The notes beneath the pieces were generated by a model, which made no database searches, had not been told where the DNA came from, and saw only the letters and a list, made by a program, of their open reading frames with translations. The position numbers were made by a program, and so were the translations under genes. Of a stretch of 64,000 bases of DNA, positions 1 through 64,000 are shown piece after piece. The stretch's first letter is position 1; the number at the start of each line of letters is the position of its first letter. Origin of the DNA: an uncultured Lachnospiraceae bacterium. Lineage in GTDB: Bacteria; Bacillota; Clostridia; Lachnospirales; Lachnospiraceae. Location: assembly GCA_946549035.1 (NCBI GenBank), contig CAMNQH010000007.1, positions 7,739 through 71,738 of the forward strand, in the 5' to 3' direction.

Positions 1-167
1 GCGCCACTCCTGTCCCAGTTCCTCCAATCCCTTTTGCCACCGTTCAAATACGTCTCCCCTGCCCCGAAGCCTCTGTTCCTTGGCCCGTAAAATAGACGGG
101 TGTTTTCCTTCCTTTCCCCATGACGCCAGGATGCAATCCTCTTCTAATACAATGACTGTCTGACTCA
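1..167 (-). CDS. hypothetical protein, N-terminal fragment (gene runs off the left edge)
   Basis: ATG at 165-167 (minus strand) preceded by GAAGGAGGAAAAA. Open to position 1 (MSQTVIVLEEDCILASWGKEGKHP...). Lies about 35 nt downstream of the pilC-like stop on the same strand. No family recognised. Confidence 0.35.
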
Positions 168-201
168 TTTTTTCCTCCTTCTCCCCATACTGCTAGAATT
201 C

Positions 202-1395
202 TTAAACAGAACCTTCAATCGTCCCGTAAGACTCATAGATGGGAAGCATTACTGCTACAATAATAAATCCTACCAAAAGCGCCATGACACAGATCATTAC
301 AGGCTCCATCAGCGTTACCAGCCGCTTGGTGGCTGCCTCCGCTTCTTCTTCCATAGCCGCTGCGATGGAATCCAGCATCCGATCCAGCCGTCCGCTTTCC
401 TCCCCCACTAAAATCGTGGAAGAAAGCTTCCGTAAAAATCCGTCCACCTCCAAAAGAGCCTGGGAAAGCGGAACGCCGCTGCGCACTTTAGAAGCCGCCT
501 TGGGAATCTGCTCCTTGATGTACTCGTTTCCAATGGTCTCCCCGGCTGTCTGCAAAGCAGAAACCACAGGCATTCCACTGGCATAAAGACTGCTTAAGGT
601 ACGGGAAAAACGCGCCGTATAGATAACCTGATTCAGCTTTCCCACCACCGGCATGTGCACCTTTCCGTAATCCAGTATTCGGCGCACCTTACGGACACGC
701 CCTATAATACGCAAAATAACCACCAGCAAAAACACGGCAAGTATGGCCAGATACCACTCATGGATCAAAAAATCGGAACAGGCCATTATAATTTCCGTAG
801 GCGCAGGCAACTGTTCCATTTCGGAAAAAAGCTCCTCAAACTGAGGCAGAATAAAGGTAACAATCAATATCACCACCGCCACGCTCATGCCCAGCAATAC
901 CATAGGATAAGCCATGGCGGATGTGACTTGCTGTTTCAGACGATTTTCCTTATTGTAATGAAGGGAAAGCCGCTCCATCACCATATCCATCGTTCCGCTT
1001 CCTTCCCCGGAGCGAACCATCCCTACCATCAGCTCCGGAAAGCATCCCTTTTCTTCCATTGATTCCGACAGGCTGACGCCTCGTTTCAAATCTGATAGCA
1101 GCTCCTGATATATATTCCGGACGGCCTTAGGCGTCCCCTCTTCCTCCGCCACAATTTCCAGGGCCCGCACAATACTGATTCCGGAGGCCAACAATGCAGA
1201 GAGCTGTTTACAGAATTCGGAAAGCTGTCTTGGTCCGATTTTTTTATGCTTTTTTGCTTCCTGCTCCTTGGCTTCTATCAAAAACAGGCCCTGCTCCTTT
1301 AACTGCTGCTGAAGATTTGGGAGCCCGGAAGCCTCCATAGCGCCCCGAAGGGTTTTCCCCTCCATATTTTTTGCAGAATAGCGGAAATTCGCCAT
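202..1395 (-). CDS. pilC: type IV pilus / type II secretion platform protein (GspF/PilC family)
   Basis: 397 aa with duplicated T2SS-F-type segments and hydrophobic spans (GISIVRALEIV..., SGMPVVSALQTAGE...). Start moved from the track's 1509 to ATG 1395 (MANFRYSAKN...), which has GGAAGGAGGAG upstream. Confidence 0.9.
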   Translation of the reverse strand: MANFRYSAKNMEGKTLRGAMEASGLPNLQQQLKEQGLFLIEAKEQEAKKHKKIGPRQLSEFCKQLSALLASGISIVRALEIVAEEEGTPKAVRNIYQELLSDLKRGVSLSESMEEKGCFPELMVGMVRSGEGSGTMDMVMERLSLHYNKENRLKQQVTSAMAYPMVLLGMSVAVVILIVTFILPQFEELFSEMEQLPAPTEIIMACSDFLIHEWYLAILAVFLLVVILRIIGRVRKVRRILDYGKVHMPVVGKLNQVIYTARFSRTLSSLYASGMPVVSALQTAGETIGNEYIKEQIPKAASKVRSGVPLSQALLEVDGFLRKLSSTILVGEESGRLDRMLDSIAAAMEEEAEAATKRLVTLMEPVMICVMALLVGFIIVAVMLPIYESYGTIEGSV

Positions 1396-1420
1396 CCAAC
1401 TCCTCCTTCCTTTTCCCTTT

Positions 1421-2203
1421 TTATAGAAGGGACAAATACCAATCTGCCAGAGCATCCCCCCAGAAAAAGGCAATCCCCAGGCCAACAGCCAAAAAAGGCC
1501 CAAAGGCAAAGGCGTCCTTACGGGTCAGCTTTCCTCTTTTCAGCATAATACCGCAATAGATACCTCCAGCCATAAGACCTATAAACATAGCGACGGCCAC
1601 ACCTTTTGCACCAAGCAAAAATCCGCTGGAAGCCATCAATTTCATATCGCCGCCCCCAAAAGCCCCTTCAATCACCAAGGACAAAAGCAGCATGGGAATC
1701 GCCACAAGGACGCATCCCAATAAACGCTGAGGGAGCGTGTGTTCCGAAAACAACTTAAGGGAGAAAATTCCCAAAAGCACAATTCCCACAGAAAAACGAT
1801 CATAAATAATTCTGGTATCCCAGTCAATCCATGCCGCCATAACTAAAATTCCAAGATAGAGAAACGCCGCTAACCCTGGAAGAGAAATCAGACCCAAAGG
1901 GCCTGGGCCAAACCGAAGGATACAGGCCAAAAAGAAGATACCTCCCAGAGCTTCCATCCAAACGTATCTTGCTTTTATCTTCTCTTTACACCCTCTGCAC
2001 CTTCCCCGCAATGCAAAATAGCTGATGCAGGGAATCATCTCCCAGGCCGTTAAGAGCCGGCCGCAGCCGGGACAATGGCTGCGGCCTTTGATCACGCTCT
2101 CTCCCTTGGGCAGACGGCAGATTACCACATTGAAAAAACTAAATACACTGGCCCCTATGAAAAATCTCAGAATCCAGACTATGCCTTCCAGCAGCCAAAG
2201 CAT
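1421..2203 (-). CDS. pilD: prepilin peptidase / N-methyltransferase (peptidase A24 family)
   Basis: 260 aa polytopic protein. Has the N-terminal CPGCG...CRGCKEKI cysteine pairs and the C-terminal GGGDMKL aspartate motif typical of A24 prepilin peptidases. Confidence 0.9.
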   Translation of the reverse strand: MLWLLEGIVWILRFFIGASVFSFFNVVICRLPKGESVIKGRSHCPGCGRLLTAWEMIPCISYFALRGRCRGCKEKIKARYVWMEALGGIFFLACILRFGPGPLGLISLPGLAAFLYLGILVMAAWIDWDTRIIYDRFSVGIVLLGIFSLKLFSEHTLPQRLLGCVLVAIPMLLLSLVIEGAFGGGDMKLMASSGFLLGAKGVAVAMFIGLMAGGIYCGIMLKRGKLTRKDAFAFGPFLAVGLGIAFFWGDALADWYLSLL

Positions 2204-2256
2204 TTCTTCTTCTCCCTTCTAATCGCCGTATCTTATGCCTTTTGAAAGCCGTCCCT

Positions 2257-2697
2257 TTAGGGAGTAGCATTGCTTATTTCATAAGTACCTGCATCGGTAC
2301 CTGACTTTTCATAAGTACATTTCTTTCCGTCCCGGGTGTAAACTACTTCGCTTATCACACCGTCGTTTCCTACGGTAACGCTAGTAATATTAGCCACCGG
2401 CACTTCCGCTAACCCAGCAATGGCTGCTAATGTCACTGTCCCAAGAGGATTTCCATCGGTAATATTAGCTCCTGTGAAGCTTCCCAAAGTCTGTTCTGCA
2501 AAATATTCATCCACCAAGGTCTGGGACGACATCACCACTTGGCGCGTCTCTGCTGTAATTTGTTTTTCCTTTGCTTTATTAATGTAGCCTGTCAAGGCCG
2601 GAATCAGCAAGGCAGCCAATATGGCCAAAATTACCAGTACAACGATTAATTCCACCAGTGTAAACCCTTTTTTTCCATTCCTTTTCCAATTTTTCAT
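2257..2697 (-). CDS. type IV pilin / pseudopilin (candidate major subunit)
   Basis: 146 aa from ATG 2697 (MKNWKRNGKKG|FTLVELIVVLVILAILAALLIPAL). Shows Gly-1, Phe+1, Glu+5 and a hydrophobic alpha1-N helix. It is the smallest pilin in the operon. Confidence 0.85.
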   Translation of the reverse strand: MKNWKRNGKKGFTLVELIVVLVILAILAALLIPALTGYINKAKEKQITAETRQVVMSSQTLVDEYFAEQTLGSFTGANITDGNPLGTVTLAAIAGLAEVPVANITSVTVGNDGVISEVVYTRDGKKCTYEKSGTDAGTYEISNATP

Positions 2698-2759
2698 CTT
2701 GTGTCTCTCCTTTTTCTTTAATTTTTTATATCTGAAGAGGTCTGTCAAAAGCCCCTCTA

Positions 2760-3503
2760 TCATTCCTTTTGGGCTGTGGGATCCGTCTTTTTTACTGCAT
2801 GATAACGCAGATCCAAGGTAACCTGATCCTTAACCCACAATTTTGTTTTTGCTTCATCCCGGTAAACCGCCACCTGGGCGTTCAAATATTCCACCTTGTC
2901 CCCAGGGGCAAGACCTGGGGGATACGAAAAGGTAATTTCCAGATAATTTCCCATATAGGCTCCCTCTGCAAACACCTTCTGCAGGGCGCGGGCCACGGCC
3001 CGGCCGTCTTTGTTCTCATAATAGTAACGTTCTCCCGTTCCCTGAGCATAATAACGAATCAGCAGCCGTCCCGGCTTTTGGTCTTCCGCTTTCATGGTGT
3101 CAATTTTCTGAGTTCCCAGATAAATATCCGTTTCAGGGCAGCCTTGCGTTGAAATTAATGTCACATATCCCTGAGTATCCAGAAACTCTAAGGCCAATCC
3201 CTCTTCCTCCCCTACTTTATCTCCCATTAAAGTATCCGGCTCACAGGTATCGTACAGCTTGACATAACCTGAGGCGTTCTCTGTAATGCCCCTTAGCTCT
3301 TGAATCACATTGTCCAAGATAACCTGAGCAAACTGCAGCCTCTGCATTCGGACAAAGAGCTTGGCTGCCGGGCTTAAAATTCCCACCACCGCCGCCATCA
3401 AAATGCTCATTAAAAACATCGACACGATAAGCTCCACCAATGTGGTGCCGGCTTTTCGTCTTTTTTTCTCCTCTTCTCTCCCCGGGCGTTCTCCTTTCCT
3501 CAA
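2760..3503 (-). CDS. prepilin-type minor pilin
   Basis: 247 aa. Long basic leader, then KAG|TTLVELIVSMFLMSILMAAVVGIL (Gly-1, Glu+5). 4-nt overlap with the upstream gene. Confidence 0.75.
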   Translation of the reverse strand: MRKGERPGREEEKKRRKAGTTLVELIVSMFLMSILMAAVVGILSPAAKLFVRMQRLQFAQVILDNVIQELRGITENASGYVKLYDTCEPDTLMGDKVGEEEGLALEFLDTQGYVTLISTQGCPETDIYLGTQKIDTMKAEDQKPGRLLIRYYAQGTGERYYYENKDGRAVARALQKVFAEGAYMGNYLEITFSYPPGLAPGDKVEYLNAQVAVYRDEAKTKLWVKDQVTLDLRYHAVKKTDPTAQKE

Positions 3504-3862
3504 GGGCCGCCACCTCCTCCAAACAGATAAAAGTCTGCTTTTCGGGCCGACCCGTCCTCCCCAGTATAGGGCACTTCTTTTTTCAACAGCTGCACGTCCA
3601 CCTGAAACAAGGTGGTAGTCCCGGTTTGAAGGCCGTCCGGGGACGCGGCCTGAAAGGAAAATGCTGCGGTCCCGTTAAAAATCTCCGGGGTGGCTTTCAG
3701 ATCCTGGCAGATTGCTGCGTTTCGTTCCCGGATCCTCTGGCTTTTCTGCTGGGCCTTGCTGCAAAAGGTAATGGCTCCCTGAAGCACGGCCGTCATCATT
3801 AGAAAAATAACGGCGGCAATCATCACCTCCACCAGGGATTCCCCGGCCTTTTGTTTCTTCAT
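3500..3862 (-). CDS. prepilin-type minor pilin
   Basis: 120 aa. MKKQKAG|ESLVEVMIAAVIFLMMTAVL has Gly-1, Glu+5 and a hydrophobic helix. Confidence 0.7.
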   Translation of the reverse strand: MKKQKAGESLVEVMIAAVIFLMMTAVLQGAITFCSKAQQKSQRIRERNAAICQDLKATPEIFNGTAAFSFQAASPDGLQTGTTTLFQVDVQLLKKEVPYTGEDGSARKADFYLFGGGGGP

Positions 3863-3876
3863 CCTTCATCCTCCTT

Positions 3877-4659
3877 TCATCCTCCCTCTGGGGAGGCTTC
3901 TGTTTCATATTGGCCCGCATCTTGAAAGCTGCAGCCTGTCATTTCGTCGGTTTGGTATTCATAATGAATCATCTCCCCGGGGGGAATGACATGAACCGCT
4001 CCTGAAAGGCTTAATTCGTGCCACTGGCTGTCTGCATCGTTCCAGATAATCCTTGTTCCATTGTGGGAAAAATCCACTTGATAGACGGCCATCTGCCGGT
4101 ATTCTTTCCGGTAACAGTAGGATTGATCTTGTACACTCACTGTCACTTCCATGGTAAAAAGATACCGCAGCAGCTTATTCTTTCGGATGGTTTCCGCCTG
4201 TTCCGGCAAAATCTCTCCGGCCAGTTCCGCATCCTCCTCCTGGGCTCCTTCCTTATACAGCGCCACCTTGACGTTTCCATAAGCTTCCTCCATCCCAGCC
4301 GGTTTGGCTGCCGTATAGTGAAATACCGTGGCCTCCGGATGGTCTGGGTCATACGTCCCGTACTGCCCCTCTAAAAATTTACAGGCATATTCATAAAAGG
4401 TATTGCCTCCGGGAGGCGGCATGGTATCGTATTTTTTTAATTCCTGGTCCAATACCTGGGCAAAGCTTTTTGCAAGCTGATAGCGTCGTTCCTGGTCAAG
4501 CCTTTGATTGGCCCCGGACAGTAACAGGTTCGCCACAGAAACCAGGGCCAGGGCAAAAGCCAGAAACAAAGCCGAAACGCAGATCACGATGGCCAGGGAG
4601 GAGCCTTCTTTTCCTTTTATTTTTTTCTTTTGGAGCAACATTTCTTTTTTCGAGTCCAT
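3877..4659 (-). CDS. pilus-operon protein with N-terminal hydrophobic anchor (ComGG/PilX-like position, no Glu+5)
   Basis: Start taken at ATG 4659 (MDSKKEMLLQKKKIKGKEGSSLAIVICVSALFLAFALALVSV...) with GGGAAGGAGGGA upstream. The track's longer form (4782) would overlap the end of the giant ORF. Function unknown. Confidence 0.55.
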   Translation of the reverse strand: MDSKKEMLLQKKKIKGKEGSSLAIVICVSALFLAFALALVSVANLLLSGANQRLDQERRYQLAKSFAQVLDQELKKYDTMPPPGGNTFYEYACKFLEGQYGTYDPDHPEATVFHYTAAKPAGMEEAYGNVKVALYKEGAQEEDAELAGEILPEQAETIRKNKLLRYLFTMEVTVSVQDQSYCYRKEYRQMAVYQVDFSHNGTRIIWNDADSQWHELSLSGAVHVIPPGEMIHYEYQTDEMTGCSFQDAGQYETEASPEGG

Positions 4660-4693
4660 GATCCCTCCTTCCCTTAAAATTGCAGATTTTCTA

Positions 4694-7600
4694 TTAATTT
4701 CCCAAGGACGCCTCTGTTTCTTTTGAGGGGCGGTACGCGTCGCTTGGCTGCCCCGGGAACAGATCTGGTGCATTTTGAGCAACGTCTGCCCGGACAGATA
4801 CGGAAGATGTCGCCGTAAGGTCTGTTTCTGTAATGGATACGCCGCCCTCCGTGGTCAAGGACTGGGCATCCGGCAGTAAAAGCGTATAAGTATATCCGCC
4901 TCCCTCCTTTTGACGTACTTCCAGACGAGCGTTCATCTGCACTTGATAATAATAAGTAATTCCTGCCTGAGTGTAGGTACGATCCAGACTAATCCCATAT
5001 TCCGGCAGCTCAAAGCTCCAAAGTCCTTCTTCTGTCTCTTGCTCCATCATACGGGCCTCCCATAGGGGCTCCTCTCCTGTCTGGCCGTTTTGGACATATA
5101 CGGCAACGGATCCATTCTCCTGCTGTTCTATCACACGGATGTTCAAAACAGCGCCGCTCTTTTGTTTTAAGGTTACATAGTAAGCGTCCGCCAGATTTCC
5201 ACTGTCCCAACAGAAAGCAATGCGTTCTGCCTGCCACTTTTGCATCTGAGGCAAATCCGGGTTTGTGGTGTCTGTTACTTCAAGCTCTCGCTGCTGGCTC
5301 ATCAAGCTTACTTCTGGTTTTTCAAGCTCTACATAAGGAAGCCGCCATATATCGGTATTTACCGTCCACTGGGAGCTCACCTGGCCTCCGCCGGAAGAAA
5401 TCCTGACGCTGCACAAGATCCATTTTCCCCCATAAGACGAGGACAAGCCCGTTAGGGTATGGCTGTACCTATTCCCTGGATGAACGTCCATCTGGACGGG
5501 AGAAAGCTCTCCTGTTTCATCCTGAGCCGGGTATGTAGTCAAAACACCCTGGGAGGGTTCCATTCCGGCCTCAATCTGCTGTTTTGCCATAAGGGCCTCT
5601 TCTTCCCGCTCAAACACATAGGCTTTCAGAAGATAACCGCTGTCTCCCGGAGGAATACTGCCCTTATCGGGTATCACCCCAATGTTCAGACTGTTCCCGT
5701 CGGGGTCTTCTGCGTTTTCAAATCCCTGTACCGATAACGGCAAATCAGGATCGTATTCCCAGCTTTTTTCCCATGTCACTTGAGGCGTGGGAATCCGCTC
5801 TGGTACGGTAAGTTCATAAGTAATACCCTCTAAGCTGTCCACATACCGGAGGCTTCCCGGCTCTGCCTGGGCAATTAAATACAGAAGGATCCGCTGTCCC
5901 TGATACCCGCTTAAATCCAGCTTCTTTTCATATCTGTCCCCTTCCTGTTCCTGGACGCTTGCTTCTTCTAGCTTTACAGGCAGCCCAAGGCTTCCGTCTG
6001 CTTCATAGGGTCGTAAATAAATTCCATAGGAGCCGCAGCCCGTTTCCGGCCGAATGGGACTCCATGCAATGGAGTATACCAATTCATTGACGTTTGGATT
6101 CTCTACGGAAGGCTGAGCCGGACGAGGCAGCCGCTGTCCCACCAGATAAGTCCTGGTATCAGACAGCCCTACACGGCCGGATTTGACATCCCCGATACTG
6201 GTTACAGTCAACTCTACCTTTTCATAGGTCCATTGCTGGGCGTCCGAGGTAAAGCTGTTCCCGGAAACTTCCTGATTCGTTACTAAGGATACCCGGCTGC
6301 TGCCGTTGACGCCCACTAAAGACACCAAATAACGGTCGCCATTTTGATATTCTCCTGGCTTTTCATCCCACCGAAAGGTGTATGTCAGATGATTGTTTTC
6401 ATCAAATTCCGGCGTTAATCCTCCTTCGGCCTCCATAAGGCTGGGTTTTTTCCATTGGAACAGATCTCCCAGGCTCCAGCTGCAATCCTGCTTCAAAGCG
6501 TTGCTCTCCAATACGCTGCTGTAAGCATACTCCCAGCGGGGTTTTACTTCTCCTCCTTCCTCCTCCATATAAAGCATACGAATATTGGCGTCTTCTTCTG
6601 TTGCGGCGCAGTAAGTATACACCGGCCCCAAACCAGACTGGGCATACCAGATTCGGACTTTCCAATCCTTCATATTCCTCGCATAGTCCGGCAGATTTCC
6701 AAAATCCGCCGTAGCGGCTCCGTTAGCGGCCGCCAGAATATCTCTGCTTAAAAGTACTGTATCCGGATACTCCCTTCCGTCTTCTCCCGTCCAGGTTCCC
6801 ATTAGCTCTACACGATATACCGGGGGCGTAGTGACTGTCCCGGAGCCTGCAGCATCCAAGGTTACCGTAATTTTTAAATCAGACAAATTTGTTCCAGAAA
6901 GGGTTACCTTCGGCTTCGCTTTTCCTCTGCCATAGTTGGCCTCATCCAGGGTAATAGAAGGTTTGTCTTTTGGAAGATAGACAGGCACAGGCACCTGGGC
7001 CGATGGAAGCAGCGTCTGGTCTTTGGGAACCGCCTGTACCAAAAGCTGCTGCAGGGAATCCCGGGCGGGAATCAGTGTGCCAAAATATCCCTCCTGATCC
7101 GGAACTCCTGTAAGCTTTGGCGTACCGTCCATAAATTTCACAGAAATCTCCCACTCCTTATCCTGGGGATACTCCTCTTGATTCAACAGCCGGAAGCGGT
7201 AGCCCCTTCCATCCCTGTTCAATTCAATACAAATTTCGGGACTTGGCAGCAGCACCTCTCCTGCCAGTTCGTCTGATGATACCGGCTCTGAAGACTCCAC
7301 CTCCTGGAACATACTGTGGGCCCTTACTACCACAAAGGGTTCTCCCTCTTTCACCGCATCCTTTGGAAGCGTAAAACTGTATTCCTCTGTATAAAAAGTA
7401 ATCCCGGACGTAATAAGCTCCGTCTCCTCTCCTTTTTTCACATATAAATCCGCCGTATACCGGAAGGGGTCCGTGCCGTCTGCAGGCGTCACAGCCACGG
7501 TGGCCTGACTCCCTGCTCTTAAAAAGGATACCTCCATAGGCGCCTGCATCTTTACTCCCTTAGGCACTTCATCCTGAAGCAAAATGTTCGTATCTTCTAC

Positions 7601-10600
7601 TTTGTAATAGGCATTGCGCACATGGTCGTCAAAATTGCTGCCTTTTTGAAGAACATCCAAAAGCCTCTGATAGGAAGCGTCCGGTTCCTGGGTTTTGTCA
7701 ATAGGGAACAATATTTCTCCTATTTCATTGCCGTTTCCATAAATCCTGTCATTGACAAGGGTAAGCTGCTGTCTGGTTACGCTGCTGTCCGGGGTGATTC
7801 GCGCCACATAAGATTTTTCATCAATGTCCACCCGATAGATACAGCTTGTATCCGCTCTGGTCAGATTGTCCGGAGCTGCTTTTACCGTGTATCCGTTCTG
7901 TTCTAATATCTTAAAGCTGTCATAGCCGGAATTTCCTCCGCCGATATCACATAGGAAATAATTGTCCTTGGCGTTCAAATACGGAACGTTCCCATTGTTG
8001 GTGGTATAAGAAATAATAGGATAATTCCGGTTCTCATACGTTCCTGCCGAAATGGGGTTGACAGAATAGCAGTCTTTGATATAAGTATGTTCCGCTCCCA
8101 CCTTGGAGTATCGTTCTCCAAAAATTCCCCCTACGAACTTATTTCCTCCGCCGCCCTTTAATACTTTCGCATAGTTTCGGCACCGTTCCATACGCAAGGT
8201 AATATTTTGGGTAGCAGCTCCGATTTGAGCTTGGCTTCTGGGATTGTCACAGGACAAAAATCCTACAATACCGGAAGCCATAGATGCAGAATAAATCTCC
8301 ACCCCCGACCCGTTTACGCAGTCCAATACCTGAACGGTATAATTCTGTCCCTGGCCTTCGCCTGCCTCATAAGCCGTAATATTTCCCAAAATACCCGCAC
8401 TGTCGTTGGCGCACCCCGTATTACTTGCTCCGGTACGTCCGTAGATATTTCCATAATTTCCGCAGCTTATAATGTTATATTCGCCGCCCTCGTAGGCATG
8501 GTAGAGCTGGGCCACAATTCCTCCGGAAGCGCCTACCCATCCTGCCTCATATGTAGTCTGAAGATTCCCGAAATTGTTACATTCCTCAATGGTGCCTCCC
8601 GTCCCGGTCCATTGGCCCAAAATACCTCCGGAATAATGGGTTCTCAAGCAATAAACCGTCCCGTAATTGAAGCAGCCCTTCAGCTTCCACCCTTCTTTTG
8701 TGGTATTGTTCTGATTTCCGATAATTCCTCCGGCAAAGCGGTTGGTATCCTGAGAAGAAATCTGCCGTCCTACAAAAGCCCGGTTCAATAAAAAGGATTG
8801 ATCAGACTCCGACTCGTTCATGCCGATAATTCCCCCGGTTCCCACGCCGATAGCATCAGAACCGTTATTGAGATACCAGTTGCCTGTGGCGCAGTAATTC
8901 ACTCTCCCTTCCGGGGCGTTATAAGCTGTAATCCCGCCCAGGCTGCCGTTTACATGCATGGTTAAAATCAAGCTTTTTCCCGCTAATATTCCATCCCCAT
9001 TTTCGTAGGACAGCTGCTCTATGGATACCCCTGCCTGAGAGTTCCATCTTACATAAGAATCATCCGATGAAATCCCCAGAGCCTGGGCATTGGAAAGAAG
9101 CGTGTCTGCTCTGTCTGAGGGCTGCCCGGTAAGATTTGCCATCAGCTCTTTCGTGCTTGCGTCCCCGGATCTGGAAATGGTTCCCTTGTTATATCCCACA
9201 ACTCCTCCTGCCATTCCATTATTTATTTCCATCCGGCAATCCGAACCGGAAATCAGGCATCCTTCTATCCTTCCGGTTTCCTCATTTTTTCCAGCCACGC
9301 CGCCTATATGGGTCGCCAGTTTCTCTTTTTGAGCGGAGGTGCTGGTACTGGTTGCGGTATATACGCCTTTTATTTCCATGGTAAGATTCAAAACCTCACA
9401 GTCCGTCAGGCTTCCGTAATTATCTCCCGCAATGCCGCCGTAACAATTCCCTGCAATCCCCCTTTCTTCCATCAGGCTTCCTTCTTCTAAGCTGCATTCT
9501 GCAATCGTTCCTTCTTCCTGGTTTATTCCCGCAATTCCCCCCAAGAAGCGATAGTTGTCAAATCCTAAAAAATCCAATCCTACAGCGGAAATACGTTGTA
9601 TCTGTCCCCTGTTTTTACCTGCTGCTCCTCCCACGGTCAAGTTCCCGGCGGAAACATTAATTTTGGGCATACAGACAGCAGAAAGATTGCTTATAATTCC
9701 CAGATTCTCTCCGGTGATTCCTCCTATGGTGTCTCCGTCTCCGGATAAGACTACGTCTGTAAGGGTCCTGCTCTGTTCAATCAGGCCATGGTTGACTGCG
9801 CATATTCCGCCCAACTGTGTCTTTTTCAGACTGCGGATTTCCATGGATGCCGCGCCGCCCCCTACACTGCAGTCTTTGACTGTACCATAATTTTCTGCGG
9901 TAATTCCTCCGGCATAGCCGTTATCGCTGTTCACATTTCCCAAGCCCTGGCACTCTTCCAGCAGGATTCCCGTCTGATTTACTGCTACAATTCCTCCGGC
10001 AGGTCCCTGGTTCGCCGTCACACGGCCGCTTCGATTGATTGCCCGGCTTACCGCGCCGAAATTTTCTCCGGCAATGCCTCCGGCATACCCTTCCTTCGCC
10101 TGGATCAGAGCCGCTTTGCACACCAGATATCCCCTCTGGGCATTTAAACTTCCTTCCTGGATTCCTGCAATCCCGCCGACCTTTTCCCTGCCTGTAACGG
10201 TGACGGCTTCTCCCACTGCCACTATCTCTTTTCCTGTTGTTCCCTGGGCGGTCACAAGGATATCCCCCTGGTTTCTTCCTGCAATGCCGCCAATCCCCAT
10301 CCCATTCATTCCCTGGATGGTACGGGCCCCTGTCCCAGCGTCTTCTCCAACGACTATGGTTCCCTTATTGACTCCGGCGATTCCCCCGGCATAATCTCCT
10401 TCCGCCGTAACACTGGCTTCACTCCGGTTCTCAGAAAGGAAGCCTCCCGTCATATTGTATCCTACGATCCCTCCTACGTAACTGGATCCGGTTATGGTTC
10501 TTTGCCCCTGTGTGCTGCATTCTGCAATGGTTCCGGAATGATACACCCATTCCCGGCCGCCTTCTTTTGGCTCCCGGTACACAAGGTTTGTTCCATCTTC

Positions 10601-13600
10601 TTTCAAATTCAGTCCGGCAATCCCGCCGATATAATCCAAGGCGCCGTTTCCAAAATGATCCTCCAGTCTGCAGCCAAAAATTCCTCCGGCATTAAATCCC
10701 ACAATCCCTCCAAGACCTACAAATCCATTCATGCTCCCGGTATTTGCGCAGTGATCGATCACCTGATTTTTTAAATTTGCACTGATGACGCCTCCTGCCA
10801 TACACACATAAAGGCCCTCAAGCTCCTCCTCTTCCTCCTGCGTCAACGGAGAATTTCCCCCTCTGTCCAGATATTGCTTCAAAGACACCCCTTGGGATTC
10901 TCCCTCTTCCGAAAGCTTGGAAATATTTCCGTCGTTTCTGCAGTTTCGCAGTACCAGCCTGCTTTCTTCCTCACAATAACCTACGATGCCCCCGGTGTAA
11001 ATATGGGAACGGATGGGAATGTTGTTTCCCGCATACTGCAGCGCTTCCTCTGTATTCCTGTGATCTGTAATGGTAAGAACACAGGTATTTTGGGAGGAAA
11101 CGGCTCCTACAGGAATATTTCCTTCTCCCAATTTTGGAAGCAGAGATGTCTTCTCTGGTTCTTCCCCCTTCGCCGACGACAACAGCCGCTCCAGTAAAAC
11201 CACTTCCTGTACTTCCTGATCTTCTTGTAGCTGTTCTTTTGTAAAAGTTCTGTGATAGCCTATCAAACCTCCGGTAAAGGCTTCTCCCATAATACTGCCC
11301 AAACCATTATTTGCCCGAAGTCCTCCTATTGTCACATCGTTTTGCAAATCTACTACATTTGCCCCGATGACGCCGCCTACGCAAGAGGCGCCCCGGACAC
11401 TGGAGGGCTTAATCTCCAATTCCTTCGTCAGGATATCCTGGGAAGTATTAACGCCTATACAGCCTCCCGCTCCCATTCCGTACGCATAAATCCGGCCGCC
11501 AATCAACGTATATTCCACATCCAGGGAACCTTTTTCATCGTTAAAGCCAACGACGCCTCCTACAAAGTTTTGCCCTACCACCACAGTTGACACAGATTTT
11601 ACGGTAATGGCCTCACTTGCCTCCTGAAAGATGATTTTCCCATTGTTGTAGCCGGCCAGCCCGCCGGCGCAATCTGCCGTGGCTTTCCATTGGGATACGA
11701 TCATTTGAAAAATTATACCGCCGTAATCAGAAAGGTAACTGGCGCAATCCTGAAGTACACCTTTTTCTCCGTTATAGCCTACAATGCCTCCTACATAGCG
11801 TTCATATCCTGCCACTACGCCATTGTTAATACAGTTGGAGATGGTAATCTCATCCGCCGCGCCGTCGTTCTTTCCCAGGATGCCCCCCACATAGCTGTTG
11901 CCGATCACATAGCAGGCGTTGGTAGTCACTCCGATTCCTTCTGCTGCGGTAATGGCATGTTTCACATCGTTGGACAATCCTCCTGCAATGCCGCCCACAT
12001 AATCGGATCCCAGAATATAGCCTCCCATTTTGGTACTGCAGCCGGTAAGCTGGCTGCTGCTGCCATAGCCAATGATTCCTCCCACATACTGGCCTGTCAA
12101 AAGATGTTGATCCGCCTGGGTATAACCCGTGTTACTATAACGGCCCGGGGCGCTGATACAATCCTGAATCTGAAGGTTTTGGCCAAATCCAAGAATCCCT
12201 CCGAAGTATCTCCCCTCCAACAGGCCCTCTTCTTTTTTATGCCCTACGCTGCAGCGGATCTTCCCGTCGTTTTCACAATCCTGTATTCCCGGCTGTAAGG
12301 TATCCTCTTCCTGGCTTGCCTGGTAACCGCCCTGCATATAGCCGCCGATTCCTCCGGTAAAAAGATTGCCTTTCATATTGGCATGATTGATGCATCCTAT
12401 CACTGTGATCTCGTCTTGTACCCAGGCATATCCAAAGATTCCTCCTATGCCGTATTGATACTGCAGCGCCCGGCTTTCTGTATCCTCCGCCTGCTCCTGT
12501 TTCGGCTCTGGCAGCCTTCCGGTCACTTCCCCTTCCATGGTAAGATTTTGGATGACGGCATCGCTGCTCTCCGTCAGGGGCGTCAGCTTTCCTTCTGAAT
12601 CTTCCTCAGCCAAAATTCCTATCATTCCTCCGATGGCGGCCGGATCTTCCTCTTGTAACCCGGACGCATGATCCCTCTTTGGAAACCATACTTGAAGGGT
12701 TTTTTCTCCCTTTATCGTCACCTGTATGGAAATATCCGATAATTTCCCCTGGCTTCTGCCGCACAGGATTCCCACGCCATACAAATGGAAGAATTTTTCC
12801 GCCGCTTTGGCATTCTCCCCCTCCTCTCCCAAGGCGAGAACCGGATCCTGGAGCACCAGGTTTTGAATCTCTCCTTCCACTTCTCCAAACAGCCCCAGAT
12901 AGCGGGAATAAGGCTTATCTACGCTTTCCTGGTACATGCTGTCAATAAATGCATCCTCCGGCAGGGAACCCTCCCCCAGGCGCAAACGGCGGATCCTGGT
13001 TTTTTCTCCCTTGCCCTGGAGCACATGATTTTCAGAAAGCAAAGGTATCGTCGGAAAATGTACTGCCGGATCCTCCGTACTTTGCCAGGAAAGCGCCCGC
13101 TTCTCATGCTCTCCTTGAGACAGCGCCGCGTCATACAGTCCCGTCCCGGAAGCCATCCAGTCCAGGTTCCGGCCGTTTAAAGTAAATACGGCTTTCTTTT
13201 GCTCTTCATAACAGCGTATGTTGGAAAGATGCCGAAACCGGGTGATTTCTGCCTCAAGCGTCCCTTCCTCATCCAGACTTCCGGCCTGATACAAGGTATT
13301 CGCCTCATTGGAACGCATGGGGCTTCCAGGACGGTATTCCCGAAAATCCCCCGTGCTGTGTTCATACACCGGCTTTGTCTGGATAACTGCATAGATATCG
13401 CAAGGCAAAGATAATTGAGGAAGGAAGGCTCCCAAACGGGTAATGCTGGTGCTGTACTCTTTGGCCAGCGCTTCTCCCTGACCGGCTTGTTCTGCTGCAT
13501 AAAGCCGTTCCATCAATTCCGGGGACATCATAGCGTCTAACACCAGAGAAAATTTACCGTTCTGCCCCTCCCTGGCCTGGTAGGTCAAGGGAAAATACCA

Positions 13601-14464
13601 CACCGCAGCATCTCCGCCTATTGCATTGCCCTCCCGGTCTTTCAGCTTCAGCCCGGCAACCTGGTTCTCGTTGGCTCCCGCCGCTTTTAAGTCATACCAG
13701 TTCACCCAAGTAGAAAACAGCTCTTCTTGAGACCCACTTTCATAAAATGTAATCTCATATTCCACATCCAGATTATCGTGCCTGGAATTGCCGGACCAGT
13801 TCAGGGACAAGGTTTCCCCATTTACAAGACTGATGGTGGTGACTTTTAACCTGGCAGGCTTTAAATCCACCACATTGGCCAGATCCTCTGTAGAATAATA
13901 GCCCAAAAGACGTTGCCTGCGGCTCCCATAGATCCGGTTCTCTCCTTTTGCGCTGATGCTTTGTATCCCCTCCTGGCTTGTATCACCGTATGAGAGGGAC
14001 TTGCATCTGGTTGCATAAAAGGCTGAATATACCTGGCCTGTCTCAATATCAATTTCCACTGCGATGGCAGCGTCCAAAAAATCCTTATCATAAATACTGT
14101 CTGACAAAAGTTTGCGTACCAGTTCCTGAGAAGGGGAATTTTCTCCGGCGCTTTTGCTGTTTAGGGTAATTGCATAGATACGGCCGTTTTTTTCCGATTC
14201 TTCCTCCTCAAAGGTATCGTTGCACATTCCGTCCCTTACCACTTCCCTGCAGAAATCTTCCCATTGTCCGCTGCTGCGATACCACGTCAAAGCAGATTCT
14301 GCAGCCAAATAAACCGTCTTGGCATTGGATTCATTTTTTCGGAACTCCGCCAGCTTCTGATATTTGATTCCCATAGGAATCGCGATTGCCGCCAGCACCA
14401 CAAGAATCACCAATGTCACGCAAACCTCGGTAAGTGTAAATCCTTTTTTTGCCATTTTATTCAT
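4694..14464 (-). CDS. giant prepilin-type N-terminal cleavage/methylation domain protein with GLUG-type repeats and C-terminal beta-sandwich-like modules
   Basis: Uninterrupted reading frame of 3,256 aa from ATG 14464 (MNKMAKKG|FTLTEVCVTLVILVVLAAIAIPMG; alternative ATG at 14455). The central part is full of xVGGIxGxNxG units. The C-terminal third is made of modules separated by proline-rich joints (RLPRPAQPSV, ERIPTPQVTW, LPKDKPSITL). No LPXTG at the C-terminus. Confidence 0.85.
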   Translation of the reverse strand: MNKMAKKGFTLTEVCVTLVILVVLAAIAIPMGIKYQKLAEFRKNESNAKTVYLAAESALTWYRSSGQWEDFCREVVRDGMCNDTFEEEESEKNGRIYAITLNSKSAGENSPSQELVRKLLSDSIYDKDFLDAAIAVEIDIETGQVYSAFYATRCKSLSYGDTSQEGIQSISAKGENRIYGSRRQRLLGYYSTEDLANVVDLKPARLKVTTISLVNGETLSLNWSGNSRHDNLDVEYEITFYESGSQEELFSTWVNWYDLKAAGANENQVAGLKLKDREGNAIGGDAAVWYFPLTYQAREGQNGKFSLVLDAMMSPELMERLYAAEQAGQGEALAKEYSTSITRLGAFLPQLSLPCDIYAVIQTKPVYEHSTGDFREYRPGSPMRSNEANTLYQAGSLDEEGTLEAEITRFRHLSNIRCYEEQKKAVFTLNGRNLDWMASGTGLYDAALSQGEHEKRALSWQSTEDPAVHFPTIPLLSENHVLQGKGEKTRIRRLRLGEGSLPEDAFIDSMYQESVDKPYSRYLGLFGEVEGEIQNLVLQDPVLALGEEGENAKAAEKFFHLYGVGILCGRSQGKLSDISIQVTIKGEKTLQVWFPKRDHASGLQEEDPAAIGGMIGILAEEDSEGKLTPLTESSDAVIQNLTMEGEVTGRLPEPKQEQAEDTESRALQYQYGIGGIFGYAWVQDEITVIGCINHANMKGNLFTGGIGGYMQGGYQASQEEDTLQPGIQDCENDGKIRCSVGHKKEEGLLEGRYFGGILGFGQNLQIQDCISAPGRYSNTGYTQADQHLLTGQYVGGIIGYGSSSQLTGCSTKMGGYILGSDYVGGIAGGLSNDVKHAITAAEGIGVTTNACYVIGNSYVGGILGKNDGAADEITISNCINNGVVAGYERYVGGIVGYNGEKGVLQDCASYLSDYGGIIFQMIVSQWKATADCAGGLAGYNNGKIIFQEASEAITVKSVSTVVVGQNFVGGVVGFNDEKGSLDVEYTLIGGRIYAYGMGAGGCIGVNTSQDILTKELEIKPSSVRGASCVGGVIGANVVDLQNDVTIGGLRANNGLGSIMGEAFTGGLIGYHRTFTKEQLQEDQEVQEVVLLERLLSSAKGEEPEKTSLLPKLGEGNIPVGAVSSQNTCVLTITDHRNTEEALQYAGNNIPIRSHIYTGGIVGYCEEESRLVLRNCRNDGNISKLSEEGESQGVSLKQYLDRGGNSPLTQEEEEELEGLYVCMAGGVISANLKNQVIDHCANTGSMNGFVGLGGIVGFNAGGIFGCRLEDHFGNGALDYIGGIAGLNLKEDGTNLVYREPKEGGREWVYHSGTIAECSTQGQRTITGSSYVGGIVGYNMTGGFLSENRSEASVTAEGDYAGGIAGVNKGTIVVGEDAGTGARTIQGMNGMGIGGIAGRNQGDILVTAQGTTGKEIVAVGEAVTVTGREKVGGIAGIQEGSLNAQRGYLVCKAALIQAKEGYAGGIAGENFGAVSRAINRSGRVTANQGPAGGIVAVNQTGILLEECQGLGNVNSDNGYAGGITAENYGTVKDCSVGGGAASMEIRSLKKTQLGGICAVNHGLIEQSRTLTDVVLSGDGDTIGGITGENLGIISNLSAVCMPKINVSAGNLTVGGAAGKNRGQIQRISAVGLDFLGFDNYRFLGGIAGINQEEGTIAECSLEEGSLMEERGIAGNCYGGIAGDNYGSLTDCEVLNLTMEIKGVYTATSTSTSAQKEKLATHIGGVAGKNEETGRIEGCLISGSDCRMEINNGMAGGVVGYNKGTISRSGDASTKELMANLTGQPSDRADTLLSNAQALGISSDDSYVRWNSQAGVSIEQLSYENGDGILAGKSLILTMHVNGSLGGITAYNAPEGRVNYCATGNWYLNNGSDAIGVGTGGIIGMNESESDQSFLLNRAFVGRQISSQDTNRFAGGIIGNQNNTTKEGWKLKGCFNYGTVYCLRTHYSGGILGQWTGTGGTIEECNNFGNLQTTYEAGWVGASGGIVAQLYHAYEGGEYNIISCGNYGNIYGRTGASNTGCANDSAGILGNITAYEAGEGQGQNYTVQVLDCVNGSGVEIYSASMASGIVGFLSCDNPRSQAQIGAATQNITLRMERCRNYAKVLKGGGGNKFVGGIFGERYSKVGAEHTYIKDCYSVNPISAGTYENRNYPIISYTTNNGNVPYLNAKDNYFLCDIGGGNSGYDSFKILEQNGYTVKAAPDNLTRADTSCIYRVDIDEKSYVARITPDSSVTRQQLTLVNDRIYGNGNEIGEILFPIDKTQEPDASYQRLLDVLQKGSNFDDHVRNAYYKVEDTNILLQDEVPKGVKMQAPMEVSFLRAGSQATVAVTPADGTDPFRYTADLYVKKGEETELITSGITFYTEEYSFTLPKDAVKEGEPFVVVRAHSMFQEVESSEPVSSDELAGEVLLPSPEICIELNRDGRGYRFRLLNQEEYPQDKEWEISVKFMDGTPKLTGVPDQEGYFGTLIPARDSLQQLLVQAVPKDQTLLPSAQVPVPVYLPKDKPSITLDEANYGRGKAKPKVTLSGTNLSDLKITVTLDAAGSGTVTTPPVYRVELMGTWTGEDGREYPDTVLLSRDILAAANGAATADFGNLPDYARNMKDWKVRIWYAQSGLGPVYTYCAATEEDANIRMLYMEEEGGEVKPRWEYAYSSVLESNALKQDCSWSLGDLFQWKKPSLMEAEGGLTPEFDENNHLTYTFRWDEKPGEYQNGDRYLVSLVGVNGSSRVSLVTNQEVSGNSFTSDAQQWTYEKVELTVTSIGDVKSGRVGLSDTRTYLVGQRLPRPAQPSVENPNVNELVYSIAWSPIRPETGCGSYGIYLRPYEADGSLGLPVKLEEASVQEQEGDRYEKKLDLSGYQGQRILLYLIAQAEPGSLRYVDSLEGITYELTVPERIPTPQVTWEKSWEYDPDLPLSVQGFENAEDPDGNSLNIGVIPDKGSIPPGDSGYLLKAYVFEREEEALMAKQQIEAGMEPSQGVLTTYPAQDETGELSPVQMDVHPGNRYSHTLTGLSSSYGGKWILCSVRISSGGGQVSSQWTVNTDIWRLPYVELEKPEVSLMSQQRELEVTDTTNPDLPQMQKWQAERIAFCWDSGNLADAYYVTLKQKSGAVLNIRVIEQQENGSVAVYVQNGQTGEEPLWEARMMEQETEEGLWSFELPEYGISLDRTYTQAGITYYYQVQMNARLEVRQKEGGGYTYTLLLPDAQSLTTEGGVSITETDLTATSSVSVRADVAQNAPDLFPGQPSDAYRPSKETEASLGN
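8100..12640 (-). repeat. coding repeat region: about 35-40 degenerate GLUG-type units
   Basis: By-eye count of GG[ILV]xG cores spaced about 25-40 aa apart, running from GGMIGILAEE (near 12620) to VGGIFGERYS (near 8130). Examples: VGGIAGGLSN, VGGIVGYNGE, AGGIAGENFG, IGGITGENLG. The repeats are conserved at protein level only; the DNA units are divergent. Confidence 0.7.
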
Positions 14465-15773
14465 GCTTTTCGTAATACTCCCTCTTATCTTTATACATTC
14501 TGTCGTCTGCTTTTGCAATCAGCCGGTCCAAATCCGTCCTGCCGTCGGGGCTCCACACGCAGCCCACAGCCATCCTGGCCTCTTGCTCTTCTCCTTTACG
14601 TTTTACTGCTTCCATCCGCCGCAGCAGCTCTTCATGTTCAATTCCCGGACAAAGGACAAGAAATTCGTCTCCCCCAATGCGAAACAGGGCGTACTCTTTC
14701 AGTTCTTCCTTCAAGCAGCGGCAAGCCCGCAGCAGAAGGCGGTCCCCGGCCTGATGTCCCTGGGTGTCATTGATTTTTTTTAATCCCATTACATCGCAGT
14801 ACAAAACTCCAACGCTCTCTTCCTTTCCAAGGGAAGCAATATATTCGTGCATGGCGTGACGGTTTCCAACCTCCGTCAGCTGATCGTAGTAGCTCATCTG
14901 TTCCAGGCTTCGAACCAGATTTCTTCTCCGCAGCAGGGAAACAATAAAATGGCCCACAATCTGAAACACGGAAGAAATATGATCCATATATCTTCCGGGA
15001 GGATTATCAATCCCATAAAATCCAATGATCCTTTTTTTATCAACCAAAGGGCTCACTACCAGAGACTGAATTCCTTGAGGGTATAAATAGCTATAAAGTC
15101 CAAGATCCTTCTGTCCCACGTCTTCCACATCATGAACCAGAACGTTTTCCCCGTTTTTAAATCTCTGATACCACAGCTTCGGCACTTCCTGAGAAATATT
15201 TTGCAAATTCTCTATTTGCCGGCTAACGCCATTTGCACACCATTCATATGTATTGGACAGCTTTCCTTCTCTTGTCTCTTCAAAAATATAAACCCGCTCT
15301 CCCCGAAGGAATTGCCCCAGGCACTCCACCAGCCTGAGAATCGACTTTTCCGGCTTATCTGCCTGGAGGGAAATCCGCAGCACTTCATTTACCATAGCGT
15401 TGGCGCTGTTCATTTCCATCTGGGGTTCCTTCTGCCATCCTACATCTCCCTGGTCTATGGCCAGTTCAAACCGGTAACGCCTGCCATTTTCTTCGATGAC
15501 AGTACATTTCCGTTCCAATAATTTTCCCAAAACAGGATGGCACTGCCTCCACTCCAGAAACTGACCGGGGCGCAGGGAAGCATTCTCACACGCGGCGCAG
15601 GGAAGGGCACAGCCCTGAAGCGTCTGATAGCATTTTTTTCCCATGTATGCTGTTCCCTCCAAACCGTAAGCTTCCCGCCCCCGGGCATTCACATATACCA
15701 GCCCATAATTGTCCAAATCCACCACATAGACAATCTCATTCATATTTTCATAAAGTTCCCATATCTTGCTCAT
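14457..15773 (-). CDS. PAS/GAF-containing diguanylate cyclase (GGDEF domain)
   Basis: C-terminal YYDQLTEVGNRHAM...DVMGLKKINDTQGHQAGD...FRIGGDEFLVLC is a complete GGDEF domain with an intact GGDEF motif. Start uncertain: ATG 15773 (MSKIWELYENMNEIVYVVDL...) is preferred over the track's 15845. The stop TAA at 14457-14459 overlaps the giant ORF's start. Confidence 0.85.
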   Translation of the reverse strand: MSKIWELYENMNEIVYVVDLDNYGLVYVNARGREAYGLEGTAYMGKKCYQTLQGCALPCAACENASLRPGQFLEWRQCHPVLGKLLERKCTVIEENGRRYRFELAIDQGDVGWQKEPQMEMNSANAMVNEVLRISLQADKPEKSILRLVECLGQFLRGERVYIFEETREGKLSNTYEWCANGVSRQIENLQNISQEVPKLWYQRFKNGENVLVHDVEDVGQKDLGLYSYLYPQGIQSLVVSPLVDKKRIIGFYGIDNPPGRYMDHISSVFQIVGHFIVSLLRRRNLVRSLEQMSYYDQLTEVGNRHAMHEYIASLGKEESVGVLYCDVMGLKKINDTQGHQAGDRLLLRACRCLKEELKEYALFRIGGDEFLVLCPGIEHEELLRRMEAVKRKGEEQEARMAVGCVWSPDGRTDLDRLIAKADDRMYKDKREYYEKHE

Positions 15774-16069
15774 GTTTTTCTTTTGTGCCGCCTCCTTACG
15801 GCCTAGGAAAGATGGCCTCGATTTCATGAAATTTTTTTGTATCATACCATGTCCACCCCTGAACGAAGCAAGATATTTTTTTGTATTTTGACATTAATTT
15901 TCGCCCTTGTATAGTGATTCTGCAAAACTGTAAAGGTATTGCGTATATTTGGTTAGAGGAATTTTTAAAAGCTTTGAAATACGTCATATACGTACCCTGT
16001 TTTTTGATATATGAATCAAAGGGTAGTATCTAATGAGGGTAATCCTCCTTAAATATAAAACGGTTTTTT

Positions 16070-16077
16070 TGTATAAT
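16070..16077 (+). promoter_or_regulatory. extended -10 element (TGTATAAT) upstream of the kinase gene
   Basis: TGTATAAT lies 37 nt upstream of ATG 16114. No clear -35 element. Confidence 0.3.
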
Positions 16078-16113
16078 GAAACTAATAAATGAAACACGAT
16101 TGGAGATTACATT

Positions 16114-16686
16114 ATGGCGAAATTAATTATACTCAGAGGAAATTCTGGAAGCGGAAAGACTTCCATTTCCAAGGCGCTTCAGGAAAAATTCGGCCCCAAT
16201 ACCATGCTGCTCTCACATGATATGGTCCGTATGGAAATATTACACGTATGGAGTACCGAAGGGATTATAAAATCAGAACCGTTGATGATACATCTGTTGA
16301 AATACGGGAAACAGCATTCAGAAATTACAATACTGGAAGGTGTTCTCCCAGCGAAAGAATACCATAGATTATTTGAAACTGCCGTGGAAGAATATGGTAG
16401 CAATATTTATGCATATTATTATGATTTGCCCTTTCAGGAAACCCTGCTCAGGCACAATACAAAACCGAATAAAAATGATTTTGGCGAAGAGGATATGAAA
16501 CGATGGTGGAGAGAAAAAGATTTTTTGCCAATGATTTCGGGGAAAATTCTATCTAAAGATATCAGTTTTGAAGAAACGGTTCAAATGATCTATAATGAAG
16601 TAAACAAAATCATAGAACACAAAGACAACCCCCAGGAAAGGAAGCGTTATCCATGCCGGCATTACAGCCGCAGCTCACCTCTTTAG
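16114..16686 (+). CDS. P-loop kinase-like protein (AAA_33 / zeta-toxin-like fold class)
   Basis: MAKLIILRGNSGSGKTSISKAL is a Walker A motif at the extreme N-terminus, and the size (about 190 aa) is typical of small-molecule/nucleotide kinases. AT-rich relative to the flanks. The 3' tail overlaps the Uma2 remnant. Confidence 0.6.
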   Translation: MAKLIILRGNSGSGKTSISKALQEKFGPNTMLLSHDMVRMEILHVWSTEGIIKSEPLMIHLLKYGKQHSEITILEGVLPAKEYHRLFETAVEEYGSNIYAYYYDLPFQETLLRHNTKPNKNDFGEEDMKRWWREKDFLPMISGKILSKDISFEETVQMIYNEVNKIIEHKDNPQERKRYPCRHYSRSSPL

Positions 16687-16914
16687 AGCAGTATGAAGCT
16701 CTCCCAGAGAATATTAGAGCAGAAATCTTTGATGGACAAATTTATTATCTGGCCAGTCCACCACAGGAGCATCAGACAATTTCCATGGAACTTTCCACCA
16801 TCCTTAACACTTATACTAAATATCCAGTATTCCTTTGAATCCACAATCAAGGTCAATATTTTTGACGATCTGCTGATCGATTTCTCGGAAATTGCTGGTC
16901 CTCTGAATATTTAG
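16653..16914 (+). pseudogene. Uma2-family (DUF820) endonuclease remnant with an internal deletion/frameshift
   Basis: An N-terminal Uma2-like stretch (LTSLEQYEALPENIRAEIFDGQIYYLASPPQEHQTISMELSTILNTY) stops at 16838. A Uma2-like C-terminal end (VNIFDDLLIDFSEIAGPLNI*) follows in another frame to 16914. Only about 260 nt are left for a family that I recall as about 180-200 aa. Confidence 0.55.
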
Positions 16915-16950
16915 TCAAAAGAAAAGGCATGCGCTCACCTGCATATGCCT
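16914..16950 (-). terminator. probable rho-independent terminator after parC
   Basis: On the minus strand: AGGCATATGC...GCGCATGCCT stem followed by TTTTCTTTTGA. Confidence 0.45.
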
Positions 16951-16968
16951 GTTCTCCCGTCTATAAAA

Positions 16969-19206
16969 TTACTTCTTCACACCCTTCGTATCACGGCCCG
17001 CAATCCGCAGCCTGTGAAGGGCAATTTCTTTTTCTTTATAAGTAATTGTCCTTTCTTCTTTTTCTCCTAATAAATAGGCAGCCTCTACTTCATCGTCGTC
17101 GGACAGCCGGATGCCCCGGACGCCTAGGGCTCCTTTTTTCTTTTGAGGCACCTCCGACAGAAGGAATCGCAGGAACATGCCTTTTTTTGTTTGCAGCACC
17201 ATGGTCTCTTGGTCTTCCACCGGGGCCACTATAAGCAACCGGTCCTTCTCTCCTAGCTTTGTAGCCGCCGTCGTTCGTTTTGACACGTCAAATTCACTGC
17301 CATCCACTTGCTTTAACATACCGCCGCCGCTGGCAAAAAGCAGCATTTTCCCGGCAAGATTGCTTAAACTATCCATATAAATAAGCTGTTCCCCGCCGCT
17401 GTTGTAATTACTGATATTATCTAAGGGCGTTCCCTTATCCCGGAACTTGCCGAAGGGCAAATCTTTTACTTTCACCAGGTGCTGTTGCCCGGTATCTGTA
17501 AAAATACAAAGCTTATCCGTATTTTTGCAATGAATCTGATACTTGCTTTCACTGTCCGCCGCTTCCTTGTTCCGTTCATAGGTGGGCACGTCCACCGCCT
17601 TGGCGTACCCGAAACGATCGGTGAGCACCACCACGGAAATCTCTTCCATCTTCTTTTCTTCGTATACGGCTTCTGCCGCATTTTCTATGGCCGTCCGCCG
17701 CTGCCGTCCATATTCTTTACGGAACCTATCCAACTCCCGGATAATGACCTTGGCCATAGCTCCCCGGCTGCCCAAAATCTCTTCATACTGGGCGATACGC
17801 TTTAACGTCTCTTCATGTTCCTTCCATAGCGCCTCTAATTCCAGCCCAATCAACTTATACAGGCGCATCTCTAATATTGCCGTGGCCTGGCGTTCTGTAA
17901 AATGCAGCTTCCCGGCCTCTTCTTTGGACTTTTTGGTTTTAAACCGGATGGCTCCTGTCTCTCCGGTGACCAGGCAGGCTTTCGCTTCCTTGATATTTTT
18001 GCTTCCCCGGAGGATTTCTATAATCAGGTCAATCACATCGCAGGCTTTTATAAGCCCTTCCTGGATCTCCTTTTTGTCCAGCTCCTTAGCCAGAAGGTTT
18101 TTGTACTTTCTGGTAGCCAGCTCATACTGGAAGTTGACATGATGGCGTATCACGGGAATCAATCCCATGGTCTCGGGCCGCCCTCCTGCCACCGCCAGCA
18201 TATTGACGCCAAAGGTATCCTCCAGGCGCGTTTTTTTATAAAGCATATTGCAAAGATGTTCCGTATCACAGCCCTTGCGCAGCTCCAGCACAATACGGAT
18301 GCCTTCTTTGGAGGACTGGTTGGAAATATCCACAATATCGTTGGTCTTTTTGGATTCTACCAGGGAATACACATCATTCAAAAACTTTCCGATATTGGCC
18401 CCCACCATGGTATAAGGGATCTCTGTAATAACAAGACGTTCCTTGCCACCCTTGACTTTTTCAATTTCCACCTTGCCCCGAAGGCGGATCTTTCCTGTGC
18501 CGGTCTCATAAATATTGGCCAGGTCATCTTTATTTACCACAATTCCTCCAGTGGGAAAATCCGGCCCTTTAATATAAGAAAGCATCTCCCGGGTAGTAAT
18601 ATCCGGGTTTTTCATATATGCTTTGACTCCTTCGATCACCTCTTCCAGATTGTGGGGAGGGATACTGGTAGCCATGCCCACGGCAATCCCTTCGGCGCCG
18701 TTAATCAGCAGATTAGGAACTCTTACAGGAAGCACGGCAGGCTCTTTCTCCGTCTCGTCAAAATTGGGAACAAAATCCACCACGTCCTTGTCCAAGTCCG
18801 AGAGATACGCTTCCTGTGTAATTTTTTGCAGACGCGCCTCTGTATAACGCATAGCCGCCGCCCCGTCTCCTTCAATAGAGCCAAAATTACCGTGGCCGTC
18901 CACCAAAGGCATTCCTTTTTTAAAGTCCTGGGCCATTACCACCAGGGCTTCATAGATAGAACTGTCCCCATGGGGATGGTATTTACCCATGGTATCCCCT
19001 ACAATACGGGCGCACTTCCGATAAGGCTTGTCATACCGGATGCCCAGCTCATACATATCATACAATGTCCTTCGCTGTACCGGTTTTAATCCGTCCCTTA
19101 CATCCGGCAGAGCCCTGGCGATAATGACGCTCATGGCATAATCAATGTAGGATTTCTGCATAATTTCCGAATACTCGGTGCGGATAATTCCTTCTTTTTG
19201 TTCCAT
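16969..19206 (-). CDS. parC: DNA topoisomerase IV subunit A (GyrA/ParC family)
   Basis: 745 aa. The N-terminus [30 protein letters not shown]...[20 protein letters not shown]...[11 protein letters not shown] is the type IIA topoisomerase A-subunit signature. I saw no GyrA-box (QRRGGKG-like) in the C-terminal domain, and the protein is short, so ParC is favoured over GyrA. Confidence 0.8.
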
Positions 19207-19232
19207 TGTTCTTTTCCTCTTCCAAAATAATC

Positions 19233-21152
19233 TTATACATCCAGCTCCGCCTCAGAAGCATTTTCATAAATAAACTGCCGTCTGGGCGAAACCTCCGTTC
19301 CCATCAGCATCTCCGTCACATCCGAGGCCATCCTTGCATCTTCTATCTCCACTTTTTTCAATACCCGGGTCTTAGGATCTAAGGTTGTCTCCCAAAGCTG
19401 CTGGGCGTCCATCTCTCCCAGCCCTTTGTACCTTTGGAGGGTAAAAGAGCCTTTATGGGTCTTTCGATAACGCTTTAGCGCCACATCGTCATAAAGGTAT
19501 TCTTCCTCCCCTCTGGCGGGAATGGCTTTATACAAAGGCGGCATTGCTATATAAATGTGCCCCTCATAAATCAGCTCCGGCATAAACCGGTAAAACAGGG
19601 TCAAAAGCAATGTGGAAATATGCGCCCCGTCCACGTCTGCATCCGCCATAATAATAATCTTATCATATTTTAACTTTGTAATATCAAAATCATTGCCAAA
19701 GCCTTCGGAAAAGCCGCACCCAAAGGCGTTGATCATGGTTTTGATCTCCCCATTGGCCAATACCTTGTCAATGCTGGCCTTCTCCACATTCAAAATCTTT
19801 CCCCGGATGGGTAAAATGGCCTGGAAATTTCGGTCCCGGGCCGTTTTGGCCGATCCGCCCGCGGAATCTCCCTCCACAATAAAAATCTCACAAACAGAAG
19901 CGTCCCTGCTCTCGCAGTTGGCCAGCTTTCCGTTGGAATCAAAGGAAAATTTCTGTTTTGTCAGAAGGTTTGTCTTGGCCCTCTCTTCCGTTTTGCGGAT
20001 TTTGGCGGCTTTTTCTGCACAGGAAATTACTTTTTTTAAATTTTCCAGATTTTTGTCAAAATAGAGCTGAATCTCTTCTCCCGTCACCTTCCCCGTCACC
20101 CTAGAGGCGTCCTGATTGTCCAATTTTGTCTTCGTCTGTCCTTCAAAACGCGGCGCCGGATGCTTAATGGAAATGACCGCGGTCATCCCGTTTCGCACGT
20201 CCGTCCCGGTAAAGTTAGCGTCTTTTTCTTTTAAAATCCCCAGCTCCCTGGCATAATTATTAATGACCGTCGTAAAAACCGTCTTAAATCCTGTGAGATG
20301 GGTGCCTCCCTCGGCATTGTAAATATTATTGCAGAAGCCCAATACATTCTCGTGGAATTCACTGGTATACTGAAATGCCGACTCCACGGTAATGCCCTCT
20401 GCTTCTCCTTTAAAATAAATCACATCTGTGACGGATTCACTTTTTTTATTTAAATCTTTTACATAACCGATGATACCGTCCGGCTCATGGAATTCTAACT
20501 GCTCCGTCTGGGGCCCCCGCTTGTCCTCATATACAATCATCAATTCCGGGTTCAGATAGGCCGTCTCATGAAGTCGGCTTTTTACTTCGTCCTCCTTGAA
20601 CCTGGTTTTTTCAAAAATCTCCGGGTCCGGAAGAAAATTAATCCGGGATCCGGTCTTTTTCGTCTTACCTAATGTGGGGAGCAGGCCGTCTTCCAATTCT
20701 ATCACCGGAATCCCCCGCTCATATCGGTCGTGATGAATATATCCGTTCTGGCTTACCTGCAAATCCAGATAGGTGGACAAGGCATTTACTACAGAAGAAC
20801 CTACGCCGTGAAGGCCGCCGCTGGTCTTATAAGCCCCATCGTCAAATTTGCCTCCGGCATGGAGGGTGGTAAATACCAGGCGGGCCGCCGCCATGCCTTT
20901 TTCATGCATGCCCACCGGAATTCCCCGGCCGTTATCCTCCACAGTACAAGAGCCGTCCGCCTCTAGTGTTACCCAAATGGTATCACAGGCCCCGGCCAAA
21001 TGCTCGTCCACTGCATTATCTACAATTTCATAAATCAAATGATTCAAGCCTTTCCTGGAAACGCTGCCAATATACATGCCCGGCCGTTTCCGCACCGCCT
21101 CTAAGCCCTCCAGAACGGAGATACTGCTGGCGTCATATTGTGTCTTTGCCAT
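19233..21152 (-). CDS. parE: DNA topoisomerase IV subunit B (GyrB/ParE family)
   Basis: 639 aa from ATG 21152 (MAKTQYDASSISVLEGLEAVRKRPGMYIGS) with a GAGGAGGAAAAATG ribosome-binding site. GHKL ATPase and TOPRIM motifs are present (LHGVGSSVVNALS, EIFIVEGDSAGGSAK, IMADADVDGAHI). Confidence 0.85.
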   Translation of the reverse strand: MAKTQYDASSISVLEGLEAVRKRPGMYIGSVSRKGLNHLIYEIVDNAVDEHLAGACDTIWVTLEADGSCTVEDNGRGIPVGMHEKGMAAARLVFTTLHAGGKFDDGAYKTSGGLHGVGSSVVNALSTYLDLQVSQNGYIHHDRYERGIPVIELEDGLLPTLGKTKKTGSRINFLPDPEIFEKTRFKEDEVKSRLHETAYLNPELMIVYEDKRGPQTEQLEFHEPDGIIGYVKDLNKKSESVTDVIYFKGEAEGITVESAFQYTSEFHENVLGFCNNIYNAEGGTHLTGFKTVFTTVINNYARELGILKEKDANFTGTDVRNGMTAVISIKHPAPRFEGQTKTKLDNQDASRVTGKVTGEEIQLYFDKNLENLKKVISCAEKAAKIRKTEERAKTNLLTKQKFSFDSNGKLANCESRDASVCEIFIVEGDSAGGSAKTARDRNFQAILPIRGKILNVEKASIDKVLANGEIKTMINAFGCGFSEGFGNDFDITKLKYDKIIIMADADVDGAHISTLLLTLFYRFMPELIYEGHIYIAMPPLYKAIPARGEEEYLYDDVALKRYRKTHKGSFTLQRYKGLGEMDAQQLWETTLDPKTRVLKKVEIEDARMASDVTEMLMGTEVSPRRQFIYENASEAELDV

Positions 21153-21307
21153 TTTTCCTCCTCTGACGCATACACCGCGCCATCCAGACAAATCTGGAAC
21201 TTTTTCTGAAACAAAAAGCTTCGGGTTCCCGCTTCTGCAACCATCTGATGTAAGAAGCAACGAACTCAAAGCTTATTTTCGCCTTATTTCCTGCTTTATA
21301 ACCTGCC

Positions 21308-21709
21308 TTATTTCTTCCCCTGCTCCAAAAACCGCATACGGTTCTCATCCTGGTTTGCCACCAGGCCGCCTTTGGCGGTATTCTGAAGCTTATAGCATCT
21401 CTGGCAGTATGAACCAAATGTAATCGGCTCCCCGCAAGAGAGACAATGAAGACTTTTTATCTTCTCCACTCGTTCTTTATACTCAATGCGCCCTTCTTTG
21501 ATCCAGCCTTTCACTTTTCTCAATGGCAGGCCAAATTCATCCGCCACCTGATATTCTGTTACGTCACGACTCCGGATAAAGTCCTTCACTCTGTTAAACA
21601 GCTCATTCTCCTCGCATCCAGGGCAAAGCTCCGCCTCAAAATCCGATGGCAATGCACGTCGGCAAACTTTACAATATTTGGAGTTTTGAAATAAATGTGT
21701 ATTTTCCAT
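21308..21709 (-). CDS. small zinc-ribbon / HTH protein (architecture like YvyF/TIGR03826-type proteins)
   Basis: 133 aa. CKVC...CPGC, then a helix-turn-helix-like segment (TEYQVADEFGLPLRKVKGWIKEGRI), then CLSC...CQRC. The family name is a recollection of architecture only. Confidence 0.5.
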   Translation of the reverse strand: MENTHLFQNSKYCKVCRRALPSDFEAELCPGCEENELFNRVKDFIRSRDVTEYQVADEFGLPLRKVKGWIKEGRIEYKERVEKIKSLHCLSCGEPITFGSYCQRCYKLQNTAKGGLVANQDENRMRFLEQGKK

Positions 21710-21892
21710 GCTTTGGACCCCTTCCTTATTATATTCATTTCTTCAAATGCTTGCGTAAGTATACAATACGCTATATTGTACCATCATTCTTTTGTTTCGT
21801 CCAGATATAGTTATAAAAAGTAAAAACACATTCTTTATAGCTTATTTCGGTTATACAGACAGATATCTTTATACTTTTTCTACAAATACCTA

Positions 21893-22672
21893 TTATCTTC
21901 TACATTCTTCTGAACTTGATTTCACTTCCACCCACATTTTATAGTAATCAAAGGCTTCCCCTGGTCTGTTTACTCCTGAAGTCAGATATTGAGCAATTAC
22001 CCTGCCGGTGGTAATTCCCTGGCTTTTTAACAATTCTATTCGCCGATCCAAATCATTTTGACTCTCGTCCCGGCTGTTTGCCACCAACAACCCTTCTAAA
22101 AACGTCTGCCCTTTCTGTTCCCACAAAAGCGCTTCTTCCTCCTGCCATTCCCCCGGTCCATAACCGATCCCATACTGCACTCCATCTTCTTTCGTTTTCC
22201 CCAGCATCAGCACAAACGCTCCCGGCTCCAAGGAGATTTTCTTCCAATGCTCTTCTTTCCAGTGGGAAAATGCCCCCACCTTTATAAAAGGCGGCGCACC
22301 TGGCGCAAGGGGGCGTTCCTTTAACCACCGAATCTGCTCCAGGGCTTTTTGCTGCGTCCGAATCCGTTCCGCCTGCTGCTTAAGCTTACGCTGTGTTTCT
22401 TCCAAACGCTCTTTTGCCTCTTCCAGCAATGTTTCCTGGATCCATATATCAGAACAAAGCATCTGTTTTAATTCTTTCATGGGAATTCCGATACTGCGGT
22501 AAAAAGAAATATTACTCAGCTCCATGGCGTCCGCCAAGGAAAATTCCCGATAGCTGTTCTTTCCGTTCCGGGGCGGAGAAATCAGTCCTTCCTGGTTCCA
22601 ATATCGTATTGTGGCTTTTGGAATATCTAACAGACGTGAAATAACATGGATACTGTATTTCTTTTCTTCCAT
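21893..22672 (-). CDS. MerR-family transcriptional regulator with C-terminal effector-binding domain
   Basis: The N-terminal YSIHVISRLLDIPKATIRYWNQEGLISPPRNGKNSYREFS is a MerR HTH, followed by a coiled coil. Divergent from the MATE gene. Confidence 0.85.
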   Translation of the reverse strand: MEEKKYSIHVISRLLDIPKATIRYWNQEGLISPPRNGKNSYREFSLADAMELSNISFYRSIGIPMKELKQMLCSDIWIQETLLEEAKERLEETQRKLKQQAERIRTQQKALEQIRWLKERPLAPGAPPFIKVGAFSHWKEEHWKKISLEPGAFVLMLGKTKEDGVQYGIGYGPGEWQEEEALLWEQKGQTFLEGLLVANSRDESQNDLDRRIELLKSQGITTGRVIAQYLTSGVNRPGEAFDYYKMWVEVKSSSEECRR

Positions 22673-22717
22673 CTCATACCTCCAAAATGCTTTTTCTTCA
22701 TTATATCCAATCTCCCC

Positions 22718-22748
22718 TTGACATTCAAGTAACTTTAACCTCTATACT
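22718..22748 (+). promoter_or_regulatory. MerR-type promoter: TTGACA - 19 bp spacer - TATACT
   Basis: TTGACA at 22718-22723 and TATACT at 22743-22748, with a 19-bp spacer containing the small palindromes CTTGAcatTCAAG and AAGTAACTT. Points toward the MATE gene. Confidence 0.5.
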
Positions 22749-22753
22749 ATTAA

Positions 22754-22971
22754 TAAGTGGTTGGTTGTGAAAGCCAAAGCTACGAGAATATTCTGACAAT
22801 ATATTTTAGAAAAAGTCTGTTGCACCAAGCATTCCAATGAGCCCAATCAAGCAGAACCCAGTCGGGATTAGGCCCTCCTGTGTTCTATGGTCTCATTTTC
22901 ATGGTGCAAATGTCTTTTTCTAAAATATATTGTCAGAATATTCAGTTAAGTTTTGAGTTTCGAAATCACCA
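22754..22971. mobile_element. MITE-like long hairpin element, copy 1 (about 218 bp)
   Basis: Perfect 30-bp inverted repeat: GAATATTCTGACAATATATTTTAGAAAAAG (22786-22815) against 22914-22943. It extends imperfectly outward and inward. The ends resemble those of the 43.6-kb copy. Flanked by the similar 11-mers TATACTATTAA (left) and TATACTGTAAT (right). Boundaries are approximate. Confidence 0.6.
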
Positions 22972-23002
22972 TATACTGTAATGCAGGGAAGAGGAGATTA
23001 TT

Positions 23003-24283
23003 ATGAAAAAAGAATTTTGTAAATATATTTTTCCGGCCATGTTTTCATTTATTCTCACGGGAATTTATTCTATTGTGGACGGGATTTTTGTGGGAAACGC
23101 CATGGGAGACGACGGCCTGGCGGCTATTAATATTGTGTGGCCGCTGGCTGCTTTAATCATCTCCCTGGGAACGGGAATCGGCATGGGGGCTTCTGTGATT
23201 GTCTCTTTAAACCGGGGCTCCGGAAATAAAAAAAGAGCTGCCAAAGCAGAGGGCAACGCTTTTTTTCTGATACTGACAGGTACCATAGGCCTGGTTCTTC
23301 TGCTTGCCGTCAGCCATGGATTCCTGCTTCCCCTTCTGGGGGCCAACGGCGTCCTTTTTACGTATTGCAGACAGTACCTTTGTATCTTATTGGCAGGAGC
23401 CGTCGCCCAGGTATCCGCCTGCGCCATGCTTCCTTTAATCCGCAACCACGGCGCGTCCATCTTTGCCATGACCGCTATGGCTATGGGGTGTCTGGTAAAT
23501 ATTTTCCTGGACTGGCTCTTTGTAATGAAACTGCATTTGGCCATCCAGGGCGCCGCTTTGGCCACCGTCTGCGGCCAGGTGCTGACATTGATTCTTTGCC
23601 TGGGATTTTTCCTTCGAAAGCCTTACCGCGGCTTTCTTCATAATTTGAAGCCGGACGCCGGAATCATCGCTTCTATTATAAAGGTAGGTATTTCTCCCTT
23701 TGGATTGACATACCTTCCCTCCATTACGATTATATTTATGAATCTCCAGACTTTAAAATACGGGGATACCGCCGCAGTCAGCGCTTATGCCATTTTAGCT
23801 TATATCCTGTCTTTTATGGAACTGCTGATTCAGGGCATCAGCGACGGAAGCCAGCCCCTTCTCAGCCTAAACCAGGGGGCCGGCAACACCAAAAAGCTTC
23901 ACACCTACCGCCGCTGGATGTTCCTTCTGGCTTTGGTTTTTGGCGCCGTCAGCGGCATTCTGGTGATTGTATGTAAGCATCAGATTCCCGGGCTTTTCGG
24001 CGGTTCTGAGGAAGCCGCCGCCTATATCCTGGACTGCTCTGTTGCATTTGGAATCGCATTGTTTTTGTACGGCTTTTCCAAGCCCGCCATTGCTTATTTC
24101 TATGCGATCGACCAGACGACGCCCTCCACGATTTTAGTATATGGAGAGGTTTTGCTGACGGTGGCGTTCATTTATATTTTACCCTTGTTCTGGGGGCTTA
24201 CAGGCGTATGGTATACCATGCCTTTGGTCCAACTTCTTCTTTCCCTTACAGGGATATGGTTTTTGCGAAAAAATGGAAAATAA
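23003..24283 (+). CDS. MATE-family efflux transporter
   Basis: 426 aa, about 12 hydrophobic spans. The N-terminus KYIFPAMFSFILTGIYSIVDGIFVGNAMGDDGLAAINIVWPL is typical of MatE. GAGGAG ribosome-binding site. Confidence 0.9.
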   Translation: MKKEFCKYIFPAMFSFILTGIYSIVDGIFVGNAMGDDGLAAINIVWPLAALIISLGTGIGMGASVIVSLNRGSGNKKRAAKAEGNAFFLILTGTIGLVLLLAVSHGFLLPLLGANGVLFTYCRQYLCILLAGAVAQVSACAMLPLIRNHGASIFAMTAMAMGCLVNIFLDWLFVMKLHLAIQGAALATVCGQVLTLILCLGFFLRKPYRGFLHNLKPDAGIIASIIKVGISPFGLTYLPSITIIFMNLQTLKYGDTAAVSAYAILAYILSFMELLIQGISDGSQPLLSLNQGAGNTKKLHTYRRWMFLLALVFGAVSGILVIVCKHQIPGLFGGSEEAAAYILDCSVAFGIALFLYGFSKPAIAYFYAIDQTTPSTILVYGEVLLTVAFIYILPLFWGLTGVWYTMPLVQLLLSLTGIWFLRKNGK

Positions 24284-24342
24284 TGACGAATGCGCCAAGG
24301 GGTCTGCCGGCAATGGTTGTGACAATACAGCACATAAAACCT

Positions 24343-24906
24343 TTACATGGGTTTCAGATTTTTATTGAGCCTGTCCACCATCCAGGCAATCCGCTTTTTT
24401 CGTCCGGCTTCTGTCTTTGCGTCAAAATATGCCCGTGTATATGTTTTTTTTACAGATAACGACATAGCCTCGAAATTTGTGCTGGCAGGCTCGTATTCTT
24501 TAAGCAATGAGGAAAGCTGGGCAATTTGTTCCTCCGTCACCACCATAGAGTTTTGAGCGTCCCACTGTCCATTCTTCTTGGCTTCTTCTATTTTCTTTCT
24601 GCCGAAATCGGTTATAAGCCCCTGCTCCTGCAGGTTTTTAACCAACGCTTTATTTTTCTCTGACCATTTGCTTTTCTCCCTGCGCTGGGAAAAATACTTC
24701 TTATACGTCTGATCGTCGATGCTTTTCATCTGCCCGTCAATCCAGCCAAAGCAAAGAGCCTCTTCCAGCGCTTCTTGGGCTTTAATCGTTTTCGGCCCTC
24801 CTGCTTTGCCAAACAAAAGCCAGATACCATCACTTGAAAGGCAATGAACCAAAAGCCATTCCCTAAATTCCTCTCTGCTTGCAAATTTCATTACATCGCT
24901 CATCAT
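24343..24906 (-). CDS. YdeI/OmpD-associated family protein
   Basis: 187 aa. FREWL...GIWLLFGKAGGPKTIKAQEALEEALCFGWIDGQMKSIDDQTYKKYFSQRREKSKWSEKNK matches my memory of the YdeI/DUF1801-type family. Confidence 0.7.
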   Translation of the reverse strand: MMSDVMKFASREEFREWLLVHCLSSDGIWLLFGKAGGPKTIKAQEALEEALCFGWIDGQMKSIDDQTYKKYFSQRREKSKWSEKNKALVKNLQEQGLITDFGRKKIEEAKKNGQWDAQNSMVVTEEQIAQLSSLLKEYEPASTNFEAMSLSVKKTYTRAYFDAKTEAGRKKRIAWMVDRLNKNLKPM

Positions 24907-24999
24907 TCCCGTATCCTTTCGTTATGACAATTCCTCCAATATCAGTTTTTTCCATTCTACCCTATCAACAAAGAAATCACAACCAAAAAGACAGGCCTC

Positions 25000-26835
25000 T
25001 CACTGATACCACTTCGCCTGAGCTTCATACATTTTATAATAATGCCCCCGCCGGGCCATCAATTCCTCATGACTCCCATCTTCTACAATACGCCCCTCCC
25101 GAAACACCAGGATCCGGTCCACCAGCCCGGTAATTCCCAGCCGATGAGAAATCAAAAGGGTAGTGCGCCGCCCCGTAAGCCCGGAAAAATCCCGGTATAA
25201 TTGGGCTTCCGCCAGAGGATCCAGCGCAGCGGTGGGCTCATCCAGAATCATAATGTCCGCCCGGCTGCGGTAGGCGGCCCGCAGCAAGGCAATCTTCTGC
25301 CACTGTCCCCCGGAAAGTGTATTCCCCTTCTCGCTCAAATGTCCCAGCACCCCGGACAATCCTTGGGGCTGTTCCAAAATCACATCCTCCACATGAATTT
25401 GACGGGCCAGAGAAAGGATTTCATCATCGAAACAAGTGCGTTCCTGGTCAGATACGGTAATATTTTCCCGCAAAGGGGCCTCATAATGGGCGAAATCTTG
25501 AAATATGACGGAAATTTTTTCCCGGAGCTCATGCTTTTCCTTCTCCATGGAACGTCCGCCAATGGTAATACTGCCCTCTTTTGGGGAAAACATGCCTGTC
25601 AGCAGACTGATAAAGGTCGACTTACCGGAACCGTTATCTCCCACAATGGCTACCTTCTCCCCCGCCCGAATGGTCAAAGAAAGATCTGAAACGGCTTCTC
25701 TTAAAGCTTGGGGATAACGAAAGCTAACATGGTCAAATACAATATCTCCACTCCCTGCATCACCTCTTTTTTCCCCTTCCTCCAATTGTAATAAAGGCTT
25801 TTCTTCGTCTCTTTCCAGATCCTCCAAAGCAAAAAATTCTTTTAGATAAGACAGACAGGCAGAAAATTGCATGATTTCTGTAAAAATACTCCCAATGGCC
25901 CTCTGTAATTGTTCTGAAAGGGTATACACCAGGGTAAAGGTCCCCAATCCAAGAGCCGGATTTTGATAAATCATCCAAACTGTCACAAAAAGAAGCATCA
26001 GATAAACGCTGCTTCGTAAAAAGTCCGCCCCTATATTGGCCTTTACATGCTTTACCACCAGGTGGTTTTTCTTGTGGAGATAACTGTCTGCCACCGCCCG
26101 CCATCGCGCTTTCAAATAGTCAAAGAGCTCATAATGGCGCACTTCTTGAATTCCGTGATCTGTGGAGGTACATAAATGGTACAGATGGATTGCCATATGC
26201 CCCTCCTCCGACCATTTGGTACGTTGGCGAAACGTCTCGTCCGCCTGACGATAGGAAAGCACGGCTGCCGGAATCCCTGTGGCTATCAAAACAAGGACAA
26301 ATACAGGATGGACCGCCCAAAGGGCCAGCCCTGTTGTAGTAAAGGTGATCAACTGGTACAGGGCGTCAAACATTCCCTGTATGCCCTGGACTGCTTCCTT
26401 GCAGGCATGGGTATCTACAAAAGCGATTTTTGTAAAGAAATCATCCCTGTTTTCCAAATAGGAATAGTGAACCGTACAAATATGTTTTAAAACCGTCTCC
26501 TTCATATATCCCTGGGTGCGGTATCCATCCTGAATGCTCACAGCCCCTTCCAGAAACTGCCATATGAGCCGCAGCATAAATAACAAGCCCAGCAAAAGCA
26601 ATGCAGACAAAACCGGGGCAATCTGCCCGCCATGTCCAGGCGTCAGCAAATAAATCAAATCCGTAAGCCTTTGAAGCTGCTTCGAAAGGCACAGGGGCAA
26701 AAAGGCCATAGGCAGGCCGATGACGCCAACCGCCAGGGAAAGAGGACTTTTGACCGTGAAAAACATGCCCAAGGATTTTCGCAGAATCCAAATACCCTTC
26801 AACCTCTTTGGCGCATGGGATTGTGTCTGTTCCAT
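25000..26835 (-). CDS. ABC exporter, fused permease/ATP-binding subunit (second of pair)
   Basis: 611 aa. N-terminal six-helix transmembrane domain. Walker A GDNGSGKST, signature LSGGQWQK, Walker B ILDEP. Confidence 0.9.
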   Translation of the reverse strand: MEQTQSHAPKRLKGIWILRKSLGMFFTVKSPLSLAVGVIGLPMAFLPLCLSKQLQRLTDLIYLLTPGHGGQIAPVLSALLLLGLLFMLRLIWQFLEGAVSIQDGYRTQGYMKETVLKHICTVHYSYLENRDDFFTKIAFVDTHACKEAVQGIQGMFDALYQLITFTTTGLALWAVHPVFVLVLIATGIPAAVLSYRQADETFRQRTKWSEEGHMAIHLYHLCTSTDHGIQEVRHYELFDYLKARWRAVADSYLHKKNHLVVKHVKANIGADFLRSSVYLMLLFVTVWMIYQNPALGLGTFTLVYTLSEQLQRAIGSIFTEIMQFSACLSYLKEFFALEDLERDEEKPLLQLEEGEKRGDAGSGDIVFDHVSFRYPQALREAVSDLSLTIRAGEKVAIVGDNGSGKSTFISLLTGMFSPKEGSITIGGRSMEKEKHELREKISVIFQDFAHYEAPLRENITVSDQERTCFDDEILSLARQIHVEDVILEQPQGLSGVLGHLSEKGNTLSGGQWQKIALLRAAYRSRADIMILDEPTAALDPLAEAQLYRDFSGLTGRRTTLLISHRLGITGLVDRILVFREGRIVEDGSHEELMARRGHYYKMYEAQAKWYQ

Positions 26836-28662
26836 TTAACATTCCTCCTGATACCATTGGGCCTGCTGACGGAAAAAATCGGCGTAAATACCGTCTTTTT
26901 TTAACAATTCCTCATGAGTGCCCACTTCCTTTAACATTCCTTGGTCCAACAAAAATATCCGATCCGCCATCCGGGCAAACCCAATCCGATGGCTGATCAA
27001 AATAGAGGTGCGTCCTCTTATTTTTTTTCGAATATTTTCAAACTGCTCCAATTCGGCGATTGGGTCTAAGGCCGCCGCCGGTTCGTCAAATATCAAAATC
27101 TCCTTCTCGCTCATATGGGTACGAGAAACTGCAATTTTCTGCTGCTCGCCTCCGGATACATTAAGCCCCGTTTTTTTCACATCTTTTTTCAAGAGCTGCT
27201 CCAAACCATCCGGACATTTTTTCAGAAGAGAACTGCCGCCTCCCAGCTCCAGAGCCTTTTCAATCCGGGCGTCGTCCTTTAAATATTTTAAATTTCCAAA
27301 CCCTACATTTTCCCGTAAAGAAAGATGAAACAAATAAAAATTCTGAAAAAACATGCCGATTTGGTGATTGATACTTCCCTGGGGATACTCAGAGTAGGGC
27401 TTCCCGTAAAGCAGCAATTCTCCCCCATCCGGCCGGTAAAGGTCGATCAAAAGCTTCACCAGGGTGGATTTCCCGCTGCCATTTGCGCCTACTAAGGCAA
27501 TGGTTTCTCCTTTTTTTATTACAAAATTCAATCCATGCAAAACTTCCCTTTTGCCATCGTAAGAAAAATGAAGATCCCTTGCTTCAAATACATTCTCCGC
27601 CTCCTCCCGCCGGCTGGAAACCGTCTCTAAAATAGCTCTGTGGTCCAGCATCCTCTCATCTCCCAGGGGCACATTTGTCAAAAAACGGTGCTGAAGCTTT
27701 AAGGCGTCTAAGCCCCGGAGAGTTTCAAACAAAGCGGCGGAAAAGGTTTTATTCACATCAGAGAGACTTTCTCCCAATAAATAAAGCATCAAAAATACAT
27801 CCGCCTGGAGCTTTCCTGCCGCCACCTGCCAAACTGCAAACACAGACATTCCCAGTATAGCCAGATAAATGCAGGCGGCTACGAACACGGATAAGCGATG
27901 ACGGCCCATATCAAAATCCGTGTGAAACTGAAGTACTTCTCCATAAGCCTCCTTCCATTTTTGCAGCAGCTTGCTCTGGGTATGATAGATACGCATCTCC
28001 TTGGCAGCCCCGGGATTTTTCGCCTCCATGGTGTAATATTCCGATTTCGAACTCAGCTTAGAGCATTTCAATGTGTCCAGTACAAAATGGGAAGAAAGCC
28101 TGCAATTTAATATGACGGCCAATAGAAAGCATACGCCCGCCGTGATTCCCACAGGGAGGGACACAGAAAAAGCGACCCCTATCAGGGAAACGGCCGTAAC
28201 GCTTTTCATCACCGTAATACAGCCATGGCTCATTAAATCCGTCAACCCCCCGGTGCGGTAAAGGCAATAACGGTAATCCTCATAAAACTGTTGATCCATC
28301 AATGTTTTTACGTCTACTTTCTGAATGCAGTCCGCCAAATATTCCTGCATGCCAAAATAGTAGTTATCATACATTTGCACATAGAGAAACTGTCCGTTGA
28401 TTCGTCGGGACAGTCCGGTGAGAATCAGAAAAAATCCCAACGCCAATAATGGAATCACCACATCCCCAAAGCTTCCCTGTCCGGTGGAAAGAAAGTCTGA
28501 CAGCACTGCTACCGTCCGGCGGTTGCAGGCCAAGGAAGCGGATGGAAGGAACGCCAAAAGAGATCCAAACAAAATCCAAAACCAAAACACCTTCGGGCTG
28601 ATACGATAGGCAAGCCGGACAGACCAAAGCAGTACCACAAGATTCTCTTTTAATTTTTTCAT
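26836..28662 (-). CDS. ABC exporter, fused permease/ATP-binding subunit (first of pair)
   Basis: 608 aa. Walker A GANGSGKST, signature VSGGEQQK, Walker B IFDEP. Abuts the next gene with no gap. ATGA overlap with the LytTR gene. Confidence 0.9.
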   Translation of the reverse strand: MKKLKENLVVLLWSVRLAYRISPKVFWFWILFGSLLAFLPSASLACNRRTVAVLSDFLSTGQGSFGDVVIPLLALGFFLILTGLSRRINGQFLYVQMYDNYYFGMQEYLADCIQKVDVKTLMDQQFYEDYRYCLYRTGGLTDLMSHGCITVMKSVTAVSLIGVAFSVSLPVGITAGVCFLLAVILNCRLSSHFVLDTLKCSKLSSKSEYYTMEAKNPGAAKEMRIYHTQSKLLQKWKEAYGEVLQFHTDFDMGRHRLSVFVAACIYLAILGMSVFAVWQVAAGKLQADVFLMLYLLGESLSDVNKTFSAALFETLRGLDALKLQHRFLTNVPLGDERMLDHRAILETVSSRREEAENVFEARDLHFSYDGKREVLHGLNFVIKKGETIALVGANGSGKSTLVKLLIDLYRPDGGELLLYGKPYSEYPQGSINHQIGMFFQNFYLFHLSLRENVGFGNLKYLKDDARIEKALELGGGSSLLKKCPDGLEQLLKKDVKKTGLNVSGGEQQKIAVSRTHMSEKEILIFDEPAAALDPIAELEQFENIRKKIRGRTSILISHRIGFARMADRIFLLDQGMLKEVGTHEELLKKDGIYADFFRQQAQWYQEEC

Positions 28663-29396
28663 TCTGCATCATCCTCCTTCCCCTTTTGGTGAAACGTAAA
28701 CCCATAACGGCGAATCTGTTCCACTACATATGCCCGCCTTCCCCGGCTCACGGGGATCTGCGCACCGTTGGTAAGAGTCAATATTGCTCCCTCCAGCTTT
28801 TGAAAATAGCGCAGATTCACAAGATAAGCCGCATGGCAGCGCACTAGAGAGGTGCCTGCAAAAAGAGCTTCATGCTGCTTCATCTGCCGATAGCTTACAA
28901 TATCCTCCTGCCCCGTATGTATCAACGTGTGTTTCTTCTCTGTCTCAATATAGAGAATCTGGCGCAGGTAAATTTTATAAATGCCGCTTTTGTTTTCCTC
29001 CAAAATGCAGAGGGCTTCTGCATGGTCTTTTTCCTCCAAGGCTCTTGTCAGCTCCCTGCAGAATTTCGCGTAGCTTAAGGGTTTCAGCAAATAATTGTCC
29101 ACCCCCGCCTCATAGGCTTCCAGCACATAAGACAAAACCGTGGTTAAAAAGACAATCCGCACCCGCAGATCCTGCTGCCGGATGCGCTCCGCAATGGCAA
29201 GGCCATTCATTTTTCGGAAAGGAATTTCCAAAAATACAAGATCCAAATCCAGCATATAATTTTTCAATAGCTTTTCTCCGCTGCTGTAGCTTAGAAGCTG
29301 TAAATGAGTTCCGGTTTCCCGGCAATACCGTTCTGCAAATCCGGTTAAGAGGCTTCGTACAGACGTCTCCGAGTCACAGATACCGATTACTAGCAT
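28659..29396 (-). CDS. LytTR-family response regulator
   Basis: 245 aa from ATG 29396 (MLVIGICDSE...). Receiver domain (LDLVFLEIPFRKMNG) plus a C-terminal LytTR DNA-binding domain (ILYIETEKKHTLIHT...RCHAAYLVNL). No kinase gene adjacent. Confidence 0.85.
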   Translation of the reverse strand: MLVIGICDSETSVRSLLTGFAERYCRETGTHLQLLSYSSGEKLLKNYMLDLDLVFLEIPFRKMNGLAIAERIRQQDLRVRIVFLTTVLSYVLEAYEAGVDNYLLKPLSYAKFCRELTRALEEKDHAEALCILEENKSGIYKIYLRQILYIETEKKHTLIHTGQEDIVSYRQMKQHEALFAGTSLVRCHAAYLVNLRYFQKLEGAILTLTNGAQIPVSRGRRAYVVEQIRRYGFTFHQKGKEDDAE

Positions 29397-29679
29397 GGGA
29401 GGAGGCTCCTTTCTCACAATTTTAACGGTAAATATCTTAGGGCGTTGGATACGGACAGCCCCAAATGGTCTGCACATGGAAATCACGGGCAGCCTTGTTG
29501 TGGTACAAGTATACGAAAAATGGGTAGGGATGTAAAGATTGTGGGAATAGTTGGACGTTTCCAGAGGATAATCTGAAATGCTGGTCTATCTTATAAACTG
29601 GCATAAAATGGATAATTCCCATTTTTAATATTAAAAAAGTGATAAAATGGATAAAAATTGTTTAAATCTTCTTTATAAG

Positions 29680-29688
29680 TGGTATAAT
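29680..29688 (+). promoter_or_regulatory. extended -10 (TGGTATAAT) for the two-gene AT-rich island
   Basis: TGgTATAAT lies 27 nt upstream of ATG 29715. Preceded by two copies of ATAAAATGGATAA (29603-29615 and 29642-29654). Confidence 0.4.
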
Positions 29689-29714
29689 AGATAAAAATGA
29701 GAAAGGAGCCCATA

Positions 29715-30911
29715 ATGAAAAAATTAAAAGCAGAGGATGTTTTCAGACCGGGAGCATTTCCAGAATATACCTATATCTCACGCAAATCTGCCGTTTCAGA
29801 TCTGCCCTATGAATTTCGTTTGATGCAGGCTATTAAGGTTTCTGGCTTTTTGACTTCCTTAGTAGGACCCTCGAAAATGGGAAAAACCATTTTATGCGAA
29901 AAAGTAATCGGTTTTGAACATATTGTGGAAGTTTCAGGCGCAGACTTTGACGACGAAACAGATTTCTGGAAAGTCGTCGCTGCAAAAGCCGGTTTGGCTT
30001 ATGAGGGACAATTTTCTTCTGAAAAAACAATTGCTGAAACCAGTGATAAATATTCTAAAAAAGAAACCTATTCTTTAACAAAGGATAAAATTATTACGTT
30101 TTATAAAAATGAAAATTTAGTCCTGGTGATAGACGACTTTCATTATGCACCTGAAAAAAAGCGTATGCAAATCGCACAGCAATTAAAAGACGCAATTCGC
30201 AGAGGTTTTAAAGCAATTGTGATTTCCCTCCCTCACAGAGCAGATGAAGCAATTCGCCGAAATGCTGATCTTTCAGGACGTTTAAGCATGATCAACATGG
30301 ATGCCTGGGAAGTAAATGATTTATCGCAAATTGCAAAAATAGGTTTTGAGAAACTTGGTATCAACATTGAAAATCACGTAGCGGAACAAATCGCAATAGA
30401 AAGTTTATCTTCCCCCCAATTAATGCAATACATTTGTTTAAATATTTGCACGATCCTGGAAATGTCTGGAAAAAATGACAAATGCGTAAAACAAGAGATT
30501 TTAAAGACAGCATATCACTATACAACTGCGAACTTTGAATACGGTGATGTGGTATCTCTTATGAAAAAAGGTCCAAACATGAGAGGGAAAAGCAGAAATC
30601 ATTTTCCCGTGGAAGATGGAACGGAATGTGATATCTATGAATTAATTGTAAAGTCTATTGCAGAAAATCCGCCGATCATGAAATTGAAATTTGAGGATGT
30701 GAAAGAGCGTATTTATCACTTAATCGCAGACGACTACAAAAAACCAACTCCTCAAGCCATCAAAGAAAGTTTAACTAAATTACAGGAATTGCTGGATGGC
30801 CGAGAAGACATATTTAAAGTTCTTGACTGGAAAGATGGGGTGTTATATATTTTAGATCCTTTGTTTTTATTTTATTTACGGTGGGGAGGAGAAAGCAGAA
30901 AAGATGTTTGA
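29715..30911 (+). CDS. P-loop NTPase, AAA/ORC-Cdc6-like architecture (island gene A)
   Basis: 398 aa from ATG 29715 (AAAGGAG ribosome-binding site 7 nt upstream). Walker A LVGPSKMGKTIL and Walker B LVLVIDDFHY. An alpha-helical and probable winged-helix C-terminal half. AT-rich codon usage. Confidence 0.75.
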   Translation: MKKLKAEDVFRPGAFPEYTYISRKSAVSDLPYEFRLMQAIKVSGFLTSLVGPSKMGKTILCEKVIGFEHIVEVSGADFDDETDFWKVVAAKAGLAYEGQFSSEKTIAETSDKYSKKETYSLTKDKIITFYKNENLVLVIDDFHYAPEKKRMQIAQQLKDAIRRGFKAIVISLPHRADEAIRRNADLSGRLSMINMDAWEVNDLSQIAKIGFEKLGINIENHVAEQIAIESLSSPQLMQYICLNICTILEMSGKNDKCVKQEILKTAYHYTTANFEYGDVVSLMKKGPNMRGKSRNHFPVEDGTECDIYELIVKSIAENPPIMKLKFEDVKERIYHLIADDYKKPTPQAIKESLTKLQELLDGREDIFKVLDWKDGVLYILDPLFLFYLRWGGESRKDV

Positions 30912-31635
30912 TGATACCACTTGTTTACAAGAAGCTATAAAAAAACTGGAACAGGCACAGGACAGTTACTCATTTCAAACGGCAGTAAATGTATTAGAGA
31001 ATCATATGAAAGAAATAGGGTTAGATTCACTCTACCTCATCGGTTTAAAGCAAAGAGCATATTATTTTCAAAACGACTATTCTGACAAAGATACAAAATC
31101 AAAAATGATGGAAGCCAAAATGCGTGTAATGCAATATATAAATGAGATGATAAATACAGACAGAAGTGAGAACCTGCTGCCAAATATATTGGAAAATTTT
31201 TATCTATTTCTGGAAAACCTGATTGAGAGAATCCCACATAAGCGCGGCGGCATTCAACCCAAGCAACTAGAAGGATTAAAAGTAAAAAACGAATATGATG
31301 TCCAGCATTTATTATATGCATTCCTAAAGCCCCTCTATCCTATGGCACGTACAGAAGTAAGTGAAGACACCGGGTATGGCACGGTCAGGGCAGACATTTT
31401 ATTGGATTTGGAACACACAATTGAAGTAAAATGTACAAGAAAAGGAATGTCATTAAAAAAACTAATAGAAGAAATTGAAGCAGATATGATTCACTATGAT
31501 GCAAAAAATATTTATTTTTTTATTTATGATAAAGAAAAAATCATTGAAAATCCCGCTATTTTTAAGAAAACCTATGAGAACAAAATAGCAGAAAAACAAA
31601 TACATATAATCCTCCATCAGCCTAAGCTATTATAA
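30904..31635 (+). CDS. PD-(D/E)xK nuclease-like protein (island gene B)
   Basis: 243 aa. The ATG overlaps gene A's stop (ATGTTTGA, 8 nt). The C-terminal half reads helix(NEYDVQHLLYAFL)-strand-RADILLD-HTIEVKC-helix-IYFFIYD. This fits the alpha-beta-beta-beta-alpha-beta restriction-endonuclease core with D...ExK. Confidence 0.6.
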   Translation: MFDDTTCLQEAIKKLEQAQDSYSFQTAVNVLENHMKEIGLDSLYLIGLKQRAYYFQNDYSDKDTKSKMMEAKMRVMQYINEMINTDRSENLLPNILENFYLFLENLIERIPHKRGGIQPKQLEGLKVKNEYDVQHLLYAFLKPLYPMARTEVSEDTGYGTVRADILLDLEHTIEVKCTRKGMSLKKLIEEIEADMIHYDAKNIYFFIYDKEKIIENPAIFKKTYENKIAEKQIHIILHQPKLL

Positions 31636-31645
31636 AAACCCCTTT

Positions 31646-32422
31646 TCACCTCTTCTCCAAGTCCTCCGGCATCGCCTCCTTACTGCGATTATAATACTGC
31701 ATGGGACTAAGCCCCGTATTCTTTTTAAACAATCGGGAGAAATAATACGGATCCTCAAATCCGCAGCTTCTGGCAATCTCCTCCACCGTCATAATCGCCT
31801 TATTTTGGAGAAGCTGCTGCTTGGCCAGTTGGATTTTCAATTTATTATAATACTGCAAAGGAGAACAGCCGCATTGCTCTTTAAACAATTTACGGAAATG
31901 ATTGGGGGAATAAGAGGTCCCCTCTATTAATTCTGCCAAATTAAAATGAAGATCGCCCACATGAGCAGCCATCACATTCTGGACATATAAAACCTCTTTA
32001 TTTTTGCCTATATCATCCTTCCAATGACACAGAAGATTCTGCATTGCATCTAAAATAGAGCGCAAAAAACGCTCCCCGTAAGTATCCGTCGCAGGATTCA
32101 TGGGATATTCAAAGGCCAGCTTAAATAATAGATAAAAAGACTGGCGCTCATCATCCTGAAAGACTAAAACATTCTCATTCTGAGAATCAAAACAAAAATC
32201 CCCCACCAGAACGCTTCCATCTACAAACCCCTCTTCTGATTTTTTGCTGTGAACACTGCCGGGACGGATGCAAAAAATCGTCCCTGGACAAAATTCATAC
32301 TCCCGGCCGTCTACAACGGCGGTTCCTCTTCCTTCTATGTTCAGCAGCACCTCCCAAAAATCATGGCGGTGGGGAGGATATTCATAAAACCGCTTATTTT
32401 GGCTCATCACAAAAAAATTCAT
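31646..32422 (-). CDS. AraC-family transcriptional regulator (cupin + HTH)
   Basis: 258 aa. N-terminal cupin-like domain (HRHDFWEVLLNIEGRG). C-terminal double HTH (SPNHFRKLFKEQCGCSPLQYYNKLK...IARSCGFEDPYYFSRLFKKNTGLSPMQY). Confidence 0.9.
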   Translation of the reverse strand: MNFFVMSQNKRFYEYPPHRHDFWEVLLNIEGRGTAVVDGREYEFCPGTIFCIRPGSVHSKKSEEGFVDGSVLVGDFCFDSQNENVLVFQDDERQSFYLLFKLAFEYPMNPATDTYGERFLRSILDAMQNLLCHWKDDIGKNKEVLYVQNVMAAHVGDLHFNLAELIEGTSYSPNHFRKLFKEQCGCSPLQYYNKLKIQLAKQQLLQNKAIMTVEEIARSCGFEDPYYFSRLFKKNTGLSPMQYYNRSKEAMPEDLEKR

Positions 32423-32591
32423 GTCCTGCTCCTATCTATCCTATGTTCTGTTCCCTACCGGATTCATATGCCCTCTCTGAAATTATATCCGGAAATCGTA
32501 ATTTTGTCCATCTTTCTCTTTGTTTCCTGCATGGATTTTCCCCTGACGCTCCCTTATAATAATCTTATCATATCACACGGGAGGTAAGAAT

Positions 32592-33500
32592 ATGGACACC
32601 AAATTAGGACATCCCAGAAGAGGCATTTGCTTATACAGCTATCACAATCTTTTGGGAAAATCAATGACGCTGGAAGATGCTTTTCTGGAAATGTATGACA
32701 CCGGGGCTTCATGCTTCGAATTTCTCACAAGCTACATCCCCAATTACCCCAATCCCACGCCGGAGTGGATTGACAAATACTGGAGACTTTGCGACAAATA
32801 TAAGCTGCAGCCCTCCGAGCTGGGCCATTGGGCGGAAAACCATCTTCATAGAGGCCCGGGCATGACAGACGACGACGTAGTAGAGGAATTGAAGCAGGAT
32901 TTCCGCCTGGCAAACCTCTTAGGCTTTAAGGCCCTCCGCACCAAAATCACTTGCACCAACGTCCTCTGCGATCCGGAGCCCGGCTGGCAGAGCTATATCG
33001 AAAAAGCCCTTCCCTACGCTGAGAAATATGACGTCCGTATGCAGAACGAGGTGCATCTTCCCACGACGCTTCACACCCCGCATATCAAGGATGAATATCT
33101 TGATTTCATCCATCGCACTAAGACAGAGCATTTTGGTTTCAATATTGACTTCGGTACATTCCAATACAGGGCTGCAAAGGGAATGGAAGACATGCCTATG
33201 TGCCATTTCGAGGACATTACCAAGCCGGAAGAAATTGTGGATTTCCTTCCCTACAGCTACGCATGTCACGCCAAATTCACCTATGTCAATGAAAATTTCG
33301 TAGAGGAAACAATCCCCTATCCTGAAGTCATCAAGCTGATGATTGACAATGGCTGGAGCGGAGACTTGCTTTCGGAATATGAAGGAGCCATCCGTTTCTT
33401 CGCAGAAGAAGGCCCCGCACAATTCGGACAGGCGATGGTTGAGATTCCGGAACAAGTACGCCGCCATCAAATCATGCTTCGCAACATATTAGGATACTAA
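32592..33500 (+). CDS. xylose-isomerase-like TIM-barrel protein (sugar phosphate isomerase/epimerase superfamily); candidate C-glycoside deglycosidase alpha-like subunit
   Basis: 302 aa with a GGGAGG ribosome-binding site. The general pattern of the AP-endonuclease-2/xylose-isomerase-like barrel is present (FEFL..., LGFKALRTKI, EVHLPT, FGFNIDFGT). Specific function is inferred from the partner gene. Confidence 0.6.
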   Translation: MDTKLGHPRRGICLYSYHNLLGKSMTLEDAFLEMYDTGASCFEFLTSYIPNYPNPTPEWIDKYWRLCDKYKLQPSELGHWAENHLHRGPGMTDDDVVEELKQDFRLANLLGFKALRTKITCTNVLCDPEPGWQSYIEKALPYAEKYDVRMQNEVHLPTTLHTPHIKDEYLDFIHRTKTEHFGFNIDFGTFQYRAAKGMEDMPMCHFEDITKPEEIVDFLPYSYACHAKFTYVNENFVEETIPYPEVIKLMIDNGWSGDLLSEYEGAIRFFAEEGPAQFGQAMVEIPEQVRRHQIMLRNILGY

Positions 33501-33515
33501 AAGGAGGGTATGACA

Positions 33516-33953
33516 ATGGTAGAATTTCAGACAATTCAACAGCGGGGGTTTCATAACACCTATGATGAAAACGGAGAAATCGACGGATTTGAATTCCGTT
33601 TTGTTCCCAAATATTACAAAGGATATTGGTTTACCCAATGCCGTTTCGGAAATGTAACCGTTGACGGCGAAGTTTTTGACCGGGACAGCCTCATTTTTGA
33701 ATATGATGGGATCGAATACACCAGAGAAGAAATGTTTGACCTGAATAAATACTGGCAGTTCCGGGAACCCCTGATCTACAAAATAAAAAAGAAGGGCGGC
33801 CTTTCCATCGGTTATCACGACGTAAGTCTGCAGTTTGGCTGGGTATTGAATTACAACGGCTCCTTAGAAGCCGAACCGGACGGAAGCGGCCTGGGAAATA
33901 TGGCCCATATGTTTGGTGTGGATCATCAAAGGAAGATGCTGCTTTGCAGATAA
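33516..33953 (+). CDS. small beta-rich protein resembling DUF6379 / C-glycoside deglycosidase beta subunit
   Basis: 145 aa from ATG 33516 (AAGGAGGG 7 nt upstream; the track's ATG 33510 is too close to the ribosome-binding site). GFEFRFVPKYYKGYWFTQCRFGNVTVDGEVF...IEYTREEM resembles what I recall of the beta subunits that pair with TIM-barrel alpha subunits. Confidence 0.5.
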   Translation: MVEFQTIQQRGFHNTYDENGEIDGFEFRFVPKYYKGYWFTQCRFGNVTVDGEVFDRDSLIFEYDGIEYTREEMFDLNKYWQFREPLIYKIKKKGGLSIGYHDVSLQFGWVLNYNGSLEAEPDGSGLGNMAHMFGVDHQRKMLLCR

Positions 33954-33956
33954 AAA

Positions 33957-33987
33957 AAGAATCCGGCTCTGCCGGATTCTTCGTTTT
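33957..33987 (+). terminator. rho-independent terminator
   Basis: AAGAATCCGGC-tct-GCCGGATTCTT followed by CGTTTT. Sits between convergent genes. Confidence 0.75.
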
Positions 33988-34020
33988 AGAGTCGATATCC
34001 TGATTTATTTTCTCGTTTTT

Positions 34021-35013
34021 CTATTCCGTTCCTCCACTTTCCCCTGTCTTCTGATTACGGGCAGCTTCCACGCCCACATTTGCAAACCGTTTGGCCATAA
34101 ACCCAGTGAAGGCTACAGCCGCCAAAAGCACAAGTCCTCGTACCAACTGGGTAACCGCCCCGCTTGTGCCGCACAGCACAAGGCCGTTTTCCAGCATAAT
34201 AATGGTAGGCGCTCCAAATATCAATTTATAGACCTTAGAACCTACGCCGCCCTGCACCGGTACACCGGCAATAAACAACGCCATCATTACTTTCATTTCA
34301 AAGCCCGTTCCGATGGTATTGTTGGTGCCTCCAAGACGGGCCACCATGTAAATCCCCGCGATTGCAGCCATAAGCCCGGATACGGCAAAAGCCGCAATCT
34401 TAATCACATCCACATCAACGCCCACATGCCTCACAGCCGTCTCATTTTCTCCAATATCCCTTACAAAGACGCCAAAGCGCGTATAATGGAATACATATAC
34501 AATCACCGCAACCATCACAATCACGGACACAATCTTAAAGGCAAAGTTGTCAATGAAGCGCAGGGAATCCGGCAGATAAAAGGAGGTATTGCTCAACACC
34601 AGATTCGCAACGGCACGATAAGCCATCATAAGCGCAAGAGACGCCATAAAAGAGGACACTTTCCGCTTGGCGTTAATGTAGCCCAGCAACAAGCCGGAGC
34701 CAATTCCAATCCCCAGGGCAATAGGAATCAACAGAAAATCATTCACATTAGTGGATGCCATCAAGCCAAAGCAGCCTACCAGAGCCACAATCACACCGCA
34801 GCTAATATCTGTAGACCCCATAGCGGCCACAAACAACATTCCCAGGCCGGCAATAATAATCGCTACTGACTGATTGAAAATATTCATAAGATTCGTCGCT
34901 CCGAATAAAGCCCCCTTCGTCCCAATCCCAAAAATCACTGCAATCAGGACGAAGATAATGATTGGAAGCCATGTGTTAATCTGAAAGTTCATCTTTTTTG
35001 ACCTTGTCATCAC
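34021..35013 (-). CDS. sugar ABC transporter permease (RbsC/branched-type family)
   Basis: 330 aa, about 8-10 hydrophobic spans. Coupled to the ATPase gene by a 4-nt overlap. Confidence 0.85.
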   Translation of the reverse strand: MMTRSKKMNFQINTWLPIIIFVLIAVIFGIGTKGALFGATNLMNIFNQSVAIIIAGLGMLFVAAMGSTDISCGVIVALVGCFGLMASTNVNDFLLIPIALGIGIGSGLLLGYINAKRKVSSFMASLALMMAYRAVANLVLSNTSFYLPDSLRFIDNFAFKIVSVIVMVAVIVYVFHYTRFGVFVRDIGENETAVRHVGVDVDVIKIAAFAVSGLMAAIAGIYMVARLGGTNNTIGTGFEMKVMMALFIAGVPVQGGVGSKVYKLIFGAPTIIMLENGLVLCGTSGAVTQLVRGLVLLAAVAFTGFMAKRFANVGVEAARNQKTGESGGTE

Positions 35014-36515
35014 AACATCACCTCCATAATCTTATCCTCTGTGAAATCTGAGCTTCGAGAAAGCATACCCGCAGCCCTGTGTTCCTTCATGACCAGAATA
35101 CGGTCCGACATACCCATGGCTTCCTGCAGCTCGTCAGAGATCATAACGACCCCGATTCCGTCTTTTTTTGCCTTCTTTAAAACACTGTAGATATAGGCCT
35201 TTACCCCGATATCCACGCCTCGGGTGGGACAATCCAGGATAATATATTTCAAATCCTTCACCAGCCAACGGCTGAGATTTACTTTTTGTTTGTTTCCGCC
35301 GCTGAGCCTGCGTACCACATGACCAAGTCCTGAAGACTTGATTTCAAAAGCTTCAGAGGCTCTCTGAGCCAAAGCCTTTGTCTTGACAGGACTTAAATAT
35401 GCCGCCGGGCCTGAAAGCTCTTTTACAGAAGGAACAATCAGGTTGTCTCCGATACCGGCGTCCAGCATCAGCCCATGGGCGTCGCGGTCCTTAGACAGAT
35501 AAGCTCCCCCCGTCTTAATAAGATCAGACGTTTTCTTTAGCTCCTTGTTTTCCGCCTTTACAACAATACTGCCTCTGCGTCCTTCCTCCAGTCCAAACAT
35601 GGCGCTTCCCACCTCATGAATGCCGGCGTCGGATAATCCGCAAATGCCAAGAATCTCCCCTTTATGTAAATCAAAAGAAATATCCTCGCACTTTCCTGGA
35701 ACCGTCAGGTTCCGAACCTCAAGCACTACTTCATCCTCATAACGTTCCTCTTTGTCGTCACGGTAATAATCACCAGAAACCTCCCGGCCAATCATCAGCC
35801 GTTTCAGTTCATCCATGGTGTAATCCCCCGCCGCCCTGCTCTCTACAATCACGCCGTCGCGAAGCACCGCAATCTCATCACTGATTTCCATCATCTCTTC
35901 CAGGTCATGGGTCACCATAAGAATCGTTCTTCCCTTGGATTTGAAGGTTTCAATAAATTGATACAGCACTTGACGATTATCCTGGGACAACGCCTGGGAA
36001 ATTTCATCCAACACTAAAAAATCCGGTTCCGTAATCAAAGCCCTCGCCAGCTCCATGATTTTTCTCTGTTCAATGGAAAGGCTTCCCGCCGGAACATCCA
36101 GGGGCACCAGAGGCAGGTTCCATTTTTCAAACACCGCCTTGGCGTCTCTTTTCATAGCTTTTAAATCCACCATAGGCCCCTTGGTGTATGGATCCATTTT
36201 CCCCAGAAACATATTGACTACCCCCGGGAGGTTTCCCACTACTCCCAATTCCTGCACTACCATAGCAACCCCGTGGGCTGCTGCGTCTGCAGGGCTATGG
36301 GGATCGTAATTTAGTCCATTTTTATAGAATTTCCCACTGTCCTTTTTCTGCATGCCGCAGACCATAGAGGCCAATGTGGATTTGCCTGAGCCGTTTTCCC
36401 CGGCCAGCCCCAGAAGTATGCCCTTGTTTAAGACAAGATTGATATCGCGATTTGCTTTTGTGGGGCCAAAGCTTTTGCTGACGCCTTCCATTCGTAACAT
36501 TTCTTCTGCCATCAC
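35010..36515 (-). CDS. sugar ABC transporter ATP-binding protein (duplicated ABC domains, RbsA/MglA type)
   Basis: 501 aa. First domain GENGSGKST/LVLDE. Second degenerate domain with LSGGNKQK/ILDCPTRGVD. Confidence 0.9.
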   Translation of the reverse strand: MMAEEMLRMEGVSKSFGPTKANRDINLVLNKGILLGLAGENGSGKSTLASMVCGMQKKDSGKFYKNGLNYDPHSPADAAAHGVAMVVQELGVVGNLPGVVNMFLGKMDPYTKGPMVDLKAMKRDAKAVFEKWNLPLVPLDVPAGSLSIEQRKIMELARALITEPDFLVLDEISQALSQDNRQVLYQFIETFKSKGRTILMVTHDLEEMMEISDEIAVLRDGVIVESRAAGDYTMDELKRLMIGREVSGDYYRDDKEERYEDEVVLEVRNLTVPGKCEDISFDLHKGEILGICGLSDAGIHEVGSAMFGLEEGRRGSIVVKAENKELKKTSDLIKTGGAYLSKDRDAHGLMLDAGIGDNLIVPSVKELSGPAAYLSPVKTKALAQRASEAFEIKSSGLGHVVRRLSGGNKQKVNLSRWLVKDLKYIILDCPTRGVDIGVKAYIYSVLKKAKKDGIGVVMISDELQEAMGMSDRILVMKEHRAAGMLSRSSDFTEDKIMEVML

Positions 36516-37498
36516 TTCATTACCCCCTTATAGCGTAAGGATGCAAGGATCCCGCAGAGCATAACAACCAGGCCCAGGCATATATCCTGACCGGTACCTG
36601 AAGGTACGCCCACCAAAGTCAGTACATTAAATAATCCCGCTACAATGAACGAACCCACAAGACACCCCACCGCATCATTGAAGATACGTGAGAAAGAACC
36701 TGAAATCAAAACCACCGCCAGGGATTTGAAAATGCCGCTTAAGCTTCCCATACCGCTGGTAGGGGTAAAACGCCCTGTATAGCTCAACTGGGTAATCCCT
36801 CCAATGGCAATCACTACAGCGCCGATCACAGCAGCCAAAAGAATCGTCTTTTTCCGGTTGATTCCCATAGCCTCCGCCACTTCTCCGCCTCCGCCGATTG
36901 CACGAAGATTAAATCCGAATTTTGTATAGTTAAAAATAAAATAAGATGCGATAAACACGATTACCGCAATTATGAAAATAACAGGGAACTGTCCCAGGGC
37001 ATTGCATTTTTTCATATATACAATAGCTGTTCCCAAAGCCTCCGCCTGAGAATCCACCAAAATCATGCCCAGCGCTTCAAATACCAACGCGCATCCAAGG
37101 CCTGCCACCCAAGAAGGAATACCGATAAAAAGCGAGCAAGATGTACAAAGCAGCTCGCAGATAATCATAACAACAATCGTACCAATAATCAGGCCCGGAT
37201 ACCCCAGACCCAGAATTTCTACTGCTATGGCGCCCACATTGCCAGCTAAAATCACCTGTGCGCCAACGGACAAATCGATCATACCCGTAGAAAAAATAAA
37301 CATCATTCCCAGACCAACCATCAGCGGATAAGTAACCTGTGTAAGTATCGCCTTAATGTTATTTGTCCTGAGAAGTCTGCCACCCGTAATGAAGTGGCAG
37401 ACAATAAAAACCAGGACAATCGCGGCAATTACCAGGATCTGGCTTCTCAAACGCTTTTTTTTCAGGTTGGCGCTGGCTGTGCTTGTCTGTCCAGCCAT
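36512..37498 (-). CDS. sugar ABC transporter permease
   Basis: Start set at ATG 37498 (MAGQTSTAS...) behind GAAGGAGGAAGG. Polytopic. Confidence 0.85.
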   Translation of the reverse strand: MAGQTSTASANLKKKRLRSQILVIAAIVLVFIVCHFITGGRLLRTNNIKAILTQVTYPLMVGLGMMFIFSTGMIDLSVGAQVILAGNVGAIAVEILGLGYPGLIIGTIVVMIICELLCTSCSLFIGIPSWVAGLGCALVFEALGMILVDSQAEALGTAIVYMKKCNALGQFPVIFIIAVIVFIASYFIFNYTKFGFNLRAIGGGGEVAEAMGINRKKTILLAAVIGAVVIAIGGITQLSYTGRFTPTSGMGSLSGIFKSLAVVLISGSFSRIFNDAVGCLVGSFIVAGLFNVLTLVGVPSGTGQDICLGLVVMLCGILASLRYKGVMK

Positions 37499-37522
37499 AA
37501 ATGCCTTCCTCCTTCGAAACAA

Positions 37523-38755
37523 TTACTTGCCAGCCGCTAATCTTTCCTCTAATGAATAATTTTTAATAATATCCATAAACTGATCATAGCTGATACCGTT
37601 CATAGCCTGAATCTCTTCAACAGAATAACAGGATTTATCTACAAAGCAAGCTTTGAAGTCGGCAAATTGTTCTGCAGATACTTCAAAAGGCATAATATCG
37701 TCTACCCATACCGGATTTCCGTCGCCATCCTTAATGGGGTTTCCATGGAGATAATTCTCAAGCAGAACAGTCGCCATAGTCCCGCTGATCCAGAAGTCCC
37801 CGTTTACAAATTCCATATAGGTACCGTCTTCCAAAAGCTCCAAAGCGCCGCTGTCTAAACCAGAGGTTAATACCTTCGTCTCAAGGAACTGGTTCTTAGC
37901 TGCCGCGCAGGCGCCGATGCCGTAATCAGAACCTGTGCCGTAAACAAAATCAACATCTGGATAAGCAATCAGAGCATTCTCCGTATATGGCTGAATATTG
38001 TCCTGGGAATCCGTATAAACTTCCTGCTTCACTTCACCGCCGCCGGCTTCAAAGGTCTGTTTGAACGCCTCAATCCTGGGAGTATCCGTAGGATCGCCCT
38101 GGGCTCCTGTGGAAATAATACAGCTCTTATACCCTTGATCCAACGCATACTGGGCAATCAGCGAGCCATATTCCGCATTGGCCGGCCCAACAGCCCCGGC
38201 AAAATATTCATTGTCCATCAAAGCTTCTTTTATGGCCGGGTCAGAGGGAACCTTGTCTGCAAATACAAAGGGAATTTTTGCCTCTGTACACTTATCAATT
38301 ACTGTCTGATACAGATTGTCCGCCGGGAGCCAAATGATAATTCCGTCACATCCGGAAGAAATCAAATTCTCAATATCCTGTACAATCTTATCTACCTGGA
38401 AGTCATCGCTGATATCCTGATAAGTATCTCCAAAAGCCTCAATGACGAAGGACTGATTGCCAGCTAAAGTCGTCAAAGCGTATGATCCGGGTCCAAAGTA
38501 ATTGTAGCCAATTTTAAATGCTCCTTCCGACGAAGCCGCCCCGTCTTCTTTGGAACCGGATTCCTTAGAATCACCTTCACCCTCATTAGCCGCGTCATCC
38601 TTATTTGCGTCATTCTCAGGCGTCCCACCGCTTTCCTCTGCGCTTTGCCCTTCATTGCCAGAAGGAACGTTGTCCTTATTGCCGCAGGCCGTCAAAGACG
38701 TCGCCAGCGTCGCCAGAACCAAGCCCAAAGCAACAAATTTCTTCATCCTTTTCAT
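37523..38755 (-). CDS. sugar ABC transporter substrate-binding lipoprotein
   Basis: Start at ATG 38755 (MKRMKKFVALGLVLATLATSLTAC|GNK, lipobox LTAC) behind AAGGGAGG. A long acidic, low-complexity linker precedes a periplasmic-binding-protein type I fold. Confidence 0.85.
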   Translation of the reverse strand: MKRMKKFVALGLVLATLATSLTACGNKDNVPSGNEGQSAEESGGTPENDANKDDAANEGEGDSKESGSKEDGAASSEGAFKIGYNYFGPGSYALTTLAGNQSFVIEAFGDTYQDISDDFQVDKIVQDIENLISSGCDGIIIWLPADNLYQTVIDKCTEAKIPFVFADKVPSDPAIKEALMDNEYFAGAVGPANAEYGSLIAQYALDQGYKSCIISTGAQGDPTDTPRIEAFKQTFEAGGGEVKQEVYTDSQDNIQPYTENALIAYPDVDFVYGTGSDYGIGACAAAKNQFLETKVLTSGLDSGALELLEDGTYMEFVNGDFWISGTMATVLLENYLHGNPIKDGDGNPVWVDDIMPFEVSAEQFADFKACFVDKSCYSVEEIQAMNGISYDQFMDIIKNYSLEERLAAGK

Positions 38756-38892
38756 AGTTGTACCTCCCTTAAAAATGAATTTTTGTTGATACACCCATTA
38801 TACCTTCCCTCTTCCCTTTTATCTCTCAACATATTGCCTAATCCAAAACAGAATGTTTCTCTTTTTTGTCACAACCATGCCCTGTTTCATTT

Positions 38893-38907
38893 TGGTTTCA
38901 GAAACCA
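38893..38907. promoter_or_regulatory. candidate operator palindrome TGGTTTCAGAAACCA
   Basis: Perfect 7-1-7 palindrome in the divergent region between the ABC importer operon and the LacI gene. Confidence 0.35.
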
Positions 38908-39089
38908 GTCAATTTTTTGCATTAATTATTTCCTATATTTGTTATTTCCAGCAAATCCCTTCCTTTTTTTCCATATATGTTTTATATTTTAACCAACTTT
39001 TTTACTGTAATATATATTTTTATTACTTTTTGTCTCATTAAGGACAATATTTGATGAATATTTTTCCAATCAGAAAGGGGAGAATTTCC

Positions 39090-40112
39090 ATGAGTCAGAA
39101 AAAAACCATTTACGACATCGCATCATTGGCCGGAGTATCTCCCGCCAGTGTCTCCAGGTGCATACATCATCCCGAAAGCATGAGGGAATCTACAAAACAG
39201 AAAATATGGGACGCATTCAGTTCCTTAGGACTTGGCCCGGAGGATTTATCCTTTCAGTTCAAATCCGGAAACACCCGCAAAAAATCCGGAAATCACATTC
39301 CTGTCATATTGGTATGCGTTCCCGGTTTCCTGAACCCTTTCTATGATGATATTATCGAGGTAATTCAAGAACATCTGCGGCGGGAATCCTATACCATGCT
39401 GCTTTACGGCCAGTCGTTATCCCGTTCCAATTTGCACCAATTTCTGGAAATGGCCACATCTATCCAGGTAAACGGGCTGATCCTTGCAGATCATCTGCCG
39501 GAGGAAGTGTTACTGCGGCTAAACGCTCATTATCCTTTGGTGCAATGCAGCGAATACAATTCCGCCTGCCCTAACATTCCTTACGTCACCGTAGACGATT
39601 ATTCCACCACCCAAAATGCCATCCGCTACTTAGTACAAGCAGGCTGCAAAAACATTGGTTTTTTCTCCGCCCCTTACCGGCAGCGTTATGTCCAGAACCG
39701 TTATCAGGCTTACAAATCCGTCCTGGCGGAAGCCGGCCTGCCCATGCGCCCAGAGTACGTCATGCAAGTATCTAATTATTCTTACGACCGGATTTTAACC
39801 GCAGCCCAACGCTTTTTTATGTACGCCACCCCGCCGGACGCCATTTTTGCCGTTTCTGACAAGCACGCTCATGCTTTAATAAAAGCCGCGACTGCCGCGG
39901 GGTTTCGGATCCCGGAAGATCTGAAAATTATCGGATTTGACAACACCATGTACGCTACCTTATCCACGCCCACCATTACAACCATCGCCCAGCCTCGCCG
40001 GGAGCTTGCAACAGAAAGCGCCAAAATCCTCCTGGAAAAAATAAAACAGCCGAAACTTCCGGCTGTCTCAAAAGTGCTTCCTTCTAAAATTATATTCCGA
40101 GAATCCACATAA
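39090..40112 (+). CDS. LacI-family transcriptional regulator
   Basis: Start at ATG 39090 (MSQKKTIYDIASLAGVSPASVSRCIHHPE, a LacI HTH), followed by a periplasmic-binding-protein-like effector domain. Confidence 0.9.
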   Translation: MSQKKTIYDIASLAGVSPASVSRCIHHPESMRESTKQKIWDAFSSLGLGPEDLSFQFKSGNTRKKSGNHIPVILVCVPGFLNPFYDDIIEVIQEHLRRESYTMLLYGQSLSRSNLHQFLEMATSIQVNGLILADHLPEEVLLRLNAHYPLVQCSEYNSACPNIPYVTVDDYSTTQNAIRYLVQAGCKNIGFFSAPYRQRYVQNRYQAYKSVLAEAGLPMRPEYVMQVSNYSYDRILTAAQRFFMYATPPDAIFAVSDKHAHALIKAATAAGFRIPEDLKIIGFDNTMYATLSTPTITTIAQPRRELATESAKILLEKIKQPKLPAVSKVLPSKIIFREST

Positions 40113-40119
40113 AAGCATT

Positions 40120-42561
40120 TTACACGAACTCTTGCTCCTTAATCTGTCTGAAAATATGAACATACTGCATTTCATGAGGATTTAAAGCAATATTTATTTC
40201 CAGTACATGATTGCTTACCACATATTCATAGATCGAAATCCGGGGAGTGGAAATCCGGCGGAGATAATCAATGTCCTGGGCATTCAGGTTCTCTATTAGA
40301 CCCATTCGATACCATTCGTCCTGTACGCTGCCGTGCTTGGAGCTTATGCTGCGTACCTTGACATGGTAAAATCCATTTTTGACATTATCTATTTTTACAT
40401 GAATGCGCATATCTGCAGAATCTGTATACAACATGGAAACCTGTTGGATTCCAAGATCCCTTTCTTCCTGCATATAGTACTGGATATCCAGATTTTTATG
40501 ATTACAGCAGGCAATCATATAATTATCATATCCATCCATTGTTACCATCAAATCTTCCTGACGCCCCAAAAGATAATCACCCATACGATTTAGAAATTCA
40601 ATGGCATAAAACGCCGGTTTACAAATACCATGATAAGAAATCAGTCCGCAGCATCCGTCCAGGACATTGGGGGACTCCTCCGTTTCAACAAAAAGATCCG
40701 TGCCAAACCAGTACCCCACCATATCCGCCATATGATGGATCCGCATAAGCACATCCATAATATACGTCCCTTTATGGCAGCTGTCATTTACTACATTCCG
40801 ATTTACCACGGTCATATTCCATTCACTGATAATCAGGGGCACATTCATATCGTATTTTTCTACGATCTGCTTCTTGTCAGACAGATATTCTTCCAAAAAG
40901 GAAATATTTCCATGAGCCATGTTATGAAGGCTTTGCCATACCTCTTCTTCCCTATATTTTGTCTGAAACCCATAGATTCCCAAAAAATCCGGCTGAATCA
41001 TGCGCCGGCTCCACTGAGCAATCAGATTCTCAAAATCAATACATTCATATTCCCGGTCAAAAGCCCCTCCCACCCTGGTTTCCGGCACGATGGCCTTAAT
41101 CGCGGCGCTGGTTTCCTCAAATACCTGAAAATACCGTTCTCCATTCTCATCATCAAATAATCTGGGATCGCACCATTGTTCGAAATACCATTTGGAAACC
41201 TCTTTCCTTCCATACCGGTTGACAAAGTGAACCATCATAGCCGTGAAGAACCTCTGAAGAGAATCCGCAGATTGAAATAAAATCTCCCGAGGCTCATTAT
41301 GCAAAAATATATAGGAAGAAAGCATTAGGATATTTGGCTTAAAACCAAGTTCAAAATAAGGACGCATTTGATGTTCCACTAAAAAGTCCAATACTTTATC
41401 CAGCTTACTGAAATTATGACGTCCGTCATCTACGCCGGCATTCATTTTTATTTCCTCATCATACAGATCCCACATACGAACATATTCAAATCCCAGTTTT
41501 CTGTGCAGAAACAACAAATGTTCCTGCACGTCTCTTCTAAGCAGGCTTACCACACGGCCTATGTTGATCATTTTATTCCAGCTTTTTTCCATATACATGA
41601 CATTTTGAGTGTCTACCTTCAAATCCTTATAAATTACATTCTCCTCTTTTTCATTCTGATTTACGGTTTCATGCTCAAAATAATCCAGCAGGCGGTATTC
41701 CAGCTCATTGGCCATGCTCTCCCGCACTTCCTGTTCCTTCGTCTGTCCCTGTGTTTCCCGAAACGCTTTCGGCGACATTCCATATCGTTCTTTAAAGGCT
41801 TTATTGAAGGAAGCAATATTGGGAAATCCATTATCCATGGCTATTCTGGCTACAGACTTCTCCTTGTCCTTCAATTCCCGCACAGAAGCGTTCAACCGAA
41901 GCCCTGTAAGGTATCCTCCGAAATTTTCCCCCAGCTTCTTCTTAATATAACGGGATATATAAGACGTGGACATATAAAATCGATCCGCCAAATCCTTCAG
42001 GCTGATTTGATTTTTAAAATTCCGATGGATATAATTCAGTATTTCATCCACCCTTACATCGTCCTCACTTGGATTAAAATGCCCAGTGTCATTGACAATA
42101 TAGACCGCATGCTCCAGCATCAAAGCCTCCATCAACTGGTAATAAATTCCGTTCAAATGCACCAGGATCCGGCCGTTGCCGGAACGTTTTCCGTAATAAT
42201 TACGGATACAGGCCTCCAGCAGCCTTTGCACATTCTCATATTGCTTTGGCTCCTCTATGGTGGTATTGCACTGAATCTTAACATTGTCAAGCTCATAGTA
42301 CTTTCCCATCTCTGCAACACTAATGACAAATCCCATCACCAGAAAATGTTCCGTCATTTGATAGGAATGATGCCAAAATGCATTCATCACGATAAAATCT
42401 CCACGTTTCAAGGAGAAGGTTTCTCCGCCGGCGCTTAAGGTCATTTCACCCTCTAATACATAATACAGTACGATATTGGTGTTAAAATAATTTTGTATGC
42501 TCCGCTCTTTGAGCAATTCAAAATCCATGATTTGATCTTCATTTAAGTATAAATTATTCAT
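40120..42561 (-). CDS. hybrid AraC-family regulator fused to a GH39-like (clan GH-A) domain
   Basis: N-terminal cupin plus AraC double HTH (LKDLADRFYMSTSYISRYIKKKLG...IAMDNGFPNIASFNKAFKERYGMSPKAFRE). The C-terminal part, about 500 aa, has glycoside-hydrolase-like motifs (VRMWDLY, WYFEQWCDP, PLIISEWN). The track start at 42582 is TTG; ATG 42561 is preferred. Confidence 0.75.
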   Translation of the reverse strand: MNNLYLNEDQIMDFELLKERSIQNYFNTNIVLYYVLEGEMTLSAGGETFSLKRGDFIVMNAFWHHSYQMTEHFLVMGFVISVAEMGKYYELDNVKIQCNTTIEEPKQYENVQRLLEACIRNYYGKRSGNGRILVHLNGIYYQLMEALMLEHAVYIVNDTGHFNPSEDDVRVDEILNYIHRNFKNQISLKDLADRFYMSTSYISRYIKKKLGENFGGYLTGLRLNASVRELKDKEKSVARIAMDNGFPNIASFNKAFKERYGMSPKAFRETQGQTKEQEVRESMANELEYRLLDYFEHETVNQNEKEENVIYKDLKVDTQNVMYMEKSWNKMINIGRVVSLLRRDVQEHLLFLHRKLGFEYVRMWDLYDEEIKMNAGVDDGRHNFSKLDKVLDFLVEHQMRPYFELGFKPNILMLSSYIFLHNEPREILFQSADSLQRFFTAMMVHFVNRYGRKEVSKWYFEQWCDPRLFDDENGERYFQVFEETSAAIKAIVPETRVGGAFDREYECIDFENLIAQWSRRMIQPDFLGIYGFQTKYREEEVWQSLHNMAHGNISFLEEYLSDKKQIVEKYDMNVPLIISEWNMTVVNRNVVNDSCHKGTYIMDVLMRIHHMADMVGYWFGTDLFVETEESPNVLDGCCGLISYHGICKPAFYAIEFLNRMGDYLLGRQEDLMVTMDGYDNYMIACCNHKNLDIQYYMQEERDLGIQQVSMLYTDSADMRIHVKIDNVKNGFYHVKVRSISSKHGSVQDEWYRMGLIENLNAQDIDYLRRISTPRISIYEYVVSNHVLEINIALNPHEMQYVHIFRQIKEQEFV

Positions 42562-42611
42562 GCTTCTCCATTTTTTACCCAAATATAAATCACATCTTCC
42601 CCATAGGCCAT

Positions 42612-43568
42612 TTACGCCCTTCCTCCCCGGGCGATCTCTTCCATGAGCCAGGCGCAGTCTAACGTCAATTCATGAGTCGCCCCAAGCGCTTCCTTCCTGC
42701 CGGAAGAAAAGGCGTCGTAAAATGTTTGAATCTCATGAACAAATCCATCCTCCTGGGGATCTTCCATAAATTCCAAAACGTTCCCATTCACGTCGCACAA
42801 TTCCACTCTTCTGCAGCAATAAAAATCTTTCATTCGAATCTGTCCCTTGCTGCCGTAGATGTGGGCGTCGGCAGGAGCCTCCCCCTGGACGCCAAAGGAA
42901 CAGTTGGCAACGGCCCCGCCTGAAAATTGCAGCAAAGCCGCTCCCATCTCGTCCACGCCGGTATCGCCAATCTGTAAACAGGATTTCACGGACTCCGGCT
43001 TTTGTCCCATCATCAACAGAGTAAAGGCAAGGCAATAGATCCCCACATCCAACAATGCGCCGCCGCCTAATTTTGCAGAAAACAACCGCCCGTCCTTTTC
43101 CTTTGGATTGAAAAAGGAAAAACAGCAGTCCAGAAAATTGACTTTCCCAATCTTCCCTTCCCGAATCCATTCCGCCCCACGGCGAATACATGGAAGCGTT
43201 GCCGTCCACATTGCCTCCATTAACAAAACCTGGCGATTTCTGGCCGTATCCACAAGCTCCTTCGCCTGCTGAAAATTGATACACATGGGCTTTTCGCAAA
43301 GCACAGCCTTTCCCGCCTCCAGGCAAGCCTTTGCCGCCTCATAATGGGAGTCGTTGACAGACGCAATATAAACCGCGTCCATCTCCTCCATCTGCCATAT
43401 TTTTTCATAGCTGTCAAAAGCATAAGGAATATGATACTGGTCTGCAAAAGCCTGGGCCCTTTCCATTCGGGAAGACGCCACCCCATATACCGTCGCGCCC
43501 TCCACCTGCCGACAGGCTGCTGCAAAACGTTTTGCAATTTTTCCCGGCCCGATAATTCCGATTTTCAC
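42612..43568 (-). CDS. Gfo/Idh/MocA-family NAD(P)-dependent oxidoreductase
   Basis: 318 aa. GTG start behind AAAGGAGAA. Rossmann motif MKIGIIGPGKIAKRF and the EKPM motif (AVLCEKPM). Confidence 0.9.
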   Translation of the reverse strand: MKIGIIGPGKIAKRFAAACRQVEGATVYGVASSRMERAQAFADQYHIPYAFDSYEKIWQMEEMDAVYIASVNDSHYEAAKACLEAGKAVLCEKPMCINFQQAKELVDTARNRQVLLMEAMWTATLPCIRRGAEWIREGKIGKVNFLDCCFSFFNPKEKDGRLFSAKLGGGALLDVGIYCLAFTLLMMGQKPESVKSCLQIGDTGVDEMGAALLQFSGGAVANCSFGVQGEAPADAHIYGSKGQIRMKDFYCCRRVELCDVNGNVLEFMEDPQEDGFVHEIQTFYDAFSSGRKEALGATHELTLDCAWLMEEIARGGRA

Positions 43569-43588
43569 TTGCTGTTCTCCTTTCTGGC

Positions 43589-43699
43589 ATTCTGCAAATT
43601 AGGTGATTGCGAAGGGAAATGTTGAGGGAATATTATGACAATATATTTTCATAATATTCCGTCAAGTTTTGAGTTCCGCAATTACTGAATTCTGCAAAT
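43589..43699. mobile_element. MITE-like hairpin element, copy 2 (89 bp) with 11-bp direct repeats
   Basis: ATTCTGCAAAT occurs at 43589-43599 and again at 43689-43699. Between them, 43600-43688 forms a long hairpin (GGAATATTATGA-CAATATATTT-TCATAATATTCC core). Its imperfect terminal inverted repeats are TAGGTGATTGCG / CGCAATTACTGA. Shares GAATATT.TGACAATATATTTT and AAGTTTTGAGTT.CG.AAT with copy 1. Confidence 0.7.
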
Positions 43700-43811
43700 G
43701 CATAACATTTATGCTGCGCGTTCCTCTCGATGTTTTGCCATTCCTTACAAAAGCACTCATCTTTACATATTCTATCATGAAATCCCATGTATTGTAAACA
43801 GCCGCGCTAAA

Positions 43812-43858
43812 ACACGCCAGGTGTTCCATGGCCTAATCTCATGGAACACCTGGCGTGT
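43812..43858 (-). terminator. probable terminator after rubredoxin (19-bp perfect stem)
   Basis: ACACGCCAGGTGTTCCATG-gcctaatct-CATGGAACACCTGGCGTGT. On the minus strand it is followed by TTTAGCG, so the U-tract is short. Confidence 0.55.
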
Positions 43859-43889
43859 GGTTAGCTTGCTCATTCTTTTTCAAGCTTCC

Positions 43890-44045
43890 TTATGCTTCTG
43901 AAAACTGATCCTTTCCTACAAAGCAAAGGGGGCATTCAAAGTCATCCGGTACATTCTCCCACTTTGTCCCGGGAGCGATTCCTCCTTCCGGATAGCCTTT
44001 TTCTTCGTCATACTCCCATCCGCAAACGTCACATACATATTTCAT
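43890..44045 (-). CDS. rubredoxin
   Basis: 51 aa from ATG 44045 (AAAAGGAGAA ribosome-binding site). MKYVCDVCGWEYDEEKGYPEGGIAPGTKWENVPDDFECPLCFVGKDQFSEA carries both CxxCG and CPxC knuckles. Confidence 0.95.
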   Translation of the reverse strand: MKYVCDVCGWEYDEEKGYPEGGIAPGTKWENVPDDFECPLCFVGKDQFSEA

Positions 44046-44211
44046 AGCGATTCTCCTTTTCTTTATTCTAAATATGCCTGGTCTATCCAAGCATACGTTT
44101 GATAGATTTGCTTCTGTCATACACTCTTTCCAATTCTTTCGATATTATACAAAATGTATCCAAAAAAAGCAAGTAATTCCTTAAGTTCTTTCTATTCCAT
44201 TACAGTTATGG

Positions 44212-45690
44212 TTACTGTTCCATAAATGCAGGCTCCTGGACGGAACTGTTTTCTGCTTTCTCAAAAATACGGATATTGGCGCTGGATAAAGATTCTATGA
44301 TCCGGATTAACTCTTTAAAATCAGAAATCAATTCCCTGGAGCACGTTTCTGCTTTTTCATAAATCCCCTGGCATTCCTGAACATGACCGCTGCGAATAGC
44401 AGATACCATTTCCACTCCATAGGAATGGAACTCTCTGTGTTTACCGTCTATTCCCTTCCAAATCTGAATGACTTTTGGATTTACAGGCTTAAACGTATAG
44501 TAAAAATGCCCGAGGCCGCACTTGGTACAGTCTGTCTGCAAAACCTCCAGCTTTTTGGACTGAGCCATCCCCTTTAACGTAGCAAGCCAATTTTCATGGG
44601 CATTGACAGCGCTGTTTAAGCAATTCAGAATCACTTGGTTATCCAACATATAAAAAGCGTCCCTTGCCATATTTCCCATGATTTTTGTGGATTCGCTCAA
44701 ATGCTTTTCAATGGTTTTTGAGGGTTCCACAAGCTCTGCCATAGACTGGCTGGCGGTTGCTAAGGCGTTAGCGTCTCCTTCCAGATTTTGGCATTGACCG
44801 TTGACATACTGCATCTGATGATCCAATTCGTTCATGGAACTGCTGATCTCCTCGCTGACGGCAGCCAAAGAGGATACCGAATCGGCAATATGCTCCATGC
44901 CGGTGCGATTGCTTTTGGTGATTTCCCATACGCTTTGGATGTTTTCATTGATATGCTCTAATTCCTCTACCGTTGTATCCACACTGTCGGAGCTTTTTCT
45001 GGACGCCTCCTGAATGCTGTTGACAAACGCGCCCATCCGGCCTGTCAAAGATTTCGTCTCATCTGCAAGTTCACGGATCTCTTCTGCTACAACTGCAAAT
45101 CCCCTCCCCGCTTCTCCGGCCCGGGCCGCTTCAATGGAAGCATTCAAAGCCAAAAGATTCGTTTGGGCTGAGATAGAATTAATAGCCGCGATTGCTTCAT
45201 TCATATGCTGTATAATATCCAACAACCCATAAATATCTTCCTTCATGCCTCCTGCCGTAGAAATAGCCGCAGCGGACAATTCCGTGATAGAAGTAAATTC
45301 TGTCTCACACCGCCGAATATCCTCCATAATTTTTCCGGATTCATCAGATACTTCAATAATTGTTGTGGTCAGATTCTCATGGGCTCTTGACACCTCTGTA
45401 GCAATACCCGCCGTAGATTCTGTAGAGCTTCTGATAGCCTCTACTGCTGTGGAAACCGACCTGCTGATCTGATCCGCCGTTTCCACATTCGCTTCCAAAG
45501 CCAAGTCCATGGCGCTCATTTGGATTACCGCGTCCATAGCCTTCGTAACTGCCTGCTCAAATTCTCTCCGTCCACCCATCAAACGCTGATGAATGTCATT
45601 CAGTTCTCCATTTGCAGGTTCATAACTCATATCCACCAGTTTTGAAATAGAATCTATAGCAATTCGAGCTGATTTTCTCCCGATTCTCAT
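44212..45690 (-). CDS. soluble methyl-accepting chemotaxis protein with C-terminal CZB (chemoreceptor zinc-binding) domain
   Basis: Start at ATG 45690 (ATGA overlap with the fur-like stop). The MCP signalling hairpin is present ([37 protein letters not shown]). No transmembrane segments seen. The C-terminus has HENW-x22-CGLGHF-x21-HREFH, which matches the CZB signature. Confidence 0.85.
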
Positions 45691-46067
45691 ACTCCGTCCT
45701 CTTCCTTTTCTTTCTGTAAGCACTCGTCACATATGTAATTTATCTTCAAGTCATAGGAAAGCATAGAAATGCCTATCTGGCTTTGAAGTCTTTCTGTCAA
45801 ATCCTCCAATAAGACATCCGATAATTTTCCGCATCTCCTGCAAACCAAATGATCATGCCGAAGTATCTTGTCATAGCGGTCCGAATACCCCTCTACCGAA
45901 ATCTTTCGGATCAATCCCTGCTTATACAAATAAGACAAATTATTATAGACGGTTGCCCGCACAACGGATGGATTCTGTTCTTTCAAAAGCTGGTAGATCT
46001 GCTCTGCCGTCAAATGGTTATTGGAGCGATTAATTATCTCTAAAATATATTTGGCATTTTTTGTCAT
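45687..46067 (-). CDS. Fur-family transcriptional repressor (Fur/PerR/Zur class unresolved)
   Basis: 126 aa. Winged helix ([30 protein letters not shown]), then [10 protein letters not shown] and CDEC metal sites. Confidence 0.9.
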
Positions 46068-46090
46068 AGTGACCTCATTTATTTTTAAAA

Positions 46091-46105
46091 TTAGAATAAT
46101 TCTAA
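46091..46105. promoter_or_regulatory. 7-1-7 Fur/PerR-type box TTAGAATAATTCTAA overlapping a TATAAT -10
   Basis: Perfect palindrome 24 nt upstream of the fur-like ATG. On the minus strand it reads TATAAT-TAGAATTATTCTAA. It has the same 7-1-7 architecture as Bacillus Fur/PerR boxes (TGATAATnATTATCA / TTATAATnATTATAA). Confidence 0.6.
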
Positions 46106-46288
46106 TTATAATGTATCACTTTAACATAATTTGTCAATACATATTTTTGTAAGAAAGAAAACCAATTCTTCGCACCCAAATCAGACGCATGAAAGACCAA
46201 ACATTACAAACAGCTCCAAACCGTCGCTGTAGAAGGCCTGAAGCTGTATTTTAATCAAATTTTTCCCTGCCGGAGGATTTCCTTATCC

Positions 46289-47155
46289 TCAATGTACGAT
46301 CTTTTTCGCCAAAAAAGCTGCTGCCGCCCAGGAGATATCCTTCTCAATAAAAAGCTGCTGCTGGACGCGGCGAATCAGCGCCCGTTTTTTCAAAAGCTCT
46401 TCGTAATATTCTTTTTGAAGCTTTTTTTGCCGCTTCCTCCGCTTTTCCCAATAGCTTTCTTTCACTCGTTTCCGGGAAGAAGGCTTTTCTTTACTAAAGC
46501 TATACCCCCGATATTCCTCTTTGGTGGCTCCGAAGGAATGGACCACATATCTGCCGTGTCCCATAGTCTGGAAGGGATCCTGAAAGCTGAAATCCTTGCG
46601 AATGGTATTTAGCACCCAGGCCTCATATTCCGGGTCGTTTTTCATAGCCAAAAATCCTGCGTCTGAAATATGGATTGAAACGGAATTTTTGATCTGAGAG
46701 GGATGCATAGGAATCCTGGAAATTTTATCACGAATATACTGTTTATATTCTTCCAGCGTCATCTCTTCTGGTGTTTTGACTACTTCCTCCGTACCCGAAC
46801 AGCACTGGGAATCTTCGCACCCGCATATTATTTCCATTCCTTTATACACGGCCTCCATATCAGAAGAATCTGATCCTTCCCCGGCACATACCGGCTCTTT
46901 GAGGGCCTCCTCCTCCATTCCCTTAGGCTGCGCCTCTTGTGCCCTTGGGGGTTCTACCTCTGGACAGACGTTCAAAACTGCGCATCTTTGAAACATATTC
47001 CCGGCCTGAGGGCAAGTACATTTGCCCTTCTGATCCTGCTTGTCTAATCCATCCTTTACATATCCCGCAAATCGGGGGCTTGCAGCCGTATGGGATTTGA
47101 TAAAATCCTGATATGTTTTTGTCATATAATTTACATAGATCCTGTTATCCATCAT
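46289..47155 (-). CDS. hypothetical protein (Cys-rich centre, very basic C-terminus)
   Basis: 288-aa ORF with a GGGGGCAG ribosome-binding site. Cys clusters KCTCPQ...CAVLNVCP...ICGCEDSQCC. The tail is SRKRVKESYWEKRRKRQKKLQKEYY. No family recognised. Confidence 0.55.
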   Translation of the reverse strand: MMDNRIYVNYMTKTYQDFIKSHTAASPRFAGYVKDGLDKQDQKGKCTCPQAGNMFQRCAVLNVCPEVEPPRAQEAQPKGMEEEALKEPVCAGEGSDSSDMEAVYKGMEIICGCEDSQCCSGTEEVVKTPEEMTLEEYKQYIRDKISRIPMHPSQIKNSVSIHISDAGFLAMKNDPEYEAWVLNTIRKDFSFQDPFQTMGHGRYVVHSFGATKEEYRGYSFSKEKPSSRKRVKESYWEKRRKRQKKLQKEYYEELLKKRALIRRVQQQLFIEKDISWAAAAFLAKKIVH

Positions 47156-47319
47156 CTGCCCCCTGCCTCTTTATTTGGCCTGCCATTGATATAGAATTTC
47201 TTATTACTATATATCGGCAGAAATGGCCGCCTTTTGTAAGGGAGGCAATGAATCCTGCTGTTTTTGCTATGAATAAATCCTGGCTTGAATCTAATCCTTC
47301 CCTTGCAAATGATCCCTTC

Positions 47320-49068
47320 CTATCCACAATAATCCGCCGCCTGCACGTCCCAATACCGCTTATAACAGCCGCCTTCTTGATACAACTCTTCATGAGTTCC
47401 CAACTGGACAATTTTTCCCTTCTCCAGTACTACGATCCGGTTCGCAATTCTGGCGCAGCCCATACGGTGCGTGACGATAACCGCTGTTTTTCCCTGGCAC
47501 ATACGTTCAAAATGACGATACAGCTCTGACTCTTCCAAGGGATCTATCGCCGCAGTAGGCTCGTCCAGAAACAGAATCCCCCGCTCCCGGTAAATGGCTC
47601 TTGCAATAGCCAGACGCTGCCACTGCCCGCCGGATAGTTCTCTTCCTCCAAATTCACGGGACAGCATAGTGTCCTTCCCCTCTGGAAAAAGCTTTTCATT
47701 CTGAAAAGACAGCCCTGCCTGCTCCATGACGCCCCGGATATCCCTCTCTTTGTCGTAATCCCCTATCACCAGGTTATCCTCCCCTGTCATGTGATACCTC
47801 TGAAATCTCTGGAAAACAGCAGAAATGCTTCCATAACTGCCGCGCTTTCCCGTATCCGTCCCTTCCACCAAAACAGTTCCGTCAGAAGGCTCATACAATC
47901 CCATCATCACTTTCATCAACGTAGATTTTCCGGCGCCGTTTTCTCCCACTATAGCGATGGTTTCCCCTTTTTTTACAGACAAGTTTATGTCCTTCAATAT
48001 CATCTTGGAGGAATCCGGATAGGAAAAACTGACATTCTTTAACTCCAGAGAGCATTCCAGGCAGCCATGAGGTTCTTCCTTACCGCCTTCCTGATGCTTC
48101 TCCGGATAAGCAAAAAACTCTACATAATTCCTGACCGCGCCAAAATTGCCCGCAATCGCTCCCAACTGACCTTCCACAAGTTCTTCCAAAATCCCATACA
48201 TCATTCCCACAGAGGAAAAAATAGCCGCAAAGCTTCCCACCTCAATCTCGCCCCGAAGCAGGGAGCTCACCAGCAGGGCCAACACTTCCCCGTATCCCAA
48301 CAGGGTAATCACAGCCATAGCTTCCTTCCAAAGACTTGCGTTGCGGTCCGCCTCCTGTTCCATATTCAACAATTTCTTTAAAGAATCTTCAAATTTGTTC
48401 CGGAAAAAATAAGTTTTTCCCAAAAGCCGCGTCTCCTTTACATACTCCATGTCAAAGATACAAGACCTATAGTAATCTCTTTTCCTCCGCTCTCTGGCGG
48501 CCCTATCTTCTGCATCTGCATAAATCTTTCCCCGGATAAATTGATTCAGCATTACCGGAAGAAATAATAGTAATAAGGCAAAAACAAGGATTTTATCTGT
48601 CCCATACAGATAGATTCCCATATAAAGGACATAAGGGATATAAGTGGTAAACAGCCCGGTGACATTGGAAACAAATCTTGTGGCTTCCTCCGCCCCTTTG
48701 GAAGCCTTATTTACTCTGTCAAGAAATTCGGGTCTTTCAAATACAATCGGAGACAGGCGTCCCGCTTTTTCATGAAGGCTTGTCATAAATCCGGCCGTGG
48801 TTTTTCTGTTTACGCAATCATAAAAATAATTCAACAGCCCATTGGAGACTTCATCCGCCAAAGTCAAAGCCGCCAGCATAATCCCCCAAAACAACACCTG
48901 ATCTCCCTGGGTTCCTATATGGGCAACGGCATTGAAAAAAGAGGCCATAAGAGTTGTTTTGATCCCGATGAAAAGTCCTGTTGATAATCCAAAAAGATTA
49001 CTTGTGAAAAAAAGCCCGGGAGAGGCCATCACCGCTTTTGGAAAAATAAATTTTAAAATTTTAAGCAT
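47320..49068 (-). CDS. ABC exporter, fused permease/ATP-binding subunit (second of pair)
   Basis: Start at ATG 49068 (MLKILKFIFPK...) behind AAGGAGGAG. Walker A GENGAGKST, signature LSGGQWQR, Walker B FLDEP. Confidence 0.9.
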   Translation of the reverse strand: MLKILKFIFPKAVMASPGLFFTSNLFGLSTGLFIGIKTTLMASFFNAVAHIGTQGDQVLFWGIMLAALTLADEVSNGLLNYFYDCVNRKTTAGFMTSLHEKAGRLSPIVFERPEFLDRVNKASKGAEEATRFVSNVTGLFTTYIPYVLYMGIYLYGTDKILVFALLLLFLPVMLNQFIRGKIYADAEDRAARERRKRDYYRSCIFDMEYVKETRLLGKTYFFRNKFEDSLKKLLNMEQEADRNASLWKEAMAVITLLGYGEVLALLVSSLLRGEIEVGSFAAIFSSVGMMYGILEELVEGQLGAIAGNFGAVRNYVEFFAYPEKHQEGGKEEPHGCLECSLELKNVSFSYPDSSKMILKDINLSVKKGETIAIVGENGAGKSTLMKVMMGLYEPSDGTVLVEGTDTGKRGSYGSISAVFQRFQRYHMTGEDNLVIGDYDKERDIRGVMEQAGLSFQNEKLFPEGKDTMLSREFGGRELSGGQWQRLAIARAIYRERGILFLDEPTAAIDPLEESELYRHFERMCQGKTAVIVTHRMGCARIANRIVVLEKGKIVQLGTHEELYQEGGCYKRYWDVQAADYCG

Positions 49069-49093
49069 ACCGCTCCTCCTTAACCCCCGGGCC

Positions 49094-50830
49094 TCATTGA
49101 TACCATTCCTGCTGGCTGGCATACATTTTTGCATAAATCCCATTTCTCTCCATCAATGCTTTATGAGATCCTTCTTCCGCTACCCTGCCGTCTTCTAACA
49201 CAATAATTTTATCCACATGCTTCACTGCTCCCAGACGGTGAGTGACAAATACGGCCGCCTCGTTTTTACTGAATGCTCCAAGTCCTTGATACATACGGCT
49301 CTCAGCCATGGGATCCAAAGCGGCTGCCGGCTCGTCCAAAACCAAAAGCCTACCTCCCTTTGACGCTTGTATCATAGCTCTTGCAATGGCAAGCTTCTGC
49401 CATTGCCCGCCGGAAAGCTGCGTTCCTTCTTCATCCAGCCTCCCCAATGTTGTATCCAGTCCGTTTGTCAGCTGCTCCACCGTATCCATAAGCCCCATCT
49501 GCTTTAAAACAGCATGGAGTTCCTCTTCTTCTCTCTTCTCATCAAAACAAAGATTTTCCCGCACCGAGACGTCATATTTTGCATAATCCTGCCATACACA
49601 GGCAAACAGACTTCGAATCTCCTGCCTGGTACATTCCTTTCTGTTTTTTCCATTGATTTGGATCTCCCCTTCATAATCCGGGTATAAGCCCAGCATTAAT
49701 TTCATAATCGTAGTTTTTCCCGCTCCGTTTTGCCCTGCAAATGCATAATGTTTTCCAGCGTCCAGCCGAAAGGACACCCCTTTTAAAATATCATGCCCGC
49801 TCCCCGGATAACGAAAACGAACGTTTCGAAACTCCAAAGATTCAAAATTTCCCATTTCCTTCCTTGCAACACGTTCCTCACCCTCCTCCTGCTCCTGGGA
49901 AAGGGCGCAAAACTTCGTCATGTCCTGGATTGCCGCCCGGGCTTTCGCCAGATTTTTCATATGATACTCCAGATTCCAGGTAATGGTATTAATCACGGAA
50001 AAAACTCCGGTAATCACAGAAATATAAAGTCCCGGCGTCATTTTTCCTTCTTTTACCCCAGGCAGCAGTAAAAACATGGCGGACACGGCAAAAAGCGCCG
50101 CCACGACTCCCCCTGTCTTTCCCCGAATCACCCATTTTTTCATCACTGCTTTTTCTTTTTGATATATCTGGGAAAAAATTCGTTGATAGCGCCCGTTTAC
50201 AAAAGGCACGTAAGAAAACAGCGTCCGTTCCAATGCGCTTTCCTTGTTCAGCAATACGCCGCTTAAATATTCCAGCTTTCGTTTTTCATTGGTCACATGG
50301 GTTTGCATCTGGTAATCTTCCCCGCCGGCCCGAAGAGACAGAATTCCCAGCAAAACCATGCCGCCAATCATAAAAACTCCCGCCCACCAAACATTCAAAA
50401 AAACCATCCATAACACAGACGCGTTTTGAAGAAACAGTATCGCCAAGCCCTCCAGACTTTCTACCGTAAGTTTTATATGCTCTTCCGGCGCAAGGGCTAC
50501 CCTTTGAATCAAGTCCTGCGTCTCAGAAAGCTCCAGCTGCCGGTACTCTAGGTTAGAAATCTTCTCCAAAAAGGCTTTTTGCAGCGTTTCTTTTAATTTG
50601 CGTTCCCGCACTCCTTCTCCATATTGCAGGCATGTCCTGGAAAGATTCTGCCAGAGCAAAATAGCAAGCATCCCCATAAGGGCTGGAACCATATCTCCCA
50701 CCTCTGCTTTTTGGGAAAACAGAGCCATAGCCTGATCCACAAAAGCGGCGTTTATCAAAATGGTCAATACCGGAAGCAGTCCATTGATTAAATTGGCCCA
50801 AAAATATATTCCGGTAAAAACCGGGGACAC
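49094..50830 (-). CDS. ABC exporter, fused permease/ATP-binding subunit (first of pair); 5' end uncertain
   Basis: Walker A GQNGAGKTT, signature LSGGQWQK, Walker B VLDEP. The track start is GTG 50830. The frame stays open 22 more codons up to ATA 50896, which has a strong ribosome-binding site (see findings). Confidence 0.85.
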   Translation of the reverse strand: MSPVFTGIYFWANLINGLLPVLTILINAAFVDQAMALFSQKAEVGDMVPALMGMLAILLWQNLSRTCLQYGEGVRERKLKETLQKAFLEKISNLEYRQLELSETQDLIQRVALAPEEHIKLTVESLEGLAILFLQNASVLWMVFLNVWWAGVFMIGGMVLLGILSLRAGGEDYQMQTHVTNEKRKLEYLSGVLLNKESALERTLFSYVPFVNGRYQRIFSQIYQKEKAVMKKWVIRGKTGGVVAALFAVSAMFLLLPGVKEGKMTPGLYISVITGVFSVINTITWNLEYHMKNLAKARAAIQDMTKFCALSQEQEEGEERVARKEMGNFESLEFRNVRFRYPGSGHDILKGVSFRLDAGKHYAFAGQNGAGKTTIMKLMLGLYPDYEGEIQINGKNRKECTRQEIRSLFACVWQDYAKYDVSVRENLCFDEKREEEELHAVLKQMGLMDTVEQLTNGLDTTLGRLDEEGTQLSGGQWQKLAIARAMIQASKGGRLLVLDEPAAALDPMAESRMYQGLGAFSKNEAAVFVTHRLGAVKHVDKIIVLEDGRVAEEGSHKALMERNGIYAKMYASQQEWYQ

Positions 50831-51037
50831 AGAAAAAAGTAAGGAAAGAATTCCAACAATGGTCCACTTTTTGTTATTGATCCGTATCGTCTTTATGATA
50901 TCTCCCCCTCTTTTTTGTATTGACCTATGCTTTCTAAAAGCATATACTTACATTATTCATGAAAACTTTCACCCAAAAACACGTGAAAAACGTGCTGCTT
51001 ACCAAAGGCGCCCAAGGGCGTCGGAACAGAGGCCCTT

Positions 51038-51433
51038 ATGATACATGGAATCGGAACAGATCTGCTAAATATCCACCATATACAACAACTCTATGTGAAA
51101 AATCCCGAAGATATTTTTTTCCGAAAAACCTTTACAGACCAGGAGCGGGCCTTGATTTTTACAAGACAGTCTCCTCTTTACAGCTACGCCACACGCTTTG
51201 CCGGAAAGGAAGCCGTCTTTAAAGCCCTTCGGATTCACGGCAACAGCGTCCGTCTAAATGAGATTGAAATTTTAGAGGACGGCAACGGCGCTCCCACTGT
51301 AACCTTACATGGAGCAGCTTTGTGGGCTGCCCGGCAAAATGGAATTTCCCATATTCATATTTCTTTGTCTTATGATACGGATTATGCGATTGCATATGCT
51401 ATTTGTGAGTGTAACGCCTCGTTTTCTTCCTAA
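51038..51433 (+). CDS. acpS: holo-[acyl-carrier-protein] synthase (4'-phosphopantetheinyl transferase)
   Basis: 131 aa. The MIHGIGTDLLNI start, FAGKEAVFKAL and ISLSYDTDYAIAYAI are the classic AcpS pattern. Confidence 0.85.
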   Translation: MIHGIGTDLLNIHHIQQLYVKNPEDIFFRKTFTDQERALIFTRQSPLYSYATRFAGKEAVFKALRIHGNSVRLNEIEILEDGNGAPTVTLHGAALWAARQNGISHIHISLSYDTDYAIAYAICECNASFSS

Positions 51434-51467
51434 ATCAAACAATCTGAACATTTTTATCCAGTACAAA

Positions 51468-51511
51468 AACAATACCGCCGATCTGAAACTTTTCACATCG
51501 GCGGTATTGTT
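51468..51511 (-). terminator. rho-independent terminator (15-bp stem), mainly serving the minus-strand gene
   Basis: AACAATACCGCCGAT-14 nt-ATCGGCGGTATTGTT. On the minus strand it is followed by TTTTTG. Lies between convergent acpS and 51530..52213. Confidence 0.7.
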
Positions 51512-51529
51512 CCTACGCTCTTAGATCCA

Positions 51530-52213
51530 TTATATGCTATAGTCAAACTTGTTTCCGCTTACACTCTGGGGGGCTGGAATCTTGTTCCAGTCTACAGAAT
51601 GGATTTTTTGCAAAAGCTCTTCTGTGGTCTTGGCTGTTACTCTCGTACGCTTTACCTGTTCTTTGGCTTCGGAAGCTTTTTTCTCTTTTGCAGCCGCTTC
51701 TTGCTTGGCCTCTTTGGACTTTTCAATGCGCTCTCTTTGCTTGTCGCTCATCTTCTCCAGCTCTGCAAAGAAGGATACTTCTCCATCCTTGCCAATGGAT
51801 ACGCCAAGGCGAGCCACCTCTTCGTTTCCTTCTTCCTCCAACTGCTTTTTCATATCGGTAAGCTTTCCGGTAGCCTCATTCAAAAGTCCCAGATACTTCT
51901 CCTTAGACTTGGAATCCGCCGCCATCTCCTCCAGCGTCTCTGTGTCCATGAGTACGCTGTACTCCTTATTTCCCCGGGAAAGATATTCTGCTGCTTCCTC
52001 GTCGCTTTTATAATCCGCCACTATAAAATCCATATTCCCATACATCCGCTTCAGCTCCTGCAAAAGCTTCTGGGCACGGCTTGACAGCTTTACCTGGCCT
52101 GCATCTGCTTTTTCTGCTTTGGAAGATTTCGCCGTTTCTTTCTCCTTCTTCCCCTGCACTGCATTCTCATAATAATTTTGCTGATACATTCCATAACTTC
52201 CTACTTTGTTCAT
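51530..52213 (-). CDS. hypothetical charged/coiled-coil protein
   Basis: 227-aa ORF, Lys/Glu-rich, with no signal peptide or transmembrane segment. Immediately downstream of the AgrC-like kinase. Confidence 0.6.
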   Translation of the reverse strand: MNKVGSYGMYQQNYYENAVQGKKEKETAKSSKAEKADAGQVKLSSRAQKLLQELKRMYGNMDFIVADYKSDEEAAEYLSRGNKEYSVLMDTETLEEMAADSKSKEKYLGLLNEATGKLTDMKKQLEEEGNEEVARLGVSIGKDGEVSFFAELEKMSDKQRERIEKSKEAKQEAAAKEKKASEAKEQVKRTRVTAKTTEELLQKIHSVDWNKIPAPQSVSGNKFDYSI

Positions 52214-52268
52214 GGGTACGCCCTCCTTAGCTCATCTGAATTCCTTTTCTTCTTCTTATTATATCGGC

Positions 52269-53669
52269 TCACGGAAGTTGAAGCATAACCGTCAAAATCA
52301 CCAGTTTTCCATCTTTTCCCTCAGCTGGTGCAATCTCCATCTTACCATAATACTTCTCTGCTACTTCCCGAATATTTTTCAGGCCAAATCCATGAAGCTG
52401 AGGCGTGTTTTTGGTACTTCTAAGAAACCCATTGCTGTCTTTTGGGGAAAAATCCTCCGATACTCCATTGACAATTTTTATCAGCCAGGCATTTTTCACC
52501 TGTCGGGATTCCAGTTCCACAAAAGGCTCTTTCGCAAAGCGCGACGCTTCCAATGCATTCTCCAGTCCATTGCTTAAAATAATGTTGACGTCAAAAACAT
52601 CTAGATGCTTGCAGGAAGGATAAGAAAACCTGGATACAAACCGGATGTTTTGTTCTTTTGCCTGCTTATTTTTTTCATTGAGAATTACGTCGGTAATGGG
52701 ATTCCCCGTAGATATCTCAAATGCCAGTCCATCCCCTGCCTCCTTTAACCTGCTGGTATAGCGCTTTGCTTCCTCATACTGCCCCTTGTGAATCAAACCT
52801 GACAGCGCCTGGGCATGATTCCCCAAATCGTGCCTTACCCCTTGAATTCTGGCATAAATCTGCTCCACCTCTCTGATATGGGACTGCATGTCCATGATTT
52901 GCCTTTGCAGTACGCGCTGGTCCTGCTCCTGTCTCTGCCGCACAAACAACGCTAGAACCAAAAAAATAGCAATAAGGAGAATCACATCGTTCACGCACCA
53001 CAAAAAATCCATCGTTGTGCTGCCGGAAGCTCCCTGCCAAGTGGAAATATGTCCCCAACGATCGTTATAGTGAAACCGTATCAAATGATTCGCAATACCT
53101 AAAAAGGATGGAATTAAAAGACTGCACAATTCCTTTTGATTCAGCTCCCGCTCCCAAAAGGGAAAACATTTTTCCAGCAAACGGGTCAAAACCAAAAGTA
53201 AAACGCATCTCAGGGCCAAATAAAACATCTCTGTCAGACAAAATAAAATGAAAAAAGCCTGCCCGAGGCGCTCATTATTCCCGACTCTGTGAACCAAAAG
53301 CTCTTGGGCTTTATCCGCCGTCACACGATATACATGGACTGCAATTACTCCGCAAATCCATCGCATGGTATCAAAGGTAATCGCCAAATATAATTTCGAC
53401 GCCACCCGGCCGCGATCCAAATACAGCGTCGTTAAAAACGCAGCTCCCATTCCCAGCCAATAGACCACAAACCCATTGAATTCCCAAGGAATATAATACA
53501 GCGCTACCATCGTCAGGAAATAACTTCCTCCAATCAGGCAGCGCTTTTTTTTCTCTGGTACAAAGCTTCGGCACAAGCAAGCAAAAATTCCCGCTGCCGC
53601 CCCATTGCCCAAATGGGTGGCCAACTGAAATACCAAGCTATAGTAGAACTCTATCTGCTGTGCTTCCAT
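52269..53669 (-). CDS. AgrC/ComD-like (HPK10-type) membrane sensor histidine kinase, GHKL ATPase
   Basis: 466 aa. Multi-span N-terminus. The H-box RHDLGNHAQAL and the C-terminal ILSNGLENALEAS...GFGLKNIREVAEKYYG are typical of LytTR-partner kinases. Confidence 0.8.
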   Translation of the reverse strand: MEAQQIEFYYSLVFQLATHLGNGAAAGIFACLCRSFVPEKKKRCLIGGSYFLTMVALYYIPWEFNGFVVYWLGMGAAFLTTLYLDRGRVASKLYLAITFDTMRWICGVIAVHVYRVTADKAQELLVHRVGNNERLGQAFFILFCLTEMFYLALRCVLLLVLTRLLEKCFPFWERELNQKELCSLLIPSFLGIANHLIRFHYNDRWGHISTWQGASGSTTMDFLWCVNDVILLIAIFLVLALFVRQRQEQDQRVLQRQIMDMQSHIREVEQIYARIQGVRHDLGNHAQALSGLIHKGQYEEAKRYTSRLKEAGDGLAFEISTGNPITDVILNEKNKQAKEQNIRFVSRFSYPSCKHLDVFDVNIILSNGLENALEASRFAKEPFVELESRQVKNAWLIKIVNGVSEDFSPKDSNGFLRSTKNTPQLHGFGLKNIREVAEKYYGKMEIAPAEGKDGKLVILTVMLQLP

Positions 53670-53689
53670 ATTACCTATCCCAAATTTCC

Positions 53690-54394
53690 TTATACACGAA
53701 GGTCTACCCCAGGAGAACGCTTTTCTTCCTGGTATAAAGCCGCCGCTTTGGCCCGGATTCTCTGCAGCTGCATTTCCTCCGTCTGATCTTTGGGCTGGAC
53801 TTTAGCCGCTTCCTCCCCCGCCTTTTTTATGATTGCTTCCGTAGATTCCGGATTCAGCTCCTTTGCCGCTTCCTCTTCCAGCTTTTCCGTCAATTCTTTC
53901 ATAGATTCCGGATTCAATTCTTCTGTCAGCTCTTCCGTCAATTCTTCCGTCAGCTCTTCTGTCAATTCTTCCACGGCGTCTAGGGCTTCTTCTAACATGC
54001 CGTCGCTCTTCTCCACGCCTGTAGCTTCCTCGATCTGATCTTCTTTCCGCTCTTCCGGAGTCTTGGGCGCCGTCTCTTCCACCGCCTCGGCAATCTTTTC
54101 TCCCTGTTCCCGGGCTTCATCCAAGGTATGCCACATTTGTTCGCTATTATAAGCTGCTTTTGCGGCTGCAATCTGATCTTCATAGGAATGGAACAGTTCC
54201 AGCTTTCTGGCAATCTCTTCCACGGTATCGCATTTCATCTCTTTTAAATTTTCTTTTTGATTTTCAAAAAAATCTACCTGACTCTGGCACTTTGCCTGCC
54301 TCTCCAATTTTTCCTGGGTACTCTTTAAACCGCCTCCCATTGGAGAAAAGCCTCCCGTAAGCCAGGAGCTGGCGCGTTGTAGGTTTACGTTCAT
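53690..54394 (-). CDS. hypothetical acidic protein with EELT tandem repeats
   Basis: 234-aa ORF directly upstream of the kinase (20-nt gap). Strongly Glu-rich. Confidence 0.6.
   Translation of the reverse strand: MNVNLQRASSWLTGGFSPMGGGLKSTQEKLERQAKCQSQVDFFENQKENLKEMKCDTVEEIARKLELFHSYEDQIAAAKAAYNSEQMWHTLDEAREQGEKIAEAVEETAPKTPEERKEDQIEEATGVEKSDGMLEEALDAVEELTEELTEELTEELTEELNPESMKELTEKLEEEAAKELNPESTEAIIKKAGEEAAKVQPKDQTEEMQLQRIRAKAAALYQEEKRSPGVDLRV
53915..53974 (-). repeat. 12-nt tandem repeat (about 5 units) encoding (EELT)n
   Basis: The plus strand reads CAATTCTTCTGT CAGCTCTTCCGT CAATTCTTCCGT CAGCTCTTCTGT CAATTCTTCCAC. Confidence 0.8.
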
Positions 54395-54546
54395 AAAGGT
54401 AGGACCTCCTGTGAATCATGTTATCATTGTTGGTCTGTCTGTTATACATTGTATTTCGGCAAACAGGAGAGAGAGTTTTAGAAACCCTGTTGTGAAACCT
54501 GCTTTTTTTGATGTAAACGAGGCGGTAAACCATCTGCTCTCCTGCA

Positions 54547-55473
54547 TCACGTTTCCTCCTTCCTGTCTTCCGGAAACAACACATGGATATGCAGCATCTG
54601 ATTCTGATACTCGGCTGTAACCGTACCGCCCATTTGCGTCACCAGGGATTTTGCAATGGAAAGGCCAAGCCCTGTGGAGTTTTTTGCATCTTCTACTGTA
54701 TAAAACCGTCCAAACAAACTGGCAGCCTCCACCTCATTCAGCCTGGGAGCCGAATTGCAAAAGGTAATCCGCCCGGTTTCCTCCAGAGACACAAAAAGAT
54801 CCCCGGCGCTGTATTTCATGGCATTACTAATAAGATTGCCAAAGATTCGGGAAAGCCCTTTTTTATTCAAGTTCCGAAGGACTTTTTCCTTAGGCATGGA
54901 AATCACAGGTTCTATTTTGGCTGAACGCAGGGCGCCGTAATAAGCCAGAAGGCTCTCTTCCAGGGCGTCCTGCAAAGATACCTCCTCCCGGCTGCCCAGG
55001 CTGGCGGCAGGATCCTCATATTCCTCCAAAGACAAAGCAGAATATCGAAACAATTCTTCTGTCAGCTGCCGGATCACCTGGGCCCGCTCCTGGATAATGG
55101 AAAGACAGCGGGCCGTCTCCGGGGGAAGCTCTTCCTGCTTTAACAGCTCCAGATACCCTAAAATTGCAGTCAAGGGCGTACGGATATCATGGGAAATCCC
55201 GGTTATTGCTTCTTTCAGTTCTAAATCTCCCTGCTGATACCGATGACGAAGGCTCCTCAGCCTGCGAAGCTGCATGTTTATGGCGTCCGCCAGCCTTCGC
55301 ATGGAAGGGTCCCGGCTGGAAATTCCAATTAAAGTATTGGTGTCTTCCGTAAGACGATATACAAAAGCCTCCCGGATTTCTCCGGCAGACTTTTTCATTA
55401 ACATAATTTTTAAAAGCAGCAGCCAAATAATCAGCACAAGAATCAGTATCACAACCCACAGCCATCCCTCCAC
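54547..55473 (-). CDS. sensor histidine kinase (HisKA + HATPase_c)
   Basis: 308 aa. GTG start behind GGAAGGGGAGAG. One N-terminal transmembrane segment. H-box ISHDIRTPLTAILGY and G-box GLGLSIAK. Confidence 0.9.
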   Translation of the reverse strand: MEGWLWVVILILVLIIWLLLLKIMLMKKSAGEIREAFVYRLTEDTNTLIGISSRDPSMRRLADAINMQLRRLRSLRHRYQQGDLELKEAITGISHDIRTPLTAILGYLELLKQEELPPETARCLSIIQERAQVIRQLTEELFRYSALSLEEYEDPAASLGSREEVSLQDALEESLLAYYGALRSAKIEPVISMPKEKVLRNLNKKGLSRIFGNLISNAMKYSAGDLFVSLEETGRITFCNSAPRLNEVEAASLFGRFYTVEDAKNSTGLGLSIAKSLVTQMGGTVTAEYQNQMLHIHVLFPEDRKEET

Positions 55474-55494
55474 AGAACTCTCCCCTTCCGAAGC

Positions 55495-56337
55495 TTACTT
55501 GATATTTTTCTTATGAAACGCATACAGTCCGATTCCAGTGCTGCCGGCGACAATCAAAATCGAATACAATGCCATCAGCCCGAAACGGGGAGCCTTCATG
55601 GAGGTAATCTGAACGACCTGTCCCCCGGGAAGAAAGTCCAGGAAAAATTCATAGACTTTGCGCCTGGTTCCTCTAAGATATAGGGGATTGGGCTCTTCTA
55701 CCTGATTTTCATCCACTACAACGCCGTCTTCTGACATAGAAATTCTATAGGGAGAATAATATTCCGGCTGTTCCAGCTTGCTATGGATATAAATACCTGC
55801 AATCATAAGCAAAAATACCCCCAATACGCAAATCACTGCTGTAACGGCCCTGCTCTGGCACACCATGGCGACAGCCGTATAAACTGCCGTATAAGCCATC
55901 AGCGACAAGACGCCGCATCCAAACAGCATCAGGATAGCCCCGGATTCGGACTGGAACGAACCAATCAGAGGAACCCCCACCGCAATAGATGGGATCAAAT
56001 ACGCTGCGGTCAAAAGCAGATTTACCATCATACAAACCAGCAGGTTGGTTCCGTAAATATTTCTCCGTTTATGTCCCACTACCAGTTTATTTCGAATCGT
56101 GCCCTCCCCGTACTCCGTCCCTAAAAAGAGGCTGACAAATACCGACATAAAAATCGAAGCAAACATAACAAAGTCAAAAAACGACGTGTCTAAGGTTACC
56201 TCAACATCATAATTCTTCCGCTGTATATACTGGTTCAGCCTGCTATTCACTGCAAAAAATACCATCAGCGCCATTGCGCCCCAAAATACTTTGTTCTTTC
56301 TTACCCTAAGCCATGCGGCCGATATCAGATTACGCAT
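55495..56337 (-). CDS. ABC-2-type transporter permease
   Basis: 280 aa, six hydrophobic spans. 8-nt overlap with the ATPase gene. Confidence 0.8.
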   Translation of the reverse strand: MRNLISAAWLRVRKNKVFWGAMALMVFFAVNSRLNQYIQRKNYDVEVTLDTSFFDFVMFASIFMSVFVSLFLGTEYGEGTIRNKLVVGHKRRNIYGTNLLVCMMVNLLLTAAYLIPSIAVGVPLIGSFQSESGAILMLFGCGVLSLMAYTAVYTAVAMVCQSRAVTAVICVLGVFLLMIAGIYIHSKLEQPEYYSPYRISMSEDGVVVDENQVEEPNPLYLRGTRRKVYEFFLDFLPGGQVVQITSMKAPRFGLMALYSILIVAGSTGIGLYAFHKKNIK

Positions 56338-57244
56338 ATTTCCCGCCTCCTACCAGATTCACATAATAGCTCTCCAGGCTTTCATCCTTTTTGGTGACGG
56401 ACACTACCTTACAGCCCAAAACCGCCAGTTTTTGCACCAATTCCGTAATATCCACATGATCGAAAATATCCGCCTGCTGATTGGAAAGCAGCTTATATTC
56501 CAGGCCCTCTTCTTCCAAAACCCTAGAGAGGAGCGAAAGATCCGACACCTCTATGCGGATGCATTTTTTACAGGCGTCCTCTAATTCCCCGGCGCTGATT
56601 TCTTTTATCATACAGCCGTGGTCAATAAAACCGTAATGGGTAGCCAAACGTGACAGCTCATCTAAAATATGGCTGGAAATCAACACCGTAATCTGCCGCC
56701 TGCGGTTCAGCTTTAAGATCAATTCCCGGATCTCAATAATCCCCTGGGGATCCAGGCCGTTGACAGGCTCATCCAGTACCAGAAAATCAGGATCTCCGCA
56801 AAGGGCTATGGCAATTCCAAGGCGCTGGCGCATACCAAGAGAAAAATTACGCACCTTCTTTTTTCCGGTATCCGCAAGTCCCACTAAAGAAAGAAGCTCC
56901 TCTATTCCGTCCCAGGAGGGCAGGCCCAGCACCCGATACTGTTCCCTTAAATTCTCCCGGGCCGTCATGCCAAGGTACAGAGAAGGCGTTTCCACAACAG
57001 CTCCCATACGCTTTCGCACCTGTGCAATCTCTTTGCTTTTGTAACTGCATCCATAGAGTTGATATTCCCCGGACGTAGGCTGCTGCAGGCCGCAAATCAG
57101 GCGAATCAGGGTGGTCTTTCCCGCGCCGTTTTTTCCCACAAGCCCGTAAATGGCGCCCTTTGGTATATGCATGGTAAGCCCGCTTAACGCTTTAAAATGA
57201 CGATAGCTTTTTCCAAGATTTTGGACAGTCAAACAATCTTCCAT
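56330..57244 (-). CDS. ABC transporter ATP-binding protein (ABC-2 / bacitracin-lantibiotic resistance type)
   Basis: 304 aa. Walker A GKNGAGKTT, signature FSLGMRQR, Walker B VLDEP. Confidence 0.9.
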   Translation of the reverse strand: MEDCLTVQNLGKSYRHFKALSGLTMHIPKGAIYGLVGKNGAGKTTLIRLICGLQQPTSGEYQLYGCSYKSKEIAQVRKRMGAVVETPSLYLGMTARENLREQYRVLGLPSWDGIEELLSLVGLADTGKKKVRNFSLGMRQRLGIAIALCGDPDFLVLDEPVNGLDPQGIIEIRELILKLNRRRQITVLISSHILDELSRLATHYGFIDHGCMIKEISAGELEDACKKCIRIEVSDLSLLSRVLEEEGLEYKLLSNQQADIFDHVDITELVQKLAVLGCKVVSVTKKDESLESYYVNLVGGGKYA

Positions 57245-57335
57245 TGGTCAGTCCTCCTTTTTTTGATGGAATCAGCTTATCACGAAAAGGTTAAGAAAGC
57301 GGTAAAAGAAATCGTAAAGATATGGTTAAGAAAAA

Positions 57336-58010
57336 TTACGGCCCTTCTTTCATTTTAAACCCAATCCCCCACACCGATTCAATATAATCTGCGCCTCCTG
57401 CACCAGAAAGCTTCCGCCTAAGATTGCTCACATGGACTTTCAGAGAGCTTTCCGTGCAATCCGGGGTCTCCTCCTCCAGCCGTTCCAATAAAAGTGATTT
57501 TGGAATCGCCTGGGTAGAATTTTGCATCAAGCATTTTAAAATAGCATACTCCGTCCTGGTAAGGCGCACGGTCTCTTCCTGTACCCGAACCTCATGGGTT
57601 GCCATATCCAGAATCAAATCCCGAAACTTCAATCTGGCAGACGTGCTTTCCCGGGCTTTCCCTCGAAGCTGCACCGTAATCCGCGCCAATAATTCCTGCA
57701 GCTCAAAGGGCTTTGTCATATAATCTGCCGCGCCGCCCAAAAGGAGTTTTACCTTATCTTCAACTCCTGCCTTTGCACTGAGGACAATCACGGGAATCTC
57801 TCCGATTTGAGGCAGGACCTCCTCTCCGCATAGCCCGGGAAGCATCAAATCCAAAAGCGCCAAATCCGGTCTATGGGACTGAAGTACCAGCAGAGCCTCC
57901 GTTCCCGAATAGGCCCGAAGCACCTTACATCCTTGCTTTTTCAATACTTTTTCCAAAAGATCCCCGATGGCAACATCATCGTCAATGATTAAAATCTCTT
58001 TGTCTTCCAT
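57336..58010 (-). CDS. OmpR-family response regulator
   Basis: Start at ATG 58010 (MEDKEILIIDDD...). Receiver domain plus a winged-helix output (LTRTEYAILKCLM...VHVSNLRRKL...IESVWGIGFK). Confidence 0.9.
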   Translation of the reverse strand: MEDKEILIIDDDVAIGDLLEKVLKKQGCKVLRAYSGTEALLVLQSHRPDLALLDLMLPGLCGEEVLPQIGEIPVIVLSAKAGVEDKVKLLLGGAADYMTKPFELQELLARITVQLRGKARESTSARLKFRDLILDMATHEVRVQEETVRLTRTEYAILKCLMQNSTQAIPKSLLLERLEEETPDCTESSLKVHVSNLRRKLSGAGGADYIESVWGIGFKMKEGP

Positions 58011-58075
58011 GTACCGCCTTCCCTTCTGCACAACTAACTTTAAGCCCGGCAGAACAGACTCCTCCAGGCCAAATA

Positions 58076-59173
58076 TTATTTTATGGTATCACTGTGGTTT
58101 AATACCAGGGTACTATATAAAAACAACATGTCACAGTCTGACAAATCAACATACCGGCTGATATGATCCGGGGGAATATACCGGATATCCGCCAAAATAA
58201 TCGTATCATATCCCACAGCCAACAAGGGGGCGAGGCTGGAGCCGAAGGAATCCCGAAAGAGTACCAGCTTTTTTCCTGTCTTAGCCCTGGGATTTTCTAT
58301 GGTAATCAAAGACAGAGAACCGGACAGAAACATTTCATAGGGATCCCGCCCCTTGGCCGCCGTCAAATCATACATGGACAGCTCTCTGTTGTTTTGAAAA
58401 TCATAGATCCGGTATTCCTCCATCCCCTCCCAGGTCAGATACCGTATCGTATCCGGAGATACCGGCAGCGCCGCCTGTCCGTAATATACGCCGTAAAATT
58501 CCTCTGTTTGCGTATGCACCGTGTATGCTCCAAGGCTCTGTACTCCCATGCCCTTAGCCAGGCGCCTGGCCACATCTACAATTCTCTCCTGTCTCCAATG
58601 GGTGTCGGTTCTGTAATAGTCCTCTTCCTCCAACAAATCCGAAATCTTGATATATTCTGCAAAATCCGCTTTTTCAGCCGCCATTTTTTCTATTTCCTCA
58701 TAATCCAGACTCAGATGCCCGCTAAGAGGAGCCAGAAAGCATCCTTTATCCGGAATAATAGAAAGAAACGCCTGATTTCCTTCCCCCAAATAAGTCTCCT
58801 GAATATAACGAAACCGTAACAGGGCCCGGTCCAGAGAAGCTTCATCCAGGGGATATTCCATAGCCGCAAGATATCCGTTTGTCTCATAGACACCATGATT
58901 ATCCCCACGTTGAAACACTTTCGTCGCCGTCAAGGCTTTGATTCTCCGAAACCCTTCCCGATAGGGGAATGCATCTACGGCATAGGATTCAAACCCGGAC
59001 ATAAATCTCCCGCTCCACAGCTCTTGTGCCGACAGCTTCGGCATAGGCGCCAGCCTGCGGCGTTCACTCAGGGAATATTCCTCCTTAGGCAGCAACACAC
59101 AAAGCAAAAATCCTGCCGCCAGAGCCAGAGCAAAGGTTACGCACACCGCCAACGGTCTCTTTTTTCCATCCAT
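58076..59173 (-). CDS. DHHW/AlgX-AlgJ-like SGNH-fold protein (partner of MBOAT acyltransferases)
   Basis: Start at ATG 59173 behind AGGAGGCGCT (MDGKKRPLAVCVTFALALAAGFLL, a signal anchor). Contains YYRTDTHW (the D-x-H-W motif). The track's longer form overlaps the MBOAT gene. Confidence 0.7.
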   Translation of the reverse strand: MDGKKRPLAVCVTFALALAAGFLLCVLLPKEEYSLSERRRLAPMPKLSAQELWSGRFMSGFESYAVDAFPYREGFRRIKALTATKVFQRGDNHGVYETNGYLAAMEYPLDEASLDRALLRFRYIQETYLGEGNQAFLSIIPDKGCFLAPLSGHLSLDYEEIEKMAAEKADFAEYIKISDLLEEEDYYRTDTHWRQERIVDVARRLAKGMGVQSLGAYTVHTQTEEFYGVYYGQAALPVSPDTIRYLTWEGMEEYRIYDFQNNRELSMYDLTAAKGRDPYEMFLSGSLSLITIENPRAKTGKKLVLFRDSFGSSLAPLLAVGYDTIILADIRYIPPDHISRYVDLSDCDMLFLYSTLVLNHSDTIK

Positions 59174-59181
59174 AGCGCCTC

Positions 59182-60576
59182 CTAAAATCGAAAATATAAA
59201 AACGGATTGAAGGATCCATCCACAAGGTATGCGGTAACTGCCAAAAGAAACGCCAAAAGAAACGCCGGCTCTGCTGCTTTCAAAAGCTTTCCTCCCGGCC
59301 TTTGCCATACCCATCCTACAAGGCTTTTGACTGTAGGAACAGCCCCAATTCCCCCTGCCAGAAGTACCAGGCCAAAGCTTTTGAGGCAATACACGGCTTC
59401 CTGGGATACAAGAGGAATCCCCCCTGCTCCAAATAATCCTCCAATCACCGAAAACGCCTGTCTCATATCCGTCTCATTAAAAATGATAAAGCTTACCATC
59501 ACAAAAAACAAGGTATAGACGTGGGACAGCACACGGCTTTTTTCCAGCCCCTTTAGCAGCCACAATTTTTCTATGGTAAGAAGCAGGGCAAAATACAATC
59601 CCCAAAAGATAAAATTCCAGGACGCTCCATGCCAAAAACCCGTCAGCCCCCATACTATGAAAATATGAAGCAGTTGCCGCCCTCGGCCCTTCCTGTTTCC
59701 TCCCAGGGGAATGTATACGTAGTCCCGAAACCAGGACCCTAAAGACATATGCCACCGCCGCCAAAATTCCGTGATACTAAAAGAAGCATAGGGATAATCA
59801 AAATTTTCCGGAAACTGAAATCCAAAGATCTTCCCCAGACCGATGGCCATATCGCTGTACCCGGAAAAATCAAAATAAATATGCAGAATAAGGGCGATTC
59901 CATACAGCCAGCAAAACAATACGGACCTTTCTGTGGTATCCAAAAACACGCTGCAAAGCTCTGCCAACTGGTTGGAAAGAAGAACCTTTTTTGCCAACCC
60001 TATTACAAAACGGCGAATCCCCTCCGCCGCTTTATGCAAGGAATGGTTCCGGCTGTTTAGTTGCCCCGCGATATGAGAATACCGCACAATGGGTCCGGCA
60101 ATCAGCTGGGGAAACATCACGATATACACGACAAAGTTTATGAGATTTTTCTGCGCCCGCTCTCCACGGTAGACGTCTGCGGCATAACTGATCAACTGAA
60201 AGGTATAAAAACTGATACCGATGGGCAGCGAAATCTGTAAAACAGTAACCCCGATTCCAGTAGCCTTACTGAAGTTCTCCAGAAAAAAATTCCAGTACTT
60301 AAAATACAGCAAAAAAGAAAGGCTCGCCGCAACAGATCCTGCCAGGCATATTTTTCCAAAGACCTTGTCCCGGTATCTTTCGAGCAGCAGCCCAAATCCG
60401 AATCCCAGTAATACGCAAGTCCCCATCAGCAACACGTATTTCGGCTCTCCCCAGGCATAGAAAACCATACTTCCCAAAAGAAGAACAGCATTTTTAAACT
60501 TCCTGGGAACCGCAAAATAAACTGCCAGCATACATGGCAGAAAATAATATAAAAATGAAATACTGGAAAATAGCAT
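59182..60576 (-). CDS. MBOAT-family O-acyltransferase (AlgI/DltB-like)
   Basis: Start at ATG 60576 (MLFSSISFLYYFLP...). Polytopic. Conserved FWRRWHMSLGSWFRDYVYIPLGGN and a histidine region (TGFWHGASW). Confidence 0.9.
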   Translation of the reverse strand: MLFSSISFLYYFLPCMLAVYFAVPRKFKNAVLLLGSMVFYAWGEPKYVLLMGTCVLLGFGFGLLLERYRDKVFGKICLAGSVAASLSFLLYFKYWNFFLENFSKATGIGVTVLQISLPIGISFYTFQLISYAADVYRGERAQKNLINFVVYIVMFPQLIAGPIVRYSHIAGQLNSRNHSLHKAAEGIRRFVIGLAKKVLLSNQLAELCSVFLDTTERSVLFCWLYGIALILHIYFDFSGYSDMAIGLGKIFGFQFPENFDYPYASFSITEFWRRWHMSLGSWFRDYVYIPLGGNRKGRGRQLLHIFIVWGLTGFWHGASWNFIFWGLYFALLLTIEKLWLLKGLEKSRVLSHVYTLFFVMVSFIIFNETDMRQAFSVIGGLFGAGGIPLVSQEAVYCLKSFGLVLLAGGIGAVPTVKSLVGWVWQRPGGKLLKAAEPAFLLAFLLAVTAYLVDGSFNPFLYFRF

Positions 60577-61217
60577 TACAAAAGTTCCCATAGAAGGCGC
60601 CGGTTTCCCGCCGCCCATAGCACGTCAGAGTTAGTGGAAGGGATTCTTATTATGGATTCCTCCTGAATCGCTTTGGCCCCCTCCAAAGCCGACAGGGCAT
60701 TGTTTTTAAACAGTTCTATCAATTCCGCGTTCCCAAAGGCGGTAATTAAATAGGACTTGCCCACCTGAATCATAATCAATGTATCCGGCTGGCCGCATAA
60801 CCATTGCGTCCCTTTGATATGAGAAGCCACCGCTTCCGCCAAACCTTCCACATCCGTGCCTTCCTTTAATTGATAACATGCTCCTGTAAAGGTATTGGCA
60901 TTCATCATATGCACCATAGACGCCGCGTCTTCTACATTGGAAAGCTGATCCTTAGGCATCCCCAGGTTCATTTCCATCTCATCTGCTTTCGTGAGATCAA
61001 ATTTACCCGGCGCATCCATCACTGCCTGCTCTTGGTTTCCCCCATACATTGCAAAAAGCTCCTCCGCTTCATAGGATGCAACCACCGTCTTTAATACCTC
61101 CAAGGGATCCTCATAAGGAGACGCTTCTTGTCCGTCTTCGGCTCCTTTTTTGCCTCCGCAGCCCCAAAGTCCCAAAAGCAAAATAAATGCTGCACATAAT
61201 AATACTGTTTTTTTCAT
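60576..61217 (-). CDS. lipoprotein of unknown function
   Basis: Start at ATG 61217 (MKKTVLLCAAFILLLGLWGC|GG lipobox). The stop overlaps the MBOAT start (TAATG). Confidence 0.65.
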   Translation of the reverse strand: MKKTVLLCAAFILLLGLWGCGGKKGAEDGQEASPYEDPLEVLKTVVASYEAEELFAMYGGNQEQAVMDAPGKFDLTKADEMEMNLGMPKDQLSNVEDAASMVHMMNANTFTGACYQLKEGTDVEGLAEAVASHIKGTQWLCGQPDTLIMIQVGKSYLITAFGNAELIELFKNNALSALEGAKAIQEESIIRIPSTNSDVLWAAGNRRLLWELL

Positions 61218-61276
61218 GGTTTCGTATTCCTTTCCAAATGATTTACCACTTATTATATACAAAATCTCCCGGTTTA

Positions 61277-62020
61277 TCAAAAAGGGTGATCTTTCCACTG
61301 CATGCGTTCCATGTAGTCTAAATACTTCTTTACAAACCCGGCGTACTTCTGTTTTGCCATAGGGATCTGGCTTTTGTCCTCTAAAAAAACGGTCTGGGCG
61401 TTATATTTTTCCACACATTCCAAACGCACCAGATAAGAGCGGTGAACCCGTGCAAAGTCTTCTCCCAGTTCCGCCTCCAGCTCCGACAGCCGTTTATAAT
61501 ATTCCAGATTTCCGTCTCGTTTATGGAGAATTACTTTCCGGTTATAGACCTCCGCGTACAAAATCTCCTCTGGAAAGACTCGGATACAAGCGCCCTTCGT
61601 TTTCACCAGCAGTTGCTTTCTGTCTGAAAAACGATCCTTCGCCGTCTCTTTTACGCGTTCCTCTTCCCACTGCCTGACCGCCCCCAAAAGCACCTCTTGA
61701 AACTTCTCTTCCGGAAAAGGCTTTACCAAATAGTGAAACGCTTTTACATCAAAGGCCTGAAATACATACTCCTCCAACGCCGTAAGAAACACAAGAATCT
61801 GACCCTTCCTATGCTCCCGCAGCCTTCTGGCTACCGTCATTCCATCTGTTCCCGGCATCTGAATATCCAAAAATAAAATATCGGTTCCCGCCTTATCAGA
61901 CAATACTTCCTCTCCGGAACTGTACAGCTTGAGCTTCGCCTGGGGGATGGTCTTTTGTATCTTCTCTGCAATATCCTTAAGAACTTCTCTTTCATCGTCA
62001 CAAATCCCGATGCTTGGCAT
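61277..62020 (-). CDS. LytTR-family response regulator
   Basis: 247 aa with a GGAGGACGTC ribosome-binding site. Receiver domain (ILFLDIQMPGTDG) plus a LytTR domain (ILYAEVYNRKVILHK...RVHRSYLVRL). Confidence 0.9.
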   Translation of the reverse strand: MPSIGICDDEREVLKDIAEKIQKTIPQAKLKLYSSGEEVLSDKAGTDILFLDIQMPGTDGMTVARRLREHRKGQILVFLTALEEYVFQAFDVKAFHYLVKPFPEEKFQEVLLGAVRQWEEERVKETAKDRFSDRKQLLVKTKGACIRVFPEEILYAEVYNRKVILHKRDGNLEYYKRLSELEAELGEDFARVHRSYLVRLECVEKYNAQTVFLEDKSQIPMAKQKYAGFVKKYLDYMERMQWKDHPF

Positions 62021-62032
62021 GACGTCCTCCTT

Positions 62033-62281
62033 CTATTTTTTACCCATAAAAGCATCCATAGCATTCACGTTTTTCGCCATTGCCACAATAGTATCCTTCT
62101 CTTTTGCAAGATAGTCCTCCAGCTTTTGCACTTCATGGGAAGTAAATCCCCGATTGGAAATCACTTTCCCTTCCGGCAGCCTCAATTCGGCGCTCCGTTT
62201 TTCATCACTGAACAGGACATAGATATATTTTCCTCCGTCTTTTCCCACAATAGATGATACGGACATTTTCAGTTCTCCCAT
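62033..62281 (-). CDS. small hypothetical protein
   Basis: 82-aa ORF 12 nt upstream of the LytTR gene on the same strand. No family recognised. An internal ATG at 62266 is an alternative start. Confidence 0.45.
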   Translation of the reverse strand: MGELKMSVSSIVGKDGGKYIYVLFSDEKRSAELRLPEGKVISNRGFTSHEVQKLEDYLAKEKDTIVAMAKNVNAMDAFMGKK

Positions 62282-62380
62282 GGATTGTTACACCTTCCCT
62301 TTTTCTATAAAATGGAAAAAGGAAGCCTGCCGCCCCGCAAGCTCCCTCCTTCCAACTTCCTGCCATTTCCAGTCTAAATT

Positions 62381-63379
62381 CTATTCATCCACCAACGCTG
62401 CCGTAATAATCGCCATGGAATATACTTCTTCCGCATTACATCCACGGGACAAATCGTTGATAGGAGCGTTCATTCCCAAAAGAATGGGGCCGTATGCGTC
62501 AAAATTACCCAGACGCTGAGCAATCTTATACCCGATATTACCGGCATTGATATCCGGGAACACAAAGGTATTGGCATGGCCTGCCACTTCACTGTCCGGA
62601 CATTTGGTCCTGGCTACTCTTGGAGATACCGCCGCGTCAAACTGCATCTCGCCCTCAATCGCCAGATCCGGACGCATCGCCTTTGCCTTTGCCGCAGCAT
62701 TGCGCATTTTTTCCACATCTTCTCCCGCACCGGAACCAAAGGTGGAATAACTCAAAAATGCCACCTTGGGATCAACGCCAAAGATCTTACCGCAGTCAGC
62801 GGCACAAATGGCAATCTCCGCCAGCTCGTCTTCGTTGGGATGAATGTTAATGGCGCAGTCACCCATAGCCAATACTTCATTCTCACCGGTTGCAGAAGGA
62901 CGAACCATGATAAAGCAGGAGCTCACAACGCTGTGTCCCGGCTTTGTCTTGATAATCTGAAGCGCCGGACGCACCGTATCTGCTGTAGAATACGTAGCTC
63001 CTCCCAGCAAAGCGTCCGCTACCCCCATCTTCACCAGCATGGTTCCGAAGTAGTTTCCCTGCAGCAACAGCTTGCGGGCTTCCTCCGGCTGCATGTTCTT
63101 ACTCTTGCGCAGCTCGCAGAGCTTTGCCACCATCTCCTCCATATTCTCATATTTGGCGGGATCCAAAATCTTTGCTCCCCGGATATTATAACCGTTCTCC
63201 TCTGCCGCTTCGTAGATCTCGCTTTCTTTCCCTACCAGAATCGGAGTCAGGAAGTAAGAGGCCAAAAGACGGGAAGCCGCCTCCTGAATACGGGCGTCCG
63301 TCCCTTCTGTAAATACGATGGTCTTAGGATTTTTCTTCAGCTTATCGATCATCATACCAAAGCCTTGCATGTTTGCCAT
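62381..63379 (-). CDS. pta: phosphate acetyltransferase
   Basis: 332 aa. TIVFTEGTDARIQEAA, LLGGATYSTADTVRPALQIIKT and NTFVFPDINAGNIGYKIAQRLG are hallmark phosphotransacetylase (PTA_PTB) motifs. A butyryl-specific variant cannot be excluded by eye. Confidence 0.85.
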   Translation of the reverse strand: MANMQGFGMMIDKLKKNPKTIVFTEGTDARIQEAASRLLASYFLTPILVGKESEIYEAAEENGYNIRGAKILDPAKYENMEEMVAKLCELRKSKNMQPEEARKLLLQGNYFGTMLVKMGVADALLGGATYSTADTVRPALQIIKTKPGHSVVSSCFIMVRPSATGENEVLAMGDCAINIHPNEDELAEIAICAADCGKIFGVDPKVAFLSYSTFGSGAGEDVEKMRNAAAKAKAMRPDLAIEGEMQFDAAVSPRVARTKCPDSEVAGHANTFVFPDINAGNIGYKIAQRLGNFDAYGPILLGMNAPINDLSRGCNAEEVYSMAIITAALVDE

Positions 63380-63549
63380 ATTCTTTCACTCCTTATTAAT
63401 TAAATATTGTAATAGTTTCCGTGTATCCGGACTGTTGCTGAAAATTTACTTCGCTATCTTCTATTTTAGCGTTTTTTTCAAATATTTCAACTAATTTTTT
63501 GTATAAAATGGCAAACAGGGTAATTGATATTTTTTTAACAGAAAAAATG

Positions 63550-64000
63550 TTACACAATCTCCATGGCCGCAGTCCAGGCTTCTCTCACCGCATCGCCGAT
63601 TTGCCTTGCTTTCACGCAATCTCCAATCTCCCACACCGGAACCGAAAGGGCCGCTTTCAGGTCATCCGTCTTGCGGGCCCGGCGTCCCATTGCATTTACA
63701 ACGGAATCCCCTTTGATGGTAATCTCCTGTCCGTTCTGTTGGGCAACCACATAATCTTTGCCAACCTTGACGACCTTGGCATTTACTTCGTATTTGCCGC
63801 CCTTTTCGTCGATAAAATCATGAACTGCCGTCCGGTACAGCCCGGTTACTTCCGGCATTAAGCATTCCTGCATCTCTACGATGGTCGCCTCTGCTCCATG
63901 GTCTATGTAATCAGCCGCAGCCTCGCATCCTACCAGGCCGCCTCCAAGAACGATGACCCTTTGTCCCAGCCCTTTAAAATCGTTTTGATAAACTTCCATT
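63550..64000 (-). CDS. FAD/NAD(P)-binding C-terminal part of an enoate-reductase / 2,4-dienoyl-CoA-reductase-type oxidoreductase (5' end outside window)
   Basis: The ORF is open to the right edge. RVIVLGGGLVGCEAAADY is a dinucleotide-binding motif, and ...VWEIGDCV... is the terminal FAD motif. Confidence 0.6.
   Translation of the reverse strand, partial: MEVYQNDFKGLGQRVIVLGGGLVGCEAAADYIDHGAEATIVEMQECLMPEVTGLYRTAVHDFIDEKGGKYEVNAKVVKVGKDYVVAQQNGQEITIKGDSVVNAMGRRARKTDDLKAALSVPVWEIGDCVKARQIGDAVREAWTAAMEIV

Follow-up and report, generated by a model that had tools for sequence, protein, structure and literature searches.

Most work on type IV pili has concerned pathogens, and pilus subunits are generally regarded as small proteins. 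Modular pilins, which Raynaud et al. (2021) defined as a pilin module, a linker and non-pilus modules, have been proposed to sit at the pilus tip, where the apex subunit lacks Glu5 (PMC8179133, PMC10628169). The most extreme multi-domain case in the modular-pilin survey was an 860-aa protein, and the supplementary table of that survey counted an N_methyl plus GLUG architecture in 6 proteins (PMC8179133). Here, we compare these systems with a 3,256-aa protein (the giant) encoded in a 64,000-nt window of an uncultured Lachnospiraceae bacterium.

Streptococcus sanguinis PilB (vWA module) and PilC (lectin module) are modular minor pilins, which is also how we read the giant (PMC8179133, PMC9934059, PMC10628169). 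They share with it a monoderm host, a class III signal with Glu5, a pilus operon, a short flexible linker to the non-pilus module and a proposed place at the tip below a Glu5-less apex pilin. S. sanguinis PilB has 454 aa when processed and one grafted domain (PMC8179133), whereas the giant family has 3,256–4,100 aa and the passenger of the giant would comprise approximately 36 units of a beta-helix plus nine to ten domains of the beta-sandwich type. The sequences are unrelated beyond the N-terminal motif.

ComZ of Thermus thermophilus (PMC6561018) and the cyanobacterial PilX/HpsA-type minor pilins (bioRxiv 10.64898/2026.02.12.705559) also combine a pilin fold with a bulky beta-solenoid, and both have been proposed to sit at the tip and serve as receptor, adhesin or "plug". 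In these proteins the solenoid is inserted between the last two pilin strands, whereas in the giant the passenger follows a complete pilin module and a linker. The giant matched no NCBIfam hormogonium-polysaccharide (Hps) model and keeps Glu5, unlike K/PilX-type apex pilins.

The PilY1/PilC tip adhesins and PilH-I-J-K (PMC13533445) represent the same combination that we propose for the giant and its neighbors, namely a large adhesin co-encoded with assembly-priming minor pilins. However, PilY1/PilC is a non-pilin beta-propeller protein that docks by a C-terminal beta-strand onto a K-type pilin, whereas the giant has its own pilin module, and Pfam found no PilY1/PilC domain in it (whole protein, E ≤ 0.01; overlapping segments, E ≤ 10). 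CpaL of the Caulobacter crescentus Tad pilus, which was shown to be necessary to start assembly (PMC13533445), and CofB of the enterotoxigenic Escherichia coli type IVb pilus, which was predicted at the tip as a trimer (PMC8179133), resemble the giant in having a pilin-like N-terminal domain and extra beta-rich domains. Both belong to different pilus classes and are far smaller (the dispensable middle of CpaL has approximately 470 residues, and CofB has two extra structural domains).

Results

The giant gene and its homologues

A minus-strand frame without stop codons extends from 14518 down to 4694–4696, a run of 3,274 codons whose chance expectation, computed from base composition, is approximately 1e-87. 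Read from ATG 14464, it encodes 3,256 aa with a computed mass of 351.1 kDa; thus, both the single uninterrupted frame and the mass of approximately 350 kDa given in the initial annotation were confirmed. The alternative ATG 14455 gives 3,253 aa beginning with MAKKG/FTL (here and below, a slash marks the predicted cleavage site). It is the called start in an independent contig with 99% identity (L002) and the start in an 83% homologue. The gene and the parts of its product are as follows.

4694..14464, minus strand: giant pilin gene, 3,256 aa, 351 kDa, stop codon at 4694–4696, homologues with 41–99% identity
14441..14464, minus strand: leader peptide MNKMAKKG, aa 1–8, predicted PilD cleavage after Gly8 (TIGR02532, conservation)
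13880..14440, minus strand: predicted pilin module, aa 9–195, with Phe1, Glu5, Pro22, a 55-residue alpha-1 helix and an alpha/beta head (AlphaFold2)
13205..13879, minus strand: low-confidence linker (aa 196–202), beta-sandwich and helical sub-domain up to approximately aa 420 (AlphaFold2)
8075..13204, minus strand: probable parallel beta-helix stalk, approximately aa 421–2130 (GLUG-type units, conservation profile)
8090–12640, minus strand: 36 recognizable GLUG-type units, aa 609–2125 (self-built repeat HMM)
4697..8074, minus strand: predicted C-terminal string of approximately nine to ten beta-sandwich domains, aa 2131–3256 (AlphaFold2, Foldseek)

Full-length homologues of 3,200–4,100 aa were found in approximately 70 species, nearly all of them Lachnospiraceae and some represented by complete genomes. 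The hosts include Roseburia hominis, Coprococcus comes, Eubacterium ramulus and Dorea. These homologues form more than 120 clusters, and the protein is conserved along its whole length. The ORF is intact in the complete R. hominis chromosome and in a 5.4-Mb contig of Sporofaciens musculi. The giant is a real and conserved protein, and the objection that an assembly error might underlie it is removed by intact full-length homologues in 70 species-level genomes.

Literature searches on large and giant pilins, on pilins with GLUG repeats and on the pili of Lachnospiraceae gave no description of the giant family, nor any published account of a GLUG pilin. The earlier statement that its size lies far beyond that of known pilins agrees with the literature searched. 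The family is undescribed rather than unseen: databases hold hundreds of its members under generic names. The R. hominis giant, for example, is named "type II secretion system protein" by NCBI.

Prepilin leader and pilin module

The N-terminus reads MNKMAKKG followed by FTLTEVCVTLVILVVLAAIAIP: a short hydrophilic leader with Gly as its last residue precedes Phe+1, Glu+5 and a hydrophobic stretch. The claim that this is a prepilin leader held against profile models. The giant scored 22.7 bits against NCBIfam TIGR02532 (cut-off 16.3); against Pfam N_methyl, it scored 18.5 bits as a whole protein and 22.6 bits on aa 1–220 (gathering score 21.2). A profile of 39 family members matched numerous solved pilin structures in their N-terminal helix (best E = 3.9e-9), and in most of these matches position 9 of the profile corresponded to residue 1 of the deposited chain, which we take as the start of the mature pilin. 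When the whole protein was searched against the PDB (phmmer and profile searches), this helix was the sole match. The layout KKG/FTLxE was found in nearly all of 38 homologues inspected, and Glu5 and Pro22 were conserved at 90% or more. The N-terminus is thus a class III signal, with cleavage predicted between Gly8 and Phe1.

The first 600 residues or so behind the helix had been called unplaceable; they resolved into a pilin head (up to approximately aa 195), a linker, beta-sandwich and helical domains, and short strands. The AlphaFold2 model of the N-terminal region (pLDDT 85.4) has a helix at 11–65, short helices and four to five strands up to approximately aa 191. The pilin module has pLDDT values mostly of 75–93 and 53–61% identity, which places it among the best-conserved parts of the giant. 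The linker (aa 196–202) falls below pLDDT 50 and is followed by strands at 208–311 and helices at 315–352. We read the short strands near the end of this region as the possible first rungs of a beta-helix. Aa 9–195 is thus predicted to adopt a pilin fold followed by a flexible linker, and with its non-pilus modules the giant has all the parts by which Raynaud et al. (2021) defined a modular pilin. A Foldseek search of the multi-domain N-terminal model against the PDB gave only weak Ig-like matches, none with E ≤ 1e-3; this model was uninformative on the pilin head.

GLUG-type stalk

The giant and the GLUG-motif proteins (PF07581/IPR011493) have the same short repeat, G-G-[IV]-x-G. The match of the giant to the Pfam Glug model was marginal and confined to one segment (aa 620–1100, 21.4 bits vs. 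20.5); aa 1080–1600 scored below threshold (14.0 bits), and the whole protein gave no Glug match at E ≤ 0.01. A repeat HMM built from the giant, and hence fitted to that protein, recognized 36 units in aa 609–2125, compared with 0–4 in 20 shuffled sequences. The motifs were spaced mostly 28–45 aa apart, with a few longer gaps. The extent of these units agrees with the approximately 1,500 aa of GLUG-type repeats annotated at the outset, and aa ~421–2130 probably form a parallel beta-helix stalk. The most conserved block of the giant, with an identity (60–75%) above that of the pilin helix, is aa 1801–2100. This block sits in the stalk and not at the distal end, which could mean a functional site other than distal adhesion.

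C-terminal domains and anchoring

The AlphaFold2 model of aa 2100–3256 (pLDDT 85.7) is almost all beta, and Foldseek matched it to strings of Ig/FN3/macroglobulin-type domains (E = 1e-17 to 1e-10). From the predicted strands, we count nine to ten putative beta-sandwich domains. These had been annotated as repeated modules. The beta-sandwich character stood, and so did the repetition at the level of fold; repetition in sequence did not, as BLASTP comparison of the C-terminal 1,157 aa with itself detected no internal repeats. The last domain, whose strands are long, ends in a motif conserved in the tail alignment, S-x-A-Y-x-x-S...E-hydrophobic-x-hydrophobic. The distal C-terminal parts were the least conserved (26–36%) and bear the main hotspot of large insertions, after aa 3071, as expected for a ligand-facing end. 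Pfam named no extra domains in family variants of 3.7 and 4.0 kaa.

We also considered whether the conserved extreme C-terminus might be a dangling "C-beta" strand going back to the tip complex, as in PilY1 and CpaL (PMC13533445). This is disfavored because the tail was modeled with good confidence within the C-terminal fragment, a point in which the giant also differs from the beta-solenoid pilins. CpaL folds its own C-terminal strand back on its pilin domain.

No wall anchor other than the pilin helix was found, in agreement with the initial annotation. The giant has no LPXTG-like motif (LP.[TSA][GAN]) anywhere and no hydrophobic 20-mer outside aa 9–34, hence no second membrane segment; the full-length homologues inspected likewise end in polar tails. 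Giant rod-like adhesins of Gram-positive and Gram-negative bacteria, for example LPXTG-anchored or type I-secreted repeat proteins, resemble the proposed form of the giant in being acidic rods of tandem beta domains of several hundred kDa, with the binding end kept at a distance from the cell. Their anchor is either sortase attachment or retention in the secretion pore, whereas the giant has neither signal and would use its pilin helix. With that helix and its place in a pilus operon, the giant would be mobile, unlike those adhesins.

The pilus operon

The genes adjoining the giant gene in the window are listed below.

14457..15845, minus strand: sensor diguanylate cyclase with PAS-like, GAF and intact GGDEF domains, overlapping ATG 14464 of the giant by 8 nt
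3877..4659, minus strand: 260-aa pilin-like protein, G/SSLAIVIC..., no Glu5, directly following the giant gene; candidate apex ("K-type") subunit
3500..3862, minus strand: 120-aa minor pilin, KAG/ESLVEV, Glu5, N_methyl 21.6 bits, conserved across loci
2760..3503, minus strand: minor pilin of approximately 230–247 aa, KAG/TTLVEL, Glu5, N_methyl 26.4 bits
2257..2763, minus strand: probable major pilin, KKG/FTLVEL, N_methyl 35.9 bits, TIGR02532 32.3 bits
1421..2203, minus strand: PilD, prepilin peptidase plus N-methyltransferase domain, A24_N_bact 103.9 bits, Peptidase_A24 54.2 bits, GGGDMK motif
202..1395, minus strand: platform protein PilC/GspF, T2SSF 189.3 bits, two domains, start from the L002 gene call
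1..168, minus strand: next operon gene, weakly GspL-like, cut by the window edge (480 aa in L002)

The three small neighboring pilins claimed earlier were recovered as N_methyl proteins (3862–3500, 3503–2760 and 2763–2257), and the shared operon with an A24 peptidase and a GspF/PilC platform was corroborated by the domain matches; the inventory had overlooked a fourth pilin-like gene (4659–3877). Glu5 is kept in the giant, the 120-aa and 247-aa proteins and the major pilin, and is absent from the 260-aa protein. The true start of the major pilin is likely the internal Met of MKNWKRNGKKG. In L002, the 480-aa gene is followed by a 211-aa weakly GspM-like gene and by a PilB gene cut by the contig end.

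PDB profile searches and Pfam scans of the 260-, 247- and 120-aa families gave nothing beyond N_methyl, and the 260-aa family had no Pfam or PDB relative in these searches. All 26 family members of the ~230–247-aa minor pilin matched N_methyl, and this pilin showed weak similarity to GspI, below cut-off. When the three families were compared with GspH/I/J/K, FimU/PilV/W/X and ComGD–G, the matches were all sub-threshold (for example, GspI with 19.8–27.4 bits vs. a cut-off of 44.35) and driven by the N-terminal motif; no relationship was detected beyond that motif. The roles of H, I, J and K are therefore not assignable by homology, and the assignment to a tip complex is based on the order of the genes, the sizes of their products and the presence or absence of Glu5.

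Synteny was examined in 59 species loci extending as far as PilD and PilC. In homologous loci, the gene of the giant is followed by those of the Glu5-less pilin-like protein, two minor pilins with Glu5, the major pilin, PilD and PilC; next come weakly GspL/M-like proteins, a PilB that has a c-di-GMP-binding domain and, usually, PilT. In nearly every species, a complete pilus operon begins with the giant gene. The gene of the 260-aa protein always follows it, and every complete locus has one or two copies of the major pilin gene. All four small pilin-like genes were present in 55 of the 59 loci, and the giant and the 260-, 120- and 247-aa proteins, four non-major pilins of which only the 260-aa protein has no Glu5, likewise stood together in 55. 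PilB on the same strand and an adjacent same-strand PilT were each found in 55/59 loci. The diguanylate cyclase gene lay upstream of the giant gene in only 3 of the 59 loci (this lineage and a few others).

PilB was closest to type IVa PilB; in R. hominis, its c-di-GMP motif scored 59.5 bits (vs. 38) and PilT scored 412 bits. Tandem RxGxxLLxxG...Q motifs were visible in PilB of L002 and of L003, the closest relative. PilT was absent from the window and did not adjoin the operon in L003. Rfam detected no c-di-GMP riboswitch and no other RNA family in the whole window. Promoter-like sites in positions 1–17000 were at chance level (22 vs. 19.5 expected), and terminator-like sites numbered 29 (18.3 expected, sd 4.3), none at an operon boundary.

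Discussion

We consider it probable, on the combined evidence, that the giant belongs, as a modular minor pilin, to a type IV pilus system conserved in Lachnospiraceae, and that it is cleaved by PilD and incorporated into the complex that initiates the tip. The following assembly steps are all drawn from established pilin biology. The class III signal would insert the giant into the membrane, and the co-encoded PilD would cut the leader after Gly8 and methylate Phe1. The hydrophobic alpha-1 helix would then hold the mature protein in the membrane until, with the three small non-major pilins, it forms the complex that starts pilus assembly. Since the giant has Glu5 and its 260-aa neighbor has none, the neighbor rather than the giant is likely the apex subunit, and the giant would sit beneath it. 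Polymerization of the major pilin below by PilB would drive the complex out through the wall. The initial annotation had suggested a terminating subunit as one option; this was the wrong picture, because pili grow from the base and the tip subunit is the initiator.

The approximately 3,050 residues past the linker would form a thin rod, the GLUG beta-helix followed by the nine to ten beta-sandwich domains, with an estimated length of approximately 50–65 nm. Such a rod would be thinner than the pilus and could pass the same opening. It would present the variable distal domains as an adhesin. Given its place at the head of a complete pilus operon in approximately 70 species, the giant is probably an adhesive fiber carried at the pilus tip. 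The cleavage, pilus incorporation and adhesive role of the giant are all inferred. The overlap of the cyclase gene with the start of the giant gene suggests translational coupling; this overlap and the MshEN domain of PilB indicate that pilus deployment is probably controlled by c-di-GMP. PilT beside the operon in most species indicates that the pilus is probably retractile.

Alternatively, the class III signal might provide a cleavable anchor and nothing more, with the giant remaining unpolymerized in the cytoplasmic membrane as a wall-spanning fibril, and the pilus genes co-regulated but mechanically independent or sharing only PilD. The hydrophobic N-terminal helix is the sole anchor, a 50–65-nm rod would presumably span the Gram-positive wall by itself, and a 350-kDa passenger far exceeds anything shown to be polymerized (PMC8179133). 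We nevertheless regard such a fibril as unlikely: in nearly every species its gene stands first in a complete pilus operon, the conserved Glu5 and Pro22 (90% or more) are tied to the packing of filament subunits, and the gene is always accompanied by three further genes for non-major pilin-like proteins, as many as an initiation complex should have (PMC10628169).

Instead of, or besides, an adhesin, the pilus might carry an enzyme, such as a polysaccharide depolymerase or a protease, with a catalytic or substrate-binding site in the beta-helix groove, especially at aa 1801–2100. Many parallel beta-helix proteins are glycan-degrading enzymes, and this highly conserved block, judged by eye from the family consensus, seems to have many conserved His, Cys, Asp, Asn, Gln and Trp residues. 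The modular-pilin survey lists peptidase-type modules as well as the N_methyl-GLUG architecture (PMC8179133). However, Pfam and NCBIfam (segments up to E = 10) and the PDB profile search found no enzyme family in the giant, the GLUG motif is one of unknown function and not a catalytic domain, and the conservation could equally stem from the core packing and capping of the helix. An enzymatic role thus seems quite unlikely.

It is very improbable that the giant is the substrate of a secretion-type pseudopilus, pushed by a piston as in type II secretion and then shed or cleaved off. The name of the R. hominis protein and the GspL- and GspM-like proteins after PilC (26.5 and 32.7 bits, both below cut-off) point in that direction, whereas the adjacent PilT and the type IVa-like PilB point to a dynamic, extended pilus. 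Moreover, a monoderm lacks an outer membrane that would need to be crossed, and the giant shows no obvious processing site after its pilin module. Finally, although the gene is broken into two ORFs in a few metagenome-assembled genomes (L004, L020, L024 and L054), a mis-assembled, fused or decaying gene is ruled out for practical purposes by the intact homologues, the complete genome, the 5.4-Mb contig and the 99%-identical contig.

Returning to the giant as a tip-complex pilin, this family would stretch the idea of the modular pilin by approximately an order of magnitude. It raises the questions of how a pilus machine exports, folds and threads a 350-kDa passenger through peptidoglycan, whether the tip retracts and what the giant binds. 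To our knowledge, the adhesion mechanisms of the abundant gut Lachnospiraceae are largely unknown; the giant family and its operon are a testable candidate for a colonization organelle in these bacteria of health interest, and the link to c-di-GMP (MshEN in PilB and, here, the overlapping cyclase gene) offers a regulatory handle. A bolder proposal, which we hold as possible and tentative, is that gut Lachnospiraceae share a dedicated pilus lineage that works as a retractable winch triggered by c-di-GMP, with an invariant first subunit of 350–440 kDa, the largest pilin known. If true, this organelle would be a main means by which they attach to mucus, to dietary particles or to other cells. Type IV machinery would then be able to begin assembly on a subunit of twenty times the usual size and to pull it through a thick wall, and common human commensals would bear a pilus-tip fiber tens of nanometers long.

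Reading frame and N-terminal pilin signal

The giant's minus-strand frame stays open from position 14518 down to its stop codon (4694-4696). Starting at the ATG at 14464, it encodes 3,256 aa (351 kDa, pI 4.7). A second ATG at 14455 gives MAKKG|FTL; this start was called in L002, a public contig 99% identical to the window, and was also seen in an 83% homologue. From base composition, the chance of a random open frame of this length is approximately 1e-87.

The initial annotation described one long uninterrupted frame with a pilin-like start, and both features were borne out. NCBIfam TIGR02532 scored 22.7 bits (cut-off, 16.3). Pfam N_methyl passed when the first 220 aa were scored (22.6 vs. 21.2) and fell short when all 3,256 aa were scored (18.5 vs. 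21.2). N_methyl was carried by most homologues. A profile of 39 family members aligned to many solved type IV pilins and pseudopilins through their N-terminal helix (best E = 3.9e-9). In most of these matches, the deposited chain, taken to be the mature pilin, began at profile position 9, the predicted G8|F9 cleavage site. Gly-1, Phe+1, Glu+5, and Pro+22 were invariant or ≥90% conserved in the family. As judged from sequence, the N terminus is a class III (prepilin) signal.

Distribution of the family

When 5.8 billion proteins were searched, full-length homologues (3,200-4,008 aa, 41-99% identity, 90-100% coverage) made up >120 clusters. With aa 1-640 as the query, an exhaustive HMMER search clustered at 50% gave 381 representatives (E ≤ 1e-10), and most of those that were complete measured 2,000-4,045 aa. 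The scan of one genome per species yielded 70 loci, nearly all from Lachnospiraceae, with hosts including Dorea, Roseburia, Coprococcus comes, Eubacterium ramulus, Sporofaciens musculi, Laedolimicola, Hominisplanchenecus, Frisingicoccus, Acetatifactor, and others. Five loci (L038, L050, L055, L058, and L066) came from bins labelled Tidjanibacter, Bacteroidaceae, Prevotella, Alistipes, or Parabacteroides and carried a Lachnospiraceae-type operon; these are most likely contaminated metagenome bins rather than cases of transfer. NCBI names the proteins [quoted passage not shown] or "type II secretion system protein" (e.g., WP_159756039.1, XCP86775.1).

Organization of the pilus operon

The small pilins of the initial annotation were recovered, together with a Glu5-less protein that it had overlooked (first line of the list). 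The A24 prepilin peptidase and platform protein that it placed in the operon lie on the same strand and were identified as PilD and PilC, respectively.

Genes 3′ of the giant, in order
First, minus strand: 260-aa protein, G|SSLAIVIC, without Glu5
Second, minus strand: 120-aa pilin, G|ESLVE
Third, minus strand: ~240-aa pilin, G|TTLVE
Fourth, minus strand: canonical pilin, KKG|FTLVE, probably the major subunit
Fifth, minus strand: PilD, with peptidase and A24_N_bact domains and a GGGDMK motif
Sixth, minus strand: PilC

The window edge falls 168 nt into the gene after PilC. Beyond PilC, L002 has genes for proteins of 480 and 211 aa and then a PilB gene truncated by the contig end. In the complete genome of Roseburia hominis, the giant is followed in turn by genes for proteins of 258, 125, and 241 aa, the major pilin, a 153-aa protein, PilD, PilC, a weakly GspL-like protein (478 aa), a weakly GspM-like protein (236 aa), PilB, and PilT. 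The R. hominis PilB has a c-di-GMP-binding motif of the MshE type (59.5 bits vs. 38), and PilT scored 412.7 bits (vs. 319). Among the 59 loci of the per-species scan that reached far enough, all four small pilin-like genes were present in 55, PilB on the same strand in 55, and PilT on the same strand in 55.

A conserved gene for a protein of ~153 aa lies between the major pilin and PilD in most other loci (22337-22798 in the example locus L001) and is absent from the window's own lineage (the window, L002, and L003). Features of the protein are a single hydrophobic segment and a conserved AAIPG.L.IMRRADAQVALGNAKS stretch; it showed neither a G|F..E cleavage motif nor a family match.

Immediately 5′ of the giant, the minus-strand gene at 14457-15845 encodes a PAS-like/GAF/GGDEF protein whose GGDEF motif is intact. 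The gene ends in a TAA stop that overlaps the giant's ATG at 14464 by 8 nt, an arrangement found in only 3 of 59 related loci. Many other loci have PilT at the position occupied by this diguanylate cyclase in the window's lineage (L002 and L003), in which no PilT adjoins the operon. The MshEN domain on PilB and the cyclase gene overlapping the start of the giant suggest that the pilus is under c-di-GMP control, and the presence of PilT in most species suggests that it is retractile.

Predicted architecture and conservation

The initial annotation left ~600 aa behind the pilin helix unplaced. AlphaFold2, run on aa 1-640 with the family alignment (mean pLDDT 85.4), resolved this region into the following segments.

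Predicted segments of aa 1-640
aa 11-65: 55-residue helix, packed on a small alpha/beta head that ends near aa 191
aa 196-202: linker, low confidence
After the linker: beta-sandwich and helical sub-domain
From ~aa 420: short regular strands

The GLUG-type repeats expected next were present as 36 GG[IV]xG-centred units at aa 609-2125 (0-4 units in 20 shuffled controls), mostly spaced 28-45 aa apart with a few longer gaps; Pfam Glug itself passed only marginally, in one segment. The model of aa 2100-3256 was nearly all beta (pLDDT 85.7), and Foldseek matched it to chains of Ig/FN3/macroglobulin-type domains (E = 1e-17 to 1e-10). A reading of the strands suggests roughly nine to ten domains. The beta-sandwich-like modules were upheld as repeats of fold only; no repetition was found among them at the sequence level. 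A search of the giant for an LPXTG-type motif or a second hydrophobic segment found neither, in agreement with the view that the pilin helix is the only visible anchor. A beta-helix rung rises ~4.8 Å and a sandwich domain spans 3.5-4 nm; with these general dimensions, the passenger is estimated to form a rod of ~50-65 nm.

Identity to homologues along the giant
Pilin module: 53-61%
aa 801-1000, stalk: 64-67%
aa 1801-2100, stalk: 60-75%
aa 2101-2400: 26-36%
aa 3101-3256: 30-34%

The most conserved block among 38 homologues, above even the pilin helix, was aa 1801-2100 (window ~8165-9064, minus strand), in whose family consensus many positions occupied by His, Cys, Asp, Asn, Gln, and Trp appear conserved. 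A single site after aa 3071 accepts large insertions, to which the 3.9-4.1 kaa variants owe their length. The final ~17 residues (window 4697-4750, minus strand) carry the motif S-x-A-Y-x-x-S-x3-E-hydrophobic-x-hydrophobic-(N), kept by the homologues of ~60 species (L001-L072) although the domain before it varies. This motif may simply be the closing strand of the terminal domain; alternatively, it may act as an interaction signal.

Proposed mechanism and alternatives

Sequence features, fold predictions, and conserved gene order were obtained directly; the function of the giant we infer from what is established about pilins in general and from the model for Streptococcus sanguinis (PMC8179133, PMC10628169). 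The giant would be inserted into the membrane, where PilD would cleave and methylate it. With the three small non-major pilins, it would make up the assembly-initiating complex, in which the Glu5-less 260-aa protein would occupy the apex with the giant beneath, because the giant retains Glu5, which pairs with the subunit above. Polymerization of the major pilin by PilB would then push the complex outward, and the thin rod would pass through the wall ahead of the pilus, exposing the variable distal domains. The modular-pilin interpretation of the initial annotation is supported at the sequence level.

A membrane-anchored fibril that is not polymerized is unlikely, given the strict operon linkage and the conservation of Glu5 and Pro22. 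Slightly less probable again is an enzymatic stalk: the conserved block at aa 1801-2100 speaks for it, but a search for an enzyme family detected none. That the giant is a shed secretion substrate seems quite improbable. An artefactual frame can be dismissed almost completely. The giant was intact in almost all loci of the per-species scan; it was split in four metagenome bins.

Other features of the window

A pair of topoisomerase genes, one GyrB/ParE-like and the other GyrA/ParC-like (16969-21269, minus strand), lies upstream of the pilus region and fits a chromosomal context rather than a mobile one. The stretch at 30001-32000 is low in GC (0.355 vs. ~0.46 around it), and two overlapping ORFs lie within or at it.

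ORFs within 29697-31635
Plus strand: 404-aa ORF, weak AAA_22 match
Plus strand: 243-aa ORF, DpnII/MboI-type restriction endonuclease fold (PF18742, E = 1e-33)

No obvious methylase was found beside these ORFs, which may form a small acquired defence island. At 40120-42582 (minus strand), an 820-aa frame combines a cupin domain, an AraC-type HTH (aa 198-276), and a GH39 glycoside hydrolase domain (aa 329-783). This frame either represents a fusion of regulator and enzyme or had its start called too far 5′.

Comparison with known pilins

A survey of modular pilins listed >1,200 proteins in 264 architectures and six N_methyl-GLUG proteins in its supplementary table; the most extreme multi-domain case that it highlighted was 860 aa long (PMC8179133). 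Nearest in design are the beta-solenoid pilins ComZ (PMC6561018) and cyanobacterial PilX/HpsA (bioRxiv 10.64898/2026.02.12.705559), in which, unlike in the giant, the solenoid interrupts the pilin fold. Functional analogues are PilY1/PilC and CpaL, which dock via a C-terminal strand (PMC13533445). Open-access papers and bioRxiv yielded no paper on the giant family or on any pilin of comparable size. The modular-pilin principle itself is already established, and the giant appears to be an extreme, lineage-wide form of the modular minor pilin. The size and constancy of the family would surprise a pilus specialist, and in major gut commensals the family is a concrete candidate for an organelle of adhesion.

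Follow-up and report, generated by a model that had tools for sequence, protein, structure and literature searches.

Structure and boundaries of the inserted cassette

The window analysed here, a stretch of 64,000 nt from an uncultured Lachnospiraceae bacterium, carries an inserted cassette of 2064 bp (nt 29574–31637) that contains two genes, termed A and B below, and no others. It lies between a LytTR gene and an AraC gene, and the neighbouring genes of the window further comprise MatE, two ABC transporters, AP_endonuc_2 and sugar ABC transport genes. The cassette has a G+C content of 34.3%, compared with 46.7% for the remaining window; this is the lowest value of any 2-kb stretch in the 64 kb, about 3.9 SD under the average of all segments of 2064 bp. 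An AT-rich segment between LytTR and AraC had been proposed in the original prediction, and the contrast estimated there by hand count (about 39% vs 49% G+C) is close to the measured values of 38.2% for the first 110 nt of gene A and 49.0% for the first 100 nt of the LytTR gene.

The limits of the cassette were set by aligning the window to an empty site (locus L155), which was reached through a LytTR homologue 99% identical to that of the window; an exact look-up of the AraC protein for the same purpose returned cassette-bearing contigs only. The presence/absence comparison suggested earlier thus yielded a near-identical strain without the cassette. In blastn, L155 matches nt 24987–29573 at 98.4% identity and nt 31638–33959 at 96.1%, the sequence between them being unmatched, and where the window has its 2064 bp there are just 24 bp, GGTATAACGCCCCCATACCATCAG. 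While the predicted island itself is upheld, its span of nt 29490–31645 has to be corrected to the limits given by the empty site. The mapped junctions show neither a target-site duplication nor terminal (inverted) repeats, and within about 10 kb of the cassette there is no integrase, transposase, methyltransferase or phage gene, as had been claimed. Since an empty site exists between flanks of 96–98% identity, and the G+C content is 34% as against 47%, the cassette is a horizontally acquired, strain-variable and compositionally deviant two-gene unit.

A sigma-70-type promoter with an extended -10 element (TTTAAA, 16-nt spacer, TGgTATAAT; nt 29661–29688, plus strand) is predicted upstream of gene A. 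It matches the consensus at 10 of 12 positions, is the top-scoring site in the region and the sole one with an upstream TG, and according to the alignment with L155 it sits within the inserted DNA, so that the promoter attributed to the cassette was correctly recognised. Gene A (nt 29715–30911, plus strand) encodes 398 aa, or 404 aa if read from the first ATG at nt 29697. The shorter form is favoured because a ribosome-binding site, AAGGAG (nt 29703–29708, plus strand), can be read in the sequence 6 nt upstream of M7, that is, of the ATG at nt 29715; the homologues of A are 393–401 aa long, and their alignment begins at the 398-aa start. The start of gene B and the stop of gene A overlap by the predicted 8 nt, ATGTTTGA (nt 30904–30911, plus strand), and a GGAGG site lies ahead of the B start within the 3' end of A (nt 30885–30889). 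The identical overlap of -8 is found at other loci (L002–L004, L014, L017, L021, L028 and L033–L045), and overlapping or near-abutting A and B genes are the rule across contexts. From this layout, joint transcription of genes A and B from the promoter of the cassette and coupled translation are predicted; the two genes are also strictly inherited together.

Gene A encodes an Orc1/Cdc6-like ATPase

The product of gene A is an AAA+ ATPase in which a core (approximately residues 30–200), a lid (204–285) and a winged helix (295–390) can be delimited. The Walker A motif GPSKMGKT occupies residues 51–58 (nt 29865–29888, plus strand) and the Walker B motif LVLVIDDFHY, of the DD type, residues 135–144 (nt 30117–30146, plus strand), both being the motifs originally reported. 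In an alignment of 61 family members (26–57% identity), G51, K54, G56 and K57 of Walker A are invariant, and D140, D141, F142, H143 and Y144 of Walker B are at least 90% conserved overall and invariant in close homologues; the two motifs are conserved throughout the family of 1425 clusters (50% identity).

Sequence searches place the protein at some distance from known families. Pfam returned weak matches to AAA_22, TniB and NB-ARC, comparison of the A profile with VchTnsC was likewise weak (E 0.04–0.13), and searches of PDB by single sequence and by profile gave nothing but P-loop noise. Structural comparison with Foldseek, using a model of low confidence (pLDDT 65, with TM-scores of about 0.23), gave Cdc6 as the best match (1fnn; E 1.1e-7, 430 aligned columns), along with human ORC1 and Orc1/Cdc6-DNA (2qby), followed by RFC and RuvB; against BFVD it gave generic clamp-loader matches only. 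The P-loop ATPase with a winged-helix-like half that had been described is therefore recovered as an AAA+ protein with a winged helix. Walker A and B, a helical lid, a C-terminal winged helix and the closest structural neighbours in this low-confidence model all point the same way, and gene A is assigned, on the modelled structure, to the Orc1/Cdc6 clade of AAA+ ATPases, with a predicted intact ATP site and a C-terminal winged helix. Assignment to the STAND NTPases (NB-ARC/NACHT/AAA_16) was rejected, the scores for NB-ARC (17.2 bits, cut-off 23.5) and AAA_16 (13.6, cut-off 32.6) both being too low; the protein, at 398 aa, ends after the winged helix and has no repeat sensor or effector domain.

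Gene A is related to PDC-S59, an unvalidated single-gene phage defence candidate of PADLOC (E 4.1e-21, 73.5 bits, aligned over residues 132–396 only), for which a literature search found no publication. The proteins are similar in size (~400–430 aa) and share the motifs VFTPxxxPxxTYVxR, GPSKSGKT, IDDFHY, SVPHR...GR, GSPQLMQ and DPYFLFYLRW. Ten distant representatives of the A family all match the PDC-S59 profile at 71–118 bits, the full-length matches scoring 97–118 bits. These profile and motif similarities point to gene A as a distant member of the PDC-S59 superfamily. PDC-S59 is, however, catalogued alone, whereas the clade of gene A has an obligatory REase partner.

Gene B encodes a helical + REase nuclease

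Gene B (nt 30904–31635, plus strand) encodes a two-domain protein of 243 aa. Its C-terminal domain (residues 91–238; nt 31174–31617, plus strand, Pfam envelope) belongs to the PD-(D/E)xK family REase_DpnII-MboI (PF18742; E 9.6e-34, 116.5 bits, cut-off 27), covers positions 2–148 of the 150 in the model, and is present in all 120 of the B homologues listed. The protein also matches the PADLOC profile Aga_Helical-REase (E 5e-16). In the AlphaFold model (pLDDT 82.7) the domain shows an alpha-beta-beta-beta-alpha-beta core, consisting of a helix (130–141), three strands (149–153, 162–166 and 171–177), a second helix (184–197) and a further strand (202–208). The putative catalytic residues, E130 (nt 31291–31293), D164 (nt 31393–31395), E174 (nt 31423–31425) and K176 (nt 31429–31431), all on the plus strand, are invariant in 44 homologues. 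A Foldseek search of PDB with the whole B model gave weak REase-fold matches only, none at E <= 1e-3. The motifs first pointed out in this protein (NEYDVQ, RADILLD and IEVKC) are all present, and the restriction-endonuclease fold with D...ExK suspected from them agrees with the Pfam match, the modelled core and the invariant residues. Gene B is thus predicted to encode a nuclease of the PD-(D/E)xK type in which the active site is intact and its residues are invariant.

The N-terminal domain (residues 1–112; nt 30904–31239, plus strand) is modelled as five helices (8–17, 21–37, 42–52, 61–85 and 88–108), and no homologue of it was detected outside its own family. It evolves rapidly: its dN is 0.43–0.55, compared with 0.09–0.16 for A (about fourfold), and an HMM of the domain misses or barely matches the partners of A homologues that are still 41–57% identical. 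Estimates of omega for the domain are 0.15–0.32, and no value above 1 was found, dS being saturated for most pairs. With omega below 1 there is no sign of positive selection, and the rapid change in this domain may be due to a relaxation of constraint and not to an arms race.

By homology, the closest solved relative of B is EcbAgaN (PDB 23wq), an Argonaute-associated abortive-infection DNase that acts as effector nuclease in BPAN, a long-B pAgo system (PMC13535254, PMC10620215). The N-terminal domain of AgaN both auto-inhibits the nuclease and attaches to the sensor; the enzyme, a non-specific DNase, becomes active on oligomerisation and defends by abortive infection, and its C-terminal nuclease domain is toxic by itself (PMC13535254). 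Both proteins consist of a non-catalytic N-terminal domain followed by a C-terminal PD-(D/E)xK domain, and a profile match to 23wq (E 6.3e-7) shows homology between the two nuclease domains. Residues D164, E174, V175 and K176 of B align with D298, E309, V310 and K311 of EcbAgaN, among which D298, E309 and K311 are catalytic (PMC13535254), and the RxD and IEVK segments of B align with the D-EVK motif described for AgaN in the same study. The similarity is confined to the nuclease half, as the alignments with Aga_Helical-REase and the PDB entry cover only residues 89–240 of B (profile positions 216–364); the N-terminal domain has 112 aa in B versus about 220 aa in AgaN, with no detectable homology between the two. 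The partner also differs, being an AAA+ ATPase for B and an Argonaute for AgaN, and there is no pAgo gene at the cassette or in any of the roughly 25 contexts described below.

Distribution, genomic context and decay

Intact A-B pairs are present in gut Lachnospiraceae, Blautia, Anaerostipes and Eubacterium, where they occupy approximately 25 chromosomal contexts unrelated to one another. Every A homologue of at least 41% identity with room downstream has an adjacent B-type REase gene, and in each of three diverse B homologues that were checked gene A lies immediately upstream. The relatives of A examined at 37% identity or less stand alone, and most of the A family, which comprises 1425 clusters at 50% identity, is without a nuclease partner. 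Constant co-occurrence of the two genes, which had been proposed as a check, is therefore true of the closer relatives and not of the distant ones. Clustering of the neighbours of stand-alone relatives (95 loci) showed no conserved partner; the only recurrent neighbours were structural genes of P2-like phages, and some of the distant relatives are extra cargo genes of P2-like prophages.

A defence-island setting had also been expected, and did not materialise. Across contexts the neighbours of the cassette are mostly housekeeping genes, and a known defence gene lies within 6 kb in about 3 of 25, which is not clearly above background. These neighbours are a Dazbog system, a Type IIG R-M system and a PDC-S01. 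The Dazbog system (L160) is complete and directly abuts the cassette; an extra 393-aa gene at this locus, considered as a possible second A paralogue, is DzbA of Dazbog.

Gene B has been inactivated independently at least nine times with A left intact. One species alone accounts for four of these lesions, namely a nonsense mutation, two deletions (of 1 bp and 13 bp) and an insertion of 13 bp, and further losses of B were seen at L013, L015, L017, L022 and L032. Phase variation by a repeat tract was rejected as an explanation: the four lesions of the one species, located at nt 185–285 of the gene, differ from each other and the 13-bp indels are of unrelated sequence, so there is no slippage tract. 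Effector swapping was similarly rejected for L013, L015 and L017, where only the N-terminal domain of B is matched, since these are truncations or an internal deletion of B. The recurrent loss suggests that the nuclease is costly, or toxic to its own host. Persistence of A after the loss of B would be unexpected if A were merely a sensor for B, and as most of the A family lacks a nuclease partner, A may be able to act without an effector.

Relationship to known conflict systems

Pairings of an Orc/Cdc6-type ATPase with an REase are a recognised theme in comparative genomics (PMC10853773), and conflict ATPases of this clade include BrxC/PglY, SspC, RdrA of RADAR, the CR-effector NTPase-REase fusions and HerA-coupled Orc/Cdc6-REase systems (PMC10853773, PMC9994260). 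Gene A resembles them in its Orc/Cdc6-type AAA+ core and C-terminal winged helix, and RdrA in particular in its DD-type Walker B, while the A-B pair, like these systems, links such an ATPase to a nuclease of the restriction fold in mobile neighbourhoods (PMC10853773). None of the PADLOC models for these systems matches A, however, and the cassette differs in having no HerA/FtsK, inactive REase insert, methyltransferase, deaminase or KAP partner. Its ATPase and REase are, moreover, separate polypeptides, unlike the NTPase-REase fusions.

The nuclease-domain family PF18742 is common to B and the Type II enzymes DpnII and MboI. Unlike these, B has an extra helical N-terminal domain and an obligatory ATPase partner, and there is no cognate methyltransferase in the cassette or among its neighbours; a literature search on DpnII-MboI returned nothing relevant. 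Avoidance of GATC, looked for as a sign of DpnII-like specificity, is not marked in the window (190 observed, 239 expected) or in the insert (6 vs 6.3).

The original prediction put the pair forward as a candidate undescribed system, neither protein showing the signature motifs of the named ones. In the PADLOC profile search this proved correct for named, validated systems. 'Undescribed' is nevertheless too strong, because A is homologous to PDC-S59, B falls within PF18742 and is related to AgaN, and the Orc/Cdc6-REase theme is already known (PMC10853773). The cassette is plausibly an anti-phage pair, representing a new two-gene combination of already catalogued families.

Proposed function and alternatives

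The reading preferred here, to which we give roughly even chances, is that of a conflict module of two genes, spread by horizontal transfer and probably directed against phages, in which A would serve as ATP-dependent sensor or scaffold and activate B as a non-specific DNase. A trigger such as foreign DNA, a replication intermediate or a phage protein would cause A, acting as sensor, switch or scaffold, to bind ATP and oligomerise, possibly on DNA through its winged helix. The oligomer would then engage B through the variable helical N-terminal domain, which by analogy with AgaN would otherwise keep the nuclease domain auto-inhibited. Clustered nuclease domains would cleave DNA indiscriminately, and the destruction of phage DNA, host DNA or both would abort the infection. 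An EAD-like adaptor domain common to A and B was considered and rejected (hhalign probability 0.5%).

A selfish toxin-antitoxin or addiction module, with B as a toxic DNase, A as its ATP-dependent neutraliser, loss of the cassette killing the cell and defence being secondary, seems an unlikely alternative, yet much of the layout fits it. Type II toxin-antitoxin operons typically have the neutraliser gene first and the toxin gene second, overlapping, which is the order and overlap of A and B, and the unit is compact, with two genes, its own promoter, no mobility genes and a scattered distribution among housekeeping genes. Gene B, the putative toxin, is repeatedly lost while A survives, and the nuclease domain of AgaN is toxic alone (PMC13535254). 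On the other side, a 398-aa AAA+ protein with a conserved ATP site is far bigger and more elaborate than the usual antitoxin, and most of its family has no toxin partner. The N-terminal domain of B could itself be the auto-inhibitor, as in AgaN, in which case no antitoxin would be needed, and the role of a toxin-antitoxin module can in any case coexist with abortive-infection defence. Less probable still is restriction of the McrBC kind (Type IV or NTP-dependent), whereby A would bind DNA, perhaps modified, via its winged helix and hydrolyse NTP for assembly or translocation, and B would act like McrC, cutting foreign DNA without killing the cell. The resemblance lies in the logic and order of the genes, an AAA+ NTPase gene coupled to a following gene for a PD-(D/E)xK nuclease with a non-catalytic N-terminal domain, as in mcrB-mcrC, and in the lack of a methyltransferase in the cassette; Orc/Cdc6-clade ATPases such as SspC are also predicted to encircle or scan DNA in restriction-type systems (PMC10853773). 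The similarity of the B model to McrC (6ut6_G) is weak and not significant (Foldseek E 0.17), however, and the significant homologue of B is AgaN, a non-specific abortive-infection DNase. Gene A belongs to another AAA+ clade, in the structural neighbourhood of Orc1/Cdc6, RFC and RuvB, matches none of the McrB or AAA_5 models of Pfam and PADLOC, carries no McrB signature, and has no separate domain for reading DNA or modified bases. The recurrent loss of B, moreover, suggests a self-toxicity not ordinarily expected of a modification-dependent enzyme when the DNA of its host is unmodified.

Tn7-like modules that combine TnsC/TniB with TnsA are recognised by transposon ends, a target duplication of 5 bp and the presence of a DDE transposase. 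That the cassette derives from a Tn7/Mu-like element, as a remnant or an accessory module, with A as a TniB/TnsC-like target-selection ATPase and B as a TnsA-like endonuclease, is very improbable, as neither a DDE transposase (TnsB/TniA) nor TniQ is present in it or within 10 kb, there are no terminal inverted repeats or target-site duplication, the insert replaces 24 bp, and A and B alone recur in some 25 contexts. What speaks for such an origin is the mobility of the cassette, the inclusion of transposon ATPases in the Orc/Cdc6 clade (PMC10853773), the weak profile matches of A to VchTnsC, and the match to Pfam TniB (E 1.8e-4), which at 21.4 bits falls below the cut-off of 22.4.

The preferred reading of A as sensor or scaffold and B as effector can be extended, tentatively and with rather low expectation, to the family as a whole. 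Its members could be a new class of minimal Orc/Cdc6-like immune sensors whose assembly takes place on invading DNA or on intermediates of replication; those of the present gut-Firmicute clade would activate an AgaN-type nuclease by scaffolded oligomerisation, reaching the effector mechanism of AgaN independently of Argonaute. The stand-alone members in prophages would then defend in another, effector-less way, for example by blocking phage replication origins.

Should the defence function proposed here be correct, the immune repertoire of human-gut Lachnospiraceae, so far poorly charted, would be enlarged by a self-contained cassette of about 2 kb, and the PDC-S59 family, a large set of orphan ATPases, would gain a function. 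The AgaN-type 'helical + REase' effector would then appear as a module that can be plugged into either Argonaute or Orc/Cdc6-like ATPase sensors. Ready-made controls are available in nature, where strains exist that carry the cassette, the empty site or a knocked-out B, and the frequent loss of B may provide a measure of the fitness cost of a suicide nuclease in gut populations.

Insertion site and base composition

The cassette carrying A (398-aa ATPase) and B (243-aa nuclease) between the host LytTR and AraC genes is an insertion whose boundaries could be placed with base precision. Searching for homologues of the neighbouring LytTR regulator led to a contig (L155) that encodes a 99% identical LytTR protein and in which the AraC and LytTR genes adjoin directly. 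By blastn, this empty site matches window nt 24987–29573 at 98.4% and nt 31638–33959 at 96.1%, but lacks the 2064 bp between them (nt 29574–31637) and has 24 unrelated bases instead. The insert is the lowest-GC 2-kb stretch of the 64 kb (34.3% G+C vs 46.7% for the remaining window, about 3.9 SD under the mean). In a profile of the region, G+C is 0.34–0.38 over nt 29250–31999 and 0.44–0.50 on both flanks. The hand counts of 39% and 49% G+C in the original prediction became 38.2% and 49.0% when recomputed. Target-site duplications and terminal repeats were looked for at the junctions and neither was found, nor is there an integrase or transposase gene within about 10 kb of the cassette.

The LytTR ORF (nt 28659–29486, minus strand) has 275 aa when counted from a GTG; gene callers, like all homologues, begin at an internal ATG (245 aa, nt 28659–29396), which leaves about 177 bp rather than 87 bp of host intergenic sequence to the left of the insert.

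Organisation of the cassette

The sequence features listed in the original prediction, which proposed a candidate ATPase-nuclease defence pair at nt 29490–31645, were all present on re-examination. Both ORFs are on the plus strand, A at nt 29697 or 29715 to 30911 and B at nt 30904–31635, with the stop of A overlapping the start of B (ATGTTTGA); together they form a coupled operon. The 398-aa form of A is favoured by an AAGGAG site 6 nt 5' of the ATG at nt 29715 and by the length of all homologues (393–401 aa). The best promoter-like site of the region, TTTAAA-16-TGgTATAAT (nt 29661–29688), alone among the candidates in having an extended -10, lies inside the insert, so that the signals for expression arrive with the cassette itself. 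Only 10 bp (nt 31636–31645) separate the B stop from the convergent AraC stop on the minus strand, and no terminator was found in this gap. Transcription from the cassette promoter would run antisense into the AraC gene, and the insertion may therefore perturb the host regulator.

At the locus matching window nt 30891–30911, three near-identical cassettes (L001, nt 7302–7304; L005; L006) have a nonsense codon that trims the last 7 residues of A, giving 391 aa and a 13-nt gap in place of the 8-nt overlap. Translational coupling is thus not universal even among near-identical cassettes.

Pairing and genomic context

Word-sharing homologues numbered 1504 for A and 463 for B, the close ones belonging to gut Lachnospiraceae, Eubacterium, Blautia and Anaerostipes; the exact A and B proteins are unnamed in every source consulted. 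B lies 3' of A in 9/9 species-representative genomes recovered, and at a quite different locus (L007–L012) B again follows A. Among 126 further loci fetched with the family profile, every A homologue of at least 41% identity is immediately followed by a B-type REase gene (REase-domain HMM scores 1e-35 to 1e-54), while relatives of 37% identity or less (95 loci) have no B-like gene and no other conserved neighbour. Conversely, A is directly upstream in 3/3 diverse B homologues tested. The pair was found in about 25 unrelated contexts. The two-gene cassette forms a clade of its own in an ATPase family whose other members stand alone; it moves as a unit and is both mobile and strain-variable.

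A defence-island context had been expected, and was observed occasionally rather than generally. Pfam searches with 110 dereplicated large neighbour proteins returned mostly ABC transporters, AraC regulators, chemoreceptors, MFS transporters and peptidases, and PADLOC returned one Type IIG R-M enzyme, one PDC-S01 and generic helicase/ABC matches. In L160 and L161 the cassette is directly 3' of a full Dazbog gene set (DzbA 3e-135, DzbB 6.5e-58). There (L160, nt 538–2833), Dazbog, a YgjP-like gene and an HTH_3/Peptidase_M78 gene directly precede A and B, which makes this single context a small defence cluster. In L007–L012 a PF09820 'AAA-ATPase_like'/PDDEXK_9 gene (nt 7943–9487) lies two genes before the cassette and encodes another, uncharacterised ATPase-nuclease protein.

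Genes for a tape-measure-like protein (phrog_13137, 945 bits), an HNH endonuclease and a repressor-like protein are found within about 4 kb of the pair in L103 (nt 8001–9982; IMGVR_UViG_2541047295_000015; A 55% identical to that of the window), indicating that the cassette can ride on a prophage-like element. Several stand-alone A relatives occur in P2-like prophages, between baseplate V/W/J and tail-completion genes. In L110 (nt 1119–3077), L126, L128 and L132 (IMG/VR), A-family (PDC-S59-like) genes stand alone on the opposite strand as extra cargo, with the baseplate V/W/J genes to one side and tail-completion/terminator genes to the other; the nuclease partner is absent from these four loci.

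Gene A

P-loop matches of A in Pfam (AAA_22, TniB, NB-ARC, AAA) were all sub-threshold, and NCBIfam gave nothing useful. A matches PADLOC PDC-S59 (E 4.1e-21), an unvalidated single-gene 'phage defence candidate' on which a literature search found no publications. When 1.84 billion representative proteins were searched exhaustively, 1425 clusters were recovered (E <= 1e-3), nearly all of 370–450 aa; as 10/10 distant representatives match PDC-S59 (71–118 bits, many full length), A is a diverged member of this superfamily. An alignment of 61 sequences (26–57% identity) shows conserved Walker A GPSK(S/M)GKT and DD-type Walker B (V/L)IDDFHY motifs, an SVPHR...R.N.DL.GR block, GSPQLMQ, and a C-terminal DPYFLFYLRW.

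Searching the PDB by sequence alone gave no useful information. Although the AlphaFold model is of mediocre quality (pLDDT 65), its Foldseek neighbours agree with one another: Cdc6 from Pyrobaculum (1fnn, E 1.1e-7, whole-length alignment) is followed by human ORC1, archaeal Orc1/Cdc6 on DNA, RFC and RuvB. We conclude that A is an AAA+ ATPase of the Orc1/Cdc6 clade in which the ATP site is conserved, and that it consists of a core, lid and winged helix and has no further sensor or effector domain. One distant relative (P0380, 630 aa) is extended at its N-terminus by about 248 aa, in which there is a weak match to nucleotide cyclases (Guanylate_cyc, E 0.0015); this extension may be a fused signalling/effector domain.

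Gene B and its decay

B is a nuclease of the AgaN type, in which the active site is conserved and the N-domain is a separate unit. Residues 91–238 match PF18742 (REase_DpnII-MboI; 116.5 bits, cut-off 27), and Argonaute-associated 'Helical-REase' models of PADLOC also match (E 5e-16). The sole solved relative is EcbAgaN (23wq; E 4e-4 by single sequence, 6.3e-7 by profile), nuclease of the long-B Argonaute system BPAN, in an alignment spanning NEY..., RxD and IEVK. Its catalytic D-EVK motif (D298, E309, V310, K311; PMC13535254) aligns with D164, E174, V175 and K176 of B, and 44 homologues show no variation at E130, D164, E174 and K176. In the model (pLDDT 82.7), five helices make up the N-domain, and the core after it has the canonical alpha-beta-beta-beta-alpha-beta order; a whole-model Foldseek search returned restriction-fold matches, all weak.

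The N-domain is fast-evolving. For the same genome pairs, dN is 0.09–0.16 in A, 0.16–0.24 in the REase domain and 0.43–0.55 in the N-domain; omega, taken only where dS is unsaturated, is 0.03–0.05, 0.07–0.14 and 0.15–0.32, the last of which does not show positive selection.

In natural populations B has been inactivated by at least 9 independent lesions, with A full-length. These include truncations (L015, nt 11184–11420; L017, nt 11178–11531), split genes (L022, L032), and a nonsense codon, 1-bp deletion, 13-bp insertion and 13-bp deletion at nt 185–285 of the B gene (L033, L036, L037, L049). The last four, all different, occur among 14 contigs of a single species. In a sister species that has the cassette at exactly this locus, the REase core is lost through an internal deletion (L013, nt 7445–7881). 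Repeated loss of B beside an intact A is as expected for a costly, potentially self-toxic nuclease.

Possible function

A mechanism can be proposed from work on EcBPAN, in which the AgaN N-domain keeps the nuclease auto-inhibited and docks on the sensor once this is activated. The C-domains then oligomerise into a non-specific DNase, by which the genome is degraded and infection aborted; on its own, the C-domain is toxic (PMC13535254). By analogy, A would take the place of Argonaute and assemble in a trigger- and ATP-dependent manner; this assembly would gather B into clusters by way of the B N-domain, and DNA degradation would be switched on. Pairing of Orc/Cdc6-clade ATPases with restriction-fold nucleases is a recognised theme in conflict systems (PMC10853773), and RADAR RdrA shares a Cdc6-like core and DD-type Walker B with A (PMC10853773, PMC9994260). 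The weak points of this reading are that A persists without B, that most of the A family has no effector, and that the neighbourhood is mostly housekeeping.

An addiction or toxin-antitoxin module would account for the order of the genes, for their scatter over housekeeping contexts and for B being the gene that is preferentially lost, but is unlikely given the size of A and the existence of a stand-alone A family. It is still more doubtful that the pair is a McrBC-like restriction system, since the AAA+ clade of A and the nearest relative of B do not fit, although the operon logic does. A Tn7-like relic, for which transposase, transposon ends and target duplication are all missing, is highly improbable.

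The locus is not a BPAN system, since it has no Argonaute and the N-domain of B differs, in spite of the homology of B to AgaN; nor does A, unlike PDC-S59, stand alone in the cassette. No named or validated system with this type of pairing was found. We rate it as a known kind, a putative NTPase sensor with a nuclease effector (Orc/Cdc6 + REase), of which this two-gene form is new. Its logic would not surprise a specialist. It is a clean, compact and abundant gut-bacterial candidate that comes with natural knock-out and empty-site controls.
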